Shown here in pieces: positions 1 through 64,000 of a stretch of 64,000 nucleotides of DNA. The stretch comes from an uncultured bacterium. Its GTDB lineage: Bacteria; Patescibacteriota; Minisyncoccia; Phycocordibacterales; UBA9973. Within the stretch, counting starts at the first letter, position 1; the number at the start of each line of letters is the position of its first letter. A model generated the notes under the pieces. That model had not been told where the DNA came from. It made no database searches and saw nothing but the letters and a program-made list of their open reading frames with translations. The stretch is from assembly GCA_903894955.1 (NCBI GenBank), contig CAITSA010000001.1, positions 3,769-67,768 of the forward strand. The letters are read 5' to 3'. A program made the translations under genes and the position numbers.

Positions 1-2348
1 GCTTTTTGTAAATCTTCCCCAGCAAACCTAATAGCCAACTTGATAATATCTGCAGCCGTTCCCTGAATAGGTGCATTGGTCGCGGTTCGCTCCGCCATGT
101 TTTTTAAAAAAGGAATTCTAGATTTAATATTAGGGAAATATCTTCTTCGACCAAACAATGTTTCTGTATAAGAAAATTTTGTTGCATATTCTTTAATACT
201 ATCTAAATAATCTCGCAATCCAGAAAACTGATTAAAATAATTATCGTAAAATTTTTGCGCTTCTTCACGTGTCCCCCCAAGATTTTTTTTCAAAGCAGAA
301 ACTCCCATACCATAAATAATTCCAAAATTTATCACTTTTGCTTTACGGCGCATTTCACTATCCACTTGATCAAATGGAACATTAAAAACAAAAGAAGCAA
401 TTCCAGTATGAATATCTTTTTTTTCATAAAAAACTTTAGTCATCTTTTTATCTCCTGAGAGCATCGCTGCCACCCGTAATTCAATCTGACTATAATCAAA
501 AGCTACTAGCTTATAACCCTTGGGAGCAATAAAACCCCCTCGAATTCTTCTACCTAATTCTGTTTTGATTGGTAAATTTTGTAGATTTGGATCTTTGGAA
601 GAAAATCTCCCCGTGGTAGTGCCATTTTGTAAAAACTTAGCATGTAAACGACCATCGGTCGTCACCATTTTAGGGATAACATCAACATAAGTAGAAAGCA
701 ATTTCTGTAATTCTCGATAAAATAATATTTCTTTGATAATTAAATGATCTTCTTCTAATTCTTCTAACACTGAAACTTTAGTAGAAAAAGACCCACTAGC
801 ATTTTTCTTTACTTTATTTTTCCCTCCCAAACTTATCCCCATTTTACCAAAAATAACTTCTCCTAATTGTTTGGGTGAATTAATATTAAATTCTACGCCA
901 GCCTGTTTATATATTTTTTTAGTTAAAATATCTAATTCTACGTGATATTCACTTGATAATTTTTCAAAATATTTCTGATCTATTAAAATCCCGTGACTTT
1001 CCATCTCTTTAACTGTGGGAATAATAGGTTTTTCTATTTCTTCATATACTTTTTCTAAACTTGCCCCGCCCTGGCGTGGGTTTTTCTCTTTTAACTTTTT
1101 TAAAATATATTCATAAGCAATATCAAAAGAACCTTGGTCAGTTGATGAAGATGATATATTGGCAAACATTAAAATATCATTTAGTTGTGGATTAGAAATA
1201 TCAGAATTTATAATCCAAAGAGCAATACTAGCTTCTTGAAGTTTTTGTGGGGGAATTAAAGAAAGCAAAGTTTTCTCGGGTCCTCGGTTCTCCAGGTCCC
1301 CTACCCCGGCCAGACCAGCTCCAAAACTTGCTTTCTTTAATTCCCCTTCTGGGGCAGAACGGAGGGCATCTTCGGGAGATTTATGATTATCTCCAAAAAA
1401 GTTTTTCAAACGCCCAAACAAACTCCGAAATTCAAATTTAATAAAAATCTGTTCAATTTTTGTTAAATCTGCATTTTCCCAAAAAGTTTTTAAGGGTATT
1501 GCAAAATCTATCGGCGCATCGTTTCTGATGGTCGCTAAAATTTTAGAAAATAAAGCTTCTTCCTCATTGTCTTTTAATAATTTTACTATTCGATCAGAAA
1601 ATCCCAATTTTTTAAACTTTATTTCATAATTCGTACTTCGTAATTGTTTGTATATTTCTTCTATCGTTCCAAAGTTTACAATTAAACTTTCGGCTGTTTT
1701 TTCACCAATACCCTTGATGCCAATAATGTTATCTGAAGGATCTCCACGCAATCCTTTATAATCTGGTAAAAATTTTGGCTTGAAATGAAATCTCTCTACA
1801 ACCGCATCTTCGTCATATAAAATAGTGTCATTAATTCCTTTCTTTAAAGTATAAACTTGCACTTTTTTATCATCTACTAATTGCATTGTATCCATATCCC
1901 CAGAAGCAATAATTATATTTATACCCCCTCCGCCTTTGGCACCTCCCCCTATATAGGGGGAGGCTGGGCAGGGGTAAAATTGATACACTATCGTTCCCAA
2001 AATGTCATCTGCCTCAAACCCTGGGCTGTCATACATGGGAATATTAAAAGCTTCAAAAATCTGACGGGAATTTTTTAATTGCACAATAAGAGATTCTTCT
2101 GCTTTAGCCCGGCCAGCCTTGTACCCATCATAAGCTTCGTGTCGAAAAGTTTTTCCTGGTAAATCATAACAAGCCACAATATAATCTGGCTTTAAGTCAG
2201 TTACTATTTTCATCAACATACTAGAGAGTCCATAAAGAGCCCCGGTAGGTTCACCTTTGGAAGACATAAATTCCGGCAAGGCATGATAAGCACGGTGAAT
2301 TATAGCGTGAGCATCAAGTAATACTAAAGTTTTAATTTCTTTTTTCAT
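1..2348 (-). CDS. polA: DNA polymerase I, first ~782 codons (3' end runs off the left window edge)
   Basis: ATG at 2348-2346. My translation gives MKKEIKTLVLLDAHAIIHRAYHALP...GFEADDILGT...ASGDMDTMQLV (5'-nuclease domain). Near pos 1-100 it gives MAERTATNAPIQGTAADIIKLAI (polymerase motif) in the same frame (p mod 3 = 2). The ORF track omits it only because no stop lies inside the window. Confidence 0.9.
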   Translation of the reverse strand, partial: MKKEIKTLVLLDAHAIIHRAYHALPEFMSSKGEPTGALYGLSSMLMKIVTDLKPDYIVACYDLPGKTFRHEAYDGYKAGRAKAEESLIVQLKNSRQIFEAFNIPMYDSPGFEADDILGTIVYQFYPCPASPYIGGGAKGGGGINIIIASGDMDTMQLVDDKKVQVYTLKKGINDTILYDEDAVVERFHFKPKFLPDYKGLRGDPSDNIIGIKGIGEKTAESLIVNFGTIEEIYKQLRSTNYEIKFKKLGFSDRIVKLLKDNEEEALFSKILATIRNDAPIDFAIPLKTFWENADLTKIEQIFIKFEFRSLFGRLKNFFGDNHKSPEDALRSAPEGELKKASFGAGLAGVGDLENRGPEKTLLSLIPPQKLQEASIALWIINSDISNPQLNDILMFANISSSSTDQGSFDIAYEYILKKLKEKNPRQGGASLEKVYEEIEKPIIPTVKEMESHGILIDQKYFEKLSSEYHVELDILTKKIYKQAGVEFNINSPKQLGEVIFGKMGISLGGKNKVKKNASGSFSTKVSVLEELEEDHLIIKEILFYRELQKLLSTYVDVIPKMVTTDGRLHAKFLQNGTTTGRFSSKDPNLQNLPIKTELGRRIRGGFIAPKGYKLVAFDYSQIELRVAAMLSGDKKMTKVFYEKKDIHTGIASFVFNVPFDQVDSEMRRKAKVINFGIIYGMGVSALKKNLGGTREEAQKFYDNYFNQFSGLRDYLDSIKEYATKFSYTETLFGRRRYFPNIKSRIPFLKNMAERTATNAPIQGTAADIIKLAIRFAGEDLQK

Positions 2349-2350
2349 AT

Positions 2351-4075
2351 TTAATAAACTTCTTGTTGATAACACCTCTCACAATACACAATCTCTGGTC
2401 TATCTGGAGAATAAGAAGTTTCGAATTCATTAACACATCCTTCTTTCATACACTTTCTATGCCAAAGGTTTAAAGGATTTCTTTGTTTTAATCTCTGGTA
2501 ATGTCTACAATTAGGACATAATCTAGGTAAAGGTAGATTCATCCTTTGGTAGAATTGTAACTCAGCTCCTATGATTTTGAAGGCTTCAGTGCATTGTTCA
2601 TTGCATTCTCCTTTATGTTCACATTCAATGACTTTCCCTACCATATCATCCTTTACTTTTTTAATATCATTAGGAATATCTTCTGTTTTAATGTCTATGG
2701 TATAGTTTCTTTCTTCTCTATCTTTCCATTTAAAACCTTGTTTTAAAGCTTCTTCTTTTGTTAAAGGAAAGTATTCTTGAGCAATGGTTTCGTTGTAACA
2801 GAAGGGTGACAATTCACTTGGAAAGAATTCTCCATATTTGTATATTCTACCCTTACTATCTATATATAGCATATCATTCATATGCTGTATGATTTTTGGA
2901 ACTAATTCTTCGTATTGTTCCTTGGTGTATTGTTTGTTGAGGATGCAGTAGGATTTGTTATGTAAGCCAATGCAACCAAAGAGATTATTACAATTATCAC
3001 AATCGATCGAATATGAAACATTTATTAAATTTAAACCATGTAAAGTACTTAAAATATTAGAACTAAAATCAACATTCAAGGATTCATAAGCTAGTTCTCC
3101 TCCACTAACACCAAAGACATCACTGGTATCTTTTTGTCCCTTAACAGACCTAATACTATATCTAACATTATCAACCTCTGAAACAAAATGAGATTTTTTT
3201 ACATTTCTTGAATTGTTAATAAAATTTCCAGTGACATTAACATAGTTTTTCCCAATCATAAATTTATTAATAGCTTGGCTTTTGACTTTTGTATATTTAT
3301 TAAATAATTCATCAAGCCCATTTTTCAAATTAAGGGAATTTAATAAAGATTCTTTGATTTTAAAAAATTCTTCTTTTGAAACTGGTTTATTTTCAATGTA
3401 AAATTGTTGATTACGAAGATTAGAAGAAAAAAGACAATTCTGACAATTTTTACAATCATATATAAACCAGCAATCTATACAATTTTCACAATCCTGAGCA
3501 AAAAAGGTTTGGTAACAGGTATCAGAATTTATCAACTGAGTTGAAAGTTCACATTTATTTATCCATGAATTATCAACACAATTTTTACTTTCCAAAACAG
3601 TATCACCATACTGACAATTTTCTGAATACCAACTACCAAAAACTAAGTAGCAATCTTTCATATCAACACAAATATTACAATAATCACTTCTTACAGGATT
3701 AACGTTATATAAAGCATATTTTGGAACTTTTTTATCAAGATTATGGAACTGTTCAAAAAATGATTTAGTAAAATCATAATCTACTCCATAATCTCTAGGG
3801 TCCCAATTGTCATCATTTATCCAATATTCTTTATCATAAATTACATAAGGAGATTCGGGAGAATACATACTTATTATTTTTTCTTTAGATTTTGAAGCAC
3901 TATTTTCTTTTTTATATAAAACCCTTTCATTTCTGAATAATAATCTTCGTATTGTTCTACATTCTGGACAAAAAGTCGGAGCAGAAACTTTTATTTTTTT
4001 ATAGAAAGTAAAATCTTCTAGCTCAATTTTAAAGTCTTTTTTACAATTTTGACAAACCTTAGTTTCTACCTGCAT
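2351..4075 (-). CDS. Cys-rich zinc-ribbon protein, paralogue 1 of 3, function unknown
   Basis: 574-aa ORF. The N-terminal module CQNCKKDF..FYKK..FCPECRTIRR is echoed at the C-terminus (FKIIGAELQFYQRMNLPLPRLCPNCRHYQR...YCERCYQQEVY). The centre is full of [ND]C / CxNC repeats. Paralogous to 22579-24303 and 54239-55918. Confidence 0.8.
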   Translation of the reverse strand: MQVETKVCQNCKKDFKIELEDFTFYKKIKVSAPTFCPECRTIRRLLFRNERVLYKKENSASKSKEKIISMYSPESPYVIYDKEYWINDDNWDPRDYGVDYDFTKSFFEQFHNLDKKVPKYALYNVNPVRSDYCNICVDMKDCYLVFGSWYSENCQYGDTVLESKNCVDNSWINKCELSTQLINSDTCYQTFFAQDCENCIDCWFIYDCKNCQNCLFSSNLRNQQFYIENKPVSKEEFFKIKESLLNSLNLKNGLDELFNKYTKVKSQAINKFMIGKNYVNVTGNFINNSRNVKKSHFVSEVDNVRYSIRSVKGQKDTSDVFGVSGGELAYESLNVDFSSNILSTLHGLNLINVSYSIDCDNCNNLFGCIGLHNKSYCILNKQYTKEQYEELVPKIIQHMNDMLYIDSKGRIYKYGEFFPSELSPFCYNETIAQEYFPLTKEEALKQGFKWKDREERNYTIDIKTEDIPNDIKKVKDDMVGKVIECEHKGECNEQCTEAFKIIGAELQFYQRMNLPLPRLCPNCRHYQRLKQRNPLNLWHRKCMKEGCVNEFETSYSPDRPEIVYCERCYQQEVY

Positions 4076-4109
4076 TGGTTAATTATACCATTTAAGCTAT
4101 AATTCATAT

Positions 4110-5810
4110 ATGGCAACAGATTTTGATGAAGAAAAACAAAATAGACAATTAGACGAATTACATAAAAAAGAAGAAGAGCAATTAATAGCTACTTTAGCGG
4201 AGTCAAAATATGGTCTCCCTTATATTGATCTTTCTCGCTTAGGAGTAGACAATGAAGCCCTTCGAGCTATCTCTGAAAAAGATTGCAAAGAATTAAATGT
4301 AGCTCCCTTTAAACTTTTTGGGAAAAATATTTTCATAGCTTTACGTTCTCCAAATGATGACCTTATCAAAAGACTAAAAGAAGACATGGAAAGACACAAT
4401 CTGGTTCCAACTTTTTATATGGCCTCTATGGCCAGTCTAAATAAAGTCTGGGATAGATATCAAGAAATTTCAATGGCAGAAAATTCTACAATCGGTGGTT
4501 TAGAAATTTCTGCAGAAATTCTAAGAGAAATAGCAAAACAAATACAAAAGATGCAGGACATCGATAAGATGATAGAGGAAATTTTAAAAGAAAATAAAAT
4601 TCATAAAATTTCTCACATGCTGGAAGTAATCCTAGCTGGAGCAATAGCCATTAAGGCATCTGACATTCACATTGAAGCAGAAGAGGATAAGGGAAGACTG
4701 AGACTTCGACTCGATGGAATTCTCATCGATGTAACATTTTTTAGTTTAGATGTTTATCGTTTACTTAATTCGCGAATAAAACTTATTTCTGGGATGAAAC
4801 TAACATCAAAAATAGCTCAAGATGGACGCTTTAGTATCACCGAAGGAAAAGAAGAAATAAGTATTCGTACTTCTCTTATTCCTGGCGCTTATGGAGAATC
4901 AATAGTGATGAGAATCTTAGACCCCAAGTCAATTCAAGTACCCCTAGAAGAAATTGGGATTGAACCTTTTCTTTTTTCAGTTATCCAAAAAGAAATTTCA
5001 AAACCAAATGGACTAATTTTAGTGACTGGTCCAACAGGATCTGGAAAAACTACTACCCTTTATGCCTTTTTGAAGAAAATATATTCTCCTGAAATAAAAA
5101 TAATAACAATTGAAGATCCAGTTGAATATCATTTAGTTGGTATTACTCAAACTCAAACTGACGTAACCAAAGGTTATACTTTTGCAGAAGGACTACGTTC
5201 AGCCCTACGCCAAGACCCAGATGTAGTCATGGTTGGAGAAATTCGCGATAATGAAACCGCTGAAATTGCCGTACAATCAGCCTTAACTGGTCACATAGTT
5301 TTCTCTACCCTACATACCAATAATGCCGCTGGGGTAATACCACGCTTAATAAACTTAGGGGTCAATCCAAAAATATTAGTTTCTGCTTTGTCTCTGTCTA
5401 TTGCTCAACGTTTGGTTCGTAAATTATGCCAATTTTGCAAAAAAGAAAAAACTCTAAGCAAGGAAGAGGAAGAAACAATCAAAGTTGTTTTAAATAGCAT
5501 CAAAGAAGAAGGCAAAAGTCTTTCAAATTATAATATAAATCCGGATGCACCTTTGAAACTTTTCACATCAGTTGGTTGTGAGAAATGTAATTTAACTGGA
5601 TTTAAAGGCAGAATAGGAATATTTGAAGCCATAAAAACTGACGAGACTATCGAAAAAATAATTCCTGAAAATCCAAGTGAACGAGAAATTAAAAAAGTGG
5701 CGCGAGCCCAAGGGATACTTTCGATGCGTCAGGATGGTGTAGTAAAAATGATAAATGGAATTACTTCATTTGAAGAAGTGCAAAGCGTAGTTGATTTAAA
5801 TGAAGAATAA
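4110..5810 (+). CDS. pilB: GspE/PilB-family secretion ATPase (type IV pilus assembly ATPase)
   Basis: Walker A GPTGSGKTTT, Asp box GEIRD, His box FSTLHTN, tetracysteine CQFC...CEKC. Confidence 0.85.
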   Translation: MATDFDEEKQNRQLDELHKKEEEQLIATLAESKYGLPYIDLSRLGVDNEALRAISEKDCKELNVAPFKLFGKNIFIALRSPNDDLIKRLKEDMERHNLVPTFYMASMASLNKVWDRYQEISMAENSTIGGLEISAEILREIAKQIQKMQDIDKMIEEILKENKIHKISHMLEVILAGAIAIKASDIHIEAEEDKGRLRLRLDGILIDVTFFSLDVYRLLNSRIKLISGMKLTSKIAQDGRFSITEGKEEISIRTSLIPGAYGESIVMRILDPKSIQVPLEEIGIEPFLFSVIQKEISKPNGLILVTGPTGSGKTTTLYAFLKKIYSPEIKIITIEDPVEYHLVGITQTQTDVTKGYTFAEGLRSALRQDPDVVMVGEIRDNETAEIAVQSALTGHIVFSTLHTNNAAGVIPRLINLGVNPKILVSALSLSIAQRLVRKLCQFCKKEKTLSKEEEETIKVVLNSIKEEGKSLSNYNINPDAPLKLFTSVGCEKCNLTGFKGRIGIFEAIKTDETIEKIIPENPSEREIKKVARAQGILSMRQDGVVKMINGITSFEEVQSVVDLNEE

Positions 5811-5824
5811 AATAAAAAGATATA

Positions 5825-6637
5825 TTATTTTAATTCTCCCTTAAATACACATACTGCGGGACCACGAAGAATAATTTGTCCTTCTTTGCTTTTTGATAAA
5901 AAAAGATTTCCACCTAGAAATTCTAAGGTTATTTCTCCTCCAACTTCTTGGTCATTTTTTAATATTGCATATACCGCACAAGCTCCAGTACCACAAGCAA
6001 GAGTTACGCCACAACCACGCTCCCAAACTTTTACCTTAAAATAATTATCGGTAACTTTTTCTACCAATTCTACATTTATTTTGTTGGGAAAATGAAAATC
6101 CTGTTCTATTTTTGGACCAATTTTTGATATATCAATTTCAGATATATTTTTTACCAACCCAACAGCATGTGGATTTCCCATTGAAACAAATTTAAATAAA
6201 ATATTTTCAAGAGTAAGTGAACTATCTGGAAAATCACTATGAGAAAAAACAGGAGCTCCCATATTTACAGAGAAACTTTCATCGTCATTACATATTACTT
6301 TCTTGATCCCCGCCCTGGTGTCAATGGATAATTCCTTTAAATTAGAGTTGGTCTGCTTTAGGAAAAATTTAGCCAAACACCTTACTCCATTCCCACACAT
6401 TTCTGCCACAGTTCCATCAGCATTGTAATAATTCATAAAACAATTTGCTTGTGGTGAGTTTGTCGAATCCACCTTATTCGATAATTCAAGAAGGATCAAT
6501 CCATCTGCCCCAATCCCAAAACGGCGATTGCATAAAAGTTTAATTTTGTTCACGTCAGTAACATCAAAATTCCCATCACGATTATCTATCATAATGAAGT
6601 CATTTCCAGCACCGTGATATTTATAGAATTCAAGCAT
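5825..6637 (-). CDS. dapF: diaminopimelate epimerase
   Basis: N-terminus YHGAGNDF; catalytic Cys contexts MCGNG and ACGTGA; 270 aa. Confidence 0.85.
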   Translation of the reverse strand: MLEFYKYHGAGNDFIMIDNRDGNFDVTDVNKIKLLCNRRFGIGADGLILLELSNKVDSTNSPQANCFMNYYNADGTVAEMCGNGVRCLAKFFLKQTNSNLKELSIDTRAGIKKVICNDDESFSVNMGAPVFSHSDFPDSSLTLENILFKFVSMGNPHAVGLVKNISEIDISKIGPKIEQDFHFPNKINVELVEKVTDNYFKVKVWERGCGVTLACGTGACAVYAILKNDQEVGGEITLEFLGGNLFLSKSKEGQIILRGPAVCVFKGELK

Positions 6638-6658
6638 AATTTTATTATATATTAAAAA

Positions 6659-7579
6659 TTAACTAATTAATGTACCGGCTGAATCTAAATCCCAAAATGG
6701 CCTTACTTGCAGAGGAATTCTTTTTTCTTTGACTTCCTTTAAGGTTTTAGGATGCACTAAACCAAGAGCAACATCTTGCAAAAGACCACTAAGGTCATCA
6801 TAAGTTAAAAAGTCAATTCTTTTTACTTTTTCATTACTAAATAATTTTGGATTTTTTTCCATCACCCCAGGAACATCTTTCCAAAGAACCACTTTGTCTG
6901 CATGGAGAAGGTTACCGAGTAACCCAGCAGTATAATCACTCCCCCCTCTTCCTAATGTTGTCATAAATTTACTATCATTCTTTAGGTTATTTTTTGAGAA
7001 CCCAATAAAACCTTGAGTAATAATATTTTTGTGTAATTTAAAAACTTCTTCGCTAATTTTTAAATTTAAATTTAACGCAGTGGCGTTTTTATCAACATTC
7101 GCAGAACTAAAATTAGAATCAGTATATAAAAAATCAGTAGCATTAATAAGTTTATTTGGAATCCCAATAAAAGAAAAATAATTACTAATAATCAAACTCG
7201 CCAATATTTCTCCAAAAGGAACAATTTGATCATAGATAAATTTATCGTTCTCCAGATGCCCTATTCTAGAGAATGTATCTTTTATTTTTTTAAATTCATC
7301 TTCAATAATACTAAAAATAGTATGTGCTTTGGGAAAAAGTTGGGACACGATTTCCAGATGAAAAACTTTTAATTCATTTAACAACTTCTCATTTTCTTCT
7401 TTTTTCCCTTGTATATAATTCTTGACTATTGTTTCTAAATTATTAGTAGTCTTGCTAAAAGCAGAAAAAACATTTACAGAATAATCCTGTAAAGGGAAAT
7501 TTTCAAATATTTTTGACAAGTGTTTTATGGAAACAGCTCCTTCTATAATCCCGCCCCCAAATTTGTTCACTATAATCAT
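6659..7579 (-). CDS. lysC: aspartate kinase, catalytic domain only (no ACT domains)
   Basis: Start moved to ATG 7579 (MIIVNKFGGG), which avoids overlap with asd. KFGG and GRGGSDYTA motifs. About 306 aa, ending right after the kinase fold. Confidence 0.75.
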   Translation of the reverse strand: MIIVNKFGGGIIEGAVSIKHLSKIFENFPLQDYSVNVFSAFSKTTNNLETIVKNYIQGKKEENEKLLNELKVFHLEIVSQLFPKAHTIFSIIEDEFKKIKDTFSRIGHLENDKFIYDQIVPFGEILASLIISNYFSFIGIPNKLINATDFLYTDSNFSSANVDKNATALNLNLKISEEVFKLHKNIITQGFIGFSKNNLKNDSKFMTTLGRGGSDYTAGLLGNLLHADKVVLWKDVPGVMEKNPKLFSNEKVKRIDFLTYDDLSGLLQDVALGLVHPKTLKEVKEKRIPLQVRPFWDLDSAGTLIS

Positions 7580-7583
7580 AAAT

Positions 7584-8585
7584 TTAGATAATTTTACTAT
7601 GACAGAGGTATTCCGCAATTTGCACTGCATTAGTGGCTGCTCCTTTACGTAAATTATCAGCCACAATCCACATATTTAGAGAATTTTTATTTGATTCATC
7701 TCGGCGAATTCGACCCACAAATACTTCATCTTTACCATCGGTATATAACGGCATAGGATATTGTGAATTTCTAATATCATCAAGCACGATAACCCCTGGC
7801 ATTTTAGAAAGTAAAAATCTAACTTTTTTTAAATCGTAATCTTTTTCAAATTCAATATTGACTGACTCTGAGTGTCCTCCCATCACTGGAATACGAACAG
7901 CGGTCGTAGTTATATTTATACTTTCATCGCCTAATATTTTTCTCGTCTCATTAACCATTTTCATTTCTTCTTTGGTATAACCATTATCAAGAAAAACATC
8001 AATCTGTGGAATTAAGTTTAGGTCAATCGGATAGGCATAAGCCATCGCTCCCTTAATACCTTTACGCTCATTCATAAGTTGATCTACTGCTTTTTTACCG
8101 GTACCGGTCACAGATTGATAAGTTGAAACAACGATTCTTTTTATTTTAAATTCCTTATGTAAAGGATAAAGCGCCATAACCATTTGAATAGTTGAACAAT
8201 TTGGATTAGCAATAATTTTGTCTTCTTTTACTAAAACATTTCCATTTATTTCAGGCACGATAAGTTTCTTTAAAGAGTCCATTCTCCACGCTGAAGAATT
8301 ATCAATCACTGTTGCCCCTATTTGCGCAAAAAGTGGAGCCCACTCTAAAGAAACTGTTCTCCCAGCTGAAAATAAAACAATCTCTGGTTTTTTAGTTAAA
8401 GCTTCTTGAAGAGAAATAATTTTTAAAGGTACTCCATTGAAAATTATTTCTTCCCCAACTGATTTTTCACTTGCAACTGGCAATAATTCTAGAATAGGAA
8501 ATTTTCTTTCTTCAAGAACTTTGAGCATCATTCTCCCCACTAGACCAGTGGCCCCCACAACTGCAATTTTTTTCTTTTCTAACAT
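7584..8585 (-). CDS. asd: aspartate-semialdehyde dehydrogenase
   Basis: VGATGLVGR nucleotide-binding motif; active-site NPNCSTIQ; 333 aa. Confidence 0.9.
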   Translation of the reverse strand: MLEKKKIAVVGATGLVGRMMLKVLEERKFPILELLPVASEKSVGEEIIFNGVPLKIISLQEALTKKPEIVLFSAGRTVSLEWAPLFAQIGATVIDNSSAWRMDSLKKLIVPEINGNVLVKEDKIIANPNCSTIQMVMALYPLHKEFKIKRIVVSTYQSVTGTGKKAVDQLMNERKGIKGAMAYAYPIDLNLIPQIDVFLDNGYTKEEMKMVNETRKILGDESINITTTAVRIPVMGGHSESVNIEFEKDYDLKKVRFLLSKMPGVIVLDDIRNSQYPMPLYTDGKDEVFVGRIRRDESNKNSLNMWIVADNLRKGAATNAVQIAEYLCHSKII

Positions 8586-8611
8586 TTTAATTTTACCCGA
8601 ATGTAAATTTT

Positions 8612-9844
8612 TTATAATTTAAAATTATCTCGAATACTTTTAACTGCTTTTTCAATGTCTGTGGTATGACCAAAAGCGCTTAAACGCAAGTACCCTTCTC
8701 CAGACAGACCAAAACCAGATCCTGGTGTTCCAACAACATGGGTTTCATTTAAAAGTTTGTCGAAAAATTCCCAAGAGCTAAGACCTTTTGGATTTTTTAC
8801 CCAAATATAAGGAGCATTTTCTCCACCAAAAACTTTAAATCCAATTTTCAATAAATTTTTCTTTATTATTCTTGCATTGTTCATATAATAACCAACCATT
8901 TTTTTGCTTTCTCTTAGCCCAGCTTTTGACAAAACTGCTAGGGCGCCTGCCTGAGCAACATTGGATGCTCCATTAAACATCGTTCCTTGTCGTCTGTTCC
9001 ATAAATTATTAACTTCTCTCTTTTTTGTTTTTTCGATAACTAAATCCATCGGTACGACCGTCCAACCAAAACGAACACCGGTAAACCCTGCTGATTTTGA
9101 AAAACTATTTATCTCGATGGCACATTTTTTAGCTCCTTTTATCTCATAAATACTCTTCGGTAAAGATTTATTGGAGATATATTCGCAATAGGCTGCGTCG
9201 TAAATAATAACTGCTTTGTTTTTTATTGCATAATCAACAAAGGATTTTAACTGCTTTTTAGTAGCGACTGAACCAGTTGGATTATTTGGATTGCAAAGAT
9301 AAATTATATCCACCTTTTGTTTTGGCGGAAAAGGTACAAAATTATTTTTTTCGTTACATTCCATATACACTAAACCTTTATATTGACCATCAACAAACTC
9401 TCCTGTCCGGCCAGCAATAACAGTGGTGTCCACATATGCTGGGTATACAGGATCTGAAACAGCCACAATGTTATTTGAATCAAAAATTGATTGAATATTA
9501 GCTAAGTCCGTTTTAGCTCCATCATTAATAAAAATTTCCTGCATATTTAAACTAATATTCCTTGTCTTGTAAAAAGACATGAGCATTGTTAGGAGTTTTA
9601 TATTTGCTTCTTTTCCTTCAGCATCCTGATAACCTGTGTAGGTTTTAATATTGGCAAGTTTTTTTACTCCTTCAGATAATCCTTTGATAATAGTGGGAGA
9701 AAGAGGTTCTGTTGTATCACCTACTCCAAGTCGCATAACTTCTACTCTAGGATTCTTTTCTATAAAATCTCTAGTTCGTCTATCAATTTCACTAAATAAA
9801 TATCCACTTTTTAATTTATTAAAATTTTTATTTATAGTAGCCAT
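8612..9844 (-). CDS. dapL: LL-diaminopimelate aminotransferase-type class I aminotransferase
   Basis: N-terminal KLKSGYLFSEI; PLP-lysine context NSFSKSAGFTGVRFGW; 410 aa; lies between dapA and asd. Confidence 0.75.
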   Translation of the reverse strand: MATINKNFNKLKSGYLFSEIDRRTRDFIEKNPRVEVMRLGVGDTTEPLSPTIIKGLSEGVKKLANIKTYTGYQDAEGKEANIKLLTMLMSFYKTRNISLNMQEIFINDGAKTDLANIQSIFDSNNIVAVSDPVYPAYVDTTVIAGRTGEFVDGQYKGLVYMECNEKNNFVPFPPKQKVDIIYLCNPNNPTGSVATKKQLKSFVDYAIKNKAVIIYDAAYCEYISNKSLPKSIYEIKGAKKCAIEINSFSKSAGFTGVRFGWTVVPMDLVIEKTKKREVNNLWNRRQGTMFNGASNVAQAGALAVLSKAGLRESKKMVGYYMNNARIIKKNLLKIGFKVFGGENAPYIWVKNPKGLSSWEFFDKLLNETHVVGTPGSGFGLSGEGYLRLSAFGHTTDIEKAVKSIRDNFKL

Positions 9845-9859
9845 GAATCGTTATCAGAT

Positions 9860-10762
9860 TTAAATTAATTTTAAGTCTTTCAGAATTTTTTCTAGTAAAA
9901 TCCTATTTTTGTCTTCAATAAAAGTAAGGGGTAGTCTGAAACTTTCCTCAATCTTCCCCATCATAGCTAAAGCTGTTTTCACTGGAATTGGATTAGATTC
10001 AACAAAATTTATGTTCATTAAAGGCAAAAGGTCGTAGTGTAATTTTCTTGCCTCTTCTAAATTACCTTTAAGTGCTAAGTGAATCATTTTGGAAAATAAT
10101 TTAGGAGCTTCGTTGCAAACAACTGAAATACATCCTTGTCCACCTAGGGCAATAAGTGGCAAGGCCACAGCATCATCTCCAGAAAATACAATAAAATCTT
10201 TTGGACCATTTTTCCTTATTTCATTAATTATTTCCATCATCTGATTCAAGGAACCCGAAGCTTCTTTGACTGCTTTTACTTCCGGTACCTCTCTCGCAAT
10301 TCTTACAATAGTTTCTGGAGATACATTAGATCCAGTTCTCCCCGGAACATTATAAACAATAATGGGCATATCTACCATTTTGGCAATTTCTTTAAAGTGA
10401 AGAACTAAACCATTAGGAGTTGGTTTGTTGTAATAAGGAGTTACGTGAAGTAGGGCATCAGCTCCAGCCTTTTTTGCTAAGCGAGATAAATGAACTGCTT
10501 TTTTTGTATCATTACTACCGGCTCCGGCAATGACCGGAACTTTTTTAGCAACTGTTTTCACCACTGTTTTTATCACCAGACTATATTCTTCTTCATTTAA
10601 GGTAGTTGCTTCTCCAGTAGTCCCCACAACCACTATCGCATCTACCCCACCTTCTAATTGAAAAAGAACTAACTTTTCCAAAGCAGGCAAATCTAGGTCT
10701 CCATTTTTTTTAAAAGGAGTAACGATAGCTGGAATAGAACCAAAAAATTTTATGTTCTTCAT
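9860..10762 (-). CDS. dapA: 4-hydroxy-tetrahydrodipicolinate synthase
   Basis: VVGTTGE, YNVPGRTG, KEASG (Schiff-base Lys context); 300 aa. Confidence 0.9.
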   Translation of the reverse strand: MKNIKFFGSIPAIVTPFKKNGDLDLPALEKLVLFQLEGGVDAIVVVGTTGEATTLNEEEYSLVIKTVVKTVAKKVPVIAGAGSNDTKKAVHLSRLAKKAGADALLHVTPYYNKPTPNGLVLHFKEIAKMVDMPIIVYNVPGRTGSNVSPETIVRIAREVPEVKAVKEASGSLNQMMEIINEIRKNGPKDFIVFSGDDAVALPLIALGGQGCISVVCNEAPKLFSKMIHLALKGNLEEARKLHYDLLPLMNINFVESNPIPVKTALAMMGKIEESFRLPLTFIEDKNRILLEKILKDLKLI

Positions 10763-10778
10763 ATTTTATTTTGTTAAT

Positions 10779-11519
10779 TTATAAGATATTTTCAAAAGCA
10801 TAAATTCCTTTTTTACTTTTAATAAATTCTGCTGCAAACAATGCACCTTTAGCAAAACCAACTCTATTATATGCTTGGTGAGAAAGAGTAATGCCATCAG
10901 CATTACTATCAAAAATAACCTCGTGAAAACCAGGGTTTCTGCCCCCTCGAATTGAAGCAAGATGAAGTTCAGTAGGATCAATTTGTCTATTTAATTTTTC
11001 AGTTTGAATAGATTTTTTGGCTGGAAAATTTTCCAAAATCTTTCCTGCTATTTTCAAAGCAGTGCCGGAAGGACTGTCTAATTTACCTCCATGATGAATT
11101 TCAAAACCATAGACGTCATATTCTGGAAATTTAGCAAAAAGCTTAGAAGCAGAAGCTATCATTTTAAAAAATATATTGGCCCCCACTGAAAAATTAGCAC
11201 CATAAATTAATCCTATTTTATATTTCTTAACTATTTTTTTTACTTTCTCTATGTCAGAAGCCCATCCAGTCGTCCCGATAACTAAATTTTTACCAAGTTT
11301 GGCAATCTGTTCAATATTTTTTAAAACTATATCTTTGGAGGTGAAATCAATAGCAATGTCTGCTTTCTTGATCCCTTCTATATCTAACTTGTCATTAATA
11401 TTTTTAAAACTAATCGAAACAACCTCAAAGATTTCGGATTCATTACATAATGTATTAATTTCTTGGCCCATTTTCCCGTAACCAATCAAGGCAATTTTTA
11501 TTTTCTTTTTCATACTCAT
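10779..11519 (-). CDS. dapB: 4-hydroxy-tetrahydrodipicolinate reductase
   Basis: IGYGKMGQ and EIHHGGKLDSPSGTA motifs. Confidence 0.85.
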   Translation of the reverse strand: MSMKKKIKIALIGYGKMGQEINTLCNESEIFEVVSISFKNINDKLDIEGIKKADIAIDFTSKDIVLKNIEQIAKLGKNLVIGTTGWASDIEKVKKIVKKYKIGLIYGANFSVGANIFFKMIASASKLFAKFPEYDVYGFEIHHGGKLDSPSGTALKIAGKILENFPAKKSIQTEKLNRQIDPTELHLASIRGGRNPGFHEVIFDSNADGITLSHQAYNRVGFAKGALFAAEFIKSKKGIYAFENIL

Positions 11520-11680
11520 TAAGAGTACGAGCTTTATTGCCTAAAGTTAAGTTTTTTAACATTTACCTCAAAATTATGACTTTTTGTAAAATCTGTTAAA
11601 ATAGTAATACCTGTCCCGTACTAAATTTTTGATTACGGGATATAAGAATAAAGATTATTAATTAAAATTTTAGTACTGGG

Positions 11681-12337
11681 ATGATCAAAATACAACCAAT
11701 AGTGCGAGAAATAGTGCTTGGAGAATTAGAGGCTTGTTTTGCTTTAACTAATGGCTATATGAATATGAGCAGTTATGCACATCGCATTCGTCCAAAGGTG
11801 GAGGCCCTCACCAAAAAACAAGTAACTATTACCAGCCTAGTGGTTTCTTTGTCACGCTTACGAAAAGAATTTAAAAAAGAAAAACCTCTGATCCACGATG
11901 TCACTATAAAAAATATAACCACCAAACTCCCCATCTCAGAGATAATCTACGAAAACAACAGTAAATTTATTGAGGAGCTCGAATCATTTTATAAAGAAAT
12001 AGCAGTGACTCCGGAAGACTTTTTTACCATTACTATGGGGACCGCCGAGATTGATATTCTTTGTTCTTCTAATTTAGAAAATAAAGTATTGAAACATTTT
12101 AAAATAAAACCAAAAATTATGAATCATAATTTAGCAGCTATTGGAATTTCCTATGGCTCAGAAGTTTTCGGTATGCCAAATGTTTTCTTTTCGCTTCTTT
12201 CAGTTACCGCTCGAGCCCGCATCAACATAGAAGAGCTCGTCTCTACTCCAACTGAATTAATTTTTATTATTGCTGAAAAAGATTTCAGTCAAACAGTCGC
12301 TTTATTTTCTGAACTACATCGAGAAGTTAATAAATAA
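11681..12337 (+). CDS. hypothetical protein with C-terminal ACT-like domain
   Basis: The C-terminal ~70 aa (LAAIGISYGSEVFGMPNVFFSLLSVTARARINIEELVSTPTELIFIIAEKDF) look like an ACT fold by eye. Divergent from the dap operon. Confidence 0.4.
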   Translation: MIKIQPIVREIVLGELEACFALTNGYMNMSSYAHRIRPKVEALTKKQVTITSLVVSLSRLRKEFKKEKPLIHDVTIKNITTKLPISEIIYENNSKFIEELESFYKEIAVTPEDFFTITMGTAEIDILCSSNLENKVLKHFKIKPKIMNHNLAAIGISYGSEVFGMPNVFFSLLSVTARARINIEELVSTPTELIFIIAEKDFSQTVALFSELHREVNK

Positions 12338-12514
12338 AATTGGCAACAAAAAAAGCATTAATCTCTAAACAATCCTTTCGGAGCTGTGCTCCAAAAGTAA
12401 CAAAATATTATAGGATAGTTCCAGAAACTAATAAAAGTACCAAAACGTCCTATGCAAATTCATATAACCAAGGGCTGATTGCTTAGAGATTAATGCCTTT
12501 TTCAATTGTCAATT
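12338..12514. ncRNA. long-stem palindromic element (candidate structured RNA or elaborate terminator)
   Basis: 12348-12374 AAAAAAAGCATTAATCTCTAAACAATC is near-complementary to 12477-12502 GATTGCTTAGAGATTAATGCCTTTTT. About 100 nt between them carries two inner hairpins (GGAGCtgtGCTCC; ATAGGA...TCCTAT). Confidence 0.3.
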
Positions 12515-12561
12515 TTTCTTTCGCTTGATAAATTATACTACATACTTAATCAAGTAAATGC

Positions 12562-12597
12562 TATAATGTTGATAGCTATGTTGATACCCTGTTGATA
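12562..12597 (+). promoter_or_regulatory. TATAAT box followed by three helically phased TGTTGATA direct repeats upstream of ruvB
   Basis: TATAAT at 12562-12567. TGTTGATA at 12567-74, 12579-86 and 12590-97 (spacing 12 and 11 nt). The third reads TGTTGATAA, the complement of the DnaA-box-like TTATCAACA. Confidence 0.35.
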
Positions 12598-12661
12598 AAT
12601 GTACCACTTTTACAATATAGCATATAAGAAAATAAATGTCAACCCCTATCGTTTACGGACA

Positions 12662-13729
12662 ATGAAATTAAGTAAAAAAATCCTTATGAAAAAAGACGAA
12701 AAAAAAGAAATAGCTGATGATTCTTTTTTAGATCAAACCCTCCGCCCTACTCGATGGGATGAATATATTGGTCAAAAACACATAAAAGACAACGTTAAAA
12801 TCTTATTGCGAGCTGCCCAAGAACGCGGGCACATTCCAGAGCATCTTCTTTTTTATGGACCTCCTGGATTAGGGAAAACTACCTTAGCGCATTTAATTGC
12901 CAAAGAAACTGGCAAGCAAATGAAAATTACTTCTGGTCCAGCCATAGAAAAAGTTGGTGACTTGGCTTCAATTCTAACAAATTTGGCTTCTGGGGACATC
13001 CTTTTTATAGATGAAATTCACAGACTAAATAAAATGGTTGAGGAAATACTCTACCCTGCTATGGAGTCTGGAGTTTTAGATATTATTATCGGTAAAGGCC
13101 CTTCCGCGCGTACTATTCAGCTTGATCTCCCCCCTTTTACTTTAATTGCTGCCACGACTCGAGTGGCCATGGTTTCTTCTCCGCTTCGTTCTCGTTTTTC
13201 GGGAGGAGTTTTTCGTTTGGAATTTTACTCTAATGAGGAAATTGCAAAAATTGTTGAAAGGTCCAGTAAACTTTTAAAAATAAATTTAGCTCCGGAAGCC
13301 TTAAAAGAAATTGCGGAAAGGAGTAGGTTTACTCCTCGTACTGCAAATTACTTTTTGAAACGTTGTCGCGATTTCGCTCAAGTGTACCCCGAAGGAAAGC
13401 AAGCTTCCTACGGGGCAGGTGAAAAAGCTATTAGTAAAGAAATGGCGAGAAAAGCTCTTGCTATGCTGGCTATTGATGATATTGGTTTGAATTCTTCAGA
13501 TAGAAAATTTCTGGAAATATTAATTGAAAAATTCAAAGGTGGACCAGTGGGATTAAAAACTATGTCAGCCGCTATGTCAGAAGAAGAAGCGACTGTAGAA
13601 GAAGTGATAGAACCATACTTAATTCAATTAGGTTTACTAGAACGCACCGCCCGCGGAAGAGTTGCGACCAATAAAGCATATGAGCATTTAGGGTTTGACT
13701 CGAAAGAAAAACAAGAAAAACTTTTATAA
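12662..13729 (+). CDS. ruvB: Holliday junction branch-migration ATPase RuvB
   Basis: Start moved to ATG 12662 (MKLSKK). Walker A GPPGLGKTT, Walker B LFIDEIHR, RTANYFLKRCRDFA. Confidence 0.9.
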   Translation: MKLSKKILMKKDEKKEIADDSFLDQTLRPTRWDEYIGQKHIKDNVKILLRAAQERGHIPEHLLFYGPPGLGKTTLAHLIAKETGKQMKITSGPAIEKVGDLASILTNLASGDILFIDEIHRLNKMVEEILYPAMESGVLDIIIGKGPSARTIQLDLPPFTLIAATTRVAMVSSPLRSRFSGGVFRLEFYSNEEIAKIVERSSKLLKINLAPEALKEIAERSRFTPRTANYFLKRCRDFAQVYPEGKQASYGAGEKAISKEMARKALAMLAIDDIGLNSSDRKFLEILIEKFKGGPVGLKTMSAAMSEEEATVEEVIEPYLIQLGLLERTARGRVATNKAYEHLGFDSKEKQEKLL

Positions 13730-13808
13730 AAAGACAAATAGAAAGCCACTATAAAACTAAAAGTCTTATAGTGGCTGGTAGATCTTTAGACCATGGTTAG
13801 GTCAAGTT

Positions 13809-13833
13809 TAGACACAAAAGCGTGTCTATTTTT
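13809..13833 (+). terminator. rho-independent terminator-like hairpin
   Basis: TAGACAC-aaaagc-GTGTCTA followed by TTTTT. Confidence 0.6.
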
Positions 13834-14177
13834 GAAACTCTGATTTTTTGATAATAAAAACCTCCTATGTTTTTTAAAGAAGACATAGGGAACTCCTTCA
13901 CTGTGCAGTTTGTTACATTACTTTACAAAAAACACGCATAGGCAATATCTCCTTTTTCTTAAAAAGAAACGTTGTTATAGTGCGTTTTTCTTCTCTCTGT
14001 AGGGATAGATTAAATAACCCTAAAGAGTAACAATACACACCGGGTGACGGATCTATTATCATCATTTTCTTGGCACTCCCAAGAAAATGATAAAAACTAA
14101 AAGGAACTTATTTGTTTGTATACAATATCTAATCATTTAAAAATGCAAGAACTTGTTCATAATGTTAAAATTATCAA

Positions 14178-14663
14178 ATGACACGAATTTTAGGGATAGA
14201 TCCAGGATACGAACGACTTGGGGTCGCTATCTTGGAAAAGAATAAAGGTGATAAAAAAGAAAGAGTGCTTTTTTCGGAATGTTTTAAAACTTCAGCTAAA
14301 TTAAATTTTTCTGAACGATTATTTTTAATTGGCGAAGAAGTAAAAAAAGTAATAAATAAATACAAACCAGAAGTTCTTTCAATTGAAACTCTTTTCCTAA
14401 ACACTAATCAAAAAACAGTGATGAAAGTCGCAGAAGCACGCGGAGTGGTTGTTTATGAAGCTGTCAGCGCTGGATTGAAAATATTTGAAGCTTCTCCTCC
14501 CCAAATAAAAATAGCCACCACGGGTTACGGCCGAGCCAACAAAGAACAAATAACAAAAATGGTAAAAATATTAGTGGACATCGAAAAATCTAAAACCTCT
14601 GACGATGAATTGGACGCTATCGCTATCGCACTAACAGCCCTTGCTTGCCTAAAAATGAAGTAA
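14178..14663 (+). CDS. ruvC: crossover junction endodeoxyribonuclease RuvC
   Basis: ILGIDPGYERLG N-terminus, ...ELDAIAIAL C-terminal acidic motif; 161 aa. Confidence 0.85.
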   Translation: MTRILGIDPGYERLGVAILEKNKGDKKERVLFSECFKTSAKLNFSERLFLIGEEVKKVINKYKPEVLSIETLFLNTNQKTVMKVAEARGVVVYEAVSAGLKIFEASPPQIKIATTGYGRANKEQITKMVKILVDIEKSKTSDDELDAIAIALTALACLKMK

Positions 14664-14758
14664 TACTTTTAAAAACCGCACATAATTTTCTGCTGAAAAT
14701 TTGCTATGCTCGGCTCGCCAGCCTGCGCAATGCTTTTTAAAAGTATTACTTCATTTTT
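14651..14758 (+). repeat. arm-core-arm element, copy A (conserved hairpin CTCGGCTCGCCAGCCT at 14709-14724)
   Basis: 25-bp perfect inverted arms (14651-14675 / 14734-14758). The left arm contains the last codons and stop of ruvC. The 58-nt core shares its architecture with 25589, 49870 and 59225. Confidence 0.7.
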
Positions 14759-14850
14759 AAGTACAAGTTATCCACATTTGCTATTGCCAAGCTTTTTATA
14801 TTTTGATACAAAGTATGCATTAGTAGGAATTTAATAAAAATAAATTTTTT

Positions 14851-14976
14851 ATGTACGATGAAGATGAGGAAATAGATGGGAATTTCAAAATGGGCGTGGA
14901 CGAAGATGAACCGCTCGACATGCCTGATGATCCTGATTTTGGATTAGATGAAGAAGACCCAGACAGAGATGGTTAA
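14851..14976 (+). CDS. possible 41-aa highly acidic small protein
   Basis: My translation: MYDEDEEIDGNFKMGVDEDEPLDMPDDPDFGLDEEDPDRDG*. Followed directly by a strong terminator. No clear SD; below the ORF-track cut-off. Confidence 0.35.
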   Translation: MYDEDEEIDGNFKMGVDEDEPLDMPDDPDFGLDEEDPDRDG

Positions 14977-14980
14977 AAAA

Positions 14981-15010
14981 TAACCCCGTCGCTCGCGAGC
15001 GACGGGGTTA
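14981..15010. terminator. bidirectional terminator, 30-nt perfect palindrome
   Basis: TAACCCCGTCGCTCG|CGAGCGACGGGGTTA flanked by an A-run and a T-run. Shared by the small ORF (+) and tyrS (-). Confidence 0.8.
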
Positions 15011-16210
15011 TTTTATTACAATTTTCACAAATCTTTTTTTACCAATTTTAAGAGTTAAGTTTTCTGAAATTTTTAAGTTTACGTCTGTTATATTTTTATC
15101 ATTTAGTAAATCATGAACTGCGTTTTCTAAAACAAGTCTTCGCCACTCTCCTTTAGAGGATAAAATCTTATTTTTTACTAAAATTTCGCTCAACATTTCT
15201 CCGGTTTTAACTTTTATTTCCTTTATTTTTTCTGGAATTTCCTTTTTTTGAAAAGTATTCACAAAATTCTCTTCTGCTTTTTGGGCATCTTTTACAGAGT
15301 GATAAAAGGAGATAATTTTTTTAGCTAAAATCTTTTTAAATTCCATTGGATTTTCTCCATTTTTTAAGGAATTTTCTATCTTCGCTATTTCACTTAAGTT
15401 TAAGTCTGTTGTCAGTAAAAAATATTTTGTAATAAGTTCATCTTTTAAAGACATTATTTTCCCGAACATTTCATCTGGGGTATCAATAACAGAAATTATA
15501 TTTCCCCAAGAAGAAGACATCTTACGTCCATCTGTCCCCTCGAGCATAGAAAGAACCATAATATCTTGTTCTTTTTGCCCGTATCTTTTTTGAACAGTTC
15601 TCCCTGCTTTTAAATTAAAAAGTTGGTCAAACCCCCCAATTTCAACATCTGAATTAACAGCCACGCTATCATACCCCTGTAAAGCAGGATACATAAATTC
15701 AACCATAAAAACATCTTTACCCGCATCCAATCTTTCTTTAAAATTTCTTCTTTTTGTCATTTGTTGCACAGTAAAACATTCCAACAACTGACCTATCTCC
15801 GGAATACTCATCCCTTTGAGCCATTCAGAGTTATATCTAACTTCTACCTCTTTCATATCCAAAATAAGATTAATTTGTTCCAAATATTTTTTTAAATTAT
15901 TACTTATTTGTTCATCGGTTAGCATTGGTCTTTTTTCTAATTTATCTGATGGATCTCCAATTTTTGCAGTAAAATCACCAATAATTAAGACAATATGATG
16001 CCCTAAATCTTGAAAGGCTTTAAGTTTAAGGAGGGTTACCGCTCGGCCGAGATGAATAAAAGGACTTGTTGGGTCAATGCCAAGTTTAATTCTTAGTTGT
16101 TTTCCAGAACTTAATCTTTCTTTTAAGTCTTCTTTTATAAAAATATCTTCCACCCCTCGACTTAAAACTTCTTTTATTTTCTTTTCATCTGTTATGACTT
16201 TCACCCTCAA
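15008..16210 (-). CDS. tyrS: tyrosyl-tRNA synthetase
   Basis: GIDPTSPFIHLGR (HIGH-type), IGDPSDK, KMSSS (KMSKS-type), C-terminal S4-like tail; 400 aa. Confidence 0.75.
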   Translation of the reverse strand: MRVKVITDEKKIKEVLSRGVEDIFIKEDLKERLSSGKQLRIKLGIDPTSPFIHLGRAVTLLKLKAFQDLGHHIVLIIGDFTAKIGDPSDKLEKRPMLTDEQISNNLKKYLEQINLILDMKEVEVRYNSEWLKGMSIPEIGQLLECFTVQQMTKRRNFKERLDAGKDVFMVEFMYPALQGYDSVAVNSDVEIGGFDQLFNLKAGRTVQKRYGQKEQDIMVLSMLEGTDGRKMSSSWGNIISVIDTPDEMFGKIMSLKDELITKYFLLTTDLNLSEIAKIENSLKNGENPMEFKKILAKKIISFYHSVKDAQKAEENFVNTFQKKEIPEKIKEIKVKTGEMLSEILVKNKILSSKGEWRRLVLENAVHDLLNDKNITDVNLKISENLTLKIGKKRFVKIVIK

Positions 16211-16242
16211 ATAATACCATATTTTATGATATAATTCGACTA

Positions 16243-18792
16243 ATGAAAGGGGTATTTAAAAAAATAAAAAATTTATACAAAAACAAAAGAGCATTTAGAA
16301 ATTTATTGCTGTTGTTAACGGGTATTTTTATTTTATTAATGGGAATAATTATTATTTTATTGTCTTCTTTGGAGATTCCTGATTTTCATTCTTTTGAAAA
16401 TAGAAAGGTAGTAAATTCTACTCAGATTTATGACCGAACGGGAAAAATTTTACTTTATGACATACATCAAGATGTCAAAAGAACAGATATCCCTTTTGAA
16501 CAAATGAGTTTGAATATAAAAAATGCCACCGTCGCTATTGAAGATTCTGAATTTTACAATCATGGTGGAATACGAATAACTTCTATCATTCGCGCCATTC
16601 TTTCTAATCTATTTCATGTTGGGATAGGAGGAGGAGGTTCAACCATCACTCAGCAATTAGTGAAAAATACTCTCCTCACTAACAGTAGTGGTTTTGCTAA
16701 ATATATTAGAAAAGTAAAAGAATGGGTCTTGGCTATAAAAATAGACAACTCTATGCCCAAAGATAAAATCTTAGAGGCTTATTTGAATGAAATTCCCTAC
16801 GGTGGAAATGTTTATGGGATAGAAGCAGCTAGTAAAACTTATTTCAATAAAGATGCACAAGATTTGACCTTAGCCGAAGCGGCCTATTTGGCTTCAATCC
16901 CACAGTCTCCTAGTACCCTCTCTCCTTATGGAAAGAATAGAAGCAAATTAGACGCTAGAAAAAATCTAGTGCTTTCTAGAATGTTAGATTTGAAGTTCAT
17001 TACTCAAGAAGATTACGATAAAGCAAAAAATGAAGAGGTAGTTTTTAACCCCCCAGCAACCCAAGGCATCAGAGCTCCACATTTTGTTTTTTTTATTAAA
17101 GATTATCTTGAACAAAAGTATGGCAGTGATGTAGTAGACGGAAGTGGGTTGAAAGTTACCACCACGATTGATGCCGACCTTCAAGCTAAAGCGGAACAAA
17201 TTGTCAAAGATGGCGCCCTGCAAAACGAAAAAGATTGGAACGGAAAGAATGCTGGGTTAGTGGCCATAAATCCGAAAACGGGACAAATTTTAACCATGGT
17301 CGGCTCAAGAGATTATTTTGATAAAACAATCGATGGTAATTTCAACATAACTACAGCCAATCGACAGCCAGGATCCTCTTTTAAGCCCTTTATTTACGCT
17401 ACGGCCTTCAATAAGGGCCTTACTCCTGATACAGTACTCTTCGACCTACCTACAGAATTTCAAACAACCTGTAATGCTTATGGAAAGGCTCTAGTAGGGC
17501 ACAGCCAAAAAGATTGCTATATGCCGGATGATTATGATGGAAAATTTCGGGGACCAATGTCGTTACGAGATGCTCTAGCGCAATCAATAAACATTGTAGC
17601 CGTAAAACTTTTCTATTTAGCAGGACTTCCTGATTCATTAAAGACAGCGCAAGATATGGGAATCAGTACTTTGGGAAATAGTGGTCAGTATGGACTTACT
17701 TTAGTTATCGGAGGTGGTGAAGTTTCACTTTTGGACATGACGTCAGCTTATGGAGTTTTTGCTAATGATGGCACAAAAAATCCATATACTGGAATTTTGG
17801 AAGTGCAAGATTTAACTGGAAAAATCTTAGAACAATATCAACCTAATCCACAATATGTTCTACCAAAAAATACTACTCTAACTATTTCCGATATTTTATC
17901 AGACAACCAAGCTCGAATTCCAACCTTTGGAGCAAATTCAGCTCTACAAATACCCAACGAAGAAGTGGCAGTAAAAACCGGAACAACAAATGATAACAAG
18001 GACGCTTGGACTATTGGATATACGCCATCTATTGTGGTAGGTGTATGGGCTGGTAATAACGATAACATTCCAATGAAAAAAGGTGGAGCAGCCGTAGCCG
18101 GACCTATTTGGAATAAATTTATAACCGAAGCCTTAAAAACTTTACCAAATGAAAGCTTTGAAAAACCAGACCTAACAACCGACCCAACTAAAATAAAACC
18201 AGTGCTCCGTGGATTTTGGCAAGGAAATGAAAACTTCTTTATAGATAAAATTTCTGGAAAGTTATCCACGGCCGACACTCCGCCAGAAACCTTACAAGAA
18301 AAAGTAATAACAAACGTACATTCAATTTTATATTGGGTAGATCGAAGTAATATTTTGGGTCCGGCACCACTAGGAGGAGGAGATAATAGTGCTCAGTTTA
18401 ATCACTGGGAGATACCGGTCCAAAACTGGTGGGCAAAAAATAAAGATAAATATCCAACGACAACCTGGAGTGAAAAACCAACCACCCTGGATAATGTACA
18501 TACTAGCGCAAATCAGCCAAAGGTTTCAATTATTGAGCCAAATAATGAAACGATTTATTCACCAGATCAAAAAATAAACTTGAAAATTTCAAATTCCAGT
18601 GTTTTCCCTTTGCAGAAAATAGATATTTTTATAAATAATACTTATTTAGAAACACTGAAACCGCCTTTTAATTTTTCTTTCACCCCATCCGATTTAGAAA
18701 ATATACAAAGTGAAAATGAATTAAAATTAATTTCTTATGATACAGTTTATAACCGCAGTGAGACTAATTTAATCTTTAAAATAACGCAGTAG
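16243..18792 (+). CDS. class A penicillin-binding protein (glycosyltransferase + transpeptidase)
   Basis: EDSEFYNHGG and GGSTITQQL (GT51). SSFKP, SIN and KTGTT (transpeptidase). N-terminal TM helix. Confidence 0.85.
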   Translation: MKGVFKKIKNLYKNKRAFRNLLLLLTGIFILLMGIIIILLSSLEIPDFHSFENRKVVNSTQIYDRTGKILLYDIHQDVKRTDIPFEQMSLNIKNATVAIEDSEFYNHGGIRITSIIRAILSNLFHVGIGGGGSTITQQLVKNTLLTNSSGFAKYIRKVKEWVLAIKIDNSMPKDKILEAYLNEIPYGGNVYGIEAASKTYFNKDAQDLTLAEAAYLASIPQSPSTLSPYGKNRSKLDARKNLVLSRMLDLKFITQEDYDKAKNEEVVFNPPATQGIRAPHFVFFIKDYLEQKYGSDVVDGSGLKVTTTIDADLQAKAEQIVKDGALQNEKDWNGKNAGLVAINPKTGQILTMVGSRDYFDKTIDGNFNITTANRQPGSSFKPFIYATAFNKGLTPDTVLFDLPTEFQTTCNAYGKALVGHSQKDCYMPDDYDGKFRGPMSLRDALAQSINIVAVKLFYLAGLPDSLKTAQDMGISTLGNSGQYGLTLVIGGGEVSLLDMTSAYGVFANDGTKNPYTGILEVQDLTGKILEQYQPNPQYVLPKNTTLTISDILSDNQARIPTFGANSALQIPNEEVAVKTGTTNDNKDAWTIGYTPSIVVGVWAGNNDNIPMKKGGAAVAGPIWNKFITEALKTLPNESFEKPDLTTDPTKIKPVLRGFWQGNENFFIDKISGKLSTADTPPETLQEKVITNVHSILYWVDRSNILGPAPLGGGDNSAQFNHWEIPVQNWWAKNKDKYPTTTWSEKPTTLDNVHTSANQPKVSIIEPNNETIYSPDQKINLKISNSSVFPLQKIDIFINNTYLETLKPPFNFSFTPSDLENIQSENELKLISYDTVYNRSETNLIFKITQ

Positions 18793-19075
18793 GAGTTTTT
18801 TTACCAAAAGATTCTTCAAGTTTGGAAAATATTTGATTTTGTTTTAGTAAAATTTCGTTTTTATAAATAGGTTTAATATTTAAATAAATTATATTATTTT
18901 TTATTTCTATTTCTTGAGATTTTATCTCTATATTAATAACCTCAGAAATAGTTTTCCGGATAATTTCTTTTTTCCCTTCTTCCCCTAGAAGGAGATTATT
19001 AAATCTGCTTAATAAATCTTTTATCTCTATCATGAATTCCTTTATAACCTTATGAACTTTATAACTTTTTACCAA
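18776..19075 (-). CDS. small DUF721-like protein downstream of dnaN (start uncertain: TTG 19075 or ATG 19033)
   Basis: Position after dnaN; C-terminal ...NNIIYLNIKPIYKNEILLKQNQIFSKLEE pattern. Weak, by eye. Confidence 0.3.
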   Translation of the reverse strand: MVKSYKVHKVIKEFMIEIKDLLSRFNNLLLGEEGKKEIIRKTISEVINIEIKSQEIEIKNNIIYLNIKPIYKNEILLKQNQIFSKLEESFGKKTPTALF

Positions 19076-19076
19076 T

Positions 19077-20174
19077 CTATCTATTCATTGGCATTATGAG
19101 ATAAGTAAAAGATGAATCAGAAACTGCAGATATAACTATCGGGCGAGAAGCTCCGGATAATTTTATAGAAACACTATCTGTCCCAATTGACTGAAAACAG
19201 TCTAAAAAATATTTATAATTGAAACCAAGTTCAATAATCTCTCCTTTAATGACTGCGTCTAAATATGTTTTATTTTCTCCAATGTCATTATTAGCAGAAG
19301 AAAGTTCAAAGATTTTTTCCTTGGGTGAAATTTTCAAATTAACTTGATTAAATTTATCTGAAAAAATATTAGAAAGTTTTAAAGCATTTAATAGATCTTG
19401 TTTTAAGACAACCACTTCAGTGGAAGAATCTTTTGGAATAATTTGCCTATAATCTGGGAAAACACCATCAATGATTCGTGAAGTTAAATATATATTATTA
19501 GAAGAAAAAGAAATTTGGTTCTTATTAAAACACACTTTTACCACACTCTTTAATTCTCCAAATATTTTTATTATTTCTCCTATATTTTTATAAGGGATAA
19601 GAATTCCTAAAATTTCATCGAGTCCTTTTATTTTAACCTTTTTCTCAGCTAGTCTAAAAGAATCCGTCGAGACAAAAACTAAATTATCATCATGGGTATA
19701 TATAAAAACACTGGAAATTTCAGATTTTATATCAGAAACAGAAGAACTATAGTAAACTGATTTTATACCATCAACTAATTTATTTGATTCTATTTCAAAA
19801 CTATTTCCATCAACTATTGGTATAGTTGGAAAATCTTCATAAGGTTGACTTTTAAATTTTATTTGACTTTTTTTTGTTTTAATTAATAAATTCCCATTTT
19901 GTTCTTCAAGTTGTATGTTTTCGTTTTGAGAAACATTAGAAAAAACAGCGTTTAGTATTGAACCAGAAATAGCCACAGTGCCTTCTTTTTCTATTTTGGC
20001 TGGAATTTCAATTTCAATACCAAGACTTAAATTAGTGGCTCTAAGTTTTAACAACCCATCAGAGGCAATAAGTAAAACAGAACTTAAAATAGGTAATGTT
20101 AGATTTTTACCAGTAATTCTCTCTACTTGAGAAACTGCACTTTTTATTTTTTCAATTGAACATTCTATCTTCAT
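19077..20174 (-). CDS. dnaN: DNA polymerase III beta sliding clamp
   Basis: 365 aa, three-domain length; ends ...FTYLIMPMNR; adjacent to dnaA. Confidence 0.9.
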   Translation of the reverse strand: MKIECSIEKIKSAVSQVERITGKNLTLPILSSVLLIASDGLLKLRATNLSLGIEIEIPAKIEKEGTVAISGSILNAVFSNVSQNENIQLEEQNGNLLIKTKKSQIKFKSQPYEDFPTIPIVDGNSFEIESNKLVDGIKSVYYSSSVSDIKSEISSVFIYTHDDNLVFVSTDSFRLAEKKVKIKGLDEILGILIPYKNIGEIIKIFGELKSVVKVCFNKNQISFSSNNIYLTSRIIDGVFPDYRQIIPKDSSTEVVVLKQDLLNALKLSNIFSDKFNQVNLKISPKEKIFELSSANNDIGENKTYLDAVIKGEIIELGFNYKYFLDCFQSIGTDSVSIKLSGASRPIVISAVSDSSFTYLIMPMNR

Positions 20175-20423
20175 ATATTTGTTTATATTTTATATATTTA
20201 ATTTATTAATAATACTAATGGTGTTAATAAGTGGATAAGTATTCTTATTGTTATTTTATATGGTTTTATTTTATATTCTATGTTTTTTATAAATCTAACA
20301 ACTTTTTCTATTTTTTATAAATTAATTTTTAAAACTTAAAACACTTTTCTTATTATTTTTTATGCACTATTTTTTATATTTTTTATTCTACTTTTCATTG
20401 TCTTATAAGTCACTTCTTAACAG
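20175..20423. other. candidate oriC part (very AT-rich dnaA-dnaN spacer, likely DNA-unwinding region)
   Basis: 249 nt almost devoid of G/C. One near-consensus DnaA box AGTGGATAA (20230-20238, complement TTATCCACT). Confidence 0.5.
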
Positions 20424-21764
20424 TTATTTAAACATAATTCTTATCTGCTCTAACTCTTGCATTAATTGTGAATCATTTTTTAAATCTGCTTTAATTTTCA
20501 CACACGAATGCATAACAGTGGTGTGATCTTTCCCACCTAATTTTTGGCCTATTAAAGGATAAGAAACACTAAAATCTTCTCGAAGTAGATACATTATAAT
20601 TTGTCTCGTTCTTACTATCTCTTTTTTTCTAGTCTTTTCATAAACAGAGGCTTCTTCTAATTTATAATATTCAGCTACAATTTTGACCACATCTTTGATG
20701 GCTATATTTTTCTTTGGTTTCATGTTGTTTTTTAGTAAGTTTTTAACTTCTAAAAGCGTCGGAGCCTTATTTTTCAAGCGATATTGGCAAACAATAAGAT
20801 TAAGACTTCCCTCAAGTTCACGTATATTCCCCTGCATTGAAGCTGCCACATATTCGATTAAATCTTCTTCTAAAACAACATTAAATTCACGAAGCCTTAC
20901 TTTTATAATTGCGAGACGAGACTCATATTCTGGTTCAGAAACATCCACAATCATTCCCGCAGCAAAACGAGACTTTAAACGATCTGCTAATTCTGGAATG
21001 TAATTAGGGTGTTTATCAGAAGAAAAAATAATTTGTTTATTATTTTCATAAAAAGTATTAAAGGTGTGAAAAAGTTCTTCTTGAATTTTTTCCATTTTAC
21101 CAATGAATTGGATGTCGTCTATAATTAAAAGATCGTATTTACGATATTTTTCTTTAAAAGAATTTGCTTTATTGCTCTGGAGGGAGTTTATAAAATCTGT
21201 TGCAAACTTCTCTAAAGTCATATAATGGACTTTTTTATTAGGATATTTATCTTTTATTGAATTTCCTATAGCTTGAATTAAGTGAGTTTTCCCGAGACCA
21301 GTTCCTCCATAAACAAAAAATGGATTATATTTAGTTCCTGGTGATTCTATGATGGCTTGAGCGGCTGCATACGCGAGTTCATTAAATGTCCCAACAATAA
21401 AAGAGTTGAAATGGTAACGCGGATTTAGGTTGTTCTCTGGATTTATGTATAAATCCCTTAAGGGGAGCTCTTTGGCGATGGTTTCGCTTGTTATAATTGT
21501 TTCTTGTTTAGGGTTTTCTATTTTGGTAATTACATATTCTACGGCCCGCATGTTTTCATAAGCTTCTGTGATGGTTTTAGTTATTAGTTTATGGTATTTA
21601 TTGATGAGCCAGTCACGAACAAACTCGTTGGGTACTCCTATATAGATGATTCCGGCCTCTTCTTTTAAAATAGAGGTATTTTTAAACCAAGTACTAAAAT
21701 TTGCTTTTGACATTCCGGACTCAATTTTTAGTAGGCAGTTCCCCCATAACTGTTTTGTATTCAT
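20424..21764 (-). CDS. dnaA: chromosomal replication initiator DnaA
   Basis: GGTGLGKTHL Walker A, LLIIDDIQF, C-terminal KDHTTVMHS DNA-binding signature. Confidence 0.95.
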   Translation of the reverse strand: MNTKQLWGNCLLKIESGMSKANFSTWFKNTSILKEEAGIIYIGVPNEFVRDWLINKYHKLITKTITEAYENMRAVEYVITKIENPKQETIITSETIAKELPLRDLYINPENNLNPRYHFNSFIVGTFNELAYAAAQAIIESPGTKYNPFFVYGGTGLGKTHLIQAIGNSIKDKYPNKKVHYMTLEKFATDFINSLQSNKANSFKEKYRKYDLLIIDDIQFIGKMEKIQEELFHTFNTFYENNKQIIFSSDKHPNYIPELADRLKSRFAAGMIVDVSEPEYESRLAIIKVRLREFNVVLEEDLIEYVAASMQGNIRELEGSLNLIVCQYRLKNKAPTLLEVKNLLKNNMKPKKNIAIKDVVKIVAEYYKLEEASVYEKTRKKEIVRTRQIIMYLLREDFSVSYPLIGQKLGGKDHTTVMHSCVKIKADLKNDSQLMQELEQIRIMFK

Positions 21765-21820
21765 AGTTTCATATTATACTATTTATAAGATAGAAGACAT
21801 CTTTGAAAGCTTATTAACTC

Positions 21821-21840
21821 TGTTGATAAGCTGTGGATAA
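21821..21840 (-). promoter_or_regulatory. two adjacent DnaA boxes upstream of dnaA
   Basis: TGTTGATAA (21821-29) and TGTGGATAA (21832-40, perfect complement of TTATCCACA). Confidence 0.6.
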
Positions 21841-21920
21841 TTTTAATTGATTTTTGGGGTTTAGTATTAGAACTTAGCGCCTAACTTGCTAGAAGCTAAT
21901 TTTTATTATAGACTAGTCTT

Positions 21921-22055
21921 ATGTCAGTTACATATCAACCTAAAAAAAGAAAAAGAGCTAGAGCTCACGGGTTTTTAGTTCGATCCAGAATAAAAACTGG
22001 GAAGAAAGTCTTAAAAAGAAGGCGCCAAAAGGGTAGAAAAAAATTGTCTGTTTAA
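21921..22055 (+). CDS. rpmH: 50S ribosomal protein L34
   Basis: My translation: [44 protein letters not shown]. Below the ORF-track cut-off. Confidence 0.9.
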
Positions 22056-22061
22056 ATAAAC

Positions 22062-22388
22062 ATGCTTCCTAAAAAAAATAGAGTAGGCAAAAAAGAAGTA
22101 GATTTAATTTTTAAACAAAGTAAATTTATAACTTCTCCTACCTTAACTTTTAAGTTTATTGTAAATAACAATACCAATTCTCCTCGTGTTTCTTTCATTA
22201 CACCAAAAAGTGTTGCTAAGTTGGCTGTTACTAGAAATTTATTACGACGTCGAGGCTATGCCGTTTTATCTAAATATATAAATCAATTCCCTCTTGGGAT
22301 GATGGGCGTTTGTGTTTTTAAAAAATATCAAGACGACGTTTTTGTTATAGAAAATGAAATTAAAACAATTCTCTCAAAACTTAATTAA
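22062..22388 (+). CDS. rnpA: RNase P protein component
   Basis: 108 aa, basic, directly after rpmH; RNRLLRRRGY-type motif ([12 protein letters not shown]). Confidence 0.8.
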
Positions 22389-22572
22389 TTTTTATCAAAA
22401 AAATATTTCAATTTTTTTAAAAGCAAATACCTGTGTTTTTTATCCATCTTGTTCTGAATATACTAAACAAGCTATAGAAAAATATGGAATTCTGAAAGGG
22501 GTTTATTTAGGATTTAAACGTATTTTACGTTGCCATCCGTGGCAGAAAAATCATATTGACCCAGTAAAATAA
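22354..22572 (+). CDS. yidD: membrane protein insertion efficiency factor YidD
   Basis: [17 protein letters not shown]...RILRCHPW...DPV. Confidence 0.85.
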
Positions 22573-22578
22573 AAATAC

Positions 22579-24303
22579 CTAATACACCTCCCCCTGATAA
22601 CATTTCTCACAATACACAATCTCTGGTCTGTCAGGGGAATAAGAAGTTTCAAATTCATTAGAACAGCCTGCTTTCATACACTTTCTATGCCAGAGGTTTA
22701 AAGGATTTCTTTGTTTTAATCTCTGGTAATGTCTACAATTAGGACATAATCTAGGTAAAGGTAGATTCATCCTTTGGTAGAATTGGAGCTCAGCTCCTAT
22801 GATTTTGAAGGCTTCAGTGCATTGTTCATTGCAAGTACCTTGATGCTCACATTCTATGATTTTCCCTACAATATCTTCTTTAACCTCTTTAATATCATCT
22901 GGAATATCATTAGTTTTAATGTCTATATTATAGTTTCTTTCTTCTCTGTCTTTCCACTTATACCCTTGTTTTAAAGCTTCTTCTTTGGTTAAAGGAAAGT
23001 ATTCTTGAGCAATGGTTTCATTGTAACAAAAAGGTGACAATTCACTTGGGAAGAACTCTCCATATTTATATACCCTACCCTCTCTATCTATATAGGGCAT
23101 AGTATTCATATGTTCGATGATTTTTGGGACTAATGCTTCGTATTGTTCCTTAGTGTATTGTTTGTTTAGGATGCAGTATTGTTTGTCTCGGAGGGCGACG
23201 GAGGCAAAGAGGTGATGGGAATCATGACAATCAATAGAATAGTATATATCTTGAGACCCTCTGATCTGAATTGAGAAATATGTTTTAGCCACAGAATGAG
23301 CGGCAGACACATTTTCATAAAGAAGTTCACCTCTTACTCCACAAGCAACACCATCATACATATCACGCATTCCTGCCCCAACCCAAAAACCAAATTTACT
23401 ATCTTCATTCTTACCATCTGCGCAATCAAAAATATAATGACAATTTTTTGCATCAAGAATGTAGTCTCCTGTTGTATTTTGAACATTTATAATATTTGCA
23501 AATTTTCTTGGATATTTAAGCTTTAACTCTTCAAATTTCTTTTTGGATTGAATTAAATTTTGAAAATTACCTGGGTTAAGTTCCCCGAGTTTTTTATCGT
23601 AATCTTCTTTAGAATACTGGACATTAAAAATACAATTAGACTTATTTCGAAGATCAACACAACCGAAACAATTTGAACAATTTTTGCAATCATACATTAA
23701 ACAAGACTCTACGCAATTATTACAATTTTCTACAAAAAATAATTTATATGAATTTTGGCAATTTACTCCCTCGTAACAAAATTCTATTTTACTACAAAAG
23801 TAAATATCTATAGAATCTTTACAGTTAAAAGGTCGATTTCCATAAAAAACATTTTCCGCAAAGCCGCCACCGAATGCCAAATAGCAATTTTTACTATCAT
23901 CTAACCAATTAACATACTCACAAGAGGTAATATTTTTATTTACTAAGTTACTTTTTGGTACTTTTTTAAATAAATCATCAAATTGCCTAAAAAAATTTGA
24001 AGCAAAATCATATGGAGCTCCATAGTTCATAGGGTCCCATTTGTCTCCCCACCAAGATTTTTGATCATAGACTATGCCATTATTAGGTGAATAAGCGGAA
24101 AAAATTTCCTCATTGTGATCTCTTGCATCACATTTTCTTTTATATAAAGTTCTTTCATTTCTAAAGTTCATCCGCCTAGCCATACGACAAGACCAACACC
24201 AAGTAGGAGCTGGAACTTTTATTTTTTCATAAAAGTTAAAATCTTCCAGCTCTATCGTGAAATCTTTTTTACAATTTTGACAAATTCTAGTTTCTTCCTT
24301 CAT
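22579..24303 (-). CDS. Cys-rich zinc-ribbon protein, paralogue 2 of 3
   Basis: 574 aa. The C-terminal ~200 aa are near-identical to paralogue 1; the middle is diverged. Confidence 0.8.
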   Translation of the reverse strand: MKEETRICQNCKKDFTIELEDFNFYEKIKVPAPTWCWSCRMARRMNFRNERTLYKRKCDARDHNEEIFSAYSPNNGIVYDQKSWWGDKWDPMNYGAPYDFASNFFRQFDDLFKKVPKSNLVNKNITSCEYVNWLDDSKNCYLAFGGGFAENVFYGNRPFNCKDSIDIYFCSKIEFCYEGVNCQNSYKLFFVENCNNCVESCLMYDCKNCSNCFGCVDLRNKSNCIFNVQYSKEDYDKKLGELNPGNFQNLIQSKKKFEELKLKYPRKFANIINVQNTTGDYILDAKNCHYIFDCADGKNEDSKFGFWVGAGMRDMYDGVACGVRGELLYENVSAAHSVAKTYFSIQIRGSQDIYYSIDCHDSHHLFASVALRDKQYCILNKQYTKEQYEALVPKIIEHMNTMPYIDREGRVYKYGEFFPSELSPFCYNETIAQEYFPLTKEEALKQGYKWKDREERNYNIDIKTNDIPDDIKEVKEDIVGKIIECEHQGTCNEQCTEAFKIIGAELQFYQRMNLPLPRLCPNCRHYQRLKQRNPLNLWHRKCMKAGCSNEFETSYSPDRPEIVYCEKCYQGEVY

Positions 24304-24357
24304 ATTTTGATTATAACAAAACTTTGATTTTTAATCATTTTCATATAGAATGGGTAA

Positions 24358-25086
24358 ATGCTCACAAGTATCTGGAATGCCATTTTATATCAACCACTTT
24401 TAAATGCCTTAGCGGCCTTAGTGTCCATTATTCCTGGAGGAGATGTAGGGGTAGCGGTTATAGTTTTAACCATCTTGGTGAAGGTTATTCTTTTTCCTTT
24501 ATCCCAAAAATCCATTGAAAGTCAGGCGGAGATGAACATTTTGACTCCCGAGATTAATAAAATAAAAGCGAGTGGTGCTTCTAAAGAAGAACAAGCAAAA
24601 CAAACATTTGATTTATATAAAAAACACAATACTAACCCTTTTTCAGGCTGTCTTTTGGTTTTGATCCAGATTCCAGTTATTTTTGCCTTATATTACGTCT
24701 TTTTAAAAGGAATAAATTTCCAAAGTGGTTTGCTTTATTCTTTTGTTAAAGTTCCAGTACATATCAATATGATTTTTCTTGGTTTCCTTGATATAACTAA
24801 AAAAAGCTTAGTTCTAGCAATTTTAGCTGGTATTTCTCAATATTTACAGGCGCAATTTATGCCCAAACCCGCTCTTTCCTTAGGGGCCGACAACGCTTCT
24901 TTTTCAGATAGTTTTGCTAAAAGTATGAACATGCAAATGAAATATATCTTCCCATTTATTATTGCTTTTATCGCTTATAACATTTCTGGGGCAGTGGCAC
25001 TTTATTGGATTACCAGTAATCTTTTCATGGTAGGACAGCAGATTTATGTTCAAAGAGAAAAGAATTTCAAAATTGTGATTAAGTAA
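24358..25086 (+). CDS. yidC: YidC/Oxa1-family membrane insertase (short form)
   Basis: LYKKHNTNPFSGCLLVLIQIPVIFALY; multi-TM; 242 aa. Confidence 0.85.
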   Translation: MLTSIWNAILYQPLLNALAALVSIIPGGDVGVAVIVLTILVKVILFPLSQKSIESQAEMNILTPEINKIKASGASKEEQAKQTFDLYKKHNTNPFSGCLLVLIQIPVIFALYYVFLKGINFQSGLLYSFVKVPVHINMIFLGFLDITKKSLVLAILAGISQYLQAQFMPKPALSLGADNASFSDSFAKSMNMQMKYIFPFIIAFIAYNISGAVALYWITSNLFMVGQQIYVQREKNFKIVIK

Positions 25087-25107
25087 AAGAATATTTTTTT
25101 AAAAATT

Positions 25108-25590
25108 ATGAAAAAAGAAGAGATTCAAAATTTAATAAAAGATTTAATTGAAAAAACTACAGTAAAATTAAATGGAATTTCGATGGTTGATGATGGACCT
25201 AAAAATGTATGGGTTTCAGTGGAAGTCAGTGAACCACATTTTTTTATTGGGCACGATGGTGATGGCTTGCACGCATTAAGTCACCTTGTTCATAGAATCA
25301 TAGAAGCTAAAACTCCTCGTGAAGAAAATTCTCTACCTCAACAAGGGTTAGGTATTATTATTGATATAAATGGTTTTCAGAAAAAACATATTGAGAATAT
25401 TCGTGCAGTAGCCCATATGATGTCAGAACGAGCAAGGTATTTCAAGTCTAATATAGAAGTTGACCCAATGTCCGCTTTTGAACGTAGAATCGTTCATGAA
25501 TTTTTAGCCGAATCAAGTGATCTAAAGACTGAATCTATGGGAATAGGGCGTGATCGCCGAGTGGTGATTAAATATATAGGAGCGATTTAA
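25108..25590 (+). CDS. jag: Jag/SpoIIIJ-associated KH + R3H RNA-binding protein
   Basis: C-terminal R3H context ERRIVHEFLAE...GRDRRVVI; follows yidC. Confidence 0.8.
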   Translation: MKKEEIQNLIKDLIEKTTVKLNGISMVDDGPKNVWVSVEVSEPHFFIGHDGDGLHALSHLVHRIIEAKTPREENSLPQQGLGIIIDINGFQKKHIENIRAVAHMMSERARYFKSNIEVDPMSAFERRIVHEFLAESSDLKTESMGIGRDRRVVIKYIGAI

Positions 25591-25731
25591 AAATATAAAT
25601 ATGACTTTTTCCGGTACGGATTTTTAGTCGCACCAAAAGGACTTGCGCGACATGATTCCGCAGAATCAAAAATCCTGAAGTTCTCGGCTCGTCAGCCTCG
25701 AAACCCCTTCAAAAGGCATATTTATATTTTT
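25589..25731 (+). repeat. arm-core-arm element, copy B (conserved hairpin CTCGGCTCGTCAGCCT at 25683-25698)
   Basis: 15-bp perfect inverted arms AAAAATATAAATATG / CATATTTATATTTTT. The core matches copy C except for an enlarged first hairpin. Confidence 0.7.
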
Positions 25732-25743
25732 TTGAGACCCCTT

Positions 25744-27153
25744 TTATTTCAAAGCAAGTTCCCAAAGGAAAGAATCTTTTTTATTTACAAAAAATAAATA
25801 ATTTTCTCCATCATCAAGCATAGGTTTGATACTATCAAGATCTTCTCCCCTGACAATAGTAGCTGGGTCTGCAATTATGGTTGCATTTTCAGTTTTAATA
25901 TCTATTTTCCAAATTTGATCTGAAAAAGAAACTTCTCCCTGATACCAACTATCTGGATATTGACCACTAGCGATAGATTTCGGTACTCCACAATAAATAG
26001 TATCGCTAGTTTTATTCCAAACACATTTTTCTGCTAATGTTTTTACTCCTAAAATATCAGAAACTTTTGTATCCATGTGATAAACATTAAGTGCCAGATT
26101 ATCATTACTATAAAGGACTAATTTTCCGTCAGGACTGGTTATAGTGGTGAGTCCATTTATTTTACCCAAGACTTGATGAAAGTTATAATTTTTACTATTA
26201 GGGTCCATTACATACATATATCCTGGGACAAGAGATGCAGGCTTGGTGGTAAAGGTAATTATTTTATTGTTTGGAAAAAGTGAAAGCCATTCAGAAAATG
26301 GCGAGCTAAAAACTTGAACCTTTTTATTAGTTAATAAATTTAAAGTTGTACCAATCATATTATCTCCAGAATTGAAAAGATAAAATACACTAAGAGCATC
26401 GCTTGATAGGCTTATGTCTTTTATGTTTTCTGGTAGAAATGTTCCTTTTATTTCATTACTACTCGTGGTATCTGCACCAAGATATTCTTTTGGAAGAGTG
26501 CCAACAAAAGTTATGATGGTTCTGGCATCTTCTTTTAAATATCTCATGACTACAGATTCCCCATTGTTTCCAAAAAATGCTTCGTAAACCATAGGGATAA
26601 TAGTAGTGGAAAATTTCTTTTCTTCTATTTTATCTGCAAAGGTTTGATAAATATTCCCTGTTGCTTTATCCACATATCTTAAAGCTGGCATAAATTCAGT
26701 TAGGGGTGGAGTTGGTTTGGTTGTTTTTTTAGTGGTTGTTTTAGGTGAAGTTGAAGACTCGGAGTTTGTTTGTTCTGAGTTTGCCGAAGGGGTAGAGTCA
26801 GATGAAGGAGTGGCTGTTGAATCAATTGTTGGGGTAACTATTGGAATATCTATTAATCTTTCTTTAGAAAATACAGTAAACCCTGCTATGGGCATGCTTG
26901 AAATCTTTTTTAATTTTACGTTTACTGTTGGTGGCGTAGAATCTGATCCATTATCAGAAATATCGACTGGTGGGGTGGTTGGAGGTGTTGTTGGTTTATT
27001 GTTTTTAAATGGGTTAAATTGTGAAATAAAGTTTGTCCCCATATTATCTCCTCCTGGTCCAGTTGTGCCTTGATTAAAATATAAAAATCCAAAAAATATA
27101 ATTATGGCGATGACTAGGATTATTATTAAAAGTATAAAGTTTCTTTTTGACAT
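25744..27153 (-). CDS. membrane-anchored extracytoplasmic protein, unknown function
   Basis: N-terminal TM (FILLIIILVIAIIIFFGFLYF), Pro/Thr/Ser-rich linker, beta-rich (propeller-like by eye) C-terminal region. Confidence 0.7.
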   Translation of the reverse strand: MSKRNFILLIIILVIAIIIFFGFLYFNQGTTGPGGDNMGTNFISQFNPFKNNKPTTPPTTPPVDISDNGSDSTPPTVNVKLKKISSMPIAGFTVFSKERLIDIPIVTPTIDSTATPSSDSTPSANSEQTNSESSTSPKTTTKKTTKPTPPLTEFMPALRYVDKATGNIYQTFADKIEEKKFSTTIIPMVYEAFFGNNGESVVMRYLKEDARTIITFVGTLPKEYLGADTTSSNEIKGTFLPENIKDISLSSDALSVFYLFNSGDNMIGTTLNLLTNKKVQVFSSPFSEWLSLFPNNKIITFTTKPASLVPGYMYVMDPNSKNYNFHQVLGKINGLTTITSPDGKLVLYSNDNLALNVYHMDTKVSDILGVKTLAEKCVWNKTSDTIYCGVPKSIASGQYPDSWYQGEVSFSDQIWKIDIKTENATIIADPATIVRGEDLDSIKPMLDDGENYLFFVNKKDSFLWELALK

Positions 27154-27159
27154 AAAATG

Positions 27160-28278
27160 TTAAATTATGGATATTGTTGTTCCTGTTTTTATGCAGGGGG
27201 CAAGTAGAGTTAAGTCGTCATTACTCATTCTAATACAACCGTTGGTTGTTCCTAAGGTGTCTTGTTCGTTTCCGTGAAAGCCGATGCCTCTATCGTTGCC
27301 AGAAGAATCTTTTGCGCCAATATTAACAAAAGCAGCACCCAAATTATAACCATTGTTCGAGATAACAGCATTTCCACTGTTCCCCAGCCTTATGTCCCCA
27401 CTTGTAGTAAAAGTTCCTTTTGGAGTTTTACTATCCCCACTCTTTGCTTGGCCAACTTCTGCTACTCCTTTATATCCAAGATTTACTGGAACAGAAACAC
27501 AACTTGATCTGGAACAAAAGCTGGCCTGTTTGGTAGCGGTATTTACTGTAACTTTACTTAATGATGAGCAACTGTTGTTGGCAAAATCAGTAACTCCCGA
27601 ACTAGGAGTTCCACTTAATTTATATCCAGTTCCCACAGAGGCTGTTGTCTGCTCTGTAGCAGCAAAATTTGCCTGGTCTGCAGTTACTGTTACTGTTACA
27701 CTTGTTAAATTTTTTAAACTACTATCAAGCAAATTAGGATTTATTGCGTTAAGAAGGGTCCAAGCACCTAGTGCCAAAAGGAGACCAAAAATTGCATTTC
27801 TAATTCTTTCCTTGCCTGCTTCTTTACTTGAAATCAATTCGCTCGTCATATATTCAATACCACCCACGACAATCATTATTACAGCCAAGACAGCGCAGAT
27901 ACCAATGAAGAGTTTTATCATCATATTTAAATATCCACTAAAAGCACTACTGTCACCTGTTGGGACATTACTCATTGTTCCACCGGCAGGATTGGGTAAT
28001 GGAGCTAAAAGATTATAATTTGAATTTGCTGGAGTTGTTGTTGGAGTTGATGGTGTGTATCCCCCCGTACATCCAGCTGGTGTATAAGCTCCAGTGGGGT
28101 CTACTCCTGTACATGTCACTGTTCCTGTTATTGGCGTTGTTGATGTACATCCATCTGGTGTGGGAGTGTTAGTTACTACATTGAAACCTGTACATGTTTC
28201 GGCCTTTACTTCTCTCATCGGGCCAAAAAACCCGATTGATACGATGAGTATTAAAATGTAAATTGAAATTTTTTTCAT
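27160..28278 (-). CDS. VirB2/TrbC-like pilin segment fused to a YkuD-type L,D-transpeptidase domain
   Basis: Signal peptide. Two-helix hydrophobic hairpin (MIKLFIGICAVLAVIMIVVGGIEY...AIFGLLLALGAWTLLNAI). C-terminal TPKGTF...GFHGNEQDTLGTTNGCIRMSNDDL (H..G..S/T.GC[IV]R motif). Confidence 0.6.
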   Translation of the reverse strand: MKKISIYILILIVSIGFFGPMREVKAETCTGFNVVTNTPTPDGCTSTTPITGTVTCTGVDPTGAYTPAGCTGGYTPSTPTTTPANSNYNLLAPLPNPAGGTMSNVPTGDSSAFSGYLNMMIKLFIGICAVLAVIMIVVGGIEYMTSELISSKEAGKERIRNAIFGLLLALGAWTLLNAINPNLLDSSLKNLTSVTVTVTADQANFAATEQTTASVGTGYKLSGTPSSGVTDFANNSCSSLSKVTVNTATKQASFCSRSSCVSVPVNLGYKGVAEVGQAKSGDSKTPKGTFTTSGDIRLGNSGNAVISNNGYNLGAAFVNIGAKDSSGNDRGIGFHGNEQDTLGTTNGCIRMSNDDLTLLAPCIKTGTTISII

Positions 28279-28283
28279 TTGAT

Positions 28284-29267
28284 TTAAAATTCTATATTAA
28301 TTTCTTTGGTGGCACTCTCGAAAATTTTCTCTGTATTATTAATTTCTAATCTTATATTAGATGTTCCAGAAGTTCCAGTCTGTACTTGGAGTGGCATAGT
28401 ATTTTTCATATAAATCGGAGGATTTACCGTTTCGTCATTAATAAACCAATCCCAGGTAAGGAACGAAATTCTGATGTCGCCCGGCGATATGAAATATGGG
28501 GCGGCTACCAAAATTTCACTGTTTACTATTTTATGGCCATCGTCAAGAGCTTGTTCCCAAAGTGTTCCGAGATTAGTATCATTTTTGTAAAATATAATTT
28601 TTGGTTTTACCGTTCCAATATCCATACTTGCTGTTGAAGAATATTTTTGATCAATAGTTGAAGCAGTTACTCCAATATTATTTGAATCTTCCAAATAATC
28701 ATTTACATAAGTAAAAGAATTCTTTCCATAGCCTGAACCATCTGGATTATTGGAAGAATCTCTCTGCCAACTATAAGTCATGTTTTTAGGGTCTACTAGA
28801 TTAGAGCCTGATTTTATTTCAGGGATAGCAACAACTTTTACCGTACTATCAGGTGAAGGCAACGCCTTTCCTTTATAAAACGGAGGAACATAAGAATCCA
28901 TTGCTTGATAGAGCAAGACCATCACATTAGGCCTTATTGTTATTCTGGTGTCTGTTGCTCCATCTGGGAGAGACACAGTAGCGACAACACTTGTTTCCTC
29001 TCCTGCATTTGGAGCATTAAGAGAAAAAGATTTTTTCCCAATTTCAGATGAAACGTTTTTACCATTTACAGACCAAGAGATTAAAACACTATCTAAGTCG
29101 TAATTATAACTTTTTAAGGTAATATCTACCCCTTCACCAGGGGCTGGGTTTTCTGGTGCTATGTTAACCGAAATTCCAATAGAGGGAACAGCCTTTACTT
29201 TAAAAGGTAAAAAAGTTCCGAATATTATAATTACTGTAATTAAAAATGGTAAAAATTTAAACCTCAT
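28284..29267 (-). CDS. secreted protein, unknown function
   Basis: Signal peptide MRFKFLPFLITVIIIFGTFLPFKVKA; beta-rich. Confidence 0.7.
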   Translation of the reverse strand: MRFKFLPFLITVIIIFGTFLPFKVKAVPSIGISVNIAPENPAPGEGVDITLKSYNYDLDSVLISWSVNGKNVSSEIGKKSFSLNAPNAGEETSVVATVSLPDGATDTRITIRPNVMVLLYQAMDSYVPPFYKGKALPSPDSTVKVVAIPEIKSGSNLVDPKNMTYSWQRDSSNNPDGSGYGKNSFTYVNDYLEDSNNIGVTASTIDQKYSSTASMDIGTVKPKIIFYKNDTNLGTLWEQALDDGHKIVNSEILVAAPYFISPGDIRISFLTWDWFINDETVNPPIYMKNTMPLQVQTGTSGTSNIRLEINNTEKIFESATKEINIEF

Positions 29268-29288
29268 ATTTTAATTGTATCATATCTA

Positions 29289-31163
29289 CTACTTTTCAGT
29301 CACATTTATTGTTTGCCCTGTTGCTGTGGGGGTTTCTTGCTCTTGTTTGGCTTTTTTGTTTAATAATATTTGTGAAGGATCGGAAGTAATGATCTGGTCC
29401 TCGGTATAAGAAGAGACTATTTTTATAGCAACATGTTTTAATCCTGCGAAAAAGATACCTTCCCCTAACCCAGATTCTAAAAGTAAATATTTCTCTTCAT
29501 CAGTGAGATTAAAAGTTTTTTGCAGGATATCAATTGTGGTTGGTGATTGTTTTAAAAGAAGCTGGATAGAGGAATTCGTAATGATTGGTACTCCATAAGG
29601 AGATTTCATGAAGTCGGCTGCGTCTTGGGTAATAGTAGAAAGACCCAAATAATATTTTCGTCCTCTTTTGGCAATAGAGTACAAGAATGAGGCTGTGTCT
29701 TCGGACTTCATCATCCACCAAGCCTCATCTACTACGAGTAAGCGTTTTTTTAAATTTTTGCGTATGGCATTCCAAATATAATGCATAATGATATACATGG
29801 CGACTGGTTTTAATTCGTCTTCCATGTCGCGCACAGAGAATACCACGAACTTTTTATTAATATCTACGTTCGACGGTCTGTTTAAAAAAGTTGCCCAAGA
29901 ACCTCTGGTGTATTTTGCCAATCTAGCAACAACTGAATCACTTCCATCCATTCCAGAGAGCACCATTTCAAGATCTGAAAGAAGAGGAGGTTCAATATTG
30001 AAAAAATCCGATTCCGGAGTTATGTCTTTTATGGCATAAGTTTCAGAGATAGCTCGGTCTACCATTGAATCTTCTTCTGGAGTGAGTCCACCCAACATCA
30101 ATCTGAAAAGACCTACTAAGTTAATGATATTTGAACGCAAGACATCTTCTGCAGTCTCATCTTCGCGAGGGATAGGTAAATCAAATGGGTTTAGATGGTG
30201 GTCTGAAGAAAGTGAAATATTAAAATATCGTCCACCTACTGCTTCAGCTAAAAATTCATATTCTCTTTCTGGGTCGATCACAATGACATCGGTATCAAAC
30301 ATGAGTGACCTTAGAATTTCTAATTTTGTTGCGTAAGATTTTCCAGAACCAGATTTAGCAAAGGTTACGGAGTTGTAATTTTCTAAGGAAAATCTATCAA
30401 AGATAACTAAGCTCGAGTTGTTTCTATTGATACCATAAAGTATTCCTTTATCAGAAGTAAGATTAGAAGAAATAAATGGGAAAACACTCGACAAGGGGTC
30501 AGAATTTAATTTTTGGTGAATATTTAATAAATCTGTTTCTATTGGAATGACGCTTTTGAAACCTTCTTCTTGTTGAAAAAGTGCTGGTTTTATATAGATA
30601 AGTTTTGATTCCAGCATTGATTTTATTTCATTTTCTATCTTGAAAAGTTCGAAATCGTTGTCTGCATAAATCGTGATATAAATACCAACATCAAACATCT
30701 TTTCTTGCGCTTGAATTAAGTTATTACGAAGTTCTTCAAGGTCTTGGTAAGCAGTGTCGAGCATTGGGTCTCGGACCATTCCTTTTGATTCTCGGACATT
30801 TATTTGGCTTTGTACTTCAGCAACTTTTTTCTGAAATTGTCGTAGCATTAAAGAAGTGTCTATTGGGTGAATGAAGATTGAAATATCAAAAATTTTATCC
30901 AAATTAATTATTGGAGAAAACCAATTATCCGTTAAAAATCTAGGATAAGATATTATAAAAAAAGTACGGGCAATTTTGTCACCTAGGTTTATAGATTTCG
31001 GGTCAATTTTTAAGGCTGATGGGGCAATGACATCTTGAAGTTCTAGGTTTGCCGACTCATAAATTTTTTCTGGTAAGACCGCCAAAACAGAAGCCCGAGG
31101 TCCCTCTCCTTCAGTTTCTTTTCCTTTTCCAAATAATTTTTTAATGTCTTCTAAAATACTCAT
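29289..31163 (-). CDS. VirB4/TraC-type T4SS ATPase, ATPase portion
   Basis: Walker A AKSGSGKSYATK, Walker B LLVVDEAWWMM, ...GLSTITQD... Confidence 0.8.
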   Translation of the reverse strand: MSILEDIKKLFGKGKETEGEGPRASVLAVLPEKIYESANLELQDVIAPSALKIDPKSINLGDKIARTFFIISYPRFLTDNWFSPIINLDKIFDISIFIHPIDTSLMLRQFQKKVAEVQSQINVRESKGMVRDPMLDTAYQDLEELRNNLIQAQEKMFDVGIYITIYADNDFELFKIENEIKSMLESKLIYIKPALFQQEEGFKSVIPIETDLLNIHQKLNSDPLSSVFPFISSNLTSDKGILYGINRNNSSLVIFDRFSLENYNSVTFAKSGSGKSYATKLEILRSLMFDTDVIVIDPEREYEFLAEAVGGRYFNISLSSDHHLNPFDLPIPREDETAEDVLRSNIINLVGLFRLMLGGLTPEEDSMVDRAISETYAIKDITPESDFFNIEPPLLSDLEMVLSGMDGSDSVVARLAKYTRGSWATFLNRPSNVDINKKFVVFSVRDMEDELKPVAMYIIMHYIWNAIRKNLKKRLLVVDEAWWMMKSEDTASFLYSIAKRGRKYYLGLSTITQDAADFMKSPYGVPIITNSSIQLLLKQSPTTIDILQKTFNLTDEEKYLLLESGLGEGIFFAGLKHVAIKIVSSYTEDQIITSDPSQILLNKKAKQEQETPTATGQTINVTEK

Positions 31164-31191
31164 ATAATTGTTGTGATGTTAAGCTCGTAGT

Positions 31192-31830
31192 TTACTCTAA
31201 TCTAACTTTTCCTTCTACTTCTCCTGGGTTGAAAACTTTATAAAATACTTCTACCACTTCTTCGGTGCCGAGCTGAGCTGAATTTATACCACAACGGGAG
31301 AGCCCTTGTTGAATAACTGATACCCTTTCTTCTAATTGGGACCTTTTTTCTTCAAAAGCTACCTGTTGAGCTGCCTTTATTTCCGCTTTATTTTTTGAAG
31401 AAAATATTTTGTCGATGATTCCAGAGTCTGATTTTAAGGTGGTATGAGTATAAGGGACTACTATAAAAAAGTTTTTTGTCATAATGGCAACAGAGTCAGT
31501 AAAATTTTTAATAAAGTCTATATATTCTCTGGTTTGTAATTTTAAAAGAGGTTCATTTTGCACTTTGATTCTATTTTCCAAAAGTAAAAGATAAGGTCGA
31601 ATATCAAGCCTTCTTGATTGGATTGATATTTGGATAGAAAAATCTAAAGTATTTAGAAAATTTTGGAATTGCATTATTGTTGCTTGTTGCTCGTCGGTTG
31701 ATTTTAAAGATAAATTTACTGAGTTGGCAAGTACAATTGCTCGGAGCTCGTCGTTTTTTAGCACGACTATTCCATCGCGGACTTCCTTAATAGGTACGAA
31801 TTCTTGAGTTGCTTTTGCATTTAAGGCCAT
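31192..31830 (-). CDS. VirB4 N-terminal-domain-like protein (separate ORF)
   Basis: FVPIKEVRDGIVVLKNDELRAIVLANSVNLSLKSTDEQQATIMQFQNFLNTLDFSIQISIQSRRLDI resembles the N-terminal domain of Gram-positive VirB4 homologues. 28-nt gap to the ATPase ORF. Confidence 0.55.
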   Translation of the reverse strand: MALNAKATQEFVPIKEVRDGIVVLKNDELRAIVLANSVNLSLKSTDEQQATIMQFQNFLNTLDFSIQISIQSRRLDIRPYLLLLENRIKVQNEPLLKLQTREYIDFIKNFTDSVAIMTKNFFIVVPYTHTTLKSDSGIIDKIFSSKNKAEIKAAQQVAFEEKRSQLEERVSVIQQGLSRCGINSAQLGTEEVVEVFYKVFNPGEVEGKVRLE

Positions 31831-31838
31831 ATTATTTA

Positions 31839-32285
31839 TTACTTATTATTCTCTTTTTGTTTACTTAAATCTAATATATCCAAACTCCAAGCTAAATCTC
31901 GTAACTTACTCCCGCTTAACTGGTCGCCTTCTTTTATCATTTGAACTTTATTTGTATTATTATTTTTTTCCCCGCCCGCATCGCCTTGCGAAGCATGGCG
32001 GGCAGGTATACGTTTTTTCCAGATGTAAAGTTTATTTTGGGTAAAATATTTAAAACTTGATTCTAGCATATTCACAAAAGGTTTATTATTTGGTTTATAA
32101 AAAGTAAGGGTTAGAGAAAATCCAGCCATGATTAAAATCGGGATTGCTCCCATCACGAGACCTAATAATTTATACAATACAAAACATAGGCCTGCTCCTC
32201 CTGCCAAGTAAATAAATTCCCTAAAAGTAAAAGGACCAAATATTTTATCTTCAATATCTAAAAATTGTGGAACTTTGAATTGCAT
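31839..32285 (-). CDS. PrgI/VirB3-like small membrane protein
   Basis: MQFKVPQFLDIEDKIFGPFTFREFIYLAGGAG followed by two TM helices; directly upstream of the VirB4 ORFs. Confidence 0.6.
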   Translation of the reverse strand: MQFKVPQFLDIEDKIFGPFTFREFIYLAGGAGLCFVLYKLLGLVMGAIPILIMAGFSLTLTFYKPNNKPFVNMLESSFKYFTQNKLYIWKKRIPARHASQGDAGGEKNNNTNKVQMIKEGDQLSGSKLRDLAWSLDILDLSKQKENNK

Positions 32286-32566
32286 CCCGTTAGAGATAGG
32301 AAGCGCCTAATCTATTTTTAAGATAACGCTTGCCCATTCCTGATTTTAAAAATAACTCTCTCGACCTCGCTTTACTTTTTAATAAGCACCCTTCGTAGTA
32401 TATCAAAATAAATGGGCCTCGTCCTTTCGTATATGTAGATAAACCTTTATTGTGCTGACTTAGGCGCTTTCGTAGGTCTTGCGTATATCCCGTATAAATT
32501 TTACCGTCCTTCTTACTTTTTAAGATATATGTGTAATAAAACATAAGTGATCTCTAACGGGATGCA
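32281..32566 (-). mobile_element. GIY-YIG gene cassette bounded by 17-bp perfect inverted repeats
   Basis: TGCATCCCGTTAGAGAT (32281-32297) and ATCTCTAACGGGATGCA (32550-32566) are exact reverse complements. Between them lies only the GIY-YIG ORF. Confidence 0.65.
32290..32544 (-). CDS. GIY-YIG nuclease-domain protein (short, UPF0213-like)
   Basis: YYTYILKSKKDGKIYTGYTQDLRKRLSQHNKG; 84 aa. Confidence 0.8.
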   Translation of the reverse strand: MFYYTYILKSKKDGKIYTGYTQDLRKRLSQHNKGLSTYTKGRGPFILIYYEGCLLKSKARSRELFLKSGMGKRYLKNRLGASYL

Positions 32567-32569
32567 TGA

Positions 32570-33190
32570 TTATTCATCTGGTGACAAACGATATGGATCT
32601 GCCTTAGGTGGATAAGAGGCAGCAGATGTTAGATTTTTCAACGAGTGCTCAGTTTCTACTACCTCATTTTTAACATAACCAGATAATTTTTGGGCTAAGA
32701 TTGGAGGGGGAGTTGGTAACTCTGTTTTTTTAGGTTCATTTATTGGTGATGTGGGGATAATTTCAATTCCAGCAGAACTTAATATTTTAGCATTATTTTC
32801 TGCTTCTTCTTTAGTCTCAGGGATTTCTTCTGGCCCTTGTTTTTCTACAGATACTTTTTTATTTTCAATAATTTTAATTAAATTTTCTTTTATTTTTACA
32901 AAAACTCGGTCATTCATTTCTTTTACTAAATCATTAACTTCACTTTTTTGGAGTTTTAGCCTTTTTTCTATTTCTTTTGAATAGTTTTCAGGGATAATAA
33001 GCCCACAAAGCACTAATTCTGTTTCAATTTCTAGATCTTCTAATTGTTCGAAACTGTATCCTTTTTTCTCTCTCATTCCTAAAACCACTGATTTCCAATC
33101 AACGGCGTTGATAGCATTTTGGGTATCTTCCGGCAACCCTGCTTTTGCTTTCTCAATTTTTATTTGTAGTAAATCTTTTGTATCGTTCAT
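32570..33190 (-). CDS. hypothetical protein, paralogue of 33223-33786
   Basis: Shared N-terminal ~110-aa domain (..NAINAVDWKSVV...LEIETELVLCGLI.PENYSKEIE / ..DVINTFGWEKIT...FQVETLLILTGLEDPNSYAKNIE). Pro-rich tail. Confidence 0.7.
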   Translation of the reverse strand: MNDTKDLLQIKIEKAKAGLPEDTQNAINAVDWKSVVLGMREKKGYSFEQLEDLEIETELVLCGLIIPENYSKEIEKRLKLQKSEVNDLVKEMNDRVFVKIKENLIKIIENKKVSVEKQGPEEIPETKEEAENNAKILSSAGIEIIPTSPINEPKKTELPTPPPILAQKLSGYVKNEVVETEHSLKNLTSAASYPPKADPYRLSPDE

Positions 33191-33222
33191 ATCATTATTA
33201 TACCTTATGTTAATAATTTATT

Positions 33223-33786
33223 TTACTTTGGCGCAGAACTTGTTGGTGAAGGTTTCACTCCTTCGTTCATATCAGTGATTTTGGTTTTTTGACTATTGGC
33301 TCTTATGTCAACCAGTCTTGGGGTAATCATTGGAGAAGTAGGTGTTTTGTTTGTTTCTATAGATTCAGGAGTAGTTTCCCTTTCTACTATAAAAGCGGAA
33401 TAGTCTCCACCGGATAGGATAAAATTAAGATTTTGTTCCGTGTTTGACGTCATAAACACCCAACCCTTTTTAACATTTTGTATTAGAAGATCGTTAATTG
33501 GAGTAAATATTTTTTGTACAACTTCGTTGGTTATTTTTTCAGCTTCGTCTTTACTGGTACCAACATTGCTTTCAATATTTTTTGCATATGAATTTGGATC
33601 TTCCAAGCCAGTTAAAATTAAAAGGGTTTCAACTTGAAAATTAGTTAATTTACTTTCGTTAAGTGAATACTCTCTACCAACTTCTTCTGTTATTTTTTCC
33701 CAGCCAAAAGTATTAATCACATCTTGATTTTCTTTTGATAATTTTCCAACTTCTTCTTTAATTGTTTGTTTTAATTTACCAGTCAT
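33223..33786 (-). CDS. hypothetical protein, paralogue of 32570-33190
   Basis: See the partner entry above. Confidence 0.7.
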   Translation of the reverse strand: MTGKLKQTIKEEVGKLSKENQDVINTFGWEKITEEVGREYSLNESKLTNFQVETLLILTGLEDPNSYAKNIESNVGTSKDEAEKITNEVVQKIFTPINDLLIQNVKKGWVFMTSNTEQNLNFILSGGDYSAFIVERETTPESIETNKTPTSPMITPRLVDIRANSQKTKITDMNEGVKPSPTSSAPK

Positions 33787-33792
33787 AATTTT

Positions 33793-36198
33793 TTATTTTT
33801 TTTCTTCTTGTATACTTGCACGAATTTTATTTGCAGCTTCATTGGCTCCACGATGTAAGGCATACTCGCCTCCACTAAATATAAAGTTCAAAGCTCTGCT
33901 TCCACTACCCTCTAATTTTTCAGCATACTTTGTTTTTCTCTCTCTATTTACTCCAACGACAGCATTTTCTGCTACCTTTAGAGCAACTTCTGCTGTATGA
34001 GTATCACTCCCTGCATCTCTAATATCTTTTTCTCTGGTAAGCACAAGTTGTCTTGTATTAGTTTTTTCTCCCTGCAATCTAACTTGTTCATCAATAGCAT
34101 TTTTTACTCTAGCGCTTTTCCCTGTTGGGTCTGCGGCCTGTGCCGCCTTCAGTTCTCTTTCAGCATCAGCAAGATCCCTTTCTGCTTGGGTGGCAGCTCT
34201 TTCTAATTGCTTTAGGCTTTGTCCTGCTCCTTCTATAGGATTACCATCCTTGTCGAGAGTCCCCGCAGTCCCTTCGGTTAGTGCTAATATTTGTGGCGCT
34301 GCCGCTATTTTTGCCGCCTGAAGTTTGCCTTCTTTCTCTCTAACAGTTTGCATTTCTTTCTCGTCCTCTCCGACTTCAATTTCTTTTGCCCTTTCCATTC
34401 TCTTCTTTACATCTTGTTCTCTCCTTTCTTTAAATCCTCCCTTTTGTGCTTCACCGACTTTCATACCAGTTGCTGATGCCAAAGTTTTACCCCCAATGCT
34501 TGCCCCGCGAACATCAAAGCTTCCACTTTGCATCTTTTTAAACCCAGACATGGCAGCTTCTCCACCAAAACCACTTGCCTCCCAATTCTTTGCCCATCGA
34601 GAGTTAGCCATAGCAGAGCCTGCCCTTCCAGCAGTTGCGCGACCAACTTTTGCAGCTCCAATTGCTGTTGCCCCCAAAGCAAGTCCGCCTGCTATCTTTG
34701 CGCCTTTAAAAATTGCTTCCCCTAATTCCCCGGATGCTTTTTTAGCAAATTTAGTTGCTTGAAGAAGAAGAATCAAAACCAAAAGTGCTGGTATAACAAG
34801 GAGCACTATAGCTTCTAGTGTTGATTGATCCTTAAAATTGCGAACTGCAAGACTAGCAAATAGATCTGCTTTTACAAGTAAAAATATTAAATATAGAAAA
34901 AACATAAAAATTGGCGCCATAAATGCCACTTTAAGTAAACGTTTAGACCAAGCATCCCATCCTAAATATTCAACACTACTAAAAATTGGAAGGGTTGAAG
35001 ACATAAAAGCAAAAGGAGAAAAGATAATTAAAATCCAAAGTTCAATTAATCTACTTAAAAAACAAAAACCTGCTATAAAGAATGCATATGCAGCAAAAGC
35101 CATTATTAACCCACTTATAAGAATTATTCCAATCATAAAAGGAGCAGGAATAGCATTTGAAGGAATGAATGAATAAGCGAGGTAGGCTGCAGTTGCCACC
35201 CCTGCACCAACAACCCCTCCGAAAACAGCTCCAGTGCCCGCAGTTGCTGCTGTACCAACCATAGTTGGACGTGAGGAAGTTTGTTTTTTAGCTTTGTCAA
35301 AAAATTCCTGGGTTAACATTTCTCCTGGCTTAAAGGCCTTGGCTAATCCACCAGCAAAATCTTTTTCTGTATTTCCAGTTTTTGTTGGGTCTGTAATTGG
35401 TTTATATTCTATATTTGTGGCTGTTGTTCCAGTCCCTATCTGTTGATTAACATTAATTTTATTATAAAAAATTAAAGCTAAAATATTTGATGTATCAATA
35501 ATTACTTCAGTGAAAAACATAGAAAAGTTTATAAGCAAAGCGACAACTATCACCTTGACTATCATTTTTTTAACATCAGCTCCCCCCAGCCCTAAAATAA
35601 CTTTAATAGCTATATAAAGGAGAATAAGGATAAAGAAAATATTAGAAAGATCACGCACAACTGCCCAAGCATTAGGAATGAAACTAGATTTGGTATACAA
35701 GGCACTGCTTAACGTAATAGACAATAATACATCTAAAAATTCTGCAGCTACACTCAACAGTAAACTGGGAACTGTATAGAATACAATATAAGTTATTTTA
35801 ACCAAGCAACCTTCCAAGCTACTACTCCCAATTACACCGCAAGACTGTAGATTGTTTTCAAGTGCACTGTTGCCAGTTGATCCTATGTTATTAGGATCTC
35901 CTGCCTTACCACTACACGCTTTTTGAGCAGCGGCTGTTTGTGCAGCAACATCCTTATTCCCTTTAGCATCCACCATTCCACTATTTATAACAGTTTGATC
36001 TGTTATACACTGTGTGTATTCACTTGCACTTGCTTTTCTCACTGGACTAAAAAGTCCAACGAAGACGATAAGCAGGATTATTCCCAATACTAAAATTTTA
36101 CTCTGCTTGCCCCATAGTGAATGTTGCTCTACTATTGGGGTAGTTTCTGATTTTGAATTTCTGGTAGTAGAATTTTGGTTTATTAAATCTTTTATCAT
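33793..36198 (-). CDS. polytopic membrane protein, VirB6/TrbL-like, with long Ala/Lys/Glu-rich C-terminal tail
   Basis: At least 8 predicted TM helices after a Cys-containing extracytoplasmic segment. Sits in the T4SS-like locus. 801 aa. Confidence 0.5.
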   Translation of the reverse strand: MIKDLINQNSTTRNSKSETTPIVEQHSLWGKQSKILVLGIILLIVFVGLFSPVRKASASEYTQCITDQTVINSGMVDAKGNKDVAAQTAAAQKACSGKAGDPNNIGSTGNSALENNLQSCGVIGSSSLEGCLVKITYIVFYTVPSLLLSVAAEFLDVLLSITLSSALYTKSSFIPNAWAVVRDLSNIFFILILLYIAIKVILGLGGADVKKMIVKVIVVALLINFSMFFTEVIIDTSNILALIFYNKINVNQQIGTGTTATNIEYKPITDPTKTGNTEKDFAGGLAKAFKPGEMLTQEFFDKAKKQTSSRPTMVGTAATAGTGAVFGGVVGAGVATAAYLAYSFIPSNAIPAPFMIGIILISGLIMAFAAYAFFIAGFCFLSRLIELWILIIFSPFAFMSSTLPIFSSVEYLGWDAWSKRLLKVAFMAPIFMFFLYLIFLLVKADLFASLAVRNFKDQSTLEAIVLLVIPALLVLILLLQATKFAKKASGELGEAIFKGAKIAGGLALGATAIGAAKVGRATAGRAGSAMANSRWAKNWEASGFGGEAAMSGFKKMQSGSFDVRGASIGGKTLASATGMKVGEAQKGGFKERREQDVKKRMERAKEIEVGEDEKEMQTVREKEGKLQAAKIAAAPQILALTEGTAGTLDKDGNPIEGAGQSLKQLERAATQAERDLADAERELKAAQAADPTGKSARVKNAIDEQVRLQGEKTNTRQLVLTREKDIRDAGSDTHTAEVALKVAENAVVGVNRERKTKYAEKLEGSGSRALNFIFSGGEYALHRGANEAANKIRASIQEEKK

Positions 36199-36268
36199 TT
36201 TTTTAAATATCTCTTAATCAAAAATTCAGTACGGGACAAGAATATATAGCAAAAACTCTTTTTAAATT

Positions 36269-38875
36269 CTAATTTGCTAACCATACTCCAGTAGCTTTTT
36301 TACATTCCGATTGTAATGTATTGGGTATTGGTAGGGTCGTAGGTAGTGTTGTTTGGTTAGGTAGTTGTATTGTGCAAGTCCCGAGTGGTTCTAATGGTCC
36401 CCAAGTTCCGGAATTTTGAGTACATTGGTATTTGGTTAAATCTGTGTCAATAACTCCATTGATGTACCTACAATTACCTAATGTTTCTGTGTCACCCACA
36501 TGAAGAGGTGTCTCGTTTAGGTTTCCAGGTAAGTCTCCTTTATAATCTGATGCTCTTGCATTAAAAATATTATTGCAATTAATTTCTGGGACCCACGATG
36601 CATCTTCCAAAGGGTTTCCGGGTATAAAACCACCACCAAGAGTAAAGCTGAAAGCAACAGATTTCAAAAGTGATGCAATAGTCACAGTTTTATATTGCAA
36701 TCCATTCTGTCCATTATTTGCTGGATTTACTAATGGTATCTCTGGATAGGTAACATTACTATTCCCAAAGTATGGATGAGAATACCCACCACTACTTGGC
36801 AAACTACAGAATAATGCTTCTTCTGTTTTACCATTATCTACGGTTGGTCCACTAGGGCTAGGGTTTTTCCAGGTAGCACTTGGCCCACCAGGATTACTCC
36901 AACCCTTGGCGGCTCTTTCTGCTGGGCAAGAAAGGGGATTGTTTATATCCAACAAACTAACAAAATTGTTATACATGTCTTTTACTTCAGATAATTTATT
37001 TCGTGTATTTTCTATGGTATTTGTATTAGACAAGTCAGTGCTTGCTCCTTGATATTGTTTCCAGATTGATACTAGAGTTTGTTCTTCCGCTGAACCTGTG
37101 TCTGGTTGGGTATTTGTAGGAAATTTAAGATCCAAATTTGTTTTAATTGCTTGCAGTCTTGCTAGAGCAGTATTTTTGGCCATTCTATCACTATTTAGTT
37201 GGTCCATTCCTTGAGACAATTTTGTAATACTGTTTACTGCATCTATATATGCTAATGAACTTGGAAGTTCAGGCATCATTTTATTATCTATCCAAGCCTT
37301 GAAAAATTTCATAGCGGAAGTTAATTCTTTTATAATTGAATCTACTTCGTCTTGGTTGGTACCACCAGTAACAATACTCAAAAAACCACTTGCTTTTGTT
37401 TGAACATCTGCTCGTGCCTTGGTAACTTCTGCGTCAACTCTGTCTTTTAGTCCTATAACATCTGGACCGGGAATACATTCATCAAGTTTCTGTGCCTCGG
37501 GCCAAACTTTACTATAGTATTGATATATGCCAGGATTTACAGGATCCTCGTTATACATTAATCTGATTTCTGTGTTTAAACTGTTTATCCCTTGGTTTAC
37601 TGTGTTCTTAAAGTCACTTAAGACAATTGGTTGGTCTGGACCCCCATTCCAATTATCAGTTGAGTTGGTGCCTGTGCCTGCGTCCAATGGGCTACCAACA
37701 GTTTGGCCATTATAACTCCAATCATCTGTTACGGGGGCAGGATTTATTGTGCTTGAGAGCGCACTTAAGCCTTTATCTAAGTAGTGACTTATCAGAGCAT
37801 CAAAGACAGCAGACAAACTATTGCCTACTGCTCCATCAAGGGCTGTTGTTAAGAACGGTGAATTTATAGCAGTCATTATAGAATTAGCAGCAACTGAACC
37901 CGGAGTAGTGTTTTCAAAGCCACTTGTCCCATCTTTTTTTGGTGGACAAGTATTTGCGTCTGTCCAGGTTTTTTTTGTTGCATCATAGTCGGCATTCCAT
38001 TTTGCTAGGTTGGCGCTGTCTTTCGTTGCATCACCTGTTAATGCTGGTTGGGGTTCTTTTTGGTAAAATGCAGCATCATCAAAACTTGGTTGTGTAAATT
38101 CATTTGTACCATTATTAAATTTCGGATTGGTTGCACATTTTTGTGGAGATAAAAAGCCCGCTCCTTGCGCAAGGAGACCTTTGACTCCTTCGGCAGCGGA
38201 TTGTTGAGTGCCTCTAACATCATTGGCAAGTTGTTGAGTTGCTATCATTTGAAATCCTAATACATTATTTTGTGGATATTGAGTGTTAGTTAGAAATCCA
38301 TTCCACCCTCCATAACTAAAGTCATTTCTATAACTGTTAAGTTGTGCTGAATTCATAACATTACTTAAAGTATATGTGGCATTATTTTCTTGGGTAGTTT
38401 TATAAAGATTGATTGCATCTAGCGCGAATTGCTTGCCAAAAGGATAGAGTAGGTTGTTATAGCCATAGGTATTTACTATGTTTTTTAATTGAGATTTAGC
38501 TATATCACCAAAGAAAGACTGAGGATTTGTTAAGAAAAGTGGGGATCCATGAAAATCAGAATTTATCCAGTTTATAGTAGACTTGGTCATTTCTGCCAAA
38601 ACTTTTTTTGCCACTGCTTTAGCTAATTCTTGAAGTATTTTTTGGGCTTGATCTTGATATTTTAGTGCGAGATCTTTTAAACTTGTAGCTAATAATTCCA
38701 GCGAACTTGCTGCGATTGAGGAAGTTGAAAAATCTCCTATTGGGTTAGTTCCAACATCTCCTGCCCCCCAAACAGCGTATCCTGTTTTTGGGAAAGACAA
38801 CAAAACAGAGGGTAATAATATCAAAATAATTAAAAGACCAGAGATGAATTTTTTTGTTTTATTACTGACTGTCAT
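36269..38875 (-). CDS. large secreted protein, unknown function
   Basis: 868 aa; N-terminal signal/anchor (LLIILILLPSVLLSFPKTGYA); Asn/Thr/Gly-rich. Confidence 0.7.
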   Translation of the reverse strand: MTVSNKTKKFISGLLIILILLPSVLLSFPKTGYAVWGAGDVGTNPIGDFSTSSIAASSLELLATSLKDLALKYQDQAQKILQELAKAVAKKVLAEMTKSTINWINSDFHGSPLFLTNPQSFFGDIAKSQLKNIVNTYGYNNLLYPFGKQFALDAINLYKTTQENNATYTLSNVMNSAQLNSYRNDFSYGGWNGFLTNTQYPQNNVLGFQMIATQQLANDVRGTQQSAAEGVKGLLAQGAGFLSPQKCATNPKFNNGTNEFTQPSFDDAAFYQKEPQPALTGDATKDSANLAKWNADYDATKKTWTDANTCPPKKDGTSGFENTTPGSVAANSIMTAINSPFLTTALDGAVGNSLSAVFDALISHYLDKGLSALSSTINPAPVTDDWSYNGQTVGSPLDAGTGTNSTDNWNGGPDQPIVLSDFKNTVNQGINSLNTEIRLMYNEDPVNPGIYQYYSKVWPEAQKLDECIPGPDVIGLKDRVDAEVTKARADVQTKASGFLSIVTGGTNQDEVDSIIKELTSAMKFFKAWIDNKMMPELPSSLAYIDAVNSITKLSQGMDQLNSDRMAKNTALARLQAIKTNLDLKFPTNTQPDTGSAEEQTLVSIWKQYQGASTDLSNTNTIENTRNKLSEVKDMYNNFVSLLDINNPLSCPAERAAKGWSNPGGPSATWKNPSPSGPTVDNGKTEEALFCSLPSSGGYSHPYFGNSNVTYPEIPLVNPANNGQNGLQYKTVTIASLLKSVAFSFTLGGGFIPGNPLEDASWVPEINCNNIFNARASDYKGDLPGNLNETPLHVGDTETLGNCRYINGVIDTDLTKYQCTQNSGTWGPLEPLGTCTIQLPNQTTLPTTLPIPNTLQSECKKATGVWLAN

Positions 38876-38941
38876 TTTGTTTGTATTATATCTTTTATTT
38901 ACCCAGGAGTGAAGCTTTTTGCTTCTACTCTACTATTGGAT

Positions 38942-39838
38942 TTAATTTTTCAATAATAATTTGGGGATAATTGCATTTTGAAGTTTTGTAACAGCTGATT
39001 CTAATGAGGTAATATTTTTGTCCAATTGATTAATGGCTCCCATGGCCACGATGGGGTCAGTGTCAAAAAGCTTTATATCATTCAGATTCTCCAGCACCCT
39101 TTCTAGTCCATTTAAACAATCAAGATGTAGCTGAGTTAGAGATTGGGGTACATTTAGTTTTAATCCCTCTTCTATTCCACTTTGCATGGGGTTAATTACT
39201 AAGTCTAGTTTTGCTAAGGCTGAAAGATCTACATTATTTTCATCCGCCACGGCCTTTTGCAGGACAGACATCAAATCTTCCTTCATTGGATATTTATTTT
39301 GAATTTTATTCATTGCATTTAAATAACTTATGATAGTTGAGGTACTGTCATCGTTGATTATTTTGAGATCAGAGGTTGTAAAGACTTTTCGAACAACAGG
39401 AGTCCCAATTTTTTCAGCCAAAGAAGCTCCTAATGCGTCTACTGTAGTTTGATCCATTGTTCCAGTTTGGCTTTCGGCAGCTACAGTGGCGAAAAGCTCT
39501 CTAGAAAATTGTTCGGTTTTAGTTAGTTTTTCTGGTTCTGTGGAAGTAATATCTCCATTTATTTTTCCTGTATTTCCCTCTTCCCCAGCTTGTAATTTAC
39601 TGATGACTGTGCTGTTTGGTATTCCAGGAGTTGTTTCTTTTTTAGTTGGATCAAGTCCATACAAGGATTCCTCCCAATCTGGTATTCCATTACCATTGGA
39701 ATCTTTGTTTACTGAGTCTTCTATGGTTGCGTTGTCAAAAGCCATTAATCCATTGTTTTGGTTGCTTTGAACGAATTTGAGAGTATTTTTAAAGATAGAT
39801 GTATCTCTTATTAAAAAAAGGGTAACAAGAAAAAGCAC
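38942..39838 (-). CDS. membrane-anchored protein with Ca-binding-like DSNGNGIPDWEE motif
   Basis: N-terminal hydrophobic anchor. The D-x-N-x-N-G-x-x-D-x-x-E motif resembles thrombospondin type 3 repeats. Confidence 0.6.
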   Translation of the reverse strand: MLFLVTLFLIRDTSIFKNTLKFVQSNQNNGLMAFDNATIEDSVNKDSNGNGIPDWEESLYGLDPTKKETTPGIPNSTVISKLQAGEEGNTGKINGDITSTEPEKLTKTEQFSRELFATVAAESQTGTMDQTTVDALGASLAEKIGTPVVRKVFTTSDLKIINDDSTSTIISYLNAMNKIQNKYPMKEDLMSVLQKAVADENNVDLSALAKLDLVINPMQSGIEEGLKLNVPQSLTQLHLDCLNGLERVLENLNDIKLFDTDPIVAMGAINQLDKNITSLESAVTKLQNAIIPKLLLKN

Positions 39839-39924
39839 TGCAAAGGCAATTAAAATTATCCTTTTATGTTTTTCCCAAATATTTTTAATTATGAGTTAAT
39901 TATAACATCTCTTTTAAAAAGAAA

Positions 39925-40728
39925 CTAGCTTTTAGAGAGGGCAATCCAGCCAGAAAGAGTTAAATCTTCTGCTCTTTTGTTTTTTAAGGTCTCTGAAGTA
40001 GAAATTCCTCTATTTTTTAGATTTGAGGAGAGCTTTTTTCTTTTATGAGCAAAGCCAGCTTTGACTATTCCCCAAAATCTTTCCTCATCAATGTTGTTTT
40101 CCTTAAAAGTCTTTCGAGAAATATTTTTTATGGCAATAATAGCTGAATCAACCTTGGGGCTGGGTGAAAAATATCTTTTATCAACTTTTGCAATAATTTT
40201 TGGCTCCCCGTAAGCTTTGACTGAAATAGACAGAATACTTTCTTTATTATCACGAGCCACTATTCTTTTTGCTACTTCGTGTTGCACCATTAGAATCATC
40301 CTTTCTGGTTGTGCTTCTATTGTTAAAAATTTTTTTAAAATTGCACCAGTAATATTATAAGGAATATTGGCGATGATTTTATAGTGAACCCCTCTAGCCT
40401 TCCTTGTCATGGGAATATTTTCTCCCCCTGCTAAGGGGGAGATTAAGAGGGGGTCGAATTTTAAAATATCATCATTTATTAAAATTAATTTTTTTTCTAA
40501 AATTTCTTTTTCAAATTTTGTTTTTAAAAATTCAAAAAGTTCACGGTCTTTTTCTACTGCGATGACGAGATTGGATTGCTCTAAAAGTTTTTCTGTGAGT
40601 GCTCCTTTTCCTGGTCCAATTTCTAAAATTACATCATCTTTTTTTATTTCCCCAACTTCCGCAATTTTCTTTAAAGCAATTTCTGACTTTAAAAAATTTT
40701 GCCCCAGTGATTTTTTAGCTCTGTGCAT
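39925..40728 (-). CDS. rsmA: 16S rRNA (adenine1518/1519-N6)-dimethyltransferase
   Basis: Start moved to ATG 40728 (MHRAKKSLGQNFL). EIGPGKGALT SAM motif; ANIPYNITG. Confidence 0.85.
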   Translation of the reverse strand: MHRAKKSLGQNFLKSEIALKKIAEVGEIKKDDVILEIGPGKGALTEKLLEQSNLVIAVEKDRELFEFLKTKFEKEILEKKLILINDDILKFDPLLISPLAGGENIPMTRKARGVHYKIIANIPYNITGAILKKFLTIEAQPERMILMVQHEVAKRIVARDNKESILSISVKAYGEPKIIAKVDKRYFSPSPKVDSAIIAIKNISRKTFKENNIDEERFWGIVKAGFAHKRKKLSSNLKNRGISTSETLKNKRAEDLTLSGWIALSKS

Positions 40729-40736
40729 AAATATAA

Positions 40737-42335
40737 TTATTGGAATGCAATAGTGCCTATAATTAAAATAAGATAGATCATATAAACCACAAACGCTTTC
40801 CATTCTTTATAATTTTCTTCATTAATGAAATACCAAGAAAGGATGGAAGCTATGATAGATGGAACAAAAAGGAATGGAATGTGAAAATACCATGGAATTA
40901 AAAGAAAGAAAAAACAAATAATTCCAGCAATTAATTTTTTAGATTTTTTTAATCCCAATAAAGTAGGAATGGTTTTTATACGAGCGACACGATCTCCTTC
41001 AAAATCTTTAATATCACGAATATTAGAAACTGCAATATGGAAAATAACAATAGCTACAGCCAGACCAAACGGGAAAGCAGTGATAGCTTTATTAGGACTT
41101 ACTAAGAAAAATCCTCCTAAAACAGCTGATAAACAAGCAAGTCCAACTAGGCTGGAATTTAAGATGACGAATCTTTTTAGTCTTAAGGGCGGATTGGAAT
41201 AAATAAAATAAATAGAAAGTCCTAGGCAGGTAAAAAATAATATATAAAGGCTAGATGCATAAGCTGATAATAATGCAAAGATTAGAAATATTTTTGAAGC
41301 TATCTCTAGGTCATTTTTTGATAAATCTTTTGTAATTAATGGACGATTTTTATTTGATACAGTATCAATTACTTCATCTTGTATATCATTTTGACAAATA
41401 CTAAACATTCCAGCACAAATAAGTGTTATGGTCGCTAATATATAACTCTGAATATCAATCCAGTTTGTTGACCAGGTGCCATGAGCCAAAACCACGCCAA
41501 ATATGGATAAAAGAAAAAAATAAAATAGTCTTTCCAATCGGCTGTTTTTTAGTAAAGCTATTAATTTTTTTCTAGCACCAAGAAAGAAAAAAGAAAGGGT
41601 AGCTAATATAGCTATGATGGTGTTAAAACCAATCATTGTTTTATTAAAAGCGAATTCAATTAGTCCTTGGTTGGTTGCTGTGAAATTTGGATCAAGATTA
41701 TTTTGAATTATGTGTGATGAAATGATTGATTGTACGACTGAAAAAGCTGGTCCATTTTGGTTTGGTAAGAATAAAGCTATTAATGAAGGAATTGAGCCAA
41801 GGAAAAGTACAAAAACATAAAAAGCAAAAGTTGCTCCCAGAGCCCGAAGAAAATTTTTTGTAACTTTGTACACGTAAACACAACAAAAAATACCTCCAAT
41901 GATTCCTTCAATTTTCATTCCAAGAGTTACCCCAGAGTTTATCTTTCCGCTAAAAAAATATGTCCCAAACTGAAGCAGTAAGTCTTTTCCAGTTACGAAA
42001 AGATAATTTATTGGGTGTCCACCCACTCCGCCAAAAATTAAATCAATAATTGGAGGAATCCAAATTACGAAAAATCCTAAAAGACAAATTACTGACACTT
42101 CTTTTAGACTTGTTTTGGCAAAAAACATTAAAATAACCATTAAGCCAACAATAGTAGTAAGAAAAAATATATTAAAATGAATGATACTGGATAGATTAAT
42201 CAGAATAAATTCTCCTGGTTTAAAATTTGAAAACTGCTCTAATAGAGCTCTGATCAATACAATCCCAACAAAAGAAGCAATCCAAGAATTAAAAGTTATC
42301 GGGACAGAATTTGCATACAAGCGCAATTTTTCCAT
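40737..42335 (-). CDS. UbiA-family prenyltransferase with ~300-aa N-terminal polytopic extension
   Basis: NDIQDEVIDTVSNKNRPL and DIKDFEGD Asp-rich motifs in the C-terminal half. 532 aa, hydrophobic throughout. Confidence 0.65.
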   Translation of the reverse strand: MEKLRLYANSVPITFNSWIASFVGIVLIRALLEQFSNFKPGEFILINLSSIIHFNIFFLTTIVGLMVILMFFAKTSLKEVSVICLLGFFVIWIPPIIDLIFGGVGGHPINYLFVTGKDLLLQFGTYFFSGKINSGVTLGMKIEGIIGGIFCCVYVYKVTKNFLRALGATFAFYVFVLFLGSIPSLIALFLPNQNGPAFSVVQSIISSHIIQNNLDPNFTATNQGLIEFAFNKTMIGFNTIIAILATLSFFFLGARKKLIALLKNSRLERLFYFFLLSIFGVVLAHGTWSTNWIDIQSYILATITLICAGMFSICQNDIQDEVIDTVSNKNRPLITKDLSKNDLEIASKIFLIFALLSAYASSLYILFFTCLGLSIYFIYSNPPLRLKRFVILNSSLVGLACLSAVLGGFFLVSPNKAITAFPFGLAVAIVIFHIAVSNIRDIKDFEGDRVARIKTIPTLLGLKKSKKLIAGIICFFFLLIPWYFHIPFLFVPSIIASILSWYFINEENYKEWKAFVVYMIYLILIIGTIAFQ

Positions 42336-42364
42336 AGAAAAACTATATCATAGACTAGGGATAT

Positions 42365-43441
42365 TTACACTTTTCGATCAATAATGTAATTTACAATTCC
42401 AGTAAAAAATTCTTTAGCCTCTTTGTTTTTAAAATTAATTTTTGTCAGAGCAATTAGAGCTTCTTCAGCAAAACTTTTTGCTAGTTTTTCAGAATATTCC
42501 AAAGAGCCAGTTTCTCTAATAACCTTTCTGAATTCTTCAATTTCTTTTTTTGAAATATTTTTATTATTTAAACATTTTTTGATGAACCTTTTTTGTTTCC
42601 CGTTTCCTTTTTCTAGGGCTTTCAAAACTAAAAGTGTTTTTTTGCCTTCAGTAATATCAGATCCGACGGTCTTGCCAATTTCTTTTTCATTTCCAAAAAT
42701 CCCTAAAATATCATCTTTTATTTGGAAAGCTTTTCCTAAAGGTAGGGCAAATTTATAAAATAAATCTAAATATGATTTATCAGCTTCAGCTAAAATACAT
42801 CCCAAATTAATTGGTCCTTCAAAAGTATAAAAAGCTGTCTTCATCTCGTACATTTTGAGGATTTGTTTTTCTGTTGTTTTGTCTTGATAACTCATTGTAA
42901 TATCAAGTATTTCTCCAGAACAAGTCGAGAATATAATGTTTTCAAGTTTTTTAAGAAATTTTAATTTAACATCATCTTTGAAGTTCGTATTAAAAATAAT
43001 ATCACGCGCCATAGAGCTAGCCATATCGCCAGAGATTATGGCCATAGAATTTCCGAAATGAGTTTTATCTTTTTTATGATTATATTTATTGGCATTTTTT
43101 TTATATTCCTCATGGATTGTATCTCTACCATGTCGGACAGGATCTTTGTCTATAATATCGTCATGAATTAAAGCAAAAGAATGAAGAAGTTCGCTTCCCA
43201 TTGAAATTTTAAAAATTTCTCTATAGTTTTTACCGCCTGTGGCTAGATAGCTGTAATATAAAAAAGCTGGCCTGATTCTTTTTCCTCCAGCCAGAGTGTA
43301 GTCTCTAATCATTTCTATCGCTTCTTTAGTGGTTGAGTCAATTTTGCCAGCTTGATGAATTTTTTCTTCAAAATAGTTTTGCAGAGAAGGATCGAATCTT
43401 GTTTTGAAATTTTTCAGAAGTTGAATGGCTTTTATGCTCAT
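42365..43441 (-). CDS. trans-polyprenyl diphosphate synthase
   Basis: LIHDDIIDKD (first DDxxD) and FQIKDDILG (second Asp-rich motif). Confidence 0.8.
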   Translation of the reverse strand: MSIKAIQLLKNFKTRFDPSLQNYFEEKIHQAGKIDSTTKEAIEMIRDYTLAGGKRIRPAFLYYSYLATGGKNYREIFKISMGSELLHSFALIHDDIIDKDPVRHGRDTIHEEYKKNANKYNHKKDKTHFGNSMAIISGDMASSMARDIIFNTNFKDDVKLKFLKKLENIIFSTCSGEILDITMSYQDKTTEKQILKMYEMKTAFYTFEGPINLGCILAEADKSYLDLFYKFALPLGKAFQIKDDILGIFGNEKEIGKTVGSDITEGKKTLLVLKALEKGNGKQKRFIKKCLNNKNISKKEIEEFRKVIRETGSLEYSEKLAKSFAEEALIALTKINFKNKEAKEFFTGIVNYIIDRKV

Positions 43442-43490
43442 ATAAAGATAAGTTTAACTTATTTATAATATAAAGCCAAACTTTAATACT

Positions 43491-45560
43491 TTATAAGTAA
43501 ATTGTTTTTATTCCACTGGCCTCACCTTCTTTTTTTAAAATATCAGCTGGAATATCTGAAATAAATTCTGATGGTGTATTTATCTGGCGTGATCCAAAAA
43601 TAGTCCGGAAATTTGCAAATGACAAAAATAATTTTTCTTTAGCGCGAGTGAGTGCCACATAAAAAAGTCTGCGTTCTTCCTCGTCGTCTTCATTTGCTTT
43701 ATTTTCATTTTGTCTTTCGTGTGGGAAAAGTCCATCTTCTAATCCTGTAATAAAAACATATTTAAATTCAAGTCCTTTTGAAGCATGGACGGTCATAAGT
43801 TTTATAGCGTTTACTTTTTCTTTTTTTTCTTGATTAATCATTAATGAATCTTGATCTGATGCTAGTGACGCATCTTCTAAAAGTTTTTCTACTCCTGTTC
43901 CACTTGTTAGATTGTCATATTTGAGTGCAAGGGTGGCGAGCTCTTTGATGTTTTCTAATCTCTCCATATCTTCTTCGGTTCCAGCAGAAAGTTCTTGTTC
44001 AATCCCGGACTTTTTAACTACAAATTTTATTATCTCGCTTGTCTTTAAACCTTGTTTTTGTTCATCTTGTCTGGATATTTTTTCTTTTATCTCTTCGAGT
44101 ATTTTATAAAAATTATTAATTTTTATTTGCATTTTTATCGGCAAGGTTTCTCTTTGTCCAGAAAAAATTTTCATTAAAGTTACTTTTCCGATGCCTCGTG
44201 CTGGGAAATTTATTATTCTTTTTATATCAGATAAACTATCGGGGTTTAGAGCTGCTCGTAAATAGGCTAAAGTATCTTTAATTTCTTTTCTTTCAAAAAA
44301 TTTAACACCTAAAACTTGATATGGGATATTATACCGAAGCATCGCTTCTTCCAAAACTCTGGACTGAAAATTTGCACGATAAAGAATTGCTATTTCAAAC
44401 AAATGAGAGGATGTTACTTTTGTGGGGTCGCTGTCTGTGCCTACTGGCACAGCGCTGCCTCTCGGCCCGTCGGCCTGTGAGACACCCCTCAAAAGCAAAT
44501 CCTCTCCTTTGTCTAGTATTTCTAGAATTTTTGTTGCGACGAATTCTCCTTCGTCTGTTTCGTCGAGTGCTTCATATAAGCCTATCTTCTCCCCTTCCAC
44601 ATTGTTTGTAAATAAATTTTTATCTGGTCTATATTTATTTTTCTTGATTACCACATTGGCTGCTTCTAAAATATTTTTTGTAGATCTGTAATTTTGTTCC
44701 AGTAAAATTATTTTTGCATTTGGATAATCTTTTTCAAAATTTAAAATATTTTTCAAATTTGCTCCGCGCCAAGAATAGATATTTTGATCTGCATCACCCA
44801 CCACGCAAATATTTCTATTAGTATTTGTTAGTAATTTAGACATCAAATACTGCACTTCATTTGTGTCTTGATATTCATCGATGTGTATATATTCCCATCT
44901 TTCTTGATAAATTTTTCTTATCTCTTTGTTTTCTTTTAATAATTTTGTAGTCTTTAACAACAGATCATCAAAATCTAATGCATTCTCTTTTGTCTTTTGT
45001 TTTTCATATAAATTCCAAACTTGAGCCACAATTTTCCCCAAAGAATTTCCTCCTCCCTCTTCCCTTTCTACATAATCCGCTAAATATACAAACTTTCCTT
45101 TTTCTCGGGAAATTATATTTTTGATTTTTTTTGGATCATATTGTTTCGGGTCTAAGCTAAGCTCTTTTAAGATATTCTTTATCAGAGTGGTGGTATCATT
45201 TTCGTCTAAAATAGTAAAATATTTTGTTAAACCTAAAAGTTGTGCATTTTCTTTTATAATATAGACTCCCAAAGAGTGGAAGGTGCTGACGAAAGGAATT
45301 TTATCTTGTCCTTTGGCATTTTTTTGGATTTCTCCGATAATTCTCTCGCGCATTTCTTTAGCTGCTTTGTTGGTGAACGTGACCGCTAAAATTTTATCAG
45401 GCGAAACTCCATTTTTTATTAGATTGACAATTCGATGCGTAATAGTCTTTGTTTTTCCCGCTCCCGCTCCAGCCACAATCAAAAGTGGACCCTTCACATG
45501 AAGTGCTGCCTCTTTTTGCTCCTTATTGAGACCTTTTAAATGCTGTTCGTCTATAGCCAC
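43491..45560 (-). CDS. pcrA: UvrD/PcrA-family SF1 DNA helicase
   Basis: AGAGAGKTKTITHR, IHIDEYQDTN, VGDADQNIYSWRGA, TVHASKGLEF. Confidence 0.9.
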   Translation of the reverse strand: MAIDEQHLKGLNKEQKEAALHVKGPLLIVAGAGAGKTKTITHRIVNLIKNGVSPDKILAVTFTNKAAKEMRERIIGEIQKNAKGQDKIPFVSTFHSLGVYIIKENAQLLGLTKYFTILDENDTTTLIKNILKELSLDPKQYDPKKIKNIISREKGKFVYLADYVEREEGGGNSLGKIVAQVWNLYEKQKTKENALDFDDLLLKTTKLLKENKEIRKIYQERWEYIHIDEYQDTNEVQYLMSKLLTNTNRNICVVGDADQNIYSWRGANLKNILNFEKDYPNAKIILLEQNYRSTKNILEAANVVIKKNKYRPDKNLFTNNVEGEKIGLYEALDETDEGEFVATKILEILDKGEDLLLRGVSQADGPRGSAVPVGTDSDPTKVTSSHLFEIAILYRANFQSRVLEEAMLRYNIPYQVLGVKFFERKEIKDTLAYLRAALNPDSLSDIKRIINFPARGIGKVTLMKIFSGQRETLPIKMQIKINNFYKILEEIKEKISRQDEQKQGLKTSEIIKFVVKKSGIEQELSAGTEEDMERLENIKELATLALKYDNLTSGTGVEKLLEDASLASDQDSLMINQEKKEKVNAIKLMTVHASKGLEFKYVFITGLEDGLFPHERQNENKANEDDEEERRLFYVALTRAKEKLFLSFANFRTIFGSRQINTPSEFISDIPADILKKEGEASGIKTIYL

Positions 45561-45580
45561 GCATCTAATATAACACGAAT

Positions 45581-48496
45581 TTATTTTCTTAGACTTTCTT
45601 CAAATATTTCTAATTTTCCATCTGCCACTAGTTTTTGCAAAGCGCGGCATATGTAATGTCCACTATTCTCAGTTCCTACTCCAAGGAACCCTGCTTTAGG
45701 TTTAAGTTCGCTGAAATTTTTAAGTAAATTTAAATAATCTGAGAAACGTTTCGTTGTGGCATCAATATTTGTTTCGTTTGTGTATTCTAGAATCTTGGTT
45801 GCTTTTAAGGCACCCAACCTACTCCAGGTTGCTGGTTCGTTTCCAAATAAATGATTCATATCTCCAAGGCTGGCATCATAAGCTTTTATTAATTCCTTCC
45901 CAGGTAAATTGAAAGGATTATCTGCAAATACCGGATATTTTTGTAAAATAACATTTTCATCTGTTGTAAGTTCAGGAAAATATGGTTTACCATATGCATC
46001 ATGAAATTGACCAGCTTCATTAAGATAATATCTTTCTCCATTAAATATAGATGTTTGATTTCCATAATAATTACCCCCAGTATAGGCTTCACTTCCAGTA
46101 TATGCTACATCATTTCCCGTATATGCTTTAGTTCCAATCTCATGGGCTGTGCCTACATGTACAACTTGAGAACCTAGATGAGGTGTTTTTATGTTATTGG
46201 CAAGATTGGGCTTTTCTGTTCCCGCAACACCCTGTGTTGCTTTTAATTTTTCAGCTTCATTAAATTTATCATCTATTTCTTTTTCTATTTGATCTGCAGT
46301 CTTTATGCTTGGCGCTTTAACTTTTTCTGGTTCAGTAGGTGGAGTAGTATGATGTTCTTGTACAACTTGTTCTGGTTGGTGGTGAGCTGTGCTTATTTTT
46401 TCATATTGGTTATTTGGGTTTTTCCCAAATTCATACCCTTCTTCTTTATCATATGTTTCAATTATTTTCCCATCAAGTGTTTTTTCTATAACTACTGGGT
46501 GTCCATTTTCCACTTTAAGTTCAAAAGCTATTTTATTTGCTTCTGTTATGCGAACTTCTTGCCCATTTTCCCCAATATAACCCATCTTATCAGCTATTTT
46601 ATGAGCTTCTTGTCCTGCGAATTTATGCAAAGCCGCTGTATCACTTGTGTCTCCCTTAAATCCTAATTGTTCGGCTAATTTTGGATTAGCATCTATTTGT
46701 TTTATGAATGTATGCTCCACTCCTTGACCTTGATATACTACTGCGTTTGCATTTGGAGGAGTTAGAGTTTCTGGAGTAGCTACATTAGCAGATTCAGGTG
46801 AAGTAGTAGGAGGCACATTTGAGAAATTTTTCGGAGCACCAGTAGCATCAGGTTGAGCAACTCCACTTTTTGGCATATTTCCATGAACTCCCCACCAGCC
46901 TAAATGTTCTCCAACATACCTCAAAGCATAACCAGCAGTTGCTAGTCCAGCTCCTAGTAATGCACCATTTCGTGTTTGTTTGTAAATAAATTCTCTTTGT
47001 GCTTCAGAAGTTTTTTCAGCTAGATTGCTACCTTTTCTAGCTAATAGAAGATTAATTCTTGTTTTTAATTCCACATTTGTTTTTTCAGACATTGTTTCTC
47101 TTAAAACCAATGCTTCATTTAAATTATTTACTAAATTATATTCATTCACAAGAGACGACTTAGAATCTCCAAAATTTACTTGTCCTTTTTCTATTTTACC
47201 TAAAGTGTGCTCTATTCTTACAGACAACATACTAAGTTTTTCTGCGTGTTCTTCTTTTCGTTCGTCTTTATTAGTAGTATTTTTTATTTCTTGAATTAAT
47301 TTTTCTAAACGTTTATTTAAATGCGTTGCATCCGTAGTTACAATTTTTTCTTTACTAGTATCTTTTTTCCCATGCCTAGCTTCTTTTTGTCTTTCTTCTA
47401 GGGTTTCTTTCCCGCGAAAACGACCTCTGATTCCTCCTATTACTCCACCTACAGCAACAGTAGCTACTCCTGTCATAATATTTACCCCTGAAGCAAAAGC
47501 TAAACTTTTTGATAACCATCTTGCACCATAACCTCCAGCAAATATAGCTTTATTTATAGCTCCTTTCCCTCCAGCCATATTCAAAACATCTTTTCCTTGG
47601 GCAAGCCAGTTGTCACTTTTTTCATTTTTTGATAAATGGGCCAGTTCTGCTTCAAATTCAGGATGTGTGTTTATTAGCTGGTCCATTTTAATTAGGTTAT
47701 CCAACTGTAAGAATTCTATTATTGCAGACCCTTTTCCTTTTTCATTTTCCTTTATTTTTAAAAGTTCATTTCTTGCTTTTTCATATTCAGCTTTAGTTTT
47801 TTCGTATTCTTTTCTATGCTTAACCCCTATTTCCATACTTCCTAATTTTAATTTAGCTTTCTCTTGACTCCATTCATAGGGTATTTTTCGAAAATTATTT
47901 GCCGCAGTATTGAAATTTATAATAATTATTTTTTCTATCTCGCTAGAAGCTTTATCTGGATTAATAAAAGCAATTTCTAGTTTATTATTATTTATAGAAA
48001 CCTCTCTATCCTTTGTCATCTCTGTAAGTTGTGCCAAATTTTCAACTATTAGTTTTTTCCCTTCTTCTGTATTTTTGATTGTTTCGAAAGCTTTTATTTC
48101 AAAGTTTTTTGTTTCTGATTCTTTATTTAGGGATGTTCTTATTTTTGCTATTGCTCCTTTTTCTTTTATGTCTTCAGAATATTGTGTTTGTGCGTCTGAT
48201 TTTACAAGGTCAACAATTCTGCGCTTGAGATCTCGAATTATTTTTAGTTTTTGTGCATTATTTAAAGTTTCAAATTCTTTTGTAAGAAAGGGACCCAAAT
48301 CCATTTCAGTAATAAAATCTGTTACTTCTTTTTGTGCACGTTCTTTATTATATTGCTGTTCTGGCTCTTCTTCATAGGTCTCTTTTGTTTCTTCTTCAAC
48401 TTCTTCTGGGATAACATCTATAATATTAGGATCTTTGGGATTTATTTCTCCTCTTATTGCTCTTAGGAGACGTTCTGTTTCATTCATAGTATTCAT
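45581..48496 (-). CDS. 971-aa orphan protein with two Gly-rich hydrophobic hairpins
   Basis: Acidic/coiled N-terminal third. GVNIMTGVATVAVGGVIGGI and GALLGAGLATAGYAL segments. No recognisable catalytic motif. Confidence 0.7.
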   Translation of the reverse strand: MNTMNETERLLRAIRGEINPKDPNIIDVIPEEVEEETKETYEEEPEQQYNKERAQKEVTDFITEMDLGPFLTKEFETLNNAQKLKIIRDLKRRIVDLVKSDAQTQYSEDIKEKGAIAKIRTSLNKESETKNFEIKAFETIKNTEEGKKLIVENLAQLTEMTKDREVSINNNKLEIAFINPDKASSEIEKIIIINFNTAANNFRKIPYEWSQEKAKLKLGSMEIGVKHRKEYEKTKAEYEKARNELLKIKENEKGKGSAIIEFLQLDNLIKMDQLINTHPEFEAELAHLSKNEKSDNWLAQGKDVLNMAGGKGAINKAIFAGGYGARWLSKSLAFASGVNIMTGVATVAVGGVIGGIRGRFRGKETLEERQKEARHGKKDTSKEKIVTTDATHLNKRLEKLIQEIKNTTNKDERKEEHAEKLSMLSVRIEHTLGKIEKGQVNFGDSKSSLVNEYNLVNNLNEALVLRETMSEKTNVELKTRINLLLARKGSNLAEKTSEAQREFIYKQTRNGALLGAGLATAGYALRYVGEHLGWWGVHGNMPKSGVAQPDATGAPKNFSNVPPTTSPESANVATPETLTPPNANAVVYQGQGVEHTFIKQIDANPKLAEQLGFKGDTSDTAALHKFAGQEAHKIADKMGYIGENGQEVRITEANKIAFELKVENGHPVVIEKTLDGKIIETYDKEEGYEFGKNPNNQYEKISTAHHQPEQVVQEHHTTPPTEPEKVKAPSIKTADQIEKEIDDKFNEAEKLKATQGVAGTEKPNLANNIKTPHLGSQVVHVGTAHEIGTKAYTGNDVAYTGSEAYTGGNYYGNQTSIFNGERYYLNEAGQFHDAYGKPYFPELTTDENVILQKYPVFADNPFNLPGKELIKAYDASLGDMNHLFGNEPATWSRLGALKATKILEYTNETNIDATTKRFSDYLNLLKNFSELKPKAGFLGVGTENSGHYICRALQKLVADGKLEIFEESLRK

Positions 48497-48585
48497 ATTA
48501 TACCCAATAGTAAGATTTTAACAATTTTTTAGGTGTGTGGTTTATCCACAGGTGGTTCTTGTCCGATTGACTTTTGACCATTTTT

Positions 48586-48711
48586 GCGATATCTTGGAGG
48601 GGTACCCAGCAGTAGAGAAATCTCACTTCTGGGCATAGTCCTGAAGAGAGGTACAGAGCAAATTGACTGAAGGCTAGAGAAGACAGTAACCATCGTGAGA
48701 ACCTTTATCGC
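48586..48711 (+). promoter_or_regulatory. candidate c-di-AMP (ydaO/yuaA-class) riboswitch
   Basis: P1 GCGATA/TATCGC. GGGGTACCCAGC (cf. GGGGGACCCA); internal pseudo-repeat GAGGTACAGAGC; GACAGTAACCATCGTGAG (cf. GUCAGCUAACCUCGUAAG). Lies upstream of a LysM/M23 cell-wall hydrolase, a typical ydaO context. Confidence 0.55.
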
Positions 48712-48785
48712 CAGTTGGCGAATGCAGCACAATACAGGTCGTCCTGTGATTCTACCTTTATAATAAAAGGCTAGAAAAGGAAATC

Positions 48786-49865
48786 TTGCGATATTTAGTT
48801 TGTTTTATAAAACGTTCAACTAAAACAGTTAGCAAAATATTTAGATCTACTTTAGCCTCTTCTTTATTGCTTGGGACTCTTTTTATGTCTGCCAGAGTAG
48901 CTCAAGCAGATTTCCTTTCTTCTATCTTTGGTGGTGGCCAAGCTTATGCGCTTCAAGTTAGTGATTCTAATCAAGTTACAGATGGTAAAAATAATGATGA
49001 TTCAGTAACTATTACCGATGATAGTGGTACTGCCCTTGTTCCAGCAACTGGTCTTTCGGGCGGGCAAGATGTCTCTGCTTCTTCAGGAGACACAAGTGTT
49101 TATGTAGTTAGGCCGGGAGATAATATTGCCACTATCGCTAAAATGTTTGATGTTTCGGTAGATACTATTCTTTGGGCTAATGACATGAAAAAGGGAGATA
49201 AACTTACGACAGGCGATGTCCTTTTGATTTTACCTATTTCTGGGCTTGAACATACAGTTACTAAAGGTCAAACCTTACAGAGTATTGCCAAGCTTTATAA
49301 AGTGGACGTAAATGACATTATTCAAAACAATGATGTTACTGAGGATACCAAACTAGCCGTTGGTGATACGCTTATTGTTCCGAATGCCTCAAAATCTGAA
49401 GAAAGTGGTATTCCCGTCAAGGACACAAAGGCAAGCACCGTAAAAGATAATCAATATTATCAAAAGCATCCTATCAAGAATCTTGCTGGGTATTATGTAA
49501 ATCCTGTACCAGGCTATAGAAAAAGCCAAGGTATTCATGACAATAATGCGGTAGATCTCGCTATCCCCAGAGGAACTTCTGTTCACGCGGCTGCTTCTGG
49601 TACTGTTACTCTTGCTAGACTTGGATACAATGGAGGGTTCGGAGGATTAGTAATTATTTCTCACCCAAATGGAACATCAACTCTTTATGCTCATTTATCC
49701 AAGTTGTCTACCTATACCGGAGAAAGTGTTTCTCAAGGTGAAGTAATTGCATCTTCTGGAGGTGTCCCTGGGACTCCTTATGCCGGACATTCTACTGGCG
49801 CACACCTACACTTTGAAGTTCATGGAGCAAGGAATCCAGGGGCAGATGGATCTTGGGCAAATTAA
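48786..49865 (+). CDS. secreted LysM-LysM-M23 peptidoglycan endopeptidase (TTG start)
   Basis: Signal peptide ...LFMSARVAQA. Two LysM repeats (YVVRPGDNIATIAKMF; HTVTKGQTLQSIAKLY). M23 motifs GIHDNNAVDLA...HLHFEV. Confidence 0.85.
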   Translation: MRYLVCFIKRSTKTVSKIFRSTLASSLLLGTLFMSARVAQADFLSSIFGGGQAYALQVSDSNQVTDGKNNDDSVTITDDSGTALVPATGLSGGQDVSASSGDTSVYVVRPGDNIATIAKMFDVSVDTILWANDMKKGDKLTTGDVLLILPISGLEHTVTKGQTLQSIAKLYKVDVNDIIQNNDVTEDTKLAVGDTLIVPNASKSEESGIPVKDTKASTVKDNQYYQKHPIKNLAGYYVNPVPGYRKSQGIHDNNAVDLAIPRGTSVHAAASGTVTLARLGYNGGFGGLVIISHPNGTSTLYAHLSKLSTYTGESVSQGEVIASSGGVPGTPYAGHSTGAHLHFEVHGARNPGADGSWAN

Positions 49866-49869
49866 AATT

Positions 49870-49973
49870 CTTTAGAATATAACTTTTTCCGGTACGGATT
49901 TTTCGAAGCTTGAAAAATCCTGAAGTTCTCGGCTCGTCAGCCTCGAAACCCCTACAAAAATTATATTCTAAAG
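49870..49973 (+). repeat. arm-core-arm element, copy C (conserved hairpin CTCGGCTCGTCAGCCT at 49928-49943)
   Basis: 13-bp perfect arms CTTTAGAATATAA / TTATATTCTAAAG. Core: TTTTTCCGGTAC-[GGATTTTTCGAAGCTTGAAAAATCC]-TGAAGTT-CTCGGCTCGTCAGCCT-CGAAACCCCTAC. Confidence 0.7.
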
Positions 49974-49977
49974 ATAT

Positions 49978-50703
49978 TTAAATTCCAGCGAGATGAATTG
50001 CTCCAAATAAAACAACCACTCCTAATATAGTAGCTACTGTAGTCCACATAGTGGGATGATTGTGGTGGCTTTCTGGTAGTAAATCAGATGCTCCTATGTA
50101 CAAGAAAAATCCAGTAAATAAAGCAAGAATTATCCCTAAGGTTGATTCTGATACTGAAAAAAATAAAGTAGAAGTTATTCCCAAGACTGGAGCAATGGCG
50201 TCAACTAACAGCCAGCTAAAAGCTTGTTTTTTTGTACCAGAATTTTTTAAGATCATATTAACTGTATTTATTCCATCAGAAAAATCATGAACTAATACAG
50301 CAACAGCTACGATAGCACCAACAGCGCTTGATACTTGGAAAGCTAAACCGATAGCAGCCCCATCTAGAAAACTATGCGCAGATAAACTTCCAGCTCCAAG
50401 CAATCCCCTTTTATTTGGATTACACCCCTCATCATTATGGTCACAGTGTGAATGAAAGAAAAAGAGTCTATCTAAAATCATATAAATTACGAAACCAAGA
50501 GCGGTAATGGAGGTAATCAAACTAAGATCATAACTTCCTCCTCCTAGTTCTAATGCTTCAGGCAATAAATCAAAAAATGCTACACCAATAACTGCTCCAG
50601 CCGAGAATCCTAAAATTAAATGTAGTTTATCTTTGAAACGCAAAGCGAACATTCCACCCAAGAATGTGGAAACTAATGTTGCAATAGCTATGAATATAAT
50701 CAT
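49978..50703 (-). CDS. ZIP-family divalent metal transporter
   Basis: HDFSDGINTV, LLPESHHNH; about 8 TM; 241 aa. Confidence 0.8.
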   Translation of the reverse strand: MIIFIAIATLVSTFLGGMFALRFKDKLHLILGFSAGAVIGVAFFDLLPEALELGGGSYDLSLITSITALGFVIYMILDRLFFFHSHCDHNDEGCNPNKRGLLGAGSLSAHSFLDGAAIGLAFQVSSAVGAIVAVAVLVHDFSDGINTVNMILKNSGTKKQAFSWLLVDAIAPVLGITSTLFFSVSESTLGIILALFTGFFLYIGASDLLPESHHNHPTMWTTVATILGVVVLFGAIHLAGI

Positions 50704-50704
50704 G

Positions 50705-50775
50705 TGCGGGATGGGAGAATCGAACTCCCAACCTCAGTTTGGAAAACTGACGTTTTACCATTAAACTAATCCCGC
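50705..50775 (-). tRNA. tRNA-Gly (anticodon UCC)
   Basis: Hand-folded: GCGGGAT-TA-GTTT-AATGGTA-AAAC-G-TCAGT-TTTCCAA-ACTGA-GGTT-GGGAG-TTCGATT-CTCCC-ATCCCGC-A. No encoded CCA. Confidence 0.9.
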
Positions 50776-50805
50776 AATGTCACAAATCCTGAATTTACTG
50801 AAGGG

Positions 50806-50876
50806 TCGGGCTGCTGGGAATTGAACCCAGTCTAAATGCTCCCAAAGCACTTGTACTACCGGTATACTACAGCCCG
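50806..50876 (-). tRNA. tRNA-Pro (anticodon UGG)
   Basis: Hand-folded: CGGGCTG-TA-GTAT-ACCGGTA-GTAC-A-AGTGC-TTTGGGA-GCATT-TAGA-CTGGG-TTCAATT-CCCAG-CAGCCCG-A. G37 present. Confidence 0.9.
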
Positions 50877-50913
50877 AAAATTATATAAATTTTGAAAAAC
50901 ACTTACCGACAAT

Positions 50914-50965
50914 AGTCTAAATGCTCTCACTATAAGCACTTGTACTACCGGTATACTACAACCCG
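50914..50965 (-). pseudogene. 5' fragment of a tRNA-Pro-like gene (acceptor 5' strand to variable region) with an 11-nt anticodon loop and no T-arm
   Basis: CGGGTTGTAGTATACCGGTAGTACAAGTGC-TTATAGTGAGA-GCATTTAGAC. Identical to tRNA-Pro except for one substitution and the enlarged loop. Similarity ends before the T-arm. Confidence 0.7.
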
Positions 50966-50984
50966 CTTTCGCTGGTTTAATATA

Positions 50985-51416
50985 TCACAAAATAATATCA
51001 TTGACCACTTTTATTCTTGCTTTTTTGTTTTTTATATCAAGAAATACAACCAATAAATCTATTTGCCATTCTTTATCATCCGATATTTTTTCAGACAAAA
51101 GATAAGTTTGAATTGTTCGTGATAAACGTTTTAATTTCCACGGATGCATGTTGTCTTCAGGTCTAGGATCAGATATTTCATGCCCGCCTTGTCTAATTGA
51201 GGCAGGTAAAACATTGTTTAAGGTTTCACAGGCAACTGATTTTACCTCAATAAAGTATAATTTATTAGCTTTTTCAGCTATTATATCTATTTCACCCCAT
51301 TTTTTAGTATAATTTCGATCTAATATTGAAAAATTATGTTTCACGAGAAACTTTACTGCAATGTTTTCGCCAATCTCCCCTATTTTTTGTGTTTTTGATG
51401 TAAATACTTTTGGCAT
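50985..51416 (-). CDS. yraN: YraN-family (UPF0102) endonuclease-like protein
   Basis: GENIAVKFL...WGEIDIIA...LYFIEVKS. Confidence 0.75.
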   Translation of the reverse strand: MPKVFTSKTQKIGEIGENIAVKFLVKHNFSILDRNYTKKWGEIDIIAEKANKLYFIEVKSVACETLNNVLPASIRQGGHEISDPRPEDNMHPWKLKRLSRTIQTYLLSEKISDDKEWQIDLLVVFLDIKNKKARIKVVNDIIL

Positions 51417-51486
51417 TTTAATTTTACCAATATTAAATCTTAATTTTACAAGGTTTTATAAGAAAAATGTTAGTTTCACATGGAAC

Positions 51487-51504
51487 ATGTTTCACGTGAA
51501 ACAT
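51487..51504. promoter_or_regulatory. 18-bp perfect palindrome ATGTTTCACGTGAAACAT (candidate operator)
   Basis: Exact dyad about 70 nt upstream of the yraN start. An extra half-site AGTTTCACATGGAAC lies immediately upstream. Confidence 0.4.
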
Positions 51505-51685
51505 TTATCAAATTTTAATGTCTTTTACTGAAATATCCTTATTTTACAAGCTATTTTATAAAAAAGCATAATAAAAGACAATTTTTTATTGTGTCCTTTA
51601 TGAACACTACTAACATAGTTATCCACATATTTAATAAAAACTTTATATCGTAAAGGTTTAACTAAGAGACATCAAAAATTTAATG

Positions 51686-51756
51686 TGCGGCCACCGGGAA
51701 TCGGACCCGAATCTGATCCTTGGCAAGGACCTGTTCTACCATTAAACCATGACCGC
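51686..51756 (-). tRNA. tRNA-Gly (anticodon GCC)
   Basis: Hand-folded: GCGGTCA-TG-GTTT-AATGGTA-GAAC-A-GGTCC-TTGCCAA-GGATC-AGAT-TCGGG-TCCGATT-CCCGG-TGGCCGC-A. Atypical T-loop (C at position 55). Confidence 0.8.
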
Positions 51757-51759
51757 TTT

Positions 51760-52434
51760 TTATTTAAAATTTTCTTTACAAAGTTCAAGCCATTTCATCA
51801 TTTTTTTCTTTAAGCTTGTGTTAGATATTATACTATTTCCAACTCCGTATTGCAATTTTCTTAACTTTGATTTTCCTATTATTACTTGGGATTTATTGAA
51901 ATTTAATCTATTAATACTTAATTTTTCAGACCAAACTTTAATGCAATCTTCTATTACATGATCTGGATACAACAACAACCAAACCTTTATTTTGTCACGT
52001 CCAATTTTAAGAAATTTCTCAGAAAACCTTATAAATACTAGGTGTAAATAGAATTCAGAATTAGCTAATTTTATGTTAAATCTATTGGTTTTATCTCCCT
52101 CACCAGCATAAACCATTAATCCTGCCATGAACAAGGGGTCGTTTTTGTATATTTCAAATTCTTTTTTTGCATCTTCTTCTACTCTTTTATACTTTTTTTC
52201 CAACATTATTCTGCGTCCCTCATTTAATTTTTCTAGATGTGTTTTACTAATTTTTATTTGTTTTTCTGTGTTTGTTTTTTTAATATGTTTTGACCAAGTT
52301 TCATTTTTAAACCAATCACAAAGTGTACTTCGTGAAACATCAAGTAAGGCCTCAATTTCCCTGTAAGTTTTACCCTGTTTTCTTAATTCAAATGCTTTTG
52401 GTTGGTCGTGTCTCATACTGTATAAGTATATCAC
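51760..52434 (-). CDS. HTH + degenerate LAGLIDADG-like protein
   Basis: N-terminal GKTYREIEALLDVSRSTLCDW (resolvase-type HTH). Central PLFMAGLMVYAGEGDKTN resembles a LAGLIDADG motif with the catalytic Asp replaced. Confidence 0.35.
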   Translation of the reverse strand: MIYLYSMRHDQPKAFELRKQGKTYREIEALLDVSRSTLCDWFKNETWSKHIKKTNTEKQIKISKTHLEKLNEGRRIMLEKKYKRVEEDAKKEFEIYKNDPLFMAGLMVYAGEGDKTNRFNIKLANSEFYLHLVFIRFSEKFLKIGRDKIKVWLLLYPDHVIEDCIKVWSEKLSINRLNFNKSQVIIGKSKLRKLQYGVGNSIISNTSLKKKMMKWLELCKENFK

Positions 52435-52495
52435 AAGGGTTCGCTTTGTAAAATAAATATAATAGTATATAATTGTTAGATTATTAAATAATTTT

Positions 52496-52567
52496 GCACC
52501 CGTAGTGAAATGGATATCATACCCGCCTTCGAAGCGGTCGTTGAGGGTTCGACTCCCCCCGGGTGCA
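52496..52567 (+). tRNA. tRNA-Arg (anticodon UCG)
   Basis: Hand-folded: GCACCCG-TA-GTGA-AATGGATA-TCAT-A-CCCGC-CTTCGAA-GCGGT-CGTT-GAGGG-TTCGACT-CCCCC-CGGGTGC-A. Two stem mismatches (27:43, 50:64). Confidence 0.7.
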
Positions 52568-52577
52568 CAAAGTAACA

Positions 52578-54170
52578 GTGGAACAAAATACTAAAAATTT
52601 AATATCAAAAATCCCCAAAGAAGTTTCACATGTAACAGATACGCTTGAAGAAGCTGGTTTTGAGGCATACTTAGTTGGTGGATGTGTTCGTGATCTTTTA
52701 ATGTCAGAGATCCTGAGTGGAACCGAAAGAGATAAAGAACCAAAGGATTGGGACATTACAACCAACGCTAAACCAGAACAAATTATTAGTCTTTTTGAAA
52801 AGACAGTTTATGAAAATACTTTCGGAACAGTTGGGGTATGTGTTCCACTATTTGGGGAGACTCAGGATGTTTCGCGTGAAACATTGGCAGGAGACGTTTC
52901 ACAAGATTTGCCCGCCGAAATGGAGGGAACATCCAAATATAAGATTATTGAGGTAACTCCTTATAGAATTGAGGCAAAATATAGTGATTTTAGACATCCA
53001 GACGAGATAAAGTTTAGTGATAATCTAGAAGACGACCTTAAAAGGCGTGATTTTACAATAAACTCGATAGCTCTTAGTTCTAAAGGACACCTAATTGATT
53101 TATTTAATGGCATAAAGGACATTAAAAATAAGACACTAAAAGCGGTAGGGAATCCAGATGACCGTTTTGCTGAAGATGCTCTTCGCATGTTGCGTGCTGT
53201 GCGCTTTTCTTGCCAGCTTAATTTTTCTGTGTCATATGAAACAACGGAAAGTATTTTAAAAAATTCAGATTTAATAAGAAAAATATCGGCAGAAAGAATT
53301 CATGATGAGTTTGTAAAAATAATTATGTCATCGAATCCAGCGAGTGGAATTGTGATGTTGCAAAAATTTAATTTGTTAAAAAATATAATTCCAGAATTAG
53401 AAGAGGGGATAAATTGTGAACAGGGAGGGGAACATATTTATGATGTGTGGAATCATTTACTACACGCTCTTTCACATGCTGCAAATAAGAATTGGTTTTT
53501 AGAAATAAGGCTTGCAGCCCTTTTTCATGATATTGGGAAACCAAGAAGTCGAAGAGAATCGGAATCTGTTTCTAAGAAGAAATATACATTTTATGGCCAC
53601 GAAGTTGTTGGTGCACGAATGACGAAAAAAATAATGGAGAGATTAAAATTTCCTAAAAAAGAAATTGAGTTAGTTGAAAAATTAATACGTAACCATATGT
53701 TTTTTTCTGATACAGAATTAATTACACTTTCTGCAGTGCGAAGAATTATCACCAAGGTGGGGGTGGAAAACATTTGGTTGTTAATGAATGTCCGTGAGTG
53801 CGACAGAGTAGGCATGAAGAAAAAAGAAACTCCTTATAGACTTCGAAAATATTTTGCCATGATAGAAGAAGCTCTTCGTGACCCTATTTCTGCCCGTCAG
53901 CTTAAAATTAATGGGGAATTTATGATCAAAGAGCTTGGTATGAAGCCTGGACCTCGGATGGGATGGATTTTAAATGCTTTATTGGAAGAAGTTTTGGATG
54001 CTCCAGAAAAAAATACAGTGGAACATTTGTCAGAGTTAGCTAAATCTTTAAATATGTTGGGCAACAACGAGCTAAAAATCTTAGGGGAGCGAGGAAAAGA
54101 AAAAAAAGAAGAAGCAGAAGAAGCAGAAATTAGTAAGCTTCACGAGAAACATGGGGTGAGGAGAAAATAA
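52578..54170 (+). CDS. cca: CCA-adding enzyme / poly(A) polymerase family with HD domain (start uncertain: GTG 52563 overlaps the tRNA, GTG 52578 preferred)
   Basis: EAYLVGGCVRD, RDFTINS, HD motif LFHDIGKP. Confidence 0.8.
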   Translation: MEQNTKNLISKIPKEVSHVTDTLEEAGFEAYLVGGCVRDLLMSEILSGTERDKEPKDWDITTNAKPEQIISLFEKTVYENTFGTVGVCVPLFGETQDVSRETLAGDVSQDLPAEMEGTSKYKIIEVTPYRIEAKYSDFRHPDEIKFSDNLEDDLKRRDFTINSIALSSKGHLIDLFNGIKDIKNKTLKAVGNPDDRFAEDALRMLRAVRFSCQLNFSVSYETTESILKNSDLIRKISAERIHDEFVKIIMSSNPASGIVMLQKFNLLKNIIPELEEGINCEQGGEHIYDVWNHLLHALSHAANKNWFLEIRLAALFHDIGKPRSRRESESVSKKKYTFYGHEVVGARMTKKIMERLKFPKKEIELVEKLIRNHMFFSDTELITLSAVRRIITKVGVENIWLLMNVRECDRVGMKKKETPYRLRKYFAMIEEALRDPISARQLKINGEFMIKELGMKPGPRMGWILNALLEEVLDAPEKNTVEHLSELAKSLNMLGNNELKILGERGKEKKEEAEEAEISKLHEKHGVRRK

Positions 54171-54238
54171 TATTTAGTAGATTTCTTGCTGATAACACCC
54201 CGATAGCAGAGCAAGCTCGCTACGGGGCAGGAGTTTCA

Positions 54239-55918
54239 CTAATATATCTCCTGCTGATAACATTGTTCGCAATATACTTTTTCGTCTCGGTCGGGGGAGT
54301 AGGCAGTTTCAAATTCGTTTTCGCATTTTTTGGAACCGTGAATATGACTTTCTATTTTACACAAACACGAACGATGCCAGAGTTTACGAGGATTGCGGTT
54401 TTTCATTCGATCGTGATTTCTACATTCAAAATCTTTGTGTGGTAGGGGAATAATCATTCTTTTATAGAAATCAAATTCTCCTTTTGTGATACGGAAATTC
54501 TTTTTACAATCTTTACAGACTAAAACTTGATTTAAAATATCTTCAGTGACTTCTTCTATGGTTTCCGGCATATTTTCTTCTTTTATTGTTTCTTTTCCAT
54601 AAGTGCCAGAAGTTTCACTTTGCCAATTGAAACCTTTTTCTTTTGCTTCTTTTTCATTTATTGGAAAATATTCTTGGGCTAATGTTTCATTATATCCAAA
54701 AGCACTAACAAAAGGAGGAATAAAATCACCATAAACTCCCTCCTTTTTCATATTTTCAATAATCTCTTCTTTTAATTTTTCATATTCTTCTTTAGTATAT
54801 TGCTTGTTTAGGATGCAATATTTTTTCTTTTTTAGTCCGAGACAGCCAAAACAACTATCACAATTATGTAAACTTTCTGAATATTCTGAATTACTTGTAT
54901 ACATCATATAAACTGAGTGTTTTATGTTATATGTTTGGAGTGTGCCCATTACATCTAGGTTTAATTCTGGCTTATAGTAAGTGTTGTTCATATCCCAACA
55001 ATCAATAGTTCCTTCTGTATCCCCTACATATTTACAGTTTTTTGTATTCTCCGCATCAAAACCATGGGTTGTGTCATGACAGTTATACATATAATCCCCA
55101 GTAGCATTTTTACATTTTACTTGATGTGAAAATTTTACAATTGCTTCTTTTTTAAATTTTTCATATTCTTTTTTTGCTTCAGCTAATTTTTTATTTGAAG
55201 ATAAAATTTCTTTTTTCTTTTTCTCATATTCTTCTTTTGAAACAGGTTGGTTTAAAATATGATAACTTTTATTTCTTAAGTTGATGGAAAAAATACAGTT
55301 TTGACAATTGCGTAAATTAAAACAAAAGATTAAATCCATACTTGTCTCACAGCCATCAGAGAACATGCAGTTGTAGCATTTTCGACAATCAATACACTCG
55401 TATAAAAATTCAGAATCTTGTACAAAATCATTGTCAATTGCAAATTTACTTCGATAAACTAGTCGGCCATACATTGAATCCTCGTTTTTTTGTGCTCCGA
55501 ATATTAAGTAACAATTTTTATTATCTTCTGAATTATTTACATAATCGCTATTTATGCCATCAATATTTAAAAGAGAGATGCGGGGAACTTTGTTTCGAAG
55601 TTCTAGCCACTGTTCAAAAAATGGTCGACTTGGATCATAGTCTTGTCCATAATCTACTCCGTCCCAATCATCACCCCACCAAATATGTTGATCATAAACA
55701 GGGAAAGGGGTATTGGGAGGGTAAAGGGAAACGATAGGTTTACCACTTTTACTGCAAGTTCTTTTATAAAGAGTTCTTTCATTACGAAAACAAAGTCTAC
55801 GGGCTACTCTGCAATCCGGACAATAGTTTGGAGCAGGAGCTTTCATTTTTTCATAAAAATTTAAATCATCTTGCTCTATTTCAAAATCTTTTTTACAAGT
55901 TTTACAAATTTTTTGCAT
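54239..55918 (-). CDS. Cys-rich zinc-ribbon protein, paralogue 3 of 3
   Basis: 559 aa. Same N- and C-terminal modules (CKTCKKDFEIEQDDLNFYEK...CPDCRVARR; ...VYCEQCYQQEIY), more diverged. Confidence 0.8.
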   Translation of the reverse strand: MQKICKTCKKDFEIEQDDLNFYEKMKAPAPNYCPDCRVARRLCFRNERTLYKRTCSKSGKPIVSLYPPNTPFPVYDQHIWWGDDWDGVDYGQDYDPSRPFFEQWLELRNKVPRISLLNIDGINSDYVNNSEDNKNCYLIFGAQKNEDSMYGRLVYRSKFAIDNDFVQDSEFLYECIDCRKCYNCMFSDGCETSMDLIFCFNLRNCQNCIFSINLRNKSYHILNQPVSKEEYEKKKKEILSSNKKLAEAKKEYEKFKKEAIVKFSHQVKCKNATGDYMYNCHDTTHGFDAENTKNCKYVGDTEGTIDCWDMNNTYYKPELNLDVMGTLQTYNIKHSVYMMYTSNSEYSESLHNCDSCFGCLGLKKKKYCILNKQYTKEEYEKLKEEIIENMKKEGVYGDFIPPFVSAFGYNETLAQEYFPINEKEAKEKGFNWQSETSGTYGKETIKEENMPETIEEVTEDILNQVLVCKDCKKNFRITKGEFDFYKRMIIPLPHKDFECRNHDRMKNRNPRKLWHRSCLCKIESHIHGSKKCENEFETAYSPDRDEKVYCEQCYQQEIY

Positions 55919-55924
55919 AGTTTT

Positions 55925-56587
55925 TTAATCCGCAAAGTGACCTTTGACGTCTTCTCCAAAAAATAAGTGATGAAGCATCTTTAGAATATTTTCAAAAAGT
56001 GTAGTGCTATAAGAAGAAAGGTTAAAAATAACAGCTAGAGTAAACAAGACAAGAGCAAGTTTTATGCTCCAGAAACAAAGTGGGATGGCAATAAGCGAGA
56101 AGAACACTGGCATTAGAGTACGAATAGTACTACCCCGAATTTCCCTTTTTGGAATTTCAGGATTTACAATATGTTCTGAGTAAAATACATATCTTCGCAT
56201 CCAGTATAAAGTAAGGCCGATTAAGATTGTATGTATGCCAAAGATTACAACAGCTAGTTCATTTTTGTTATATTCTCCAAGAATACTAGCGGAAAAAGGG
56301 ATTAAACTTATGAGCATAAAAAACAAGGCATTAATGTTGGTGAGCATAGAGTCAACATTTTTTGCGTAAACAGAAACAAAAAAATGGTGTGCTCGCCAAT
56401 AAGTGAAAAGTAGAGCAAAGCTTAAAATATAACTCATCAATACTGGAAATAACTTTTCAATCTGGAGCCAAAGGTCTAAATTGCTTATTTGTCCCCAGAC
56501 TACAGGTACTTTTATATCAAAAACGAGAATTGTCATCACGATGGCAAAAATTCCATCGGAAAGCTGATCTAATCTTGTATGGTTCAT
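55925..56587 (-). CDS. TMEM175/DUF1211-family putative K+ channel
   Basis: Start moved to ATG 56587 (MNHTRLDQLSDGIFAIVMTILV, the family signature). 6 TM. Confidence 0.75.
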   Translation of the reverse strand: MNHTRLDQLSDGIFAIVMTILVFDIKVPVVWGQISNLDLWLQIEKLFPVLMSYILSFALLFTYWRAHHFFVSVYAKNVDSMLTNINALFFMLISLIPFSASILGEYNKNELAVVIFGIHTILIGLTLYWMRRYVFYSEHIVNPEIPKREIRGSTIRTLMPVFFSLIAIPLCFWSIKLALVLFTLAVIFNLSSYSTTLFENILKMLHHLFFGEDVKGHFAD

Positions 56588-56625
56588 GCTTAAAATATAG
56601 CATAAAATATTTAAAATATAAACTT

Positions 56626-57441
56626 TTAAATCTCTAGCCAAATTGGACAGTGGTCCGAGCCGTAATAATCAGACAACATGCCCGTGGCTTTTATCCCGAC
56701 GCTTTTAGGTCGGGACCCCGACAACGAAGTTCGTCGGGGCTTTAGATCTTTGAAAAAAATTTCATCGGCAAAAAAATAATCAAGACGCCAGCCGACATTT
56801 CTATCTCTAGCGCGAGTTTTGATATCCCAATATGTATAAGCGCCAATTTTTTCTGGATAAAACTTTCTAAATACATCAATGAATTTATTTTTTATTACTT
56901 TATCAATCCAAGCACGTTCTATGGGCAAGAAACCAGTATTTTCAACGTTAGCTTTCGGGCGGGCAAGGTCGATTTCTTCATGGGCTGTATTTATATCTCC
57001 ACAAAAAATTACATTTTCGCCATTCTTTCGCAACTTCAGGATAAATTTTAGAAAAGCTTCGTAAAATTCTAATTTATATTTTAATCTATGTGGTCCTTGG
57101 CCACCATTTGGAAAATATCCAGTAATGATGGTGCAATTTTTTAATTTTACACCAAGCAATCTTCCCTCGTTGTCTAATTTTTTTACACCCATACCATAAA
57201 AAACTTCTCTCGGTTTTTCTTTAGTGTAAATTGCTACCCCACTGTATCCTTTCTTAATTTTTGGATGTGAAAAGTAAGAATAATATCCAGAAATATTTCG
57301 TACTTCGGGAGGCAATTGTTCTGGAGTGGCTTTTGTTTCTTGTAGACATAAAATATCTGGTCTGTTTTTAAATAGGGGAATAAAAAATCCTTGTTTTGCT
57401 GTTGCCCGAAGCCCGTTGGTGTTCCAAGAAATTATTTTCAT
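56626..57441 (-). CDS. xthA: exodeoxyribonuclease III
   Basis: [31 protein letters not shown]. Confidence 0.9.
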   Translation of the reverse strand: [271 protein letters not shown]

Positions 57442-57568
57442 ATTATTATTTTAACATAAATTTGAAAATTGATTTTACTACTCCTTTTTATAGATAAATA
57501 CAAATATCCTTGTTTTTTTATAGGAGAGGGGTAGAATTGAGGTATTATTAATTTATATATAAAAATAT

Positions 57569-57970
57569 ATGGGTATAAATGATGAACCAGGGAAAAACTT
57601 AAGCAATGTCGAGAAGCAAGTTCCAAAAGATAAAGTAGAAAAATTAAATAATACTAATGTCGAGGGCCAAGTTCCAAAAGATAAAGTAGAAAAATTAGAA
57701 ATAACTGGTGCAATAAAAGATCCTGAAGTTGCAGGTGCTATAATTATTCAAGCTAAAGATGAAGCAGGTGATATTATTAGATACTCCTTCCGTAAAGATA
57801 ATGGAGGAAACATAACGGCAACTATAATGTGGGGGTCGGATTATCTTTCCAAAACTCACGGGGCACGAACTCTAGGAAAGAGTGAATTTGAAAAGTTAAG
57901 AAAGAATGGCGTTTTACAAGCTTATGAAACTGCCGTTGCTACTGAAAAAGTAGAAAGTAGTTTTCAATAG
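57569..57970 (+). CDS. small hypothetical protein containing a 51-nt tandem duplication
   Basis: 133-aa ORF. The repeat VE[K/G]QVPKDKVEKL.. occurs twice. Confidence 0.6.
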   Translation: MGINDEPGKNLSNVEKQVPKDKVEKLNNTNVEGQVPKDKVEKLEITGAIKDPEVAGAIIIQAKDEAGDIIRYSFRKDNGGNITATIMWGSDYLSKTHGARTLGKSEFEKLRKNGVLQAYETAVATEKVESSFQ

Positions 57971-58003
57971 GTGAGCGAGATTAATCCTTACTTAACTTAA
58001 AAT

Positions 58004-58918
58004 TTACTGTTTGTTATGAAATTTTTTGTGTACTTCTCTTAATTGTTTGTCTGTTACGTGTGTATAGATTTGTGTAGTATTGATATTAGAATGTCCGAGC
58101 ATTGCTTGGACAGAACGAAGGTCAGCACCATTTGAAAGTAAGTCAGTAGCAAAGCAATGTCTTATTACATGTGGAGTTACCTTTTTTGATATTCCTGCAA
58201 TGGTGGCATATCTCTTTACAATTCTTTCAATCGAACGACTAGTTAGACCATCACTTTTTGATACTTCATCTTTGCCTTTTACAAAAAGGGCATCAGACAT
58301 ATCTTTTCTCAAAGCTAAATAATCTCTCACTGCTTTTTTTGCTTCATCAGATAAAAAAACCACGCGGACCTTGCCACCTTTGCCACGAATTGAAAATTCA
58401 TCTAAGTGTAAATCCAGATCATTTCTTAGTGAGCACAGTTCGGAAACACGCAGGCCGGTAGAAAAAAGCATTTCTAAAATTGCCTTATCACGGTACCTTC
58501 TTTCTAAGTTTCTTTCTTTATCTGGAGCGAGTAAAAGTCTTTTTAATTCTTCTTGTGAAATAATATCAATTTGTCTCTCATTGATTTTTGCCAGTTCTAT
58601 GTAATCGGCTGGTAGAGAAGCGATGTTTCTTTTTGTGAGAAATTTAAGAAAAGTCCGAAGAGCAATTAAATAATAATTTTGTGTTTTTTTTGTTACAGTA
58701 TTGCCAGTGGCACGGTTGTTTCCGGTTGACTGGCGATTGAGCCAAATCCGAAAATCTCGGACCTTGGTGTCCGTAATGTCTTTTGGGTCGGTTATTTTTG
58801 TTTGATTAAGAAAGACAGTCAAATAATGGTCGTAATTTTCTATTGTTCTAATAGCACGTCCTTTTTCTATTTCAATATATTCCAAAAATTCGGTTTTAAG
58901 CTGTTTAAGAGAGACCAT
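58004..58918 (-). CDS. tyrosine recombinase, XerC/XerD-like
   Basis: GLRVSEL, HVIRHCFAT, LGHSNINTTQIYTHV (R-H-R-Y catalytic set). Confidence 0.85.
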   Translation of the reverse strand: MVSLKQLKTEFLEYIEIEKGRAIRTIENYDHYLTVFLNQTKITDPKDITDTKVRDFRIWLNRQSTGNNRATGNTVTKKTQNYYLIALRTFLKFLTKRNIASLPADYIELAKINERQIDIISQEELKRLLLAPDKERNLERRYRDKAILEMLFSTGLRVSELCSLRNDLDLHLDEFSIRGKGGKVRVVFLSDEAKKAVRDYLALRKDMSDALFVKGKDEVSKSDGLTSRSIERIVKRYATIAGISKKVTPHVIRHCFATDLLSNGADLRSVQAMLGHSNINTTQIYTHVTDKQLREVHKKFHNKQ

Positions 58919-58955
58919 ATTGCAATTATAACAGTTTTGTGTTAATATTGTGAGT

Positions 58956-59219
58956 ATGTTAGCTACTAAGAAAAAGCAAGCAGTTATAAAGAAAAATCAA
59001 ATACACGAGAAAGATACAGGCTCTCCAGAGGTACAGGTGGCTGTTTTGTCTGTTCAAATTTCAGAATTAGCCAAACATTTAAAGAAACATAAAAAAGACA
59101 ATCATTCTCGTCGAGGGTTGATCAAAATGGTAGCTGACAGACGTACTCATTTGAAATATTTGGAACGCAAAAGTAAGCCTCGTTACACTGCCTTGATGAA
59201 GAAAATGGATCTAGCGTAA
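58956..59219 (+). CDS. rpsO: 30S ribosomal protein S15
   Basis: ATG at 58956 (the track uses GTG 58950). [26 protein letters not shown]...V..R..LL.YL pattern. Confidence 0.9.
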
Positions 59220-59224
59220 AAAGG

Positions 59225-59356
59225 AAGATTTAAAACTCTTTCTTGGCATACTTTTTATAAAGCAATCTATCTGGCGAAGCTTCGCCAGCGAACTGCTCGG
59301 CTCGTCAGCCTGCGCAAGGCTTTCAAAAAAGTACGCCTGCAACAAGTTTTTAAATC
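59225..59356 (+). repeat. arm-core-arm element, copy D (conserved hairpin CTCGGCTCGTCAGCCT at 59296-59311)
   Basis: Long imperfect arms (AGATTTAAAACT..GGCATACTTTTTATAAAGC / GCTTTCAAAAAAGTACGCC..AAGTTTTTAAATCT). The core resembles copy A. Confidence 0.65.
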
Positions 59357-59372
59357 TGCTATAATTAAGTAT

Positions 59373-59882
59373 ATGACAGTCATAAAACATAAAGAACAGA
59401 GAGTTGGAGTTTTTATTGATACTCAAAATTTATACCACAGTGCACGCAATTTATATCAAGCGCGAGTTAATTTCGGTGCAGTTTTGAAAGATGCAGTAGC
59501 TGGACGAAAGCTTGTGCGGGCAGTGGCTTATGTTATCACCACTGAAGCGGGGGATGAGAAGAATTTTTTTGAAGCACTTTCTAAACTTGGGATTGAAACA
59601 AAAACAAAAGATTTACAAATATTTGCTGGAGGTGCAAAAAAGGCAGATTGGGATGTAGGTCTTGCCGTTGACGCTATTAAAATGTCTCCTCGATTGGACT
59701 CGGTGGTAATTATTTCTGGGGATGGAGACTTTGTTCCGTTGGTAGAATATTTACAGACTATTGGTGTGCAAGTTGAAGTTGTTTCATTCGGTAAATCAAC
59801 TTCTGGGAAACTCCGTGAGGCGGTGGATGATTTTGTAGATTTGTCTGAAAATCCTAGAAAATATTTAATGGGGATGAAATAA
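59373..59882 (+). CDS. NYN/LabA-like domain protein
   Basis: VGVFIDTQNLYHS...VVIISGDGDFVPLVEYL. Confidence 0.8.
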   Translation: MTVIKHKEQRVGVFIDTQNLYHSARNLYQARVNFGAVLKDAVAGRKLVRAVAYVITTEAGDEKNFFEALSKLGIETKTKDLQIFAGGAKKADWDVGLAVDAIKMSPRLDSVVIISGDGDFVPLVEYLQTIGVQVEVVSFGKSTSGKLREAVDDFVDLSENPRKYLMGMK

Positions 59883-60014
59883 TTTTTACATTTTAATCAA
59901 TAGATGCTAATATAAATTTAGTTTATCAGTTAATTAAAGTTCGCCTTTAGATAGAGATAGTGTCTCACTTTTTTGTGAAACAATACTTTATTCTGGAGGG
60001 GAACTAGCCTTTAA

Positions 60015-62165
60015 ATGGGCGAATATATGCAAAAAAAAGAATATAGTGTAGAGATTGGCGGAAAAACATTAACGGCTATTTTTACTGATTTAGCTGAACA
60101 AGCTCATGGTTCAGTAATATTAAAATATGGAGAAACAATTGTTCTGGCCACTGTTTGTATGTCTCATGACAAACAAAAAGGTTTAGGATATTTTAATTTG
60201 ACAGTTGATTATGTAGAAAAATTTTATGCAGCTGGAAAAATTTTAGGTTCACGTTTTGTTAGACGAGAAGGGAGACCTTCAGAAGAAGCTATCCTTGCCA
60301 GTCGAGTTATCGACAGGACTCTTCGTCCACTTTTTGATCAATCGATTCGTCACGCGGTGCAAGTCATTGTGACGGTTCTTTCGGTAGACGACAATGATCC
60401 GACGATTTTAGCAGTTAATGCAGCCTCTCTCGCTTTAGCTGTTTCGAATATTCCATGGAATGGTCCTATTGGTTGTGTGCGTATTGGTAAATACGATAAC
60501 GATAATCTAATCATCAATCCAGCCCAGTCTTTGCGTATAGATGAGGATACTCAATATAAGTTTGACCTAACTGTTTGCGGGAAAGATGGAAATATAAATA
60601 TGATTGAAGCCTCTGCCCGTCAGAGCAAGGAAGAAGAATTAGAAGAAGCCTTAGAAAAGGCAAGTATTGAAATAACTAAACTAGAAAATTTTCAAAAGAA
60701 AATAGTGGGAGAAATAGGTAAAGAAAAAAGAATTATTGAGAAAGAAATAATTTCTCCAGAATCAGTGGCTTTATTTAATGAAAATATTTTACCCAAAATG
60801 GAGGAAGCACTTTTTGGCGAAGCGGGCCTGCCTGCGCAGTCAGGCAAAAAGAAAATAGATGATTTGCATAATATGTGGAATAAAATGGTGCAGGATAAAT
60901 TCAAAGACCGAGACGATTTCTTCTTAGAAGATAATTTGTTTGATGATGCAGAAAATGAAATCTTGCACAAAAAAGCGATAGCAGAAAACAAAAGAGCTGA
61001 TGGAAGAAAGATGGACGAACTTCGTGATTTATATGCTCAAGCCGGAGGATTTTCGAGTAAATTACATGGTTCGGGAATTTTTTATCGTGGAGGAACACAT
61101 GTGCTTTCAGTCCTCACCTTAGGTGGTCCTGAAGATAGAAATTTAGTTGATGGCTTACAGTTGAAAGTAGAGAAAAGATTTATGCATCATTATAATTTTC
61201 CTCCTTATTCTGGAGGAGAAGTAGGAAGATCAGGTTTTACTAATCGCCGAGAAATTGGACATGGAGCCCTCGCCGAAAAAGCTCTAGCGATGGTTCTGCC
61301 TTCAGTTTCAGAATTTCCATATACCATGAGAATTGTTTCTGAATCAATGGCTTCTAATGGTTCTACTTCACAAGCAAGTATTTGCGCTTCTATTCTCGCC
61401 TTGATGGATGGCGGAGTGCCAATTAAAGCACCTGTCGCTGGCATAGCGATGGGCTTGATGATTGAAGATGATGCAAAATACAAAATTTTGACTGACATTC
61501 AAGGACCCGAAGATCATCATGGTGATATGGATTTCAAAATTGCTGGAACGAGAATTGGTGTTACCGCTATCCAGCTTGATGTAAAAGTAGAAGGAGTATC
61601 GATAAAAATATTAGGGGAAGCAATGAGACAAGGAAAAATTGCACGGGTAGTTATTATTGATAGACTAGAAAAAGAAATTCCAAAATCCCGAGACAATATT
61701 TCTCCAAACGCACCAAAGATTTTAATTATTAAAATTAATCCTGAAAAAATTGGTTTAGTGATTGGTGGTGGAGGAAAAACAATCAAAGAAATTAAAGAAA
61801 AATCTGGCGCGGAAATAACCATTGAAGATGACGGAACTGTTTATTTGACCGGAAAAGATGGATCAGCTGAAAAAGCAAAAGAATTAGTTGAAGAGATGAC
61901 TCATGAATTTAAAGTGGGGGAAATGTTGAAAGGTGAGGTTATGAAAATTCTTGATTTTGGAGCTTTTGTGGCCTTGAATCCTTTCACGGATGGAATGGTG
62001 CATATTTCTGAAATAGCACCATTTCGCGTCGAGAGAGTATCAGATATAATAAAGGAAGGGATGATTGTTCCAGTGAAAGTTATCTCTATTGATAAAGAAA
62101 GAGGGAAAATTGGTCTATCTATTAAAGAAGCGGATAAAGATTTTTTTAATGGCGGAAAAAAATAA
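60015..62165 (+). CDS. pnp: polyribonucleotide nucleotidyltransferase (PNPase)
   Basis: Two RNase PH domains; KH (VIGGGGKTIKEI); S1 (GEVMKILDFGAFVAL). Follows rpsO as usual. Confidence 0.9.
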   Translation: MGEYMQKKEYSVEIGGKTLTAIFTDLAEQAHGSVILKYGETIVLATVCMSHDKQKGLGYFNLTVDYVEKFYAAGKILGSRFVRREGRPSEEAILASRVIDRTLRPLFDQSIRHAVQVIVTVLSVDDNDPTILAVNAASLALAVSNIPWNGPIGCVRIGKYDNDNLIINPAQSLRIDEDTQYKFDLTVCGKDGNINMIEASARQSKEEELEEALEKASIEITKLENFQKKIVGEIGKEKRIIEKEIISPESVALFNENILPKMEEALFGEAGLPAQSGKKKIDDLHNMWNKMVQDKFKDRDDFFLEDNLFDDAENEILHKKAIAENKRADGRKMDELRDLYAQAGGFSSKLHGSGIFYRGGTHVLSVLTLGGPEDRNLVDGLQLKVEKRFMHHYNFPPYSGGEVGRSGFTNRREIGHGALAEKALAMVLPSVSEFPYTMRIVSESMASNGSTSQASICASILALMDGGVPIKAPVAGIAMGLMIEDDAKYKILTDIQGPEDHHGDMDFKIAGTRIGVTAIQLDVKVEGVSIKILGEAMRQGKIARVVIIDRLEKEIPKSRDNISPNAPKILIIKINPEKIGLVIGGGGKTIKEIKEKSGAEITIEDDGTVYLTGKDGSAEKAKELVEEMTHEFKVGEMLKGEVMKILDFGAFVALNPFTDGMVHISEIAPFRVERVSDIIKEGMIVPVKVISIDKERGKIGLSIKEADKDFFNGGKK

Positions 62166-63027
62166 TAATAAAATAAATAAGGTATTTGCGGAAACTTATG
62201 CTGAAGATATGGCGGAGGTAATTGAAAATAACAAAGATGGCTTAGTAAAAAAAATAATTCACGGGGAGGAAGAGCACGAAAAAGAAAAGAAAAATTTATC
62301 TCCAGAATCAACCCAAAACAAAGTTTTTATGCTGATTAGCCTTTTACTTGTAATTATCGCTTTGCTTATCTTATCTTTTTTCGTTTTTAAAAAAGACGAC
62401 AATGCAGTGACAGTAGAGAAGCAATTTGTTCCTATTATTTTTAATGATCAAAGCACTTTTCTAGAAATTTCTACTTTGAATAAAGAAGAAATAATGCAGA
62501 CTATTTCAAGTGAAGTGAATAACACGAAGGTGCAAACAGGAGGAGTGGAAGGAATTTATCTTACAGAAAATAAGCAAATTGTAGGACTGAGAAGGTTCCT
62601 CTCCTTAATCAAGAGTAATTTTATTCCAGGTGATAATACTCTTTTTGTTAATGATGATTTTATGATGGGAGCGGTCCTGACTGGGTTGAAGTCTACTTCA
62701 CCTAAGGCTGGGGATTTCTTTATTTTACTGAAAGTTCGTTCTACGGTGGATATTTTTGATGCTCTCCGTGCTTGGGAAGGAAAAATGTTTTCTGATATGT
62801 ACAAATTTTTTGGAGTCACTATTTCAAAAGACACAAATTATCTTTTCACAAAAGAATTTCAAGATGGGGTGGTGGAAAATAAAAATGCTCGTATTCTTTA
62901 TGGTCAAGATGGTCAAATAATAATGATGTATATTTTTGCTGACGATGGTTCTGTTCTTATCACGGATTCTCAACCTGTCGCACATGAAATTATGCTCCGC
63001 CTCGCTTCTGCTCAAAAGAAGCAGTAG
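62149..63027 (+). CDS. single-pass membrane protein, unknown function
   Basis: Start moved to ATG 62149 (MAEKNNNK). TM VFMLISLLLVIIALLILSFFVF. Confidence 0.65.
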   Translation: MAEKNNNKINKVFAETYAEDMAEVIENNKDGLVKKIIHGEEEHEKEKKNLSPESTQNKVFMLISLLLVIIALLILSFFVFKKDDNAVTVEKQFVPIIFNDQSTFLEISTLNKEEIMQTISSEVNNTKVQTGGVEGIYLTENKQIVGLRRFLSLIKSNFIPGDNTLFVNDDFMMGAVLTGLKSTSPKAGDFFILLKVRSTVDIFDALRAWEGKMFSDMYKFFGVTISKDTNYLFTKEFQDGVVENKNARILYGQDGQIIMMYIFADDGSVLITDSQPVAHEIMLRLASAQKKQ

Positions 63028-63032
63028 AAATT

Positions 63033-64000
63033 TTATTTTATTTTCTCAATTTTTTCCCACGGGAGATTTTTTTTGCCAAAGTGGCCATAAGTGGCAGTTT
63101 GTTTAAAAATTGGTTTACGAAGATTAAGTTTTTCTATGATGGCAAGTGGTTTAAAGTCAAAATTTTTCTGAACAATTTGTGATAAATCTTCACCTTTTTC
63201 ATTTTTTGCTTCGATCATTAGAGGTTCAGCCATACCGATAGCATAAGCAACAGACACGAGCACTTCTTTTCCATAACCATTCGCGACAAGATTTTTAGCG
63301 ACAAAACGTGCCATATAAGCACCCGAACGGTCAACTTTTGTAGCGTCTTTCCCGGAGAAAGAACCACCACCGATCGATATTTGCGGTCCATAATTATCAA
63401 TGATTAATTTTCTACCAGAGAGCCCTGTATCTGCATCAAACCCTCCCAATGTCCATTCTCCCGCGGGATTAATTATATATGTATCAGCCTTAATTATTTT
63501 TTTAGTTAATTTTAAAAGTTCTTTATTTTTTGTATTTTGAAAACTGGCGACCACGGTCAATACTTTGCCATTTTCTATTGTTACTTGTGTTTTGCCATCA
63601 TATGGATAGACCGAAAATATTTTTTGGCATAAATTACGAGCTAAAACATATTCAAGAGGTAAATATAGAGGGGTCTCATTGGTTGCATATCCCTTCATAA
63701 TTCCTTGATCTCCAGCTCCGCCATTATCCACTCCATGTGCAATTTCTGGACTTTGTAAAACAATATTGATTATTATTTTGTAATTTGGTCCGACAATTTT
63801 TCTAACTAACTTTTCTATATTTATATTACTTTTTGAAGTTACTTCGCCATTGATGGTTATCAAATTGTGTCCGCCCATTATTTCAATTGCAGTTCGACTT
63901 TTTTTATCCTTTTTTAAATAAGCGTCTAAAATACTATCGGCGATAAAGTCACAGATTTTGTCCGAATGTTTTGGGCTTACAAATTCAGCTGTTTTTTTCA
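63033..64000 (-). CDS. metK: S-adenosylmethionine synthetase (5' end essentially at the window edge)
   Basis: GAGDQGIMKGYA, DTGLSGRKLIIDNYG. The frame continues upstream of the track's Met: KKTAEFVSPKHSDKICDFIADSILDAYL. The codon spanning 64001-63999 ends in TG, so the ATG is probably at 64001. Confidence 0.9.
   Translation of the reverse strand, partial: KKTAEFVSPKHSDKICDFIADSILDAYLKKDKKSRTAIEIMGGHNLITINGEVTSKSNINIEKLVRKIVGPNYKIIINIVLQSPEIAHGVDNGGAGDQGIMKGYATNETPLYLPLEYVLARNLCQKIFSVYPYDGKTQVTIENGKVLTVVASFQNTKNKELLKLTKKIIKADTYIINPAGEWTLGGFDADTGLSGRKLIIDNYGPQISIGGGSFSGKDATKVDRSGAYMARFVAKNLVANGYGKEVLVSVAYAIGMAEPLMIEAKNEKGEDLSQIVQKNFDFKPLAIIEKLNLRKPIFKQTATYGHFGKKNLPWEKIEKIK

Follow-up and report, generated by a model that had tools for sequence, protein, structure and literature searches.

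Rickettsia palindromic elements (RPEs; Ogata et al. 2000, as summarised in PMC10969869) are short palindromic repeats, present in several families in a reduced AT-rich genome, which are inserted in frame into many unrelated housekeeping genes with the open reading frame (ORF) maintained and with the inserted peptide placed where the protein tolerates it. They are about 100-150 bp in length and are reported to lose repeat identity with time (PMC6649704). Bacterial MITEs, such as Correia/NEMIS, ERIC, BOX and the Coxiella QMITE (PMC10969869, PMC5896051), are small, non-autonomous and multicopy, have conserved short terminal inverted repeats, and are occasionally intragenic, giving in-frame fusions. 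Template-switch (quasipalindrome) mutagenesis is a general mutational mechanism rather than a mobile element (PMC8794818, PMC8604942, PMC7202029); switching between inverted-repeat arms homogenises the arms and inverts the spacer (PMC8604942), and can also create and maintain hairpins (PMC8794818). Near-perfect inverted repeats of up to 284 bp are found inside translated genes of an organelle genome in Nematomorpha, where they are gained and lost between species, both arms encode conserved protein segments, there is no conserved mobile core, and the arms are apparently kept identical by a conversion process rather than by function. The GC clusters of yeast mitochondrial DNA and the double-hairpin elements of fungal mtDNA are GC-rich palindromic mobile clusters scattered through very AT-rich genomes, including coding regions; their reported target duplications are direct, and they are not known to have long site-specific stems.

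Here we describe a hairpin inside the DNA polymerase I gene (polA) of an uncultured bacterium, found in a 64,000-nucleotide stretch of DNA (GCA_903894955.1 CAITSA010000001.1:3769-67768; hereafter the window). It is one copy of a widespread family of small GC-rich mobile elements, here called F1, that sit in frame inside essential genes of ultra-small (CPR/Patescibacteria) bacteria. The analogy with RPEs, which had been drawn in the first-pass annotation of the window, holds at the level of how the element works: it is multicopy, belongs to one of several families, and lies in frame in unrelated genes. It is an analogy and not a demonstrated sequence relation; the phylum differs (Patescibacteria, not Alphaproteobacteria), the names attached to homologues placing the organism in the Nomurabacteria/Paceibacterota, and we do not file the element as an RPE. 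The element proper is smaller, at about 70 nt, its long stem is largely site-specific local sequence that remains about 96% Watson-Crick paired, and the same hotspots are reused by several families and in both orientations. Compared with MITEs, no direct target-site duplication was found, most of the stem is not conserved between copies, and most copies are intragenic (75 of about 90 in the genome loci examined). With the Nematomorpha repeats, which are much longer, F1 shares near-perfect inverted repeats inside translated genes that are gained and lost between species and whose arms are apparently kept identical by a conversion process rather than by function, turnover here being judged on a quick neighbour-joining tree without support values. 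The mitochondrial GC clusters occur in organelles and have different sequences. Literature searches for a prior description in Patescibacteria, Parcubacteria or Nomurabacteria found none.

A palindromic insert in the polA linker

The observation made in the first-pass annotation, a foldback of two 24-nt arms and a GC-rich core lying in frame in polA, is confirmed. A repeat search of the window identified inverted arms at 1250-1273 and 1323-1346, which are 24 nt long and 92% complementary without gaps, with 49 nt between them; when a single bulged A is allowed, 1250-1274 pairs throughout. The 48-nt core (1275-1322) occurs once in the window even with three mismatches allowed, against 0 expected, and the spacer is 61% GC, in contrast to 33.5% for the surrounding 2 kb. 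Both strands fold well, at -44.3 kcal/mol (z -6.2) and -48.2 kcal/mol (z -5.7). Inverted repeats of this score (>=19, spacer 15-160 nt) appear three times in the window and in 0 of 60 Markov shuffles, and the same architecture is seen in about 200 independent public assemblies; a chance palindrome, or an assembly or amplification artefact, for which we found no supporting evidence, is thus refuted.

The host gene polA (1-2348, minus strand) starts at the ATG at 2348 and runs off the left edge of the window. Its translation is open over 782 codons, remains open through the element and reads ...PEGELKKASFGAGLAGVGDLENRGPEKTLLSLIPPQK..., and there are 120 homologues at 72-86% identity from Nomurabacteria/Paceibacterota. 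Pfam places 5_3_exonuc_N at residues 7-187, 5_3_exonuc at 190-284 and DNA_pol_A at 459-774; the insert, at about residues 334-366, therefore lies in the inter-domain region after the 5'-nuclease, as previously annotated.

The 24-nt arm is composite. On the plus strand, the outer arm GGGGAATTAAAGAA (1250-1263), downstream in gene sense, pairs with the outer arm TTCTTTAATTCCCC (1333-1346), which is upstream in gene sense and its exact reverse complement; the latter is inferred to be the pre-existing flank and the former its inverted copy. Between these arms lies the element proper of about 69-71 nt, and not the 72-nt unit of core plus one arm proposed in the first-pass annotation. It begins with a conserved left terminal repeat, AG-C-AAAGTTTT (1264-1274), with one bulged base; in an alignment of copies from 15 species this repeat occupies columns 20-30, A20, G21 and T27-T30 are invariant, and the unpaired C at column 22 is conserved, although in the window the bulge falls on the neighbouring A. 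It is followed by a conserved 5' core block, CTCGGGTCCTCGG (1275-1287), within which GGTCCTCGG is invariant in all 15 aligned copies whichever way the element faces in polA; a variable central hairpin, TTCTCCAGGTCCCCTACCCCGG (1288-1309); a conserved 3' core block, CCAGACCAGCTCC (1310-1322), in which CCAGACC is invariant in the 15 copies; and a conserved right terminal repeat, AAAACTTGCT (1323-1332; columns 80-89), which pairs with 1264-1274. The helix of the central hairpin (columns 48-53/61-66) has one covarying pair, C-G to U-A, and other copies replace it with longer or shorter hairpins. The MITE-like conservation of terminal inverted repeats among copies applies only to these inner 10-11 nt (AG-C-ARARTTTT / AAAAYTYT-CT), which are invariant or nearly so in the 15 copies.

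Two further palindromic elements were recognised in this gene. On the minus strand at 1341-1373 lies a relic of the 5' half of an in-frame element of a different family, F3 (peptide ...EDALRSAPEGE...), which carries a 9-nt deletion and aligns with intact F3 copies in the polA linkers of loci L018, L015, L013, L030 and L050 (L numbers denote the genome loci and contigs compared here). The F1 copy sits where the 3' half of this relic would be, and the gene-sense start of the arm at 1333-1346, GGGGAA, aligns with the GGGCAA of F3 cores; this arm therefore appears to derive from the older element next to it. A second GC-rich palindromic insert (1920-1979, minus strand; peptide YPCPASPYIGGGAKGGGG), which belongs to another family, lies in frame inside the 5'-nuclease N domain. 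Most orthologues have EKYKKDKN at this spot, about a dozen carry this insert, and others carry different inserts at the same place. This insert and the F1 insert are among the lowest-confidence segments of a structure model (10-residue block means 25-45) and are modelled as coil, with residues 126-141 corresponding to the second insert.

The first-pass annotation proposed that the same arm-core-arm plan recurs at 14651, 25589, 49870 and 59225 and around a GIY-YIG cassette at 32281. The first four sites exist, but belong to a different family, F2, with the motif CTCGGCTCGTCAGCC; they share the plan and not the sequence of F1. All four are intergenic and were annotated on the plus strand: at 14650-14759, at the 3' end of ruvC, with 26-nt perfect site-specific arms; at 25589-25731, between convergent genes, with 21-nt arms; at 49859-49984, between convergent genes, with 29-nt arms; and at 59225-59365, downstream of rpsO. 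A further F2 copy (44416-44504, plus strand), with the motif CTCGGCCCGTCGGCCT, lies in frame inside a uvrD/pcrA-like helicase gene (43491-45560, minus strand), in which Pfam identifies UvrD and the ORF stays open (...LLLRGVSQADGPRGSAVPVGTDSDPTKVTSSHLF...); the same family fills the polA linker of L004. A covariance model built from 15 F1 copies found only the polA copy in the window (100 bits), the other hits being generic hairpins that score equally on both strands.

The inverted repeat around the GIY-YIG gene is real (17 bp perfect, 32281-32297/32550-32566), but the cassette is a different kind of element. In four other contigs its ends are the same 12 bp, CCCGTTAGAGAT...ATCTCTAACGGG, rather than site-specific arms, and in two of these (L081 and L082) it is flanked by a 7-bp direct repeat, ATGCAAT. 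Its protein is 82-100% identical in more than 1000 clusters, and the cassette is absent from the 80 polA loci. A scan for inverted repeats up to 4 kb apart found no candidate autonomous element in the window beyond this cassette.

Occurrence and conservation of family F1

To establish whether the palindrome is an insertion, we compared polA orthologues, as had been suggested when it was first annotated. Orthologues without it exist (for example L005, L028, L036 and L062), and across 120 orthologues the linker ranges from 40 to 82 residues and carries recurring peptide classes that are alternative readings of a few DNA cores. F1 is present in one orientation 34 times and in the other 24 times, F3 29 plus 2 times, with about 29 of the 120 carrying intact F3, and about 20 have no recognised insert or another one. 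The DNA of 74 orthologous linkers shows the cores directly. At least seven core families were found among about 90 elements in 1.3 Mb, and the same families occur in uvrA, uvrB, uvrC and other genes near polA. The covariance model finds about 45 F1 copies in 1.24 Mb. An exact-pattern scan of metagenomes with GGTCCTCGG as the search motif recovered at least 120 stretches, giving at least 114 further distinct copies, every one with different arms. Pfam scans of the ORFs around metagenome copies identified the host genes as LigA, ArgRS, IleRS, UvrC, PolA, UvrD, MnmA, ThrRS, ComM, UvrA and UvrB, while a protein search with a tandem 50-residue query of the insert peptide found no candidates. Copies in different genes of one genome can be 96% identical (L043 uvrA versus uvrC) and share genome-specific substitutions. 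The F1 pattern has no hits in viral contigs; a 17-mer of F2 has 55 hits there, but in contigs with a median 62% GC, which fits chance.

The constraint on the element is on DNA and not on the peptide. The element proper is 84% identical across 15 species, in both orientations, with all three codon positions conserved, whereas in the same species 4-fold degenerate sites of flanking polA are saturated, at 33% identity, and the outer arms are 38.5% identical. These data make it very unlikely that the segment is a functional peptide module of the polymerase linker in which the palindrome is incidental. The peptide ESFGAGLAGVGDPENRGPEKTLL does recur in about 34 of 120 orthologues, but the same DNA is read in the opposite orientation as EFSQVLGSPGPHTPARPF in 24 others, the same module sits in more than 10 unrelated enzymes, about 20 orthologues lack any recognised insert, and the segment is modelled as low-confidence coil. 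The genome loci had suggested a strict rule of one frame per family, but the larger metagenome set shows all six frames of F1 in ORFs, so that only a bias remains. The high conservation of the core could also reflect a function that we have not identified.

Arms of the stem and how they may arise

The outer 13-14 nt of each arm differ at every site yet pair. Of 26 outer-stem pairs, 18 show double-sided changes, with 104 cells changed on both sides and few on one side only; 90.6% of cells are paired, against 71.6% in shuffles (0 of 500 reach the observed value) and 34-61% when the partner is slid. In 75 in-ORF elements, 1427 of 1483 arm positions are Watson-Crick, and G·U on the mRNA strand is not favoured, with 13 occurrences against 25 A·C and 18 other mismatches. 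Compensatory double changes without wobble intermediates are as expected for arms homogenised by template switching; on its own, however, that process does not explain a conserved GC-rich core appearing at new sites in many genes.

We considered whether the hairpin is instead a functional RNA structure in the mRNA, such as an RNase III or regulatory site, or a guide for RNA-level excision and religation like the inverted-repeat-triggered 'SOS splicing' of transposons in animals (PMC12779559), with selection on RNA pairing keeping the arms complementary. The strong fold and the massive covariation in the stem are consistent with this, but the same DNA is conserved in both orientations relative to transcription, and the mismatches lack the G·U preference expected on the sense strand, while a genuine conserved RNA in the same genomes is rich in G·U and has invariant arms. 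The intragenic copies recognised here all keep the ORF open through the element (75 in the genome loci and 86 of 127 metagenome matches, the rest being unclassified), which excision would make unnecessary. No Rfam 15 family matches: at gathering score only four tRNAs are found in the window, and a permissive search of 1100-2100 gives only noise (E = 0.3-0.76). We therefore rejected RNA-level selection on the stem on mismatch types and the use of both orientations, and regard an RNA function as unlikely.

Much of each arm is local and not transposed sequence. At one site in uvrA (site A), where empty and filled alleles can be cleanly compared, the gene-sense left arm consists of native codons (NLGK and variants) that are also present in empty alleles, and the right arm is their reverse complement, which is absent from empty alleles and tracks the left arm species by species. 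In the window, the corresponding arm begins in F3-derived sequence. However, at some sites (uvrA site B, uvrB and one uvrC site) neither arm is recognisable in empty alleles, so that a native arm is shown cleanly at only one site and suggested at two more. At uvrA site B, L049 and L043 have homologous arms and cores that are 40 of 47 identical only as reverse complements, although independent insertions into the same flank are not excluded.

The interpretation given in the first-pass annotation, in which the arms were probably generated with the insertion as an inverted duplication of the target, is thus partly supported: the palindrome is an insertion, it is repeated, mobile and in frame in unrelated genes, and much of its arms is local sequence, but nothing shows that the arms were made at the moment of insertion. 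A one-step origin would involve a dedicated mechanism, possibly one in which the element is joined as a hairpin cap to a broken end and the hairpin is then opened off-centre, or one in which fold-back priming occurs at a double-strand break; an inverted rather than a direct target duplication would then be the signature of a new transposition chemistry, with the conserved core as the recognition site of a trans-acting enzyme. In agreement with this, almost every copy has arms, with a median of 20-21 pairs, peaks at 16 and 23-24 and an upper limit of 29, which could mean a mechanism with a set length rather than gradual growth. Direct repeats of 3 nt or more outside the arms occur in 7.8% of 103 copies, against 4.2 ± 1.8% in permuted flanks, and none is visible at uvrA site A; direct target-site duplications are thus not enriched. 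The core blocks are invariant across species, as expected for a protein recognition site, and at uvrA site A four different families show the same geometry, with native sequence on the left and the copy on the right. By contrast, arms keep co-evolving at orthologous sites long after insertion, so a maintenance process is needed in any case; some intact cores have only 1-10 paired positions, and arm length, which varies from 1 to 29 pairs, is not fixed. No candidate enzyme was found, with no transposase seen among the few window ORFs scanned and no autonomous partner or cognate insertion sequence with the same termini (AGCAGAATTTTC...GAAAATTCTCT) found in the sequence available here, which included no whole genome, and the only nuclease cassette nearby, GIY-YIG, has conventional conserved terminal repeats. 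We consider this reading possible but doubtful.

Proposed origin and implications for Patescibacteria

Taken together, these results lead us to favor, with moderate confidence, a non-autonomous mobile DNA element like the RPEs, one of a family that populates the AT-rich genomes of Nomurabacteria/Paceibacterota. In this view, the copy in polA was inserted into an older element of another family and would be read through by the ribosome as a disordered loop of about 32 residues, while selection would remove copies that break the frame or encode harmful peptides. The outer 13-14 nt of each arm would not be part of the mobile unit, one being local gene sequence and the other its inverted copy. We infer that the stem is created, lengthened and kept perfect by intramolecular template switching, in which the nascent DNA strand folds back on the element's own hairpin and copies the opposite flank; this process also inverts the spacer, which would explain why the same core lies in both orientations between homologous arms at one site. 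Our analysis shows family membership, mobility, in-frame occupancy of many genes, nucleotide-level conservation of the core, site-specific co-evolving arms, and a native arm at one clean site, whereas translation, which rests on open frames alone, the template-switch origin and maintenance of the arms, and the way in which the core itself moves are inferred.

A more speculative and rather unlikely possibility is that the elements move by a chemistry that makes an inverted duplication of the target, through an off-centre opening of a hairpin-capped break or fold-back priming templated by the element, driven by a still unidentified enzyme, conserved in Paceibacteria, that recognises the invariant GGTCCTCGG and CCAGACC blocks. 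This would be a new class of prokaryotic transposition, and would also explain why one conserved core is found across species whose neutral sites are saturated.

The elements offer a natural experiment in hairpin evolution at the DNA level, as their stems are at neutral saturation between species yet about 96% Watson-Crick within a genome, with no wobble intermediates; the long-standing question of whether template switching builds and maintains hairpins becomes directly testable. They also constitute a second system like the RPEs, independent of them and much larger, in which hundreds of public assemblies already allow gains, losses, core swaps and inversions to be followed. For annotation and alignment, they give a concrete, sequence-level explanation for many lineage-specific 'protein insertions' in CPR genes, the inserted peptides being alternative readings of a few DNA cores. 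CPR/Patescibacteria have tiny genomes that are thought to be streamlined, yet their core replication, repair and translation genes (polA, ligA, uvrABCD and tRNA synthetases) are peppered with in-frame selfish palindromes, several families of which reuse the same hotspots.

Confirmation of an in-frame insertion at a polA hotspot

The inverted repeat singled out by the first-pass annotation is confirmed. The window has a GC content of about 33%, and on its minus strand polA starts at position 2348 and runs off the left edge. Within this gene, arms of 24 nt at 1250-1273 and 1323-1346 are 92% complementary without gaps and flank a GC-rich core that occurs once in the window. The ORF stays open through the element and reads ...PEGELKKASFGAGLAGVGDLENRGPEKTLLSLIPPQK..., and Pfam places the insert (about aa 334-366) between the 5'-nuclease domains (aa 7-284) and the polymerase domain (aa 459-774). 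An inverted repeat of this quality was never reached in 60 composition-preserving shuffles of the window, and either strand folds far better than shuffled sequence, while searches of Rfam returned no matching family.

The 120 closest PolA proteins (72-86% identity) come from Candidatus Nomurabacteria/Paceibacterota, part of the CPR, and are well conserved except at this linker, which ranges from 40 to 82 residues. The linker carries a handful of recurring peptides, with ESFGAGLAGVGDPENRGPEKTLL in 34 orthologues, EFSQVLGSPGPHTPARPFENSL in 24, ALRHSHSVLEGQDLSGRSEDSSEH in 29 and rarer classes in 13, while about 20 orthologues have no recognised insert. The first two peptides are the two strands of one DNA core; the window's own plus-strand ORF over the element reads KFSRVLGSPGPLPRPDQLQN. 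We retrieved polA loci from 80 genomes (designated by L numbers below) and extracted the linker DNA from 74 of them. Almost every occupied linker has a near-perfect inverted repeat of 14-25 nt, which is different in every species and surrounds one of a few conserved cores; the core family of the window copy is termed F1. A second in-frame GC-rich palindromic insert in polA, at 1920-1979 on the minus strand (aa 124-143), has the centre CCTCCCCCTATATAGGGGGAGG and the peptide YPCPASPYIGGGAKGGGG and lies inside the 5'-nuclease N domain. Most orthologues have EKYKKDKN there, and others carry unrelated inserts at the same spot (DPLRHSDTSPLVRGRMGGG, NPVRGREGSQRPSASNG and ISARGGSASGG). A structure model of PolA is of only moderate quality (mean pLDDT 59.8); the two inserts are among its lowest-confidence segments and are modelled as coil.

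Anatomy, constraint and distribution of the F1 family

Alignment of 15 polA copies in a common core orientation separates an element proper of about 70 nt from the outer arms. In the window copy, the element proper consists of the left terminal repeat AG-C-AAAGTTTT (1264-1274), with a conserved bulged base, the block CTCGGGTCCTCGG (1275-1287), a variable central hairpin (1288-1309), the block CCAGACCAGCTCC (1310-1322) and the right terminal repeat AAAACTTGCT (1323-1332), while the outer arms are at 1250-1263 and 1333-1346. Conservation differs sharply between these parts. The mean pairwise identity among the 15 species is 84% for the element proper, compared with 33% at 4-fold degenerate sites of 400 flanking polA codons and 38.5% in the outer arms. 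Because the core is read in opposite orientations in different species, this conservation is on the nucleotides and not on the peptide.

The arms co-evolve at the DNA level. In the same alignment, 18 of 26 outer-stem pairs show changes on both sides, and 90.6% of cells pair, against 71.6% in column shuffles (0 of 500 reach the observed value) and 34-61% when partners are slid by 1-3 columns. Across 75 in-ORF elements of all families, 1427 of 1483 arm positions are Watson-Crick, and the mismatches on the mRNA strand comprise 13 G·U, 25 A·C and 18 others, so there is no wobble tolerance. A structured-RNA candidate from the same genomes served as a control. This hairpin-closed element of about 150 nt (12349-12502, RNA sense on the minus strand) lies between a 218-aa ORF and ruvB, and is conserved in at least 24 related genomes with an invariant 20-bp closing stem (GCATTAATCTCTAAGCAATC); it has many G·U pairs and 8 covarying pairs, and has no Rfam match even at E<=1. 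By contrast with this hairpin, whose arms are invariant across species, the element stems behave as DNA palindromes and not as selected RNA helices.

In order to establish how widely the plan recurs, we scanned the window and the 80 loci (1.30 Mb) for inverted repeats and found about 90 arm-core-arm elements in at least 7 core families, nearly all of them inside long open reading frames. A covariance model of F1 finds about 45 copies in 1.24 Mb, but only the polA copy in the window. A search of metagenome contigs with an exact F1 pattern recovered at least 120 stretches, with at least 127 matches and at least 114 distinct copies, in contigs of 27-49% GC; every one of these copies has different arms, with a median of 21 pairs. 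Pfam scans of 20 host ORFs identified 11 protein families in 19 of them: NAD-ligase, ArgRS, IleRS, ThrRS, UvrA, UvrB, UvrC, UvrD, PolA, MnmA and a ComM/ChlI ATPase. Copies in different genes of one genome share genome-specific substitutions, and the uvrA and uvrC copies of L043 are 96% identical. All six reading frames of F1 occur in ORFs, with a bias toward hydrophilic readings.

The first-pass annotation had listed further sites of the same plan in the window. The plan does recur, but the intergenic copies at 14650, 25589, 49859 and 59225, together with an in-frame copy in uvrD at 44416, belong to another family, F2, with the motif CTCGGCTCGTCAGCC. All five F2 copies carry this conserved motif on the plus strand (at 14709, 25683, 44461, 49928 and 59296), whatever the orientation of the neighbouring genes, and the four intergenic copies abut gene 3' ends and overlap stop codons, so that they could double as terminators. 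Two copies of yet another small GC-rich hairpin family, ACCCCGAnnGnAnAGCAAGCTnnCTACGGGGCAGG, are present at 13386-13419, in frame in RuvB, and at 54198-54231, between genes. Further GC-rich palindromic islands lie inside or at the edge of ORFs at 31962-32015 (a PrgI-like gene), 56679-56748 (an ORF junction) and 60797-60855 (the PNPase gene), and may be more in-frame elements of other families. The cumulative GC skew of the window reaches its minimum near 50-52 kb, where an AT-rich intergenic region (51336-51504) holds repeated TGTTTCAC boxes in an inverted arrangement next to tRNA genes, which may mark a replication origin; a perfect TTATCCACA box also lies just after the F2 copy, at about 14770.

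The GIY-YIG cassette, which had been grouped with these elements, is instead a conventional element. It spans 32281-32566, contains an 84-aa GIY-YIG nuclease gene (32290-32544, minus strand) and is bounded by the 12-bp terminal repeat CCCGTTAGAGAT/ATCTCTAACGGG, which is conserved in four other contigs; in two of these four a direct ATGCAAT repeat also flanks the cassette. It is inserted exactly between the stop of the upstream gene and the ATG of a PrgI-like gene. The protein is 82-100% identical in more than 1000 clusters, often on very short contigs, and in contig L084, which is not one of the 80 polA loci, the cassette lies between two phosphoribosyltransferase-domain ORFs, possibly a split gene. 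This looks like a mobile mini-gene that supplies a stop and a start to its neighbours.

Origin of the arms and turnover of the elements

UvrA is about 85% identical across species and provides clean empty and filled alleles at one site (uvrA site A). Empty alleles read ...ANLGK/TNKRKVMG, with the slash marking the point of insertion, while filled alleles read ...KNLGK[KNFSGLTLPGVPVGTHTIQNSSSQGS]KSNKRKVMG. The outer part of the left arm is the native NLGK codons, which vary between species, and the outer part of the right arm is their reverse complement, which is absent from empty alleles and tracks the left arm species by species. Four different core families occupy this one site in different species. 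In the window, the gene-sense left arm begins inside a relic of an element of a different family, F3, as GAAGATGCCCTCCGT...TCTGCCCCAGAAGGGGAA aligns with intact F3 copies apart from a 9-nt deletion; that arm therefore appears to have pre-existed, and the other arm (1250-1263) is inferred to be the copy. A mirror-image case is seen in uvrB of L007, where F1 sits inside an F3 that retains only its 3' half. Nested or serial insertions, with F1 inside F3 or halves of two families side by side, occur in L007 (14722-14828) and in the polA linkers of L016, L025 and L059, which shows that resident elements are themselves preferred targets or are partly overwritten. At uvrA site B, in uvrB and at one uvrC site, however, neither arm is recognisable in empty alleles, and some intact cores have only 1-10 paired positions. 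No direct target duplication was found flanking the hairpins. At uvrC, some 'empty' alleles (for example those of L021, L049 and L040; alignment columns 168-191) carry GAGAATTTTTCT or GAGAATTCT exactly at the hotspot, which resembles the terminal repeat of the elements and may be a target preference or an excision footprint.

On a quick neighbour-joining tree of UvrA, presence, family and orientation at each site are patchy, even between sister genomes. At uvrA site B, L049 and L043 have homologous arms (CAGAAGAAYAC.TTTT), while their cores are 40 of 47 identical only as reverse complements, which is what spacer inversion between retained arms would give, although independent insertions into the same flank are not excluded.

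Interpretation and relation to known elements

The interpretation offered in the first-pass annotation is only partly supported by these results. It was correct that the feature is an insertion, that it lies in frame, that the plan recurs in the window and that arm sequence is of local origin, and the analogy it drew with Rickettsia palindromic elements (RPEs) holds. However, the inner 10-11 nt of each arm belong to the element, and the proposal that the arms were generated with the insertion is not established. Full-text searches of the literature found RPEs and bacterial MITEs, but no description of such elements in Patescibacteria. The family works like an RPE, but differs in that it is in a new phylum, is much more abundant in public data, has stems that are site-specific and co-evolve, has no direct target duplication, and has several families that reuse the same hotspots in both orientations.

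Template switching between inverted-repeat arms is documented to homogenise arms and invert spacers (PMC8604942), and to create and maintain perfect hairpins (PMC8794818); the same idea was proposed for perfect coding palindromes in nematomorph mitochondria (PMC6649704). This fits the Watson-Crick-only compensation, site-specific arms, variable arm length and apparently flipped cores described here. The main rival is that the inverted duplication is made at integration by a dedicated enzyme, a possibility kept open by the peaks in arm length at 16 and 23-24 pairs and by the invariant core blocks. While the family membership, mobility and co-evolving arms of these elements rest on direct sequence comparison, the template-switch step is inferred. 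Taken together, our best explanation has two parts: a mobile core of about 70 nt, similar in behaviour to a Rickettsia palindromic element, would land by an as yet unidentified route in tolerant, often already occupied, loops of essential proteins; fold-back template switching on its hairpin would then add and maintain an inverted copy of the adjacent flank.

Follow-up and report, generated by a model that had tools for sequence, protein, structure and literature searches.

The GC-rich palindromes in the polA and rsmA genes studied here are probably copies of one dispersed G/C-rich repeat family with units of about 35-75 nt; that these units are selfish or mobile DNA, and that a nuclease drives their copying, is inferred. 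In each unit a pyrimidine arm and a loop are followed by a purine arm with Watson-Crick complementarity to the first, then by a spacer or mini-hairpin and by a mirror purine arm. Such units may be selfish or mobile, although mobility has not been shown, and a DUF559 (YcjD-like, Vsr-fold PD-(D/E)xK) nuclease could recognise the folded or duplex unit and drive its copying, much as RAYT does for REP/REPIN or a homing endonuclease for its site. Selection would then retain only those insertions in tolerant loops that are stop-free and a multiple of three in length. Stop-free insertions are easily obtained, because all-pyrimidine and all-purine arms cannot encode stop codons. In a compact genome, extremely short intergenic spacers may explain why many survivors are found inside genes.

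Two in-frame elements in polA and rsmA

The window, which is the whole stretch of 64 kb analysed here, belongs to Nomurabacteria/Paceibacterota (CPR) and is AT-rich, with a GC content of 34%. Perfect GC-rich hairpins (stem of at least 7, loop of at most 12) occur only seven times in it. A search for CTCCCCCT-N4-AGGGGGAG with up to two mismatches returned two matches, in polA and rsmA only, compared to none in 100 dinucleotide shuffles. The original prediction had claimed a perfect 22-nt palindrome in polA and a near-identical one in rsmA, and both are indeed present. What it had missed is that a third (mirror) purine arm exists, that the elements are like BoxC/triplex motifs and that DUF559 genes are associated with such units. 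The features are as follows.

1..2348, minus strand: polA (DNA polymerase I), residues 1-782 in the window; from translation and homologues with PF02739, PF01367 and PF00476
1942..1963: inner perfect palindrome in polA, 22 nt, CCTCCCCCT-ATAT-AGGGGGAGG; reads identically on both strands
1922..1976, minus strand: complete polA element, 55 nt; nested hairpin with a folding energy of -35.7 kcal/mol
1923..1941, minus strand: spacer with mini-hairpin TGCCAAAGGC (1941..1932), followed by the third arm GGAGGGGGT (1931..1923)
1964..1976, minus strand: 5' outer arm TACCCCTGCCCAG of the polA element (sense strand); on folding it pairs with the third arm, giving the nested hairpin
39925..40728, minus strand: rsmA/ksgA (16S rRNA dimethyladenosine transferase), 267 aa; the 100% identical protein P0121 carries PF00398
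40421-40442: rsmA palindrome TCTCCCCCT-GCTA-AGGGGGAGA; from a sequence search of the window
40421..40454, plus strand, antisense to rsmA: core of the rsmA element, TCTCCCCCT-GCTA-AGGGGGAGA-TTA-AGAGGGGGT; from the Y-R-R' finder
40386..40456: extended rsmA element, 71 nt; from folding and translation

The host gene of the first element, polA, is truncated by the left end of the window. On the sense strand this element reads TACCCCTGCCCAG-CCTCCCCCT-ATAT-AGGGGGAGG-TGCCAAAGGC-GGAGGGGGTA, in which CCTCCCCCT is the pyrimidine arm, ATAT the loop and AGGGGGAGG the purine arm, the third arm being a mirror repeat of the latter. The Y-R-R' finder describes it with a stem of 9, a loop of 4, a second loop of 10 and one mismatch, a layout that matches the units flanking DUF559 genes. 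The element is decoded in frame as residues ~125-142, YPCPASPYIGGGAKGGGG. As had been proposed, the translation splits a conserved segment: residues 124-143, FYPCPASPYIGGGAKGGGGI, are flanked by EADD (112-115) and SGDMD (149-153). Structural modelling, suggested at the outset as a way to recognise a surface loop, agrees with this idea. In the AlphaFold model of the product (mean pLDDT 88.8) the insert lies between helix 113-123 and strand 143-148, with residues 128-140 at pLDDT below 50, and it is thus predicted to be a disordered helix-to-strand surface loop. Compared to the related loci L040 and L003, the element is ~98% identical over a BLAST match of ~45 nt, and the 63-nt loop region 87-90% identical, as opposed to 73-79% for the flanks.

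The second element is hosted by rsmA. Its core has the geometry 9/4/9/3/9, namely a C-rich stem, a loop, a G-rich stem, a loop and a mirror G-rich stem, with a single mismatch at the terminal T. The extended element adds an outer arm GAACCCCTC (40386-40394) and contains a side hairpin, TTCC-TTGTCATG-GGAA, at 40400-40415. It encodes RsmA residues 92-115, DPLLISPLAGGENIPMTRKARGVH; shorter forms of the insert, such as DPLLISPLAGGEKYK, occur in RsmA homologues. The peptide stretches derived from the two inserts are YPCPASPYIGGGAKGGGG and SPLAGGENIPMTR.

With just two non-identical copies per 64 kb, the family gives no sign of recent activity in the window. An Rfam search of the window at gathering threshold returned only four tRNAs, and permissive Rfam searches of two conserved intergenic stretches yielded nothing meaningful, so the units belong to no catalogued RNA family.

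Permissive loops in polA and RsmA relatives

Comparison with relatives reveals how unevenly these sites are occupied. Among 81 polA loci, 58 have an empty loop, short and AT-rich (VEKYKKDKNINIII), and the other 23 hold inserts from at least six different palindrome families. Even the closest relative, L001, with 90% amino-acid identity, holds a different family at the same loop. The inserts add 3 to 21 codons and have folding energies between -3.4 and -45 kcal/mol versus 0 at the empty site; all except the 3-codon insert of L037 reach -9 or lower. RsmA repeats this picture: 47 of 120 homologues have a short loop, and at least five families fill it in others, two of which recur in the window, in polA (1250-1346) and in a helicase gene (44405-44506). 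The RsmA loop is therefore a second hot spot of the same kind. Different families entered the same loops independently and at slightly different positions. In this way, essential CPR enzymes (Pol I, RsmA and TsaE, apparently also a UvrD-like helicase, PNPase and others) have been recurrent targets of several palindrome families, which entered the same permissive loops. The inserts offer a natural map of insertion-tolerant loops, and in-gene units affect protein annotation, alignments and phylogenetic markers, and probably assembly breakpoints in CPR genomes.

Whether the inserts reach the protein at all can be judged from their reading frames. They might remain untranslated, either because the mRNA loses them or because ribosomes jump over them, as with small intervening sequences or with the byp elements found in Magnusiomyces mitochondria, and byp elements indeed look like GC-rich hairpins inside genes of AT-rich genomes, just as the units do here. 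Bypassed or spliced elements are, however, under no frame constraint, whereas all 23 polA inserts are multiples of three and stop-free, and both flanks share one frame in all 81 polA loci. The RsmA inserts likewise keep the frame, and all of them are within called proteins. The hallmark of byp elements, freedom from frame and stop constraint, is thus not met, and we give this explanation hardly any credence. Being in frame, stop-free and located in loops where orthologues have few residues, the in-gene copies are best described as translated passengers in permissive surface loops.

For these in-gene copies no insertion event could be observed at nucleotide resolution. As orthologue DNA is only ~75% identical, neither their boundaries nor target-site duplications can be defined. 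At the polA loop none can be claimed, since the TA and TAAA(T) junction repeats could belong to the palindrome and the orthologues are too diverged.

Spread and architecture of the repeat family

A pattern search beyond the window had been proposed as a check, and the motif is not limited to the two sites: 12 additional copies were found in 1.18 Mb of related Nomurabacteria loci (80 loci), located in polA, tsaE-like genes, other ORFs and intergenic DNA. One DNA core is read in several frames and orientations, giving SPYIGGG, SPLSRGR, SPLAGGE and LPLRRGS. This bears on the possibility that selection acted on the protein, a Gly/Pro-rich flexible loop being useful in both enzymes and the palindrome a mere by-product of codon choice. 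Both inserts do encode Pro/Gly-rich loop peptides. Yet the same DNA yields unrelated peptides in at least three frames and both orientations, its identity exceeds what the peptide requires, copies such as L015:1837-1884, upstream of a yebC-like gene, are intergenic, and the AlphaFold confidence for the insert is below a pLDDT of 50. An alignment of orthologues, asked for in the original prediction, brought no case of the same peptide encoded by non-palindromic codons, and most polA orthologues lack the insert. Selection for the peptide is accordingly a most improbable origin. The preference for a dispersed element over protein-level convergence, already voiced there, is supported by the 12 further copies, the mostly empty orthologues, the several reading frames and the nucleotide conservation of the element described below.

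Related loci contain 128 GC-rich hairpins versus 6-13 in shuffles, with a polarity of 57 pyrimidine-to-purine versus one purine-to-pyrimidine, and 235 Y-R-R' motifs versus none in shuffles. An exact mirror third arm accompanies 69 of 433 hairpin sides, the corresponding numbers being 6 for direct repeats and 4 for a control region. Across variants the three arms co-vary. The single third-arm mismatch, when not terminal, is typically T for A (GGTGGGGG, GGGTGAGG), a change that is allowed by the purine triplex motif and fits the rules for T.A-T triples. Triplex folding of the window copies is inferred, with indirect support from the co-variation of the mirror arm and the T-for-A changes.

Could such elements have arisen locally? 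Errors of replication, for instance template switching or synthesis primed by a hairpin, together with a mutational bias converging on C-runs and G-runs, would require no transfer between loci. Template switching classically yields perfect palindromes with short loops, and deletions between repeated G-runs do occur, one of them 31 nt long. Against this, loci and genomes that are unrelated share near-identical stretches of 35-45 nt, which include the non-palindromic spacer, mini-hairpin and third arm. In the GC-rich contigs L170, L161 and L177 the tail ATTAAGAGGGGGT of the rsmA unit is found again, and units located downstream of DUF559 genes match that of polA. Co-variation of all three arms and the A/T-rich nature of the empty polA loops, which hold no quasi-palindrome as a starting point, are likewise difficult to reconcile with local origin, and we consider it very unlikely. 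A dispersed repeat family remains our preferred reading, and gain and loss of units is seen between genomes that are 93-95% identical; indels of 31 nt and 86 nt, corresponding to parts of units, distinguish L086 from L094.

Three other candidates were discarded for the motif. CRISPR-like arrays were rejected, as identical spacers mean tandem repeats, intrinsic terminators, as the T-run precedes the hairpin instead of following it, and G-quadruplexes, as only two G-runs are present in variants such as AGGGGGAA/AAGGGGGT. Motif matches were also found in 54 contigs of a viral collection, with the full architecture in only some of them and an unknown chance expectation; they serve solely to show the sequence family outside CPR. 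Among these loci a DUF559 gene is present in one only, at a distance of 2.6 kb.

Between species, the polA element is 78-94% identical (ten pairs), or 84-94% without the nested-insert copy of L045, in comparison to 70-79% for flanking coding DNA and 41-51% for third codon positions. Its nucleotide sequence is thus held more constant than neutral sites, by nucleotide-level constraint or through recent spread. Conservation above the neutral level could mean that the units have a function for the host.

Units might accordingly be host-beneficial cis-elements kept by selection, acting as translational pauses between folding units, in mRNA stability, or as signals for replication, recombination or uptake. 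Such a role is suggested by the conservation beyond flanking synonymous sites, by the location of inserts at domain or loop boundaries, by purine arms (AGGGGGAGG, GGAGGGGGT) that look Shine-Dalgarno-like directly from the sequence, and by the tie of the E. coli motif to local genome variability (PMC4666352). However, the patchy presence described above, with no insert in 58 of 81 polA loci and 47 of 120 RsmA homologues, speaks against it, as do the different family in L001 and the accommodation of at least six unrelated palindrome families in one loop. Both orientations occur, and although 32 of 55 pyrimidine-to-purine hairpins in related loci fall within long ORFs, intergenic DNA is relatively enriched, with 42% of the copies versus 19% of positions. 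For PIT elements, moreover, earlier studies detected neither promoter nor terminator activity, nor any influence on RNA polymerase or conjugation, and a polymerase block found in vitro had no in vivo counterpart (cited in PMC4666352). Overall, a cis-acting role seems unlikely, without being negligible.

DUF559 nuclease genes and known repeat systems

The units are strongly associated with one small gene. It matches PF04480 (DUF559) with E = 8e-37 and also NF007294 (YcjD); YcjD-like proteins are predicted Vsr-related nucleases (PMC1189080). In the polA loci there are four DUF559 genes, and each of them has units at its flanks. Within 250 nt of such a gene, hairpins occur at 3.4 per kb versus 0.18 per kb elsewhere, and triplex motifs at 3.86 versus 0.12 per kb, an enrichment of ~30-fold. 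In metagenomic DUF559 loci the triplex motif is present in 53 of 64, on both sides in 32, and among diverse cultured bacteria 9 of 10 have triplex motifs beside the gene. In E. coli K-12 the gene ycjD is followed at a distance of 167 nt by a TMECO copy, which is missed with a fixed 4-nt loop and recovered by a variable-loop pattern. The units around DUF559 genes are usually inverted copies, and their sequences co-vary with the nuclease clade. As a cassette, nuclease and units are present or absent at otherwise conserved intergenic sites: L015 has the cassette, while L003, L004 and L034 have a spacer of ~10-26 nt instead. The ends of the cassette are not resolved, since L059 differs from the window in gene order and the comparison of L015 with L003, L004 and L034 gives presence or absence only. 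A tblastn search limited to the 64-kb window found no DUF559 gene there.

The association is a correlation. Alternatively, the nuclease gene could home into pre-existing units, and the same pattern would likewise arise if gene and units both accumulate in safe intergenic spots. With this in mind, we tentatively put forward a wider proposal, which may well be wrong: DUF559/YcjD-like nucleases could be the cognate enzymes of BoxC/PIT/TM repeats, their genes and the inverted units around them forming selfish modules that resemble REP-RAYT or are of the homing type and range from CPR to E. coli, Neisseria, Deinococcus and cyanobacteria, with short units as non-autonomous offspring that in compact CPR genomes become translated surface loops of essential proteins. 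The clade-specific link, which includes E. coli ycjD and the crystallised endonuclease-like protein 3HRL, presumably from Neisseria, suggests a candidate for the enzyme that spreads the repeats and makes them unstable. If true, the proposal would explain what a widespread domain of so far unknown function does, and how a repeat class unexplained since 1992 is disseminated. A search of our literature library found no description of such inserts in CPR and no link of DUF559 or ycjD to repeats, which is no proof of novelty.

Several known systems share features with the units. Mobile GC clusters and double-hairpin elements of fungal mitochondria, as well as small dispersed repeats of cyanobacteria, are very short GC-rich hairpins spreading in AT-rich genomes, and the fungal clusters are occasionally in frame in coding sequence, for instance in yeast var1. 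The window units differ from them in host and sequence, and we know of neither a triplex-type third arm nor an associated nuclease gene in these repeats.

The closest enzymatic parallel is offered by REP/BIME/REPIN and RAYT (Bertels & Rainey 2011, PMC3116915), in which short dispersed palindromes, similar to those studied here, surround a single-copy enzyme gene with inverted copies of its own repeat, and the repeat co-varies with the enzyme clade. Arrangement and co-variation are both met around DUF559 genes, with mobilisation only inferred. The enzyme is another one, a PD-(D/E)xK Vsr-like PF04480 protein instead of an IS200/IS605-like Y1 (HUH) transposase, and REPs are extragenic and lack a mirror third arm, whereas the units have one and also lie in genes.

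Rickettsia palindromic elements (RPE; Ogata et al. 2000; reviewed in PMC10969869) likewise are palindromes placed in frame in many housekeeping genes that are unrelated to one another, in a small genome rich in AT. They are translated, surface positions tolerate them, and several families coexist. The units fulfil their characteristic in-frame insertion into unrelated genes (polA, rsmA, tsaE-like) with orthologues that lack it, but not their length of ~100-150 bp, as the window elements measure 55 nt and 71 nt. RPE are confined to Rickettsia, unlike the units of ~35-75 nt with homopyrimidine and homopurine arms, which also occur outside this lineage. To our knowledge, RPE have no nuclease partner.

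The architecture itself is shared with BoxC/PIT/TMECO (Bergler 1992; Hoyne & Maher 2000; Holder et al. 2015, PMC4666352), repeats that are also G/C-rich, multi-copy, widespread and tied to local indels, although of different sequence. For TMECO, triplex formation of the strand has been demonstrated in vitro by CD, NMR and melting, the copies are intergenic, mobility genes were sought nearby but none found, and the motif was linked to local genome variability (PMC4666352). The class II rule of Holder 2015 requires a pyrimidine stem, next a purine stem complementary to it and then a mirror purine stem, all of 6-15 nt with at most one mismatch, and loops of 1-6 nt. The rsmA copy (9/4/9/3/9) meets it; the 9-nt stems of the polA copy satisfy the block rule, but its second loop, a 10-nt mini-hairpin, exceeds the limit, and together with the extra outer arm sets it apart from BoxC/TMECO. 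The intergenic location of class II is not met either: both window copies are in frame inside ORFs and translated, whereas the 23 E. coli TMECO copies are always intergenic. BoxC/TMECO were published without a linked mobility gene, in contrast to the units flanking DUF559 genes. The CPR inserts are thereby connected with enterobacterial and cyanobacterial BoxC/triplex motifs that had been reported as strictly intergenic in E. coli. The window arm CCTCCCCCT differs from the TMECO arm CCCTCNCCC, and the consensus CCCTCNCCC-N3-6-GGGNGAGGG-N3-GGGNGAGGG has no match in the window, so the window copies represent a different sequence family of the same structural class. The TMECO pattern does match elsewhere, in the Nomurabacteria locus L023, in L174 and L198, and at the ycjD locus of E. 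coli.

Palindromic inserts in the loops of PolA and RsmA

The original prediction described a perfect palindrome in polA, CCTCCCCCT-ATAT-AGGGGGAGG (1942-1963), and a sibling in rsmA, TCTCCCCCT-GCTA-AGGGGGAGA (40421-40442); both are present as described. Their common pattern, CTCCCCCT-N4-AGGGGGAG, has only two matches in the window with up to two mismatches allowed, and none in 100 shuffles. GC content in the window is 30-39%, and only seven perfect GC-rich hairpins occur in it. The rsmA copy reads TCTCCCCCT-gcta-AGGGGGAGA-tta-AGAGGGGGT on the plus strand (40421-40454), the polA copy CCTCCCCCT-atat-AGGGGGAGG-tgccaaaggc-GGAGGGGGT on the minus strand, the latter with an additional outer arm pairing with the third arm. 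In PolA the insert peptide, YPCPASPYIGGGAKGGGG, lies between EADD and SGDMD.

Host genes and two further elements in the window
1-2348, minus strand: polA; the palindrome encodes residues ~125-142
39925-40728, minus strand: rsmA; the second palindrome lies inside residues 92-115
1250-1346, minus strand: GLAGVGD..RGPEK element in polA, residues ~335-366
44405-44506: LRGVSQADGPRG..DSDP element in a UvrD/PcrA-like helicase gene (43491-45560, minus strand)

For comparison, 80 genomic loci (L-numbers) were fetched with the PolA N-terminus. These loci and the best PolA and RsmA homologues (P-numbers) all come from Candidatus Nomurabacteria, Paceibacterota and Patescibacteria MAGs. Among orthologues, the polA loop lacks an insert in 58/81 loci, where it is VEKYKKDKNINIII, encoded by A/T-rich DNA without predicted structure. 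The other 23 hold +3 to +21 codons, none of which breaks the frame or introduces a stop. At least six unrelated palindrome families are represented, and all inserts fold as hairpins of -9 to -45 kcal/mol except the 3-codon insert of L037 (-3.4).

Insert families of the polA loop
Family A (the window's own): core of the CCTCCCCCT type
Family B: core of the CCCTCTCC type
Family C: core AATCCCGTTAGAGGC...
Family D: core TTTCCGCCAGAGGCGGA/TCCGCC...
Family E: core GACCCACGCC..GCGGGGC
Family F: core CCGCCCGCGGGTGG

Entry points within the loop differ slightly (after KKD, after KN, after I), so the insertions arose independently. L001, the closest relative at 90% amino-acid identity, has family E in this loop, not family A. 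In RsmA, 47 of 120 homologues have only a short loop separating DIL.F from YKIIANI; in the remainder this loop is filled, in 14 of them by family A (DPLLISPLAGGE...) and otherwise by other families, two of which also occur elsewhere in the window (polA 1250-1346 and the helicase gene, 44405-44506). The same loops have been struck independently by several families, and the in-gene copies, in frame and stop-free, occupy permissive loops. For the 5'-nuclease domain, an AlphaFold model with mean pLDDT 88.8 bears out a loop position for the polA insert, between helix 113-123 and strand 143-148, with pLDDT below 50 for residues 128-140.

Several observations concern other in-gene elements. The 1250-1346 element spans 97 nt and is an imperfect palindrome in which 24-nt AT-rich outer arms (GGGGAATTAAAGAAAGCAAGTTTT...) enclose a GC-rich centre. 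Its translation, ...GAGLAGVGDLENRGPEK..., falls in the linker that follows the 5'-nuclease domain. By BLAST, 15 loci have it at this polA position, on one strand or the other, and further copies lie elsewhere in L057, L027, L034 and L016; its peptide also fills the RsmA loop of P0143, P0154 and P0225, from other species. The helicase element (102 nt, GC-rich and palindromic, -38 kcal/mol, translated LLLRGVSQADGPRGSAVPVGTDSDPTKV) lies in a stretch missed by the first UvrD_C match, after residue 280, the C-domain match beginning at 386; L049:15720-15782 holds a 92%-identical copy, and P0237 has this peptide in its RsmA loop. A small palindrome at polA 1064-1080 (residues 424-430), CCCACGCC-AG-GGCGGGG, encodes PRQGGAS and has copies in L015, L053 (two), L049 (two) and L008; the peptide DPRQGGASE fills the 5'-nuclease loop of P0008. 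Within a PrgI-family ORF (31839-32285, minus strand), the hairpin CCTGCCCGCC...GCGGGCGGG at 31971-32006 (GC-rich, -23.6 kcal/mol, translated IPARHASQGDAGGE) has 93-98% identical copies in L024 and L048. No further copies were found among the compared loci for three other patches: two neighbouring GC-rich hairpins in an Exo_endo_phos nuclease gene (56694-56740), CTCCTTGC/GCAAGGAG in an 868-aa ORF without Pfam match (38161-38176), and a GC-rich hairpin patch in PNPase, past the first RNase PH and RNase_PH_C matches (60798-60847).

In the polA loop of L045 (~10380-10460), a second pyrimidine-to-purine hairpin, CCCCTCC-AAAAAT-AGGGGAGG, is apparently nested and replaces the family A purine arm; one element may insert into another. 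The best matches among PolA homologues P0001-P0120 are partial in 120/120 cases, at 224-549 aa where full ORFs from the loci have ~820-900 aa; this holds even for contigs of 55-109 kb and suggests frequent assembly breaks inside polA, near the repeat-laden linker.

A dispersed repeat of the triplex-motif class

Across the 1.18 Mb of loci the family A core has 12 additional copies, some within genes (polA, tsaE-like genes and other ORFs) and some intergenic; several reading frames and both orientations are represented. This scatter upholds the proposal of a dispersed element rather than protein-level convergence; the finding is real and its interpretation was right. Interspecies identity of the polA element is 78-94% (84-94% without the nested-insert copy of L045), compared with 70-79% for flanking polA DNA and 41-51% for third codon positions. 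Perfect GC-rich hairpins are ~10-20 times commoner than in shuffles, and 57 run from pyrimidine arm to purine arm vs 1 in reverse. Intergenic DNA holds 42% of copies vs 19% of positions, a relative enrichment, with the majority still in long ORFs. Units also turn over between close relatives: indels of unit parts distinguish L086 and L094, whose genomes are 93-95% identical.

Alignment of copies resolves a unit of five parts. A pyrimidine arm and a purine arm enclose a loop; TG plus a variable mini-hairpin or 3-nt loop comes next, and last another purine arm, which mirrors the first. Of 433 hairpin sides, 69 have an exact mirror 7-mer within 55 nt (direct repeat, 6; control region, 4), and the mirror relation is kept in nine non-symmetric variants. 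A finder for this three-block motif gave 235 matches in 1.5 Mb and 0 in shuffles; where a single third-arm base among them is mismatched and is not the terminal one, it is typically T in place of A.

The intrastrand triplex motifs BoxC, PIT and TMECO have the same design, and the window palindromes are a dispersed repeat family of this class. Holder et al. reported 3610 occurrences of CCCTCNCCC-N3-6-GGGNGAGGG-N3-GGGNGAGGG in 262 proteobacterial genomes, showed that the TMECO motif forms a triplex in vitro, and associated it with local genome rearrangement; the 23 copies in E. coli K-12 are always intergenic, and no transposase or integrase was found nearby (PMC4666352). The geometry is common to the window copies, but their sequence departs from the consensus, which has no match in the window, although it is present exactly in the Nomurabacteria locus L023. 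Rickettsia RPEs are likewise in-frame palindromic inserts in housekeeping genes (PMC10969869). Structurally the element falls within a known class and is therefore not categorically new. Apparently undescribed in the searchable literature are translated copies in essential genes, the presence of the elements in CPR bacteria and, most notably, the DUF559 association described below.

Four rival explanations were considered: a cis-element beneficial to the host, local template switching, selection for the peptide, and bypass of the insert without translation. None fits all observations together, as none jointly accommodates the patchy distribution, the common non-palindromic parts and the frame constraint. 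With the dispersed repeat as the preferred reading, we infer that selection would restrict surviving insertions to loops, helped by arms incapable of encoding stops, and that tiny intergenic spacers may drive survivors into genes. Single-stranded units might fold as Y-R-R' (pyrimidine-purine-mirror purine) triplexes.

Association with DUF559 nuclease genes

Of the 80 polA loci, 4 carry a small gene with matches to PF04480 (DUF559; E = 8e-37) and NCBIfam YcjD; in all four, units lie on both sides. A metagenome scan with these DUF559 proteins yielded 65 loci. Pyrimidine-to-purine hairpins number 3.4 per kb within 250 nt of the gene vs 0.18 per kb elsewhere, and three-block motifs 3.86 vs 0.12 per kb; at least one such motif accompanies the gene in 53/64 loci, on both sides in 32 of these. 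The upstream unit ends ~20 nt before the DUF559 ATG, followed by TATAAT, and downstream units are usually inverted. Arm sequence shifts with nuclease clade (CCTCCCCT, CCCTCCCCT, CCCCTCTC, CCCCGCC, CCCCTCCC, CTCCCCT-aa). Units thus flank DUF559 genes and co-vary with them. The cassette, ~650 nt long, is an insertion; at its position in L015, the loci L003, L004 and L034 have a spacer of ~10-26 nt, and other genomes carry it at other sites, for example after ruvB in L070.

In cultured bacteria the gene is flanked by units in 9/10 diverse loci, several with tandem arrays.

Cultured bacteria with unit-flanked DUF559 genes
Synechocystis, N. gonorrhoeae, Deinococcus, Sphingomonas, Azospirillum
Sinorhizobium, Klebsiella, Photobacterium, Methylobacterium

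E. coli K-12 has a perfect TMECO 167 nt beyond the ycjD stop codon, a proximity whose chance we estimate at ~0.003 (23 copies in 4.6 Mb). Downstream of ycjD, the fabI-ycjD interval (L200, 1351030-1351410) holds this TMECO/BoxC copy and also a second, truncated ycjD 3' end (GAATATTCTCCAGCACCGTCTCC twice), an arrangement that resembles what is left of a tandem DUF559 unit. BoxC was first described beside envM (fabI). Tandem arrays of palindrome-containing units adjoin the DUF559 gene in L136 (activated-sludge contig), L209 (Photobacterium) and L203 (N. gonorrhoeae), with periods of ~80, 150 and 281 nt and up to 15 copies; their spacers are identical, so a reading as CRISPR arrays was rejected.

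YcjD-like proteins are predicted Vsr-related PD-(D/E)xK nucleases (PMC1189080), and the only relative with a solved structure, 3HRL, is an uncharacterised "endonuclease-like protein". We found no report tying DUF559 or ycjD to repeats in the literature searched, and neither is mentioned in Holder et al. 2015 (PMC4666352). We infer that the units may be selfish elements whose spread would depend on the DUF559 nuclease, in a REP/RAYT-like manner or by homing; for this role the evidence is a strong correlation only, and the function is untested.

Other conserved stretches and repeat families

An intergenic GC-rich sequence at 59255-59335 contains the perfect palindrome CTGGCGAAG/CTTCGCCAG, with a partial second copy at 14707-14736 and 89-98% identical copies in L026, L072, L042, L001, L024 and L036. 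Rfam gave no meaningful match, and two readings remain: a further repeat family, or an RNA that is not catalogued. The intergenic stretch ~12340-12600 is conserved in many Nomurabacteria loci (e.g. ...GCATTAATCTCTAAACAATCCTTTCGGGGCTG...), and its counterpart borders the DUF559 cassette insertion site in other genomes. It has no Rfam family match even at E = 1 and could represent a structured RNA gene not yet recognised. The 18-nt perfect palindrome CCTGCCTGC/GCAGGCAGG, found in L006, L020 (two), L045, L047 and L077 (two) and in partial form in L051 (TGCCTGCC/GGCAGGCA), is a separate dispersed family. Finally, a hairpin with the conserved apex ..TAGG-caaga-CCTA.. recurs at L005:10145, L022:4209, L044:8103, L059:15508, L063:6886, L045:7151 and L050:8013; its stems vary between genomes yet remain complementary, and it looks like a conserved structured RNA.

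Follow-up and report, generated by a model that had tools for sequence, protein, structure and literature searches.

The ruvB hairpin and its relatives in the window

The window analyzed here, a 64-kb stretch of Patescibacteria DNA, carries on its plus strand an intact ruvB gene (12599–13729) encoding a protein of 376 aa. The ORF was matched by phmmer to RuvB proteins of the PDB over residues 45–367 (E = 3e-104), and its Pfam domains were taken from an identical protein, P0001. Within the gene, at positions 13386–13420 of the same strand, lies a small GC-rich hairpin of what is termed here family 1, scoring 58.4 bits (E = 4e-12) with the family's covariance model. The outer stem, P1, pairs CCCCG (13387–13391) with CGGGG (13411–13415) and is followed by an A/A mismatch (13392/13410), by P2a, in which AGG (13393–13395) pairs with CCT (13407–13409), by a bulged A (13396), and by P2b, in which AAG (13397–13399) pairs with CTT (13404–13406) beneath a CAAG loop (13400–13403). 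An unpaired CAGG (13416–13419) forms the 3' tag.

In terms of codons, positions 13388–13420 constitute a 33-nt insert of 11 in-frame codons, read as PEGKQASYGAG. The original prediction of an in-frame insertion adding about 10 residues was borne out by alignment to RuvB orthologues, both those in the PDB and insert-free Nomurabacteria proteins: HMMER alignment with Thermus thermophilus RuvB (8efv, 1hqc) opens a gap of 10 residues that coincides with YPEGKQASYG, and comparison with the insert-free Nomurabacteria sequences gives 11 codons. An AlphaFold2 model built from 30 sequences was of low confidence (pLDDT 52) and served for the secondary structure around the insert only, placing it in a coil of the AAA+ lid domain, between helices 246–262 and 280–291. 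The 11-residue loop is probably neutral for the protein.

A second strong copy, the sibling, was proposed at 54197 and is recovered by the covariance model at 54197–54232 of the plus strand with 50.7 bits, so that the two copies score 58 and 51 bits in round figures. Both sequences are present in the window and both fold: as DNA, the two strands of the two copies reach -9.1 to -9.7 kcal/mol (z of -3.2 to -3.9), the ruvB copy itself -9.2 kcal/mol. The pattern CCCCG-N7-GCAAGCT-N4-ACGGGGCAGG, allowing up to three mismatches, occurs only at these two sites in the 64 kb and in none of 100 shuffles. The sibling is intergenic, lying 7 nt past a stop codon between two genes identified by Pfam and facing each other, one for a CCA-adding enzyme (stop at 54168–54170) and one, on the minus strand, for a Cys-rich zinc-ribbon protein (stop at 54239–54241). 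Abutting it is a displaced second copy of the last seven codons of the Cys-rich gene (CYQQEIY plus stop; 54174–54197, minus strand), the real gene end being the first copy at 54239–54262. The same layout occurs in locus L200 and is absent from a 75%-identical orthologue in L183; in both the sibling and L200, the two versions of the seven codons differ almost only at third positions. A diversity-generating (DGR) reading of this duplication was rejected, the differences between the copies not being adenine-specific. An intrinsic terminator was likewise rejected; the sibling's CAGG is followed by mixed sequence on either strand, with no T run, and no terminator-like site was found between 54000 and 54400.

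Overall, the covariance model finds two strong and two to three eroded copies in the window. A 74-nt, long-loop relative (ATCCCAGTAC...GTACGGGACAGGT; 11609–11682, minus strand; 23.7 bits, E = 1e-3) is inserted directly upstream of the ATG of the gene at 11681–12337. It shows precise presence/absence relative to the genome of L001, the closest relative (blastn gap, window 11606–11681 versus L001 7482–7485), and a similar copy exists at a different locus in L019. A decayed copy (ACCCCAATAGTAGAGCAACATTCACTATGGGGCAAGC; 36105–36141, minus strand; 24.9 bits, E = 6e-4) falls within the first 32 codons of an 801-aa membrane-protein ORF (33793–36198), and a weak, possibly eroded candidate lies at 48604–48636 on the plus strand (12.4 bits, E = 0.6). 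Finally, a hairpin of a second family, family 2 (CCTGCCCGC...GCGGGCGGGG in the minus-strand reading; 31969–32007), with 10 further loci, is in frame (PARHASQGDAGG) in a 148-aa ORF (31839–32285). The window holds no inverted or tandem doublet of family 1, no RAYT-like gene and, by the covariance model, no family-1 copy in its own dnaA-rpmH-yidC region. Rfam returned only tRNAs for the whole window at the gathering score, and nothing meaningful around the sibling at E up to 10.

A dispersed family with a conserved architecture

A covariance model built from 16 copies gave 31 matches in 80 related genomes, including a dozen outside ruvB. A pattern scan of metagenomes yielded at least 120 loci, about 92 of them genuine among the matches listed and at unrelated sites, many coming from the Hainich groundwater time series, and the covariance model recovers 120 matches among the listed metagenome loci; the family is thus far larger than the two copies first noted. 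For example, the ruvB copy of the window recurs as an identical 33-mer at three unrelated loci (L185, L211, and L230). The extra 11 residues of RuvB are encoded by one copy of a dispersed, small GC-rich hairpin repeat, found in ultra-small Patescibacteria both in intergenic positions and, in frame, within essential genes. Copies also occur as inverted doublets 10 nt apart (L247, L269), as an inverted pair (L231), and as tandem pairs (L202, L247). The ruvB-centred loci contain about nine copies per Mb outside ruvB itself; the family looks sparse (tens of copies per Mb at most), and its number per genome modest. Matches in viral contigs (76 by pattern) were rejected as chance because almost all lie in GC-rich contigs and lack the inner stem, with at most one or two (L105, L119) appearing genuine.

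Family-1 units measure 33–43 nt and share the architecture A-CCCCG-A-[3 bp]-bulged A-[3-6 bp]-loop-...-A-CGGGG-CAGG, with an invariant 5-bp foot (CCCCG/CGGGG) and an upper stem that covaries freely. The covariation originally proposed for the inner stem of the two window copies (AGG/CCT versus AGC/GCT, and AAG/CTT versus GAG/CTC) generalizes to 115 distinct copies, in which 94% of stem cells are paired and 281 have changed on both sides, a level reached by none of 500 shuffles. Pairs are almost exclusively Watson–Crick, with about 1% G-T. The bulged A is present in 112 of the 120 copies listed, and both it and the first base of P2 are conserved though they lie outside the search pattern; the unpaired CAGG end (CCTG on the opposite strand) is found in 111–117 of the 120 listed copies, partly through ascertainment. 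Where GTAG appears, it is incidental and lies within the stem of one variant, type A. An AAGCTT-centred apex had been suggested as a feature shared with two further repeats of the window, copies C and D. This did not stand: the loop at the apex varies (CAAG, TTC, AAA, and others), the sibling itself lacks AAGCTT, and copies C and D are members of a different repeat family, whose core is CTCGGCTCGYCAGCCT. Apical triloops are strand-asymmetric, C(TTC)G outnumbering C(GAA)G by 26 to 5, so the CCTG strand would carry a d(C-GAA-G) loop. A TGTGGATA extension is common to three unrelated copies.

Among the matches listed, some 60% of copies are intergenic, in both orientations relative to the neighboring genes, and about 35–40% of those sampled are intragenic. 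Those within called ORFs are strongly biased toward the sense strand (36 versus 4 antisense among the matches listed), and 18 of 27 sense copies listed use the PEG...YGAG (PEGKxxSYGAG) frame. The encoded peptides span 11–14 residues, and the hosts include MutM (three times, in one linker), enolase, TopA, DnaX, HolA, ParB, a release factor, and transketolase. Clustering of the genes adjoining 88 metagenome copies found no enrichment of any nuclease, reverse transcriptase, or transposase; the top family was a Cys-rich zinc-ribbon protein at six loci, about as genomic abundance predicts. Three T-arm-like contexts were considered as possible tRNA or tmRNA sequence and dismissed, neither ARAGORN nor Rfam making a call; Rfam at E up to 1 gave nothing meaningful in L181, L257, or L276.

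Two observations concern the replication origin. An orthologous copy with compensatory changes sits in the yidC-dnaA spacer of seven genomes, and three non-orthologous copies each adjoin a perfect DnaA box, always at the same offset, against an expectation of 0.08. Such placements would suit a functional cis-element, that is, a protein-binding or structural DNA or RNA signal (e.g., for replication, priming, or mRNA stability) selected locus by locus, the coding copies being tolerated as useful. The invariance of mismatch, bulge, and tag would also fit, as would the sibling's location shortly past a stop codon between convergent genes, a classic REP position, and the conservation of third positions in ruvB (90% identity inside the element versus 47% in the flanks across seven genomes). 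We nonetheless regard this explanation as unlikely. L001, a close relative, manages without the copies, and no copy exists in the window's own origin-type region; eroded copies persist in frame (L042, L067, and the window copy at 36105); intergenic copies take both orientations; and neither an Rfam match nor a terminator's T run was found. The near absence of G-U pairs would, in addition, be unusual for a selected RNA helix.

Occupation of the ruvB site and modes of spread

The genome of L001 is syntenic with the window over 18 kb at 87–92% nucleotide identity, yet has neither the ruvB copy nor the 74-nt one (11609–11682). Within ruvB, it differs from the window by the 33 nt plus the next ~45 nt, a patch that in the window resembles with-insert alleles on an otherwise L001-like backbone. 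Because of this additional difference, the window's copy may have arrived by allelic recombination instead of insertion. The insert is not private to the lineage: of the 120 RuvB proteins nearest to this one, about half have it or a variant. Originally named as a refutation, the same extra residues encoded by non-hairpin DNA in orthologues were found only as two AT-eroded, in-frame remnants from the same clade, PEGKNTSHEAG in L042 and PEITNEAN in L067, which support insertion with later erosion and do not amount to a refutation. A neighbor-joining tree of the 120 RuvB proteins has distances of ~0.04, too little divergence to resolve gains and losses.

The remnants have a second bearing, as a peptide kept in frame where its hairpin decays is what would be seen if the loop had been selected for RuvB function and the hairpin were a by-product of its codons. 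That explanation, together with its companion that the resemblance between the two window sites is fortuitous, is scarcely credible. Identical DNA is found at intergenic sites and in unrelated proteins, synonymous sites are conserved, and L001 and most orthologues do without the loop; chance is excluded by the shuffles.

The ruvB site has been occupied recurrently. Its occupants comprise type A (33 nt), types B and C (39 nt), a 24-nt form also present at L079:748, an ACC-A-GAG subfamily in the ruvB of L277 that is identical to copies elsewhere in L044 and L063, and family 2 in the ruvB of L278, read as PARNASHSDAGG. These data bear on a scenario, limited to ruvB, in which one ancient insertion in the ancestor of a Nomurabacteria subclade was inherited, shuffled by homologous recombination, and slowly eroded, with no ongoing mobility at that site. 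The frequency of the with-insert state among close RuvB homologues, the ~45-nt patch, and the in-frame remnants would all follow from it. However, at least five different inserts occupy the site, including the 24-nt form, the dispersed subfamily, and family 2 with its different foot; they are not derivable from one another by point changes, which argues against a single ancient insertion and leaves this scenario a minority possibility, if the least improbable of the alternatives. The element is ~93% identical between genomes whose flanks are ~71% identical, so it is either younger than the sequence around it or under tighter constraint.

Flanking direct repeats of variable length accompany 42 of 114 copies versus 18.7% expected (p = 4e-6), reaching 11 nt in L211, 13 nt in L213, and 24 nt at the sibling. 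Such repeats, the second copy of the last seven codons with third-position differences at the sibling and L200, the TGTGGATA extension of three unrelated copies, and an A-rich 3' flank are compatible with copying by template switching or a reverse transcription-type process (hairpin-stalled replication or target-primed synthesis), in which flanks would be carried along and target duplications would vary. Even so, copy-and-paste of this kind is very unlikely. No repeat of at least 7 nt flanks 72 of the 114 copies, the ruvB copy has no flanking duplication, neither a reverse transcriptase nor any other candidate gene is linked, and the A-richness may merely mirror an AT-rich genome.

RAYT-like Y1_Tnp genes (PF01797) are found in 12 loci, the best matches to the model of REP-associated tyrosine transposases scoring 68–73 bits, under the cut-off of 80. 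An association with these genes was examined and rejected; they are bracketed by other hairpins or inverted repeats, are no commoner near family-1 copies than elsewhere, and in none of the 12 loci was one found flanked by a family-1 hairpin. The flanking direct repeats also count against such a mechanism, since Y1/HUH transposition would not produce them.

Taken as a whole, the ruvB insert is probably a copy of a dispersed, REP/RPE-like palindromic repeat of Patescibacteria (Paceibacteria/Nomurabacteria) that is mobile or actively maintained. Copies would be gained, lost, and replaced at the DNA level, the hairpin perhaps acting as single-stranded DNA, and the element would be selfish or actively maintained and not useful to its host. 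The weakest step concerns movement, for which a RAYT-type HUH/Y1 enzyme specific to the hairpin, or recombination among alleles and paralogues, may be responsible. Intragenic survivors would be those with a length that is a multiple of three, located where a surface loop or a linker between domains tolerates them, and in the PEGKxxSYGAG frame, which would give a small, hydrophilic, Gly-rich peptide; under such a filter, the RuvB copy would be translated as an 11-residue loop of the lid domain. Maintenance would agree with the high identity at synonymous third positions within the element and with the AT-eroded remnants of two lineages. Conservation of the yidC-dnaA copy in seven genomes and of synonymous sites in ruvB could, on the other hand, mean function and not selfishness. 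A more speculative and rather doubtful extension is that these hairpins form a new class of site-specific mini-elements that repeatedly home into particular codon positions of ruvB, mutM, and the 3' end of the Cys-rich gene, sometimes replacing flanking coding sequence, with a hairpin-specific enzyme moving or maintaining them, or with the hairpin doubling as a DnaA/origin DNA signal.

Relationship to known palindromic elements

Patescibacteria are not, to our knowledge, among the phyla that have been surveyed for REP elements, and literature searches on REP, RAYT, or palindromic elements in Patescibacteria/CPR returned nothing specific. REP elements comprise GTAG- and CGTC-tagged super-families, REPIN doublets, and the associated RAYT transposases (PMC3733652; PMC3116915; PMC3479197). 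Like family 1, they are imperfect, GC-rich palindromes of 20–40 nt in which one end bears a conserved tetranucleotide that stays unpaired, and their stems differ between classes while pairing is kept. Both occur as single copies, inverted doublets, and tandem clusters, with many copies no more than 20 nt from a stop codon where genes converge and a minority in ORFs, notably of replication and repair genes and sometimes at the same site in related species. The concentration of intragenic REPs in DNA synthesis and repair genes has already been published, as have RAYT genes flanked by unrelated inverted repeats (PMC3733652), a situation shared by the RAYT-like genes found here. Unlike REPs, family 1 has a CAGG/CCTG tag in place of GTAG or CGTC, a much higher intragenic share (~35–40% of sampled copies), a density that looks low, and the Patescibacteria as host phylum; a cognate RAYT flanked by its hairpin was not found for it in the 12 loci with RAYT-like genes.

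The Rickettsia palindromic elements (RPEs; reviewed in PMC10969869) are similarly palindromic, inserted in frame in unrelated housekeeping genes of a small, AT-rich genome, and translated as a conserved peptide tolerated in surface regions. RPEs, however, measure ~100–150 bp and encode 30–50 residues, as opposed to 33–43 nt and 11–14 residues for family 1, and there is no sequence similarity between these elements of different lineages. The subterminal hairpins of IS200/IS605, recognized as single-stranded DNA by TnpA(Y1) (PMC6006769), resemble family 1 in their imperfect stem, extrahelical base, neighboring short conserved sequence, and one-strand reading. Family 1 nevertheless has no adjacent transposase gene and no left-end/right-end pair, and its flanking duplications are not made by IS200/IS605 transposition. 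Mobile, short GC-rich hairpins also invade AT-rich organellar genomes, coding regions included, with presence/absence between close relatives, as seen in the GC clusters of yeast mitochondria. Comparable hairpin-forming elements are found in sponge mitochondria (PMC2800124). Being organellar and without such a conserved architecture of foot, bulge, and tag, these provide an analogy only. Family 1 is best read as a new family within a kind of selfish palindromic DNA that was known before, its tag and its phylum being new.

The REP and Rickettsia RPE phenomenon thereby gains a new phylum, in which the end tag is new and a far larger proportion of copies is intragenic. Patescibacteria genomes are among the smallest and most streamlined, yet a selfish-looking hairpin is found in frame in RuvB, MutM, topoisomerase I, clamp-loader subunits, ParB, enolase, and a release factor. 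Short, GC-rich “loops” of the PEGKQASYGAG type in CPR proteins should be treated as repeat-derived and not as functional, and the repeats themselves can serve as markers of strains and lineages. That different family members have repeatedly used a single codon position of ruvB makes this site a natural system in which to study target choice, and the strong conservation of synonymous sites bears on whether these elements are maintained.

Hairpin copies in ruvB and beyond

An in-frame, GC-rich hairpin insertion had been predicted in the window's ruvB, at 13386-13421 (+), where the sequence reads ACCCCGAAGGAAAGCAAGCTTCCTACGGGGCAGGTG. The host ORF (12599..13729, +; 376 aa) encodes an intact RuvB, which phmmer matches to PDB RuvB chains over residues 45-367 (E 3e-104), and the insertion is borne out by alignment: the Thermus thermophilus protein (HMMER) has a 10-residue gap exactly opposite YPEGKQASYG, and close relatives without the insert lack 11 codons, PEGKQASYGAG (13388-13420). 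An AlphaFold2 model (pLDDT 52) places the insert, with low confidence, in the coil between helices 246-262 and 280-291, which would be a loop of the AAA+ lid domain. The genome has a G+C content of 34%, and every one of its nearest RuvB proteins and loci bears the name Candidatus Nomurabacteria, Paceibacterota or Patescibacteria.

The likeness to a sibling copy at 54197-54233, reading ACCCCGATAGCAGAGCAAGCTCGCTACGGGGCAGGAG, also stands, as the pattern common to both copies has no third site in the 64 kb and never arose in 100 shuffles. A covariance model scored them at 58 (ruvB) and 51 bits (sibling), and further recognized, on the minus strand, an eroded copy (36105-36141) and a 74-nt relative with a long loop (11609-11682), besides a weak candidate at 48604. 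No match to an Rfam family was found for the element in the window. The original prediction had also tied the element, through an AAGCTT-centred apex, to copies C and D of a further repeat, and this tie was dropped, as those copies belong to another GC-rich family (window 14707-14742, 25656-25722, 49901-49967 and 59294-59329) with the core CTCGGCTCG(T/C)CAGCCT. A hairpin around AAGCTT often precedes that core, and similar sequence lies downstream of Cys-rich genes in L200 and L225 (L-numbers denote loci of related genomes or metagenomes).

The ruvB finding is right, and it is broader than the window alone could reveal. Across 1.36 Mb of sequence surrounding ruvB in 80 related genomes, the model gave 31 matches, about a dozen of them outside ruvB, while a metagenome scan with the pattern ACCCCGAA-N14-36-ACGGGGCAGG returned at least 120 loci. 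Among the matches listed, approximately 92 are low-GC contigs with a proper hairpin and flanks that all differ, and several contigs carry 2-5 copies, including tandem pairs and inverted doublets with a 10-nt spacing. Three unrelated loci, L185 (enolase), L211 and L230, carry an identical copy of the 33-mer found in the window's ruvB. A scan of viral contigs for the element yielded almost nothing but chance matches.

A conserved hairpin, possibly formed in DNA

Whichever strand is taken, the ruvB and sibling copies fold into hairpins, with energies from -9.1 to -9.7 kcal/mol and z from -3.2 to -3.9. Alignment of 16 copies, from ruvB and other loci, defines an element whose 5-bp foot (CCCCG/CGGGG) never varies; above the foot come an A/A mismatch, a 3-bp helix (P2a) with A-T as its first pair, a bulged A and an upper helix (P2b) of 3-6 bp with a variable loop, and an unpaired CAGG stands at the 3' end. 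In this set, both sides have changed in 8 of 14 pairs and 93% of cells are paired; among 115 distinct covariance-model copies, the paired share is 94%, with two-sided change in 281 cells, and shuffles and slid registers all fall far below. The bulged A is present in 112 of 120 copies and the first P2 base is kept in 118, and this conservation is genuine because neither feature was in the search pattern.

Pairing is almost purely Watson-Crick, with G-T at about 1% and no commoner than A-C, and the apical triloop favours one strand, with C(TTC)G (n = 26) outnumbering C(GAA)G (n = 5). On the complementary CCTG strand, C(TTC)G becomes d(C-GAA-G), an unusually stable DNA mini-hairpin. Taken together, the near-absence of G-T and the triloop asymmetry lead us to lean, short of proof, towards a DNA hairpin over a selected RNA helix.

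The CCCCG/CGGGG foot also occurs in a canonical bidirectional terminator between ruvC and tyrS (14977-15014; an A run, CCCCGTCGCTCGCGAGCGACGGGG and a T run). Just downstream of tRNA genes at L181 1780-1880, L257 1-110 and L276 1440-1530, the element lies within a T-arm-like hairpin, with that hairpin's 5' stem strand on one side and its TTCGAAT loop on the other; ARAGORN and Rfam called nothing at these sites.

Gain, loss and replacement

L001 is syntenic with window positions 4078-22692 at 87-92% DNA identity, and it possesses neither the ruvB insert (its own RuvB reads VY|EK...) nor the 74-nt element, which by this comparison was inserted cleanly in the window, right ahead of the ATG of gene 11681. 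The exact counterpart of this spot in L011 (8940-9020; ~11680 in the window) is taken up by another hairpin, a ~75-nt inverted repeat ATGACC...GGTCAT.

Across lineages, the ruvB site (the position after RDFAQV-x) is empty in most genomes. Elsewhere it holds type A (33 nt), types B and C (39 nt, different apex), a 24-nt form whose sequence is also found at L079:748, an ACC-A-GAG subfamily (L277) identical to copies elsewhere in L044 and L063, other GC hairpins (L030, L048, L056, L058), AT-eroded in-frame remnants (L042, L067) or, in L278, a family-2 hairpin, CCTGCCCGC...GCRGGCGGGG, reading PARNASHSDAGG. This second family is likewise dispersed, over 10 further loci; it fills the ruvB site of L278/L279 and is present at 8 others. 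Its window copy, CCTGCCCGC...GCGGGCGGGG (31969-32007, -), lies in frame (PARHASQGDAGG) within a 148-aa ORF for a small membrane protein (31839..32285). This array of inserts marks the site in ruvB as one that is targeted repeatedly, or where copies replace one another, and not as a single frozen accident.

Among seven type-A genomes, overall identity is 93% in the element versus 71% in its flanks, and same-amino-acid third codon positions are 90% versus 47% identical, so either the element is directly constrained at the nucleotide level or it is younger than the sequence around it. For ~45 nt after the insert, the window's ruvB is unlike L001 and resembles with-insert alleles, and thus the copy may have been brought in by allelic recombination.

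The sibling lies in a 68-nt spacer between convergent genes for the CCA-adding enzyme and a Cys-rich zinc-ribbon protein. In the latter's orientation, the 3' end reads CYQQEIY*, 7 nt, the element and a second intact CYQQEIY*, so that the last 7 codons and stop stand on each side of the hairpin (54239-54262 and 54174-54197). Nine of the 10 differences between these ends fall at third codon positions, and therefore both diverged while coding. A 75%-identical orthologue (L183) has neither element nor duplicated end. The same layout recurs near 8380-8470 of L200, in a ~40%-identical paralogue from another genome with another element subfamily, and arose there independently. The sibling insertion seems to have carried a gene end along with it, or else to have passed from one paralogue to another via recombination. 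The window encodes three paralogous ~560-aa Cys-rich proteins (2351-4075, 22579-24303 and 54239-55918, all -) with a zinc ribbon at each end, for which Pfam gave no family beyond a weak treble-clef match; over their 3'-terminal 300 nt, two of these genes (the first and second) share 90% identity, against ~70% over the remainder, and L200 carries tandem triplets of the family.

Host genes, possible mobility and REP likeness

By a strict criterion, 31 of the 92 copies among the matches listed fall well within long ORFs, and simple gene calling puts 40 inside ORFs (36 sense, 4 antisense); between genes, the element may point either way with respect to its neighbours. The ruvB reading frame, [D/N/H]PEGKxxSYGAG, is used by 18 of 27 sense copies (strict criterion). 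Five of the element's six frames are open, and the bias is therefore best explained by which peptide proteins can tolerate. Pfam identified the hosts as MutM/Fpg (three genomes, in every case within the linker that joins the N-terminal and H2TH domains), HolA (two copies), enolase, topoisomerase I, DnaX, ParB, a class-I release factor and transketolase. Di Nocera et al. (PMC3733652) reported that REPs, too, can occur within ORFs, many of which serve DNA synthesis and repair.

It is rather unlikely that the element is a useful DNA signal, even though the yidC-dnaA spacer of seven genomes holds a conserved copy with compensatory changes and a perfect DnaA box, TGTGGATAA, is fused to three non-orthologous copies at one fixed offset (0.08 expected). 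The window's own dnaA-rpmH-rnpA-yidC region, of origin type (20424-25086; dnaA on -), has the box TGTGGATAA at 21832-21840 and no element copy. A Cys-rich gene interrupts this region; in relatives, yidC adjoins dnaA with a hairpin copy between them. GC skew turns from mostly negative to positive at ~51000-53000, near a cluster of four tRNA genes, and may merely mirror gene orientation.

RAYT-like (REP-associated tyrosine transposase) Y1 genes are common in these Patescibacteria. Y1_Tnp genes (PF01797) were found in 12 loci (L202 4826-5518, L274, L003 1245-1664, L071, L047, L051, L025, L270, L243, L019, L062 and L066), for which the NCBI REP-associated tyrosine transposase model is the best match, at 68-73 bits (short of its cut-off of 80), and IS200 TnpA a far poorer one. 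Each is bracketed by its own, different inverted hairpin pair, e.g., AACAGGCCTTGCCTGTT and TTGTGAGGTCTTGCCTCACAA; inverted repeats unrelated to REPs may flank RAYT genes (Di Nocera et al., PMC3733652). Since these hairpins are not the element, the 64-kb window has no RAYT-like gene and no enrichment was seen near element copies, a RAYT partner is offered as a hypothesis only. Direct repeats of at least 7 nt and variable length flank 42 of 114 copies, versus 18.7% of positions drawn at random from these loci (p 4e-6), and count against a pure Y1/HUH mechanism, the sibling being the clearest case.

Like REPs, the element sets a tetranucleotide tag beside an imperfect hairpin with an extrahelical base, forms doublets and adjoins stop codons; inside genes, it behaves like Rickettsia RPEs. 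Literature searches turned up no account of such elements from Patescibacteria. The ruvB copy is most likely a tolerated, translated passenger, and the element is a new family of REP-like repeats, a known kind here with a new tag, in a new phylum and with an unusually high intragenic share.
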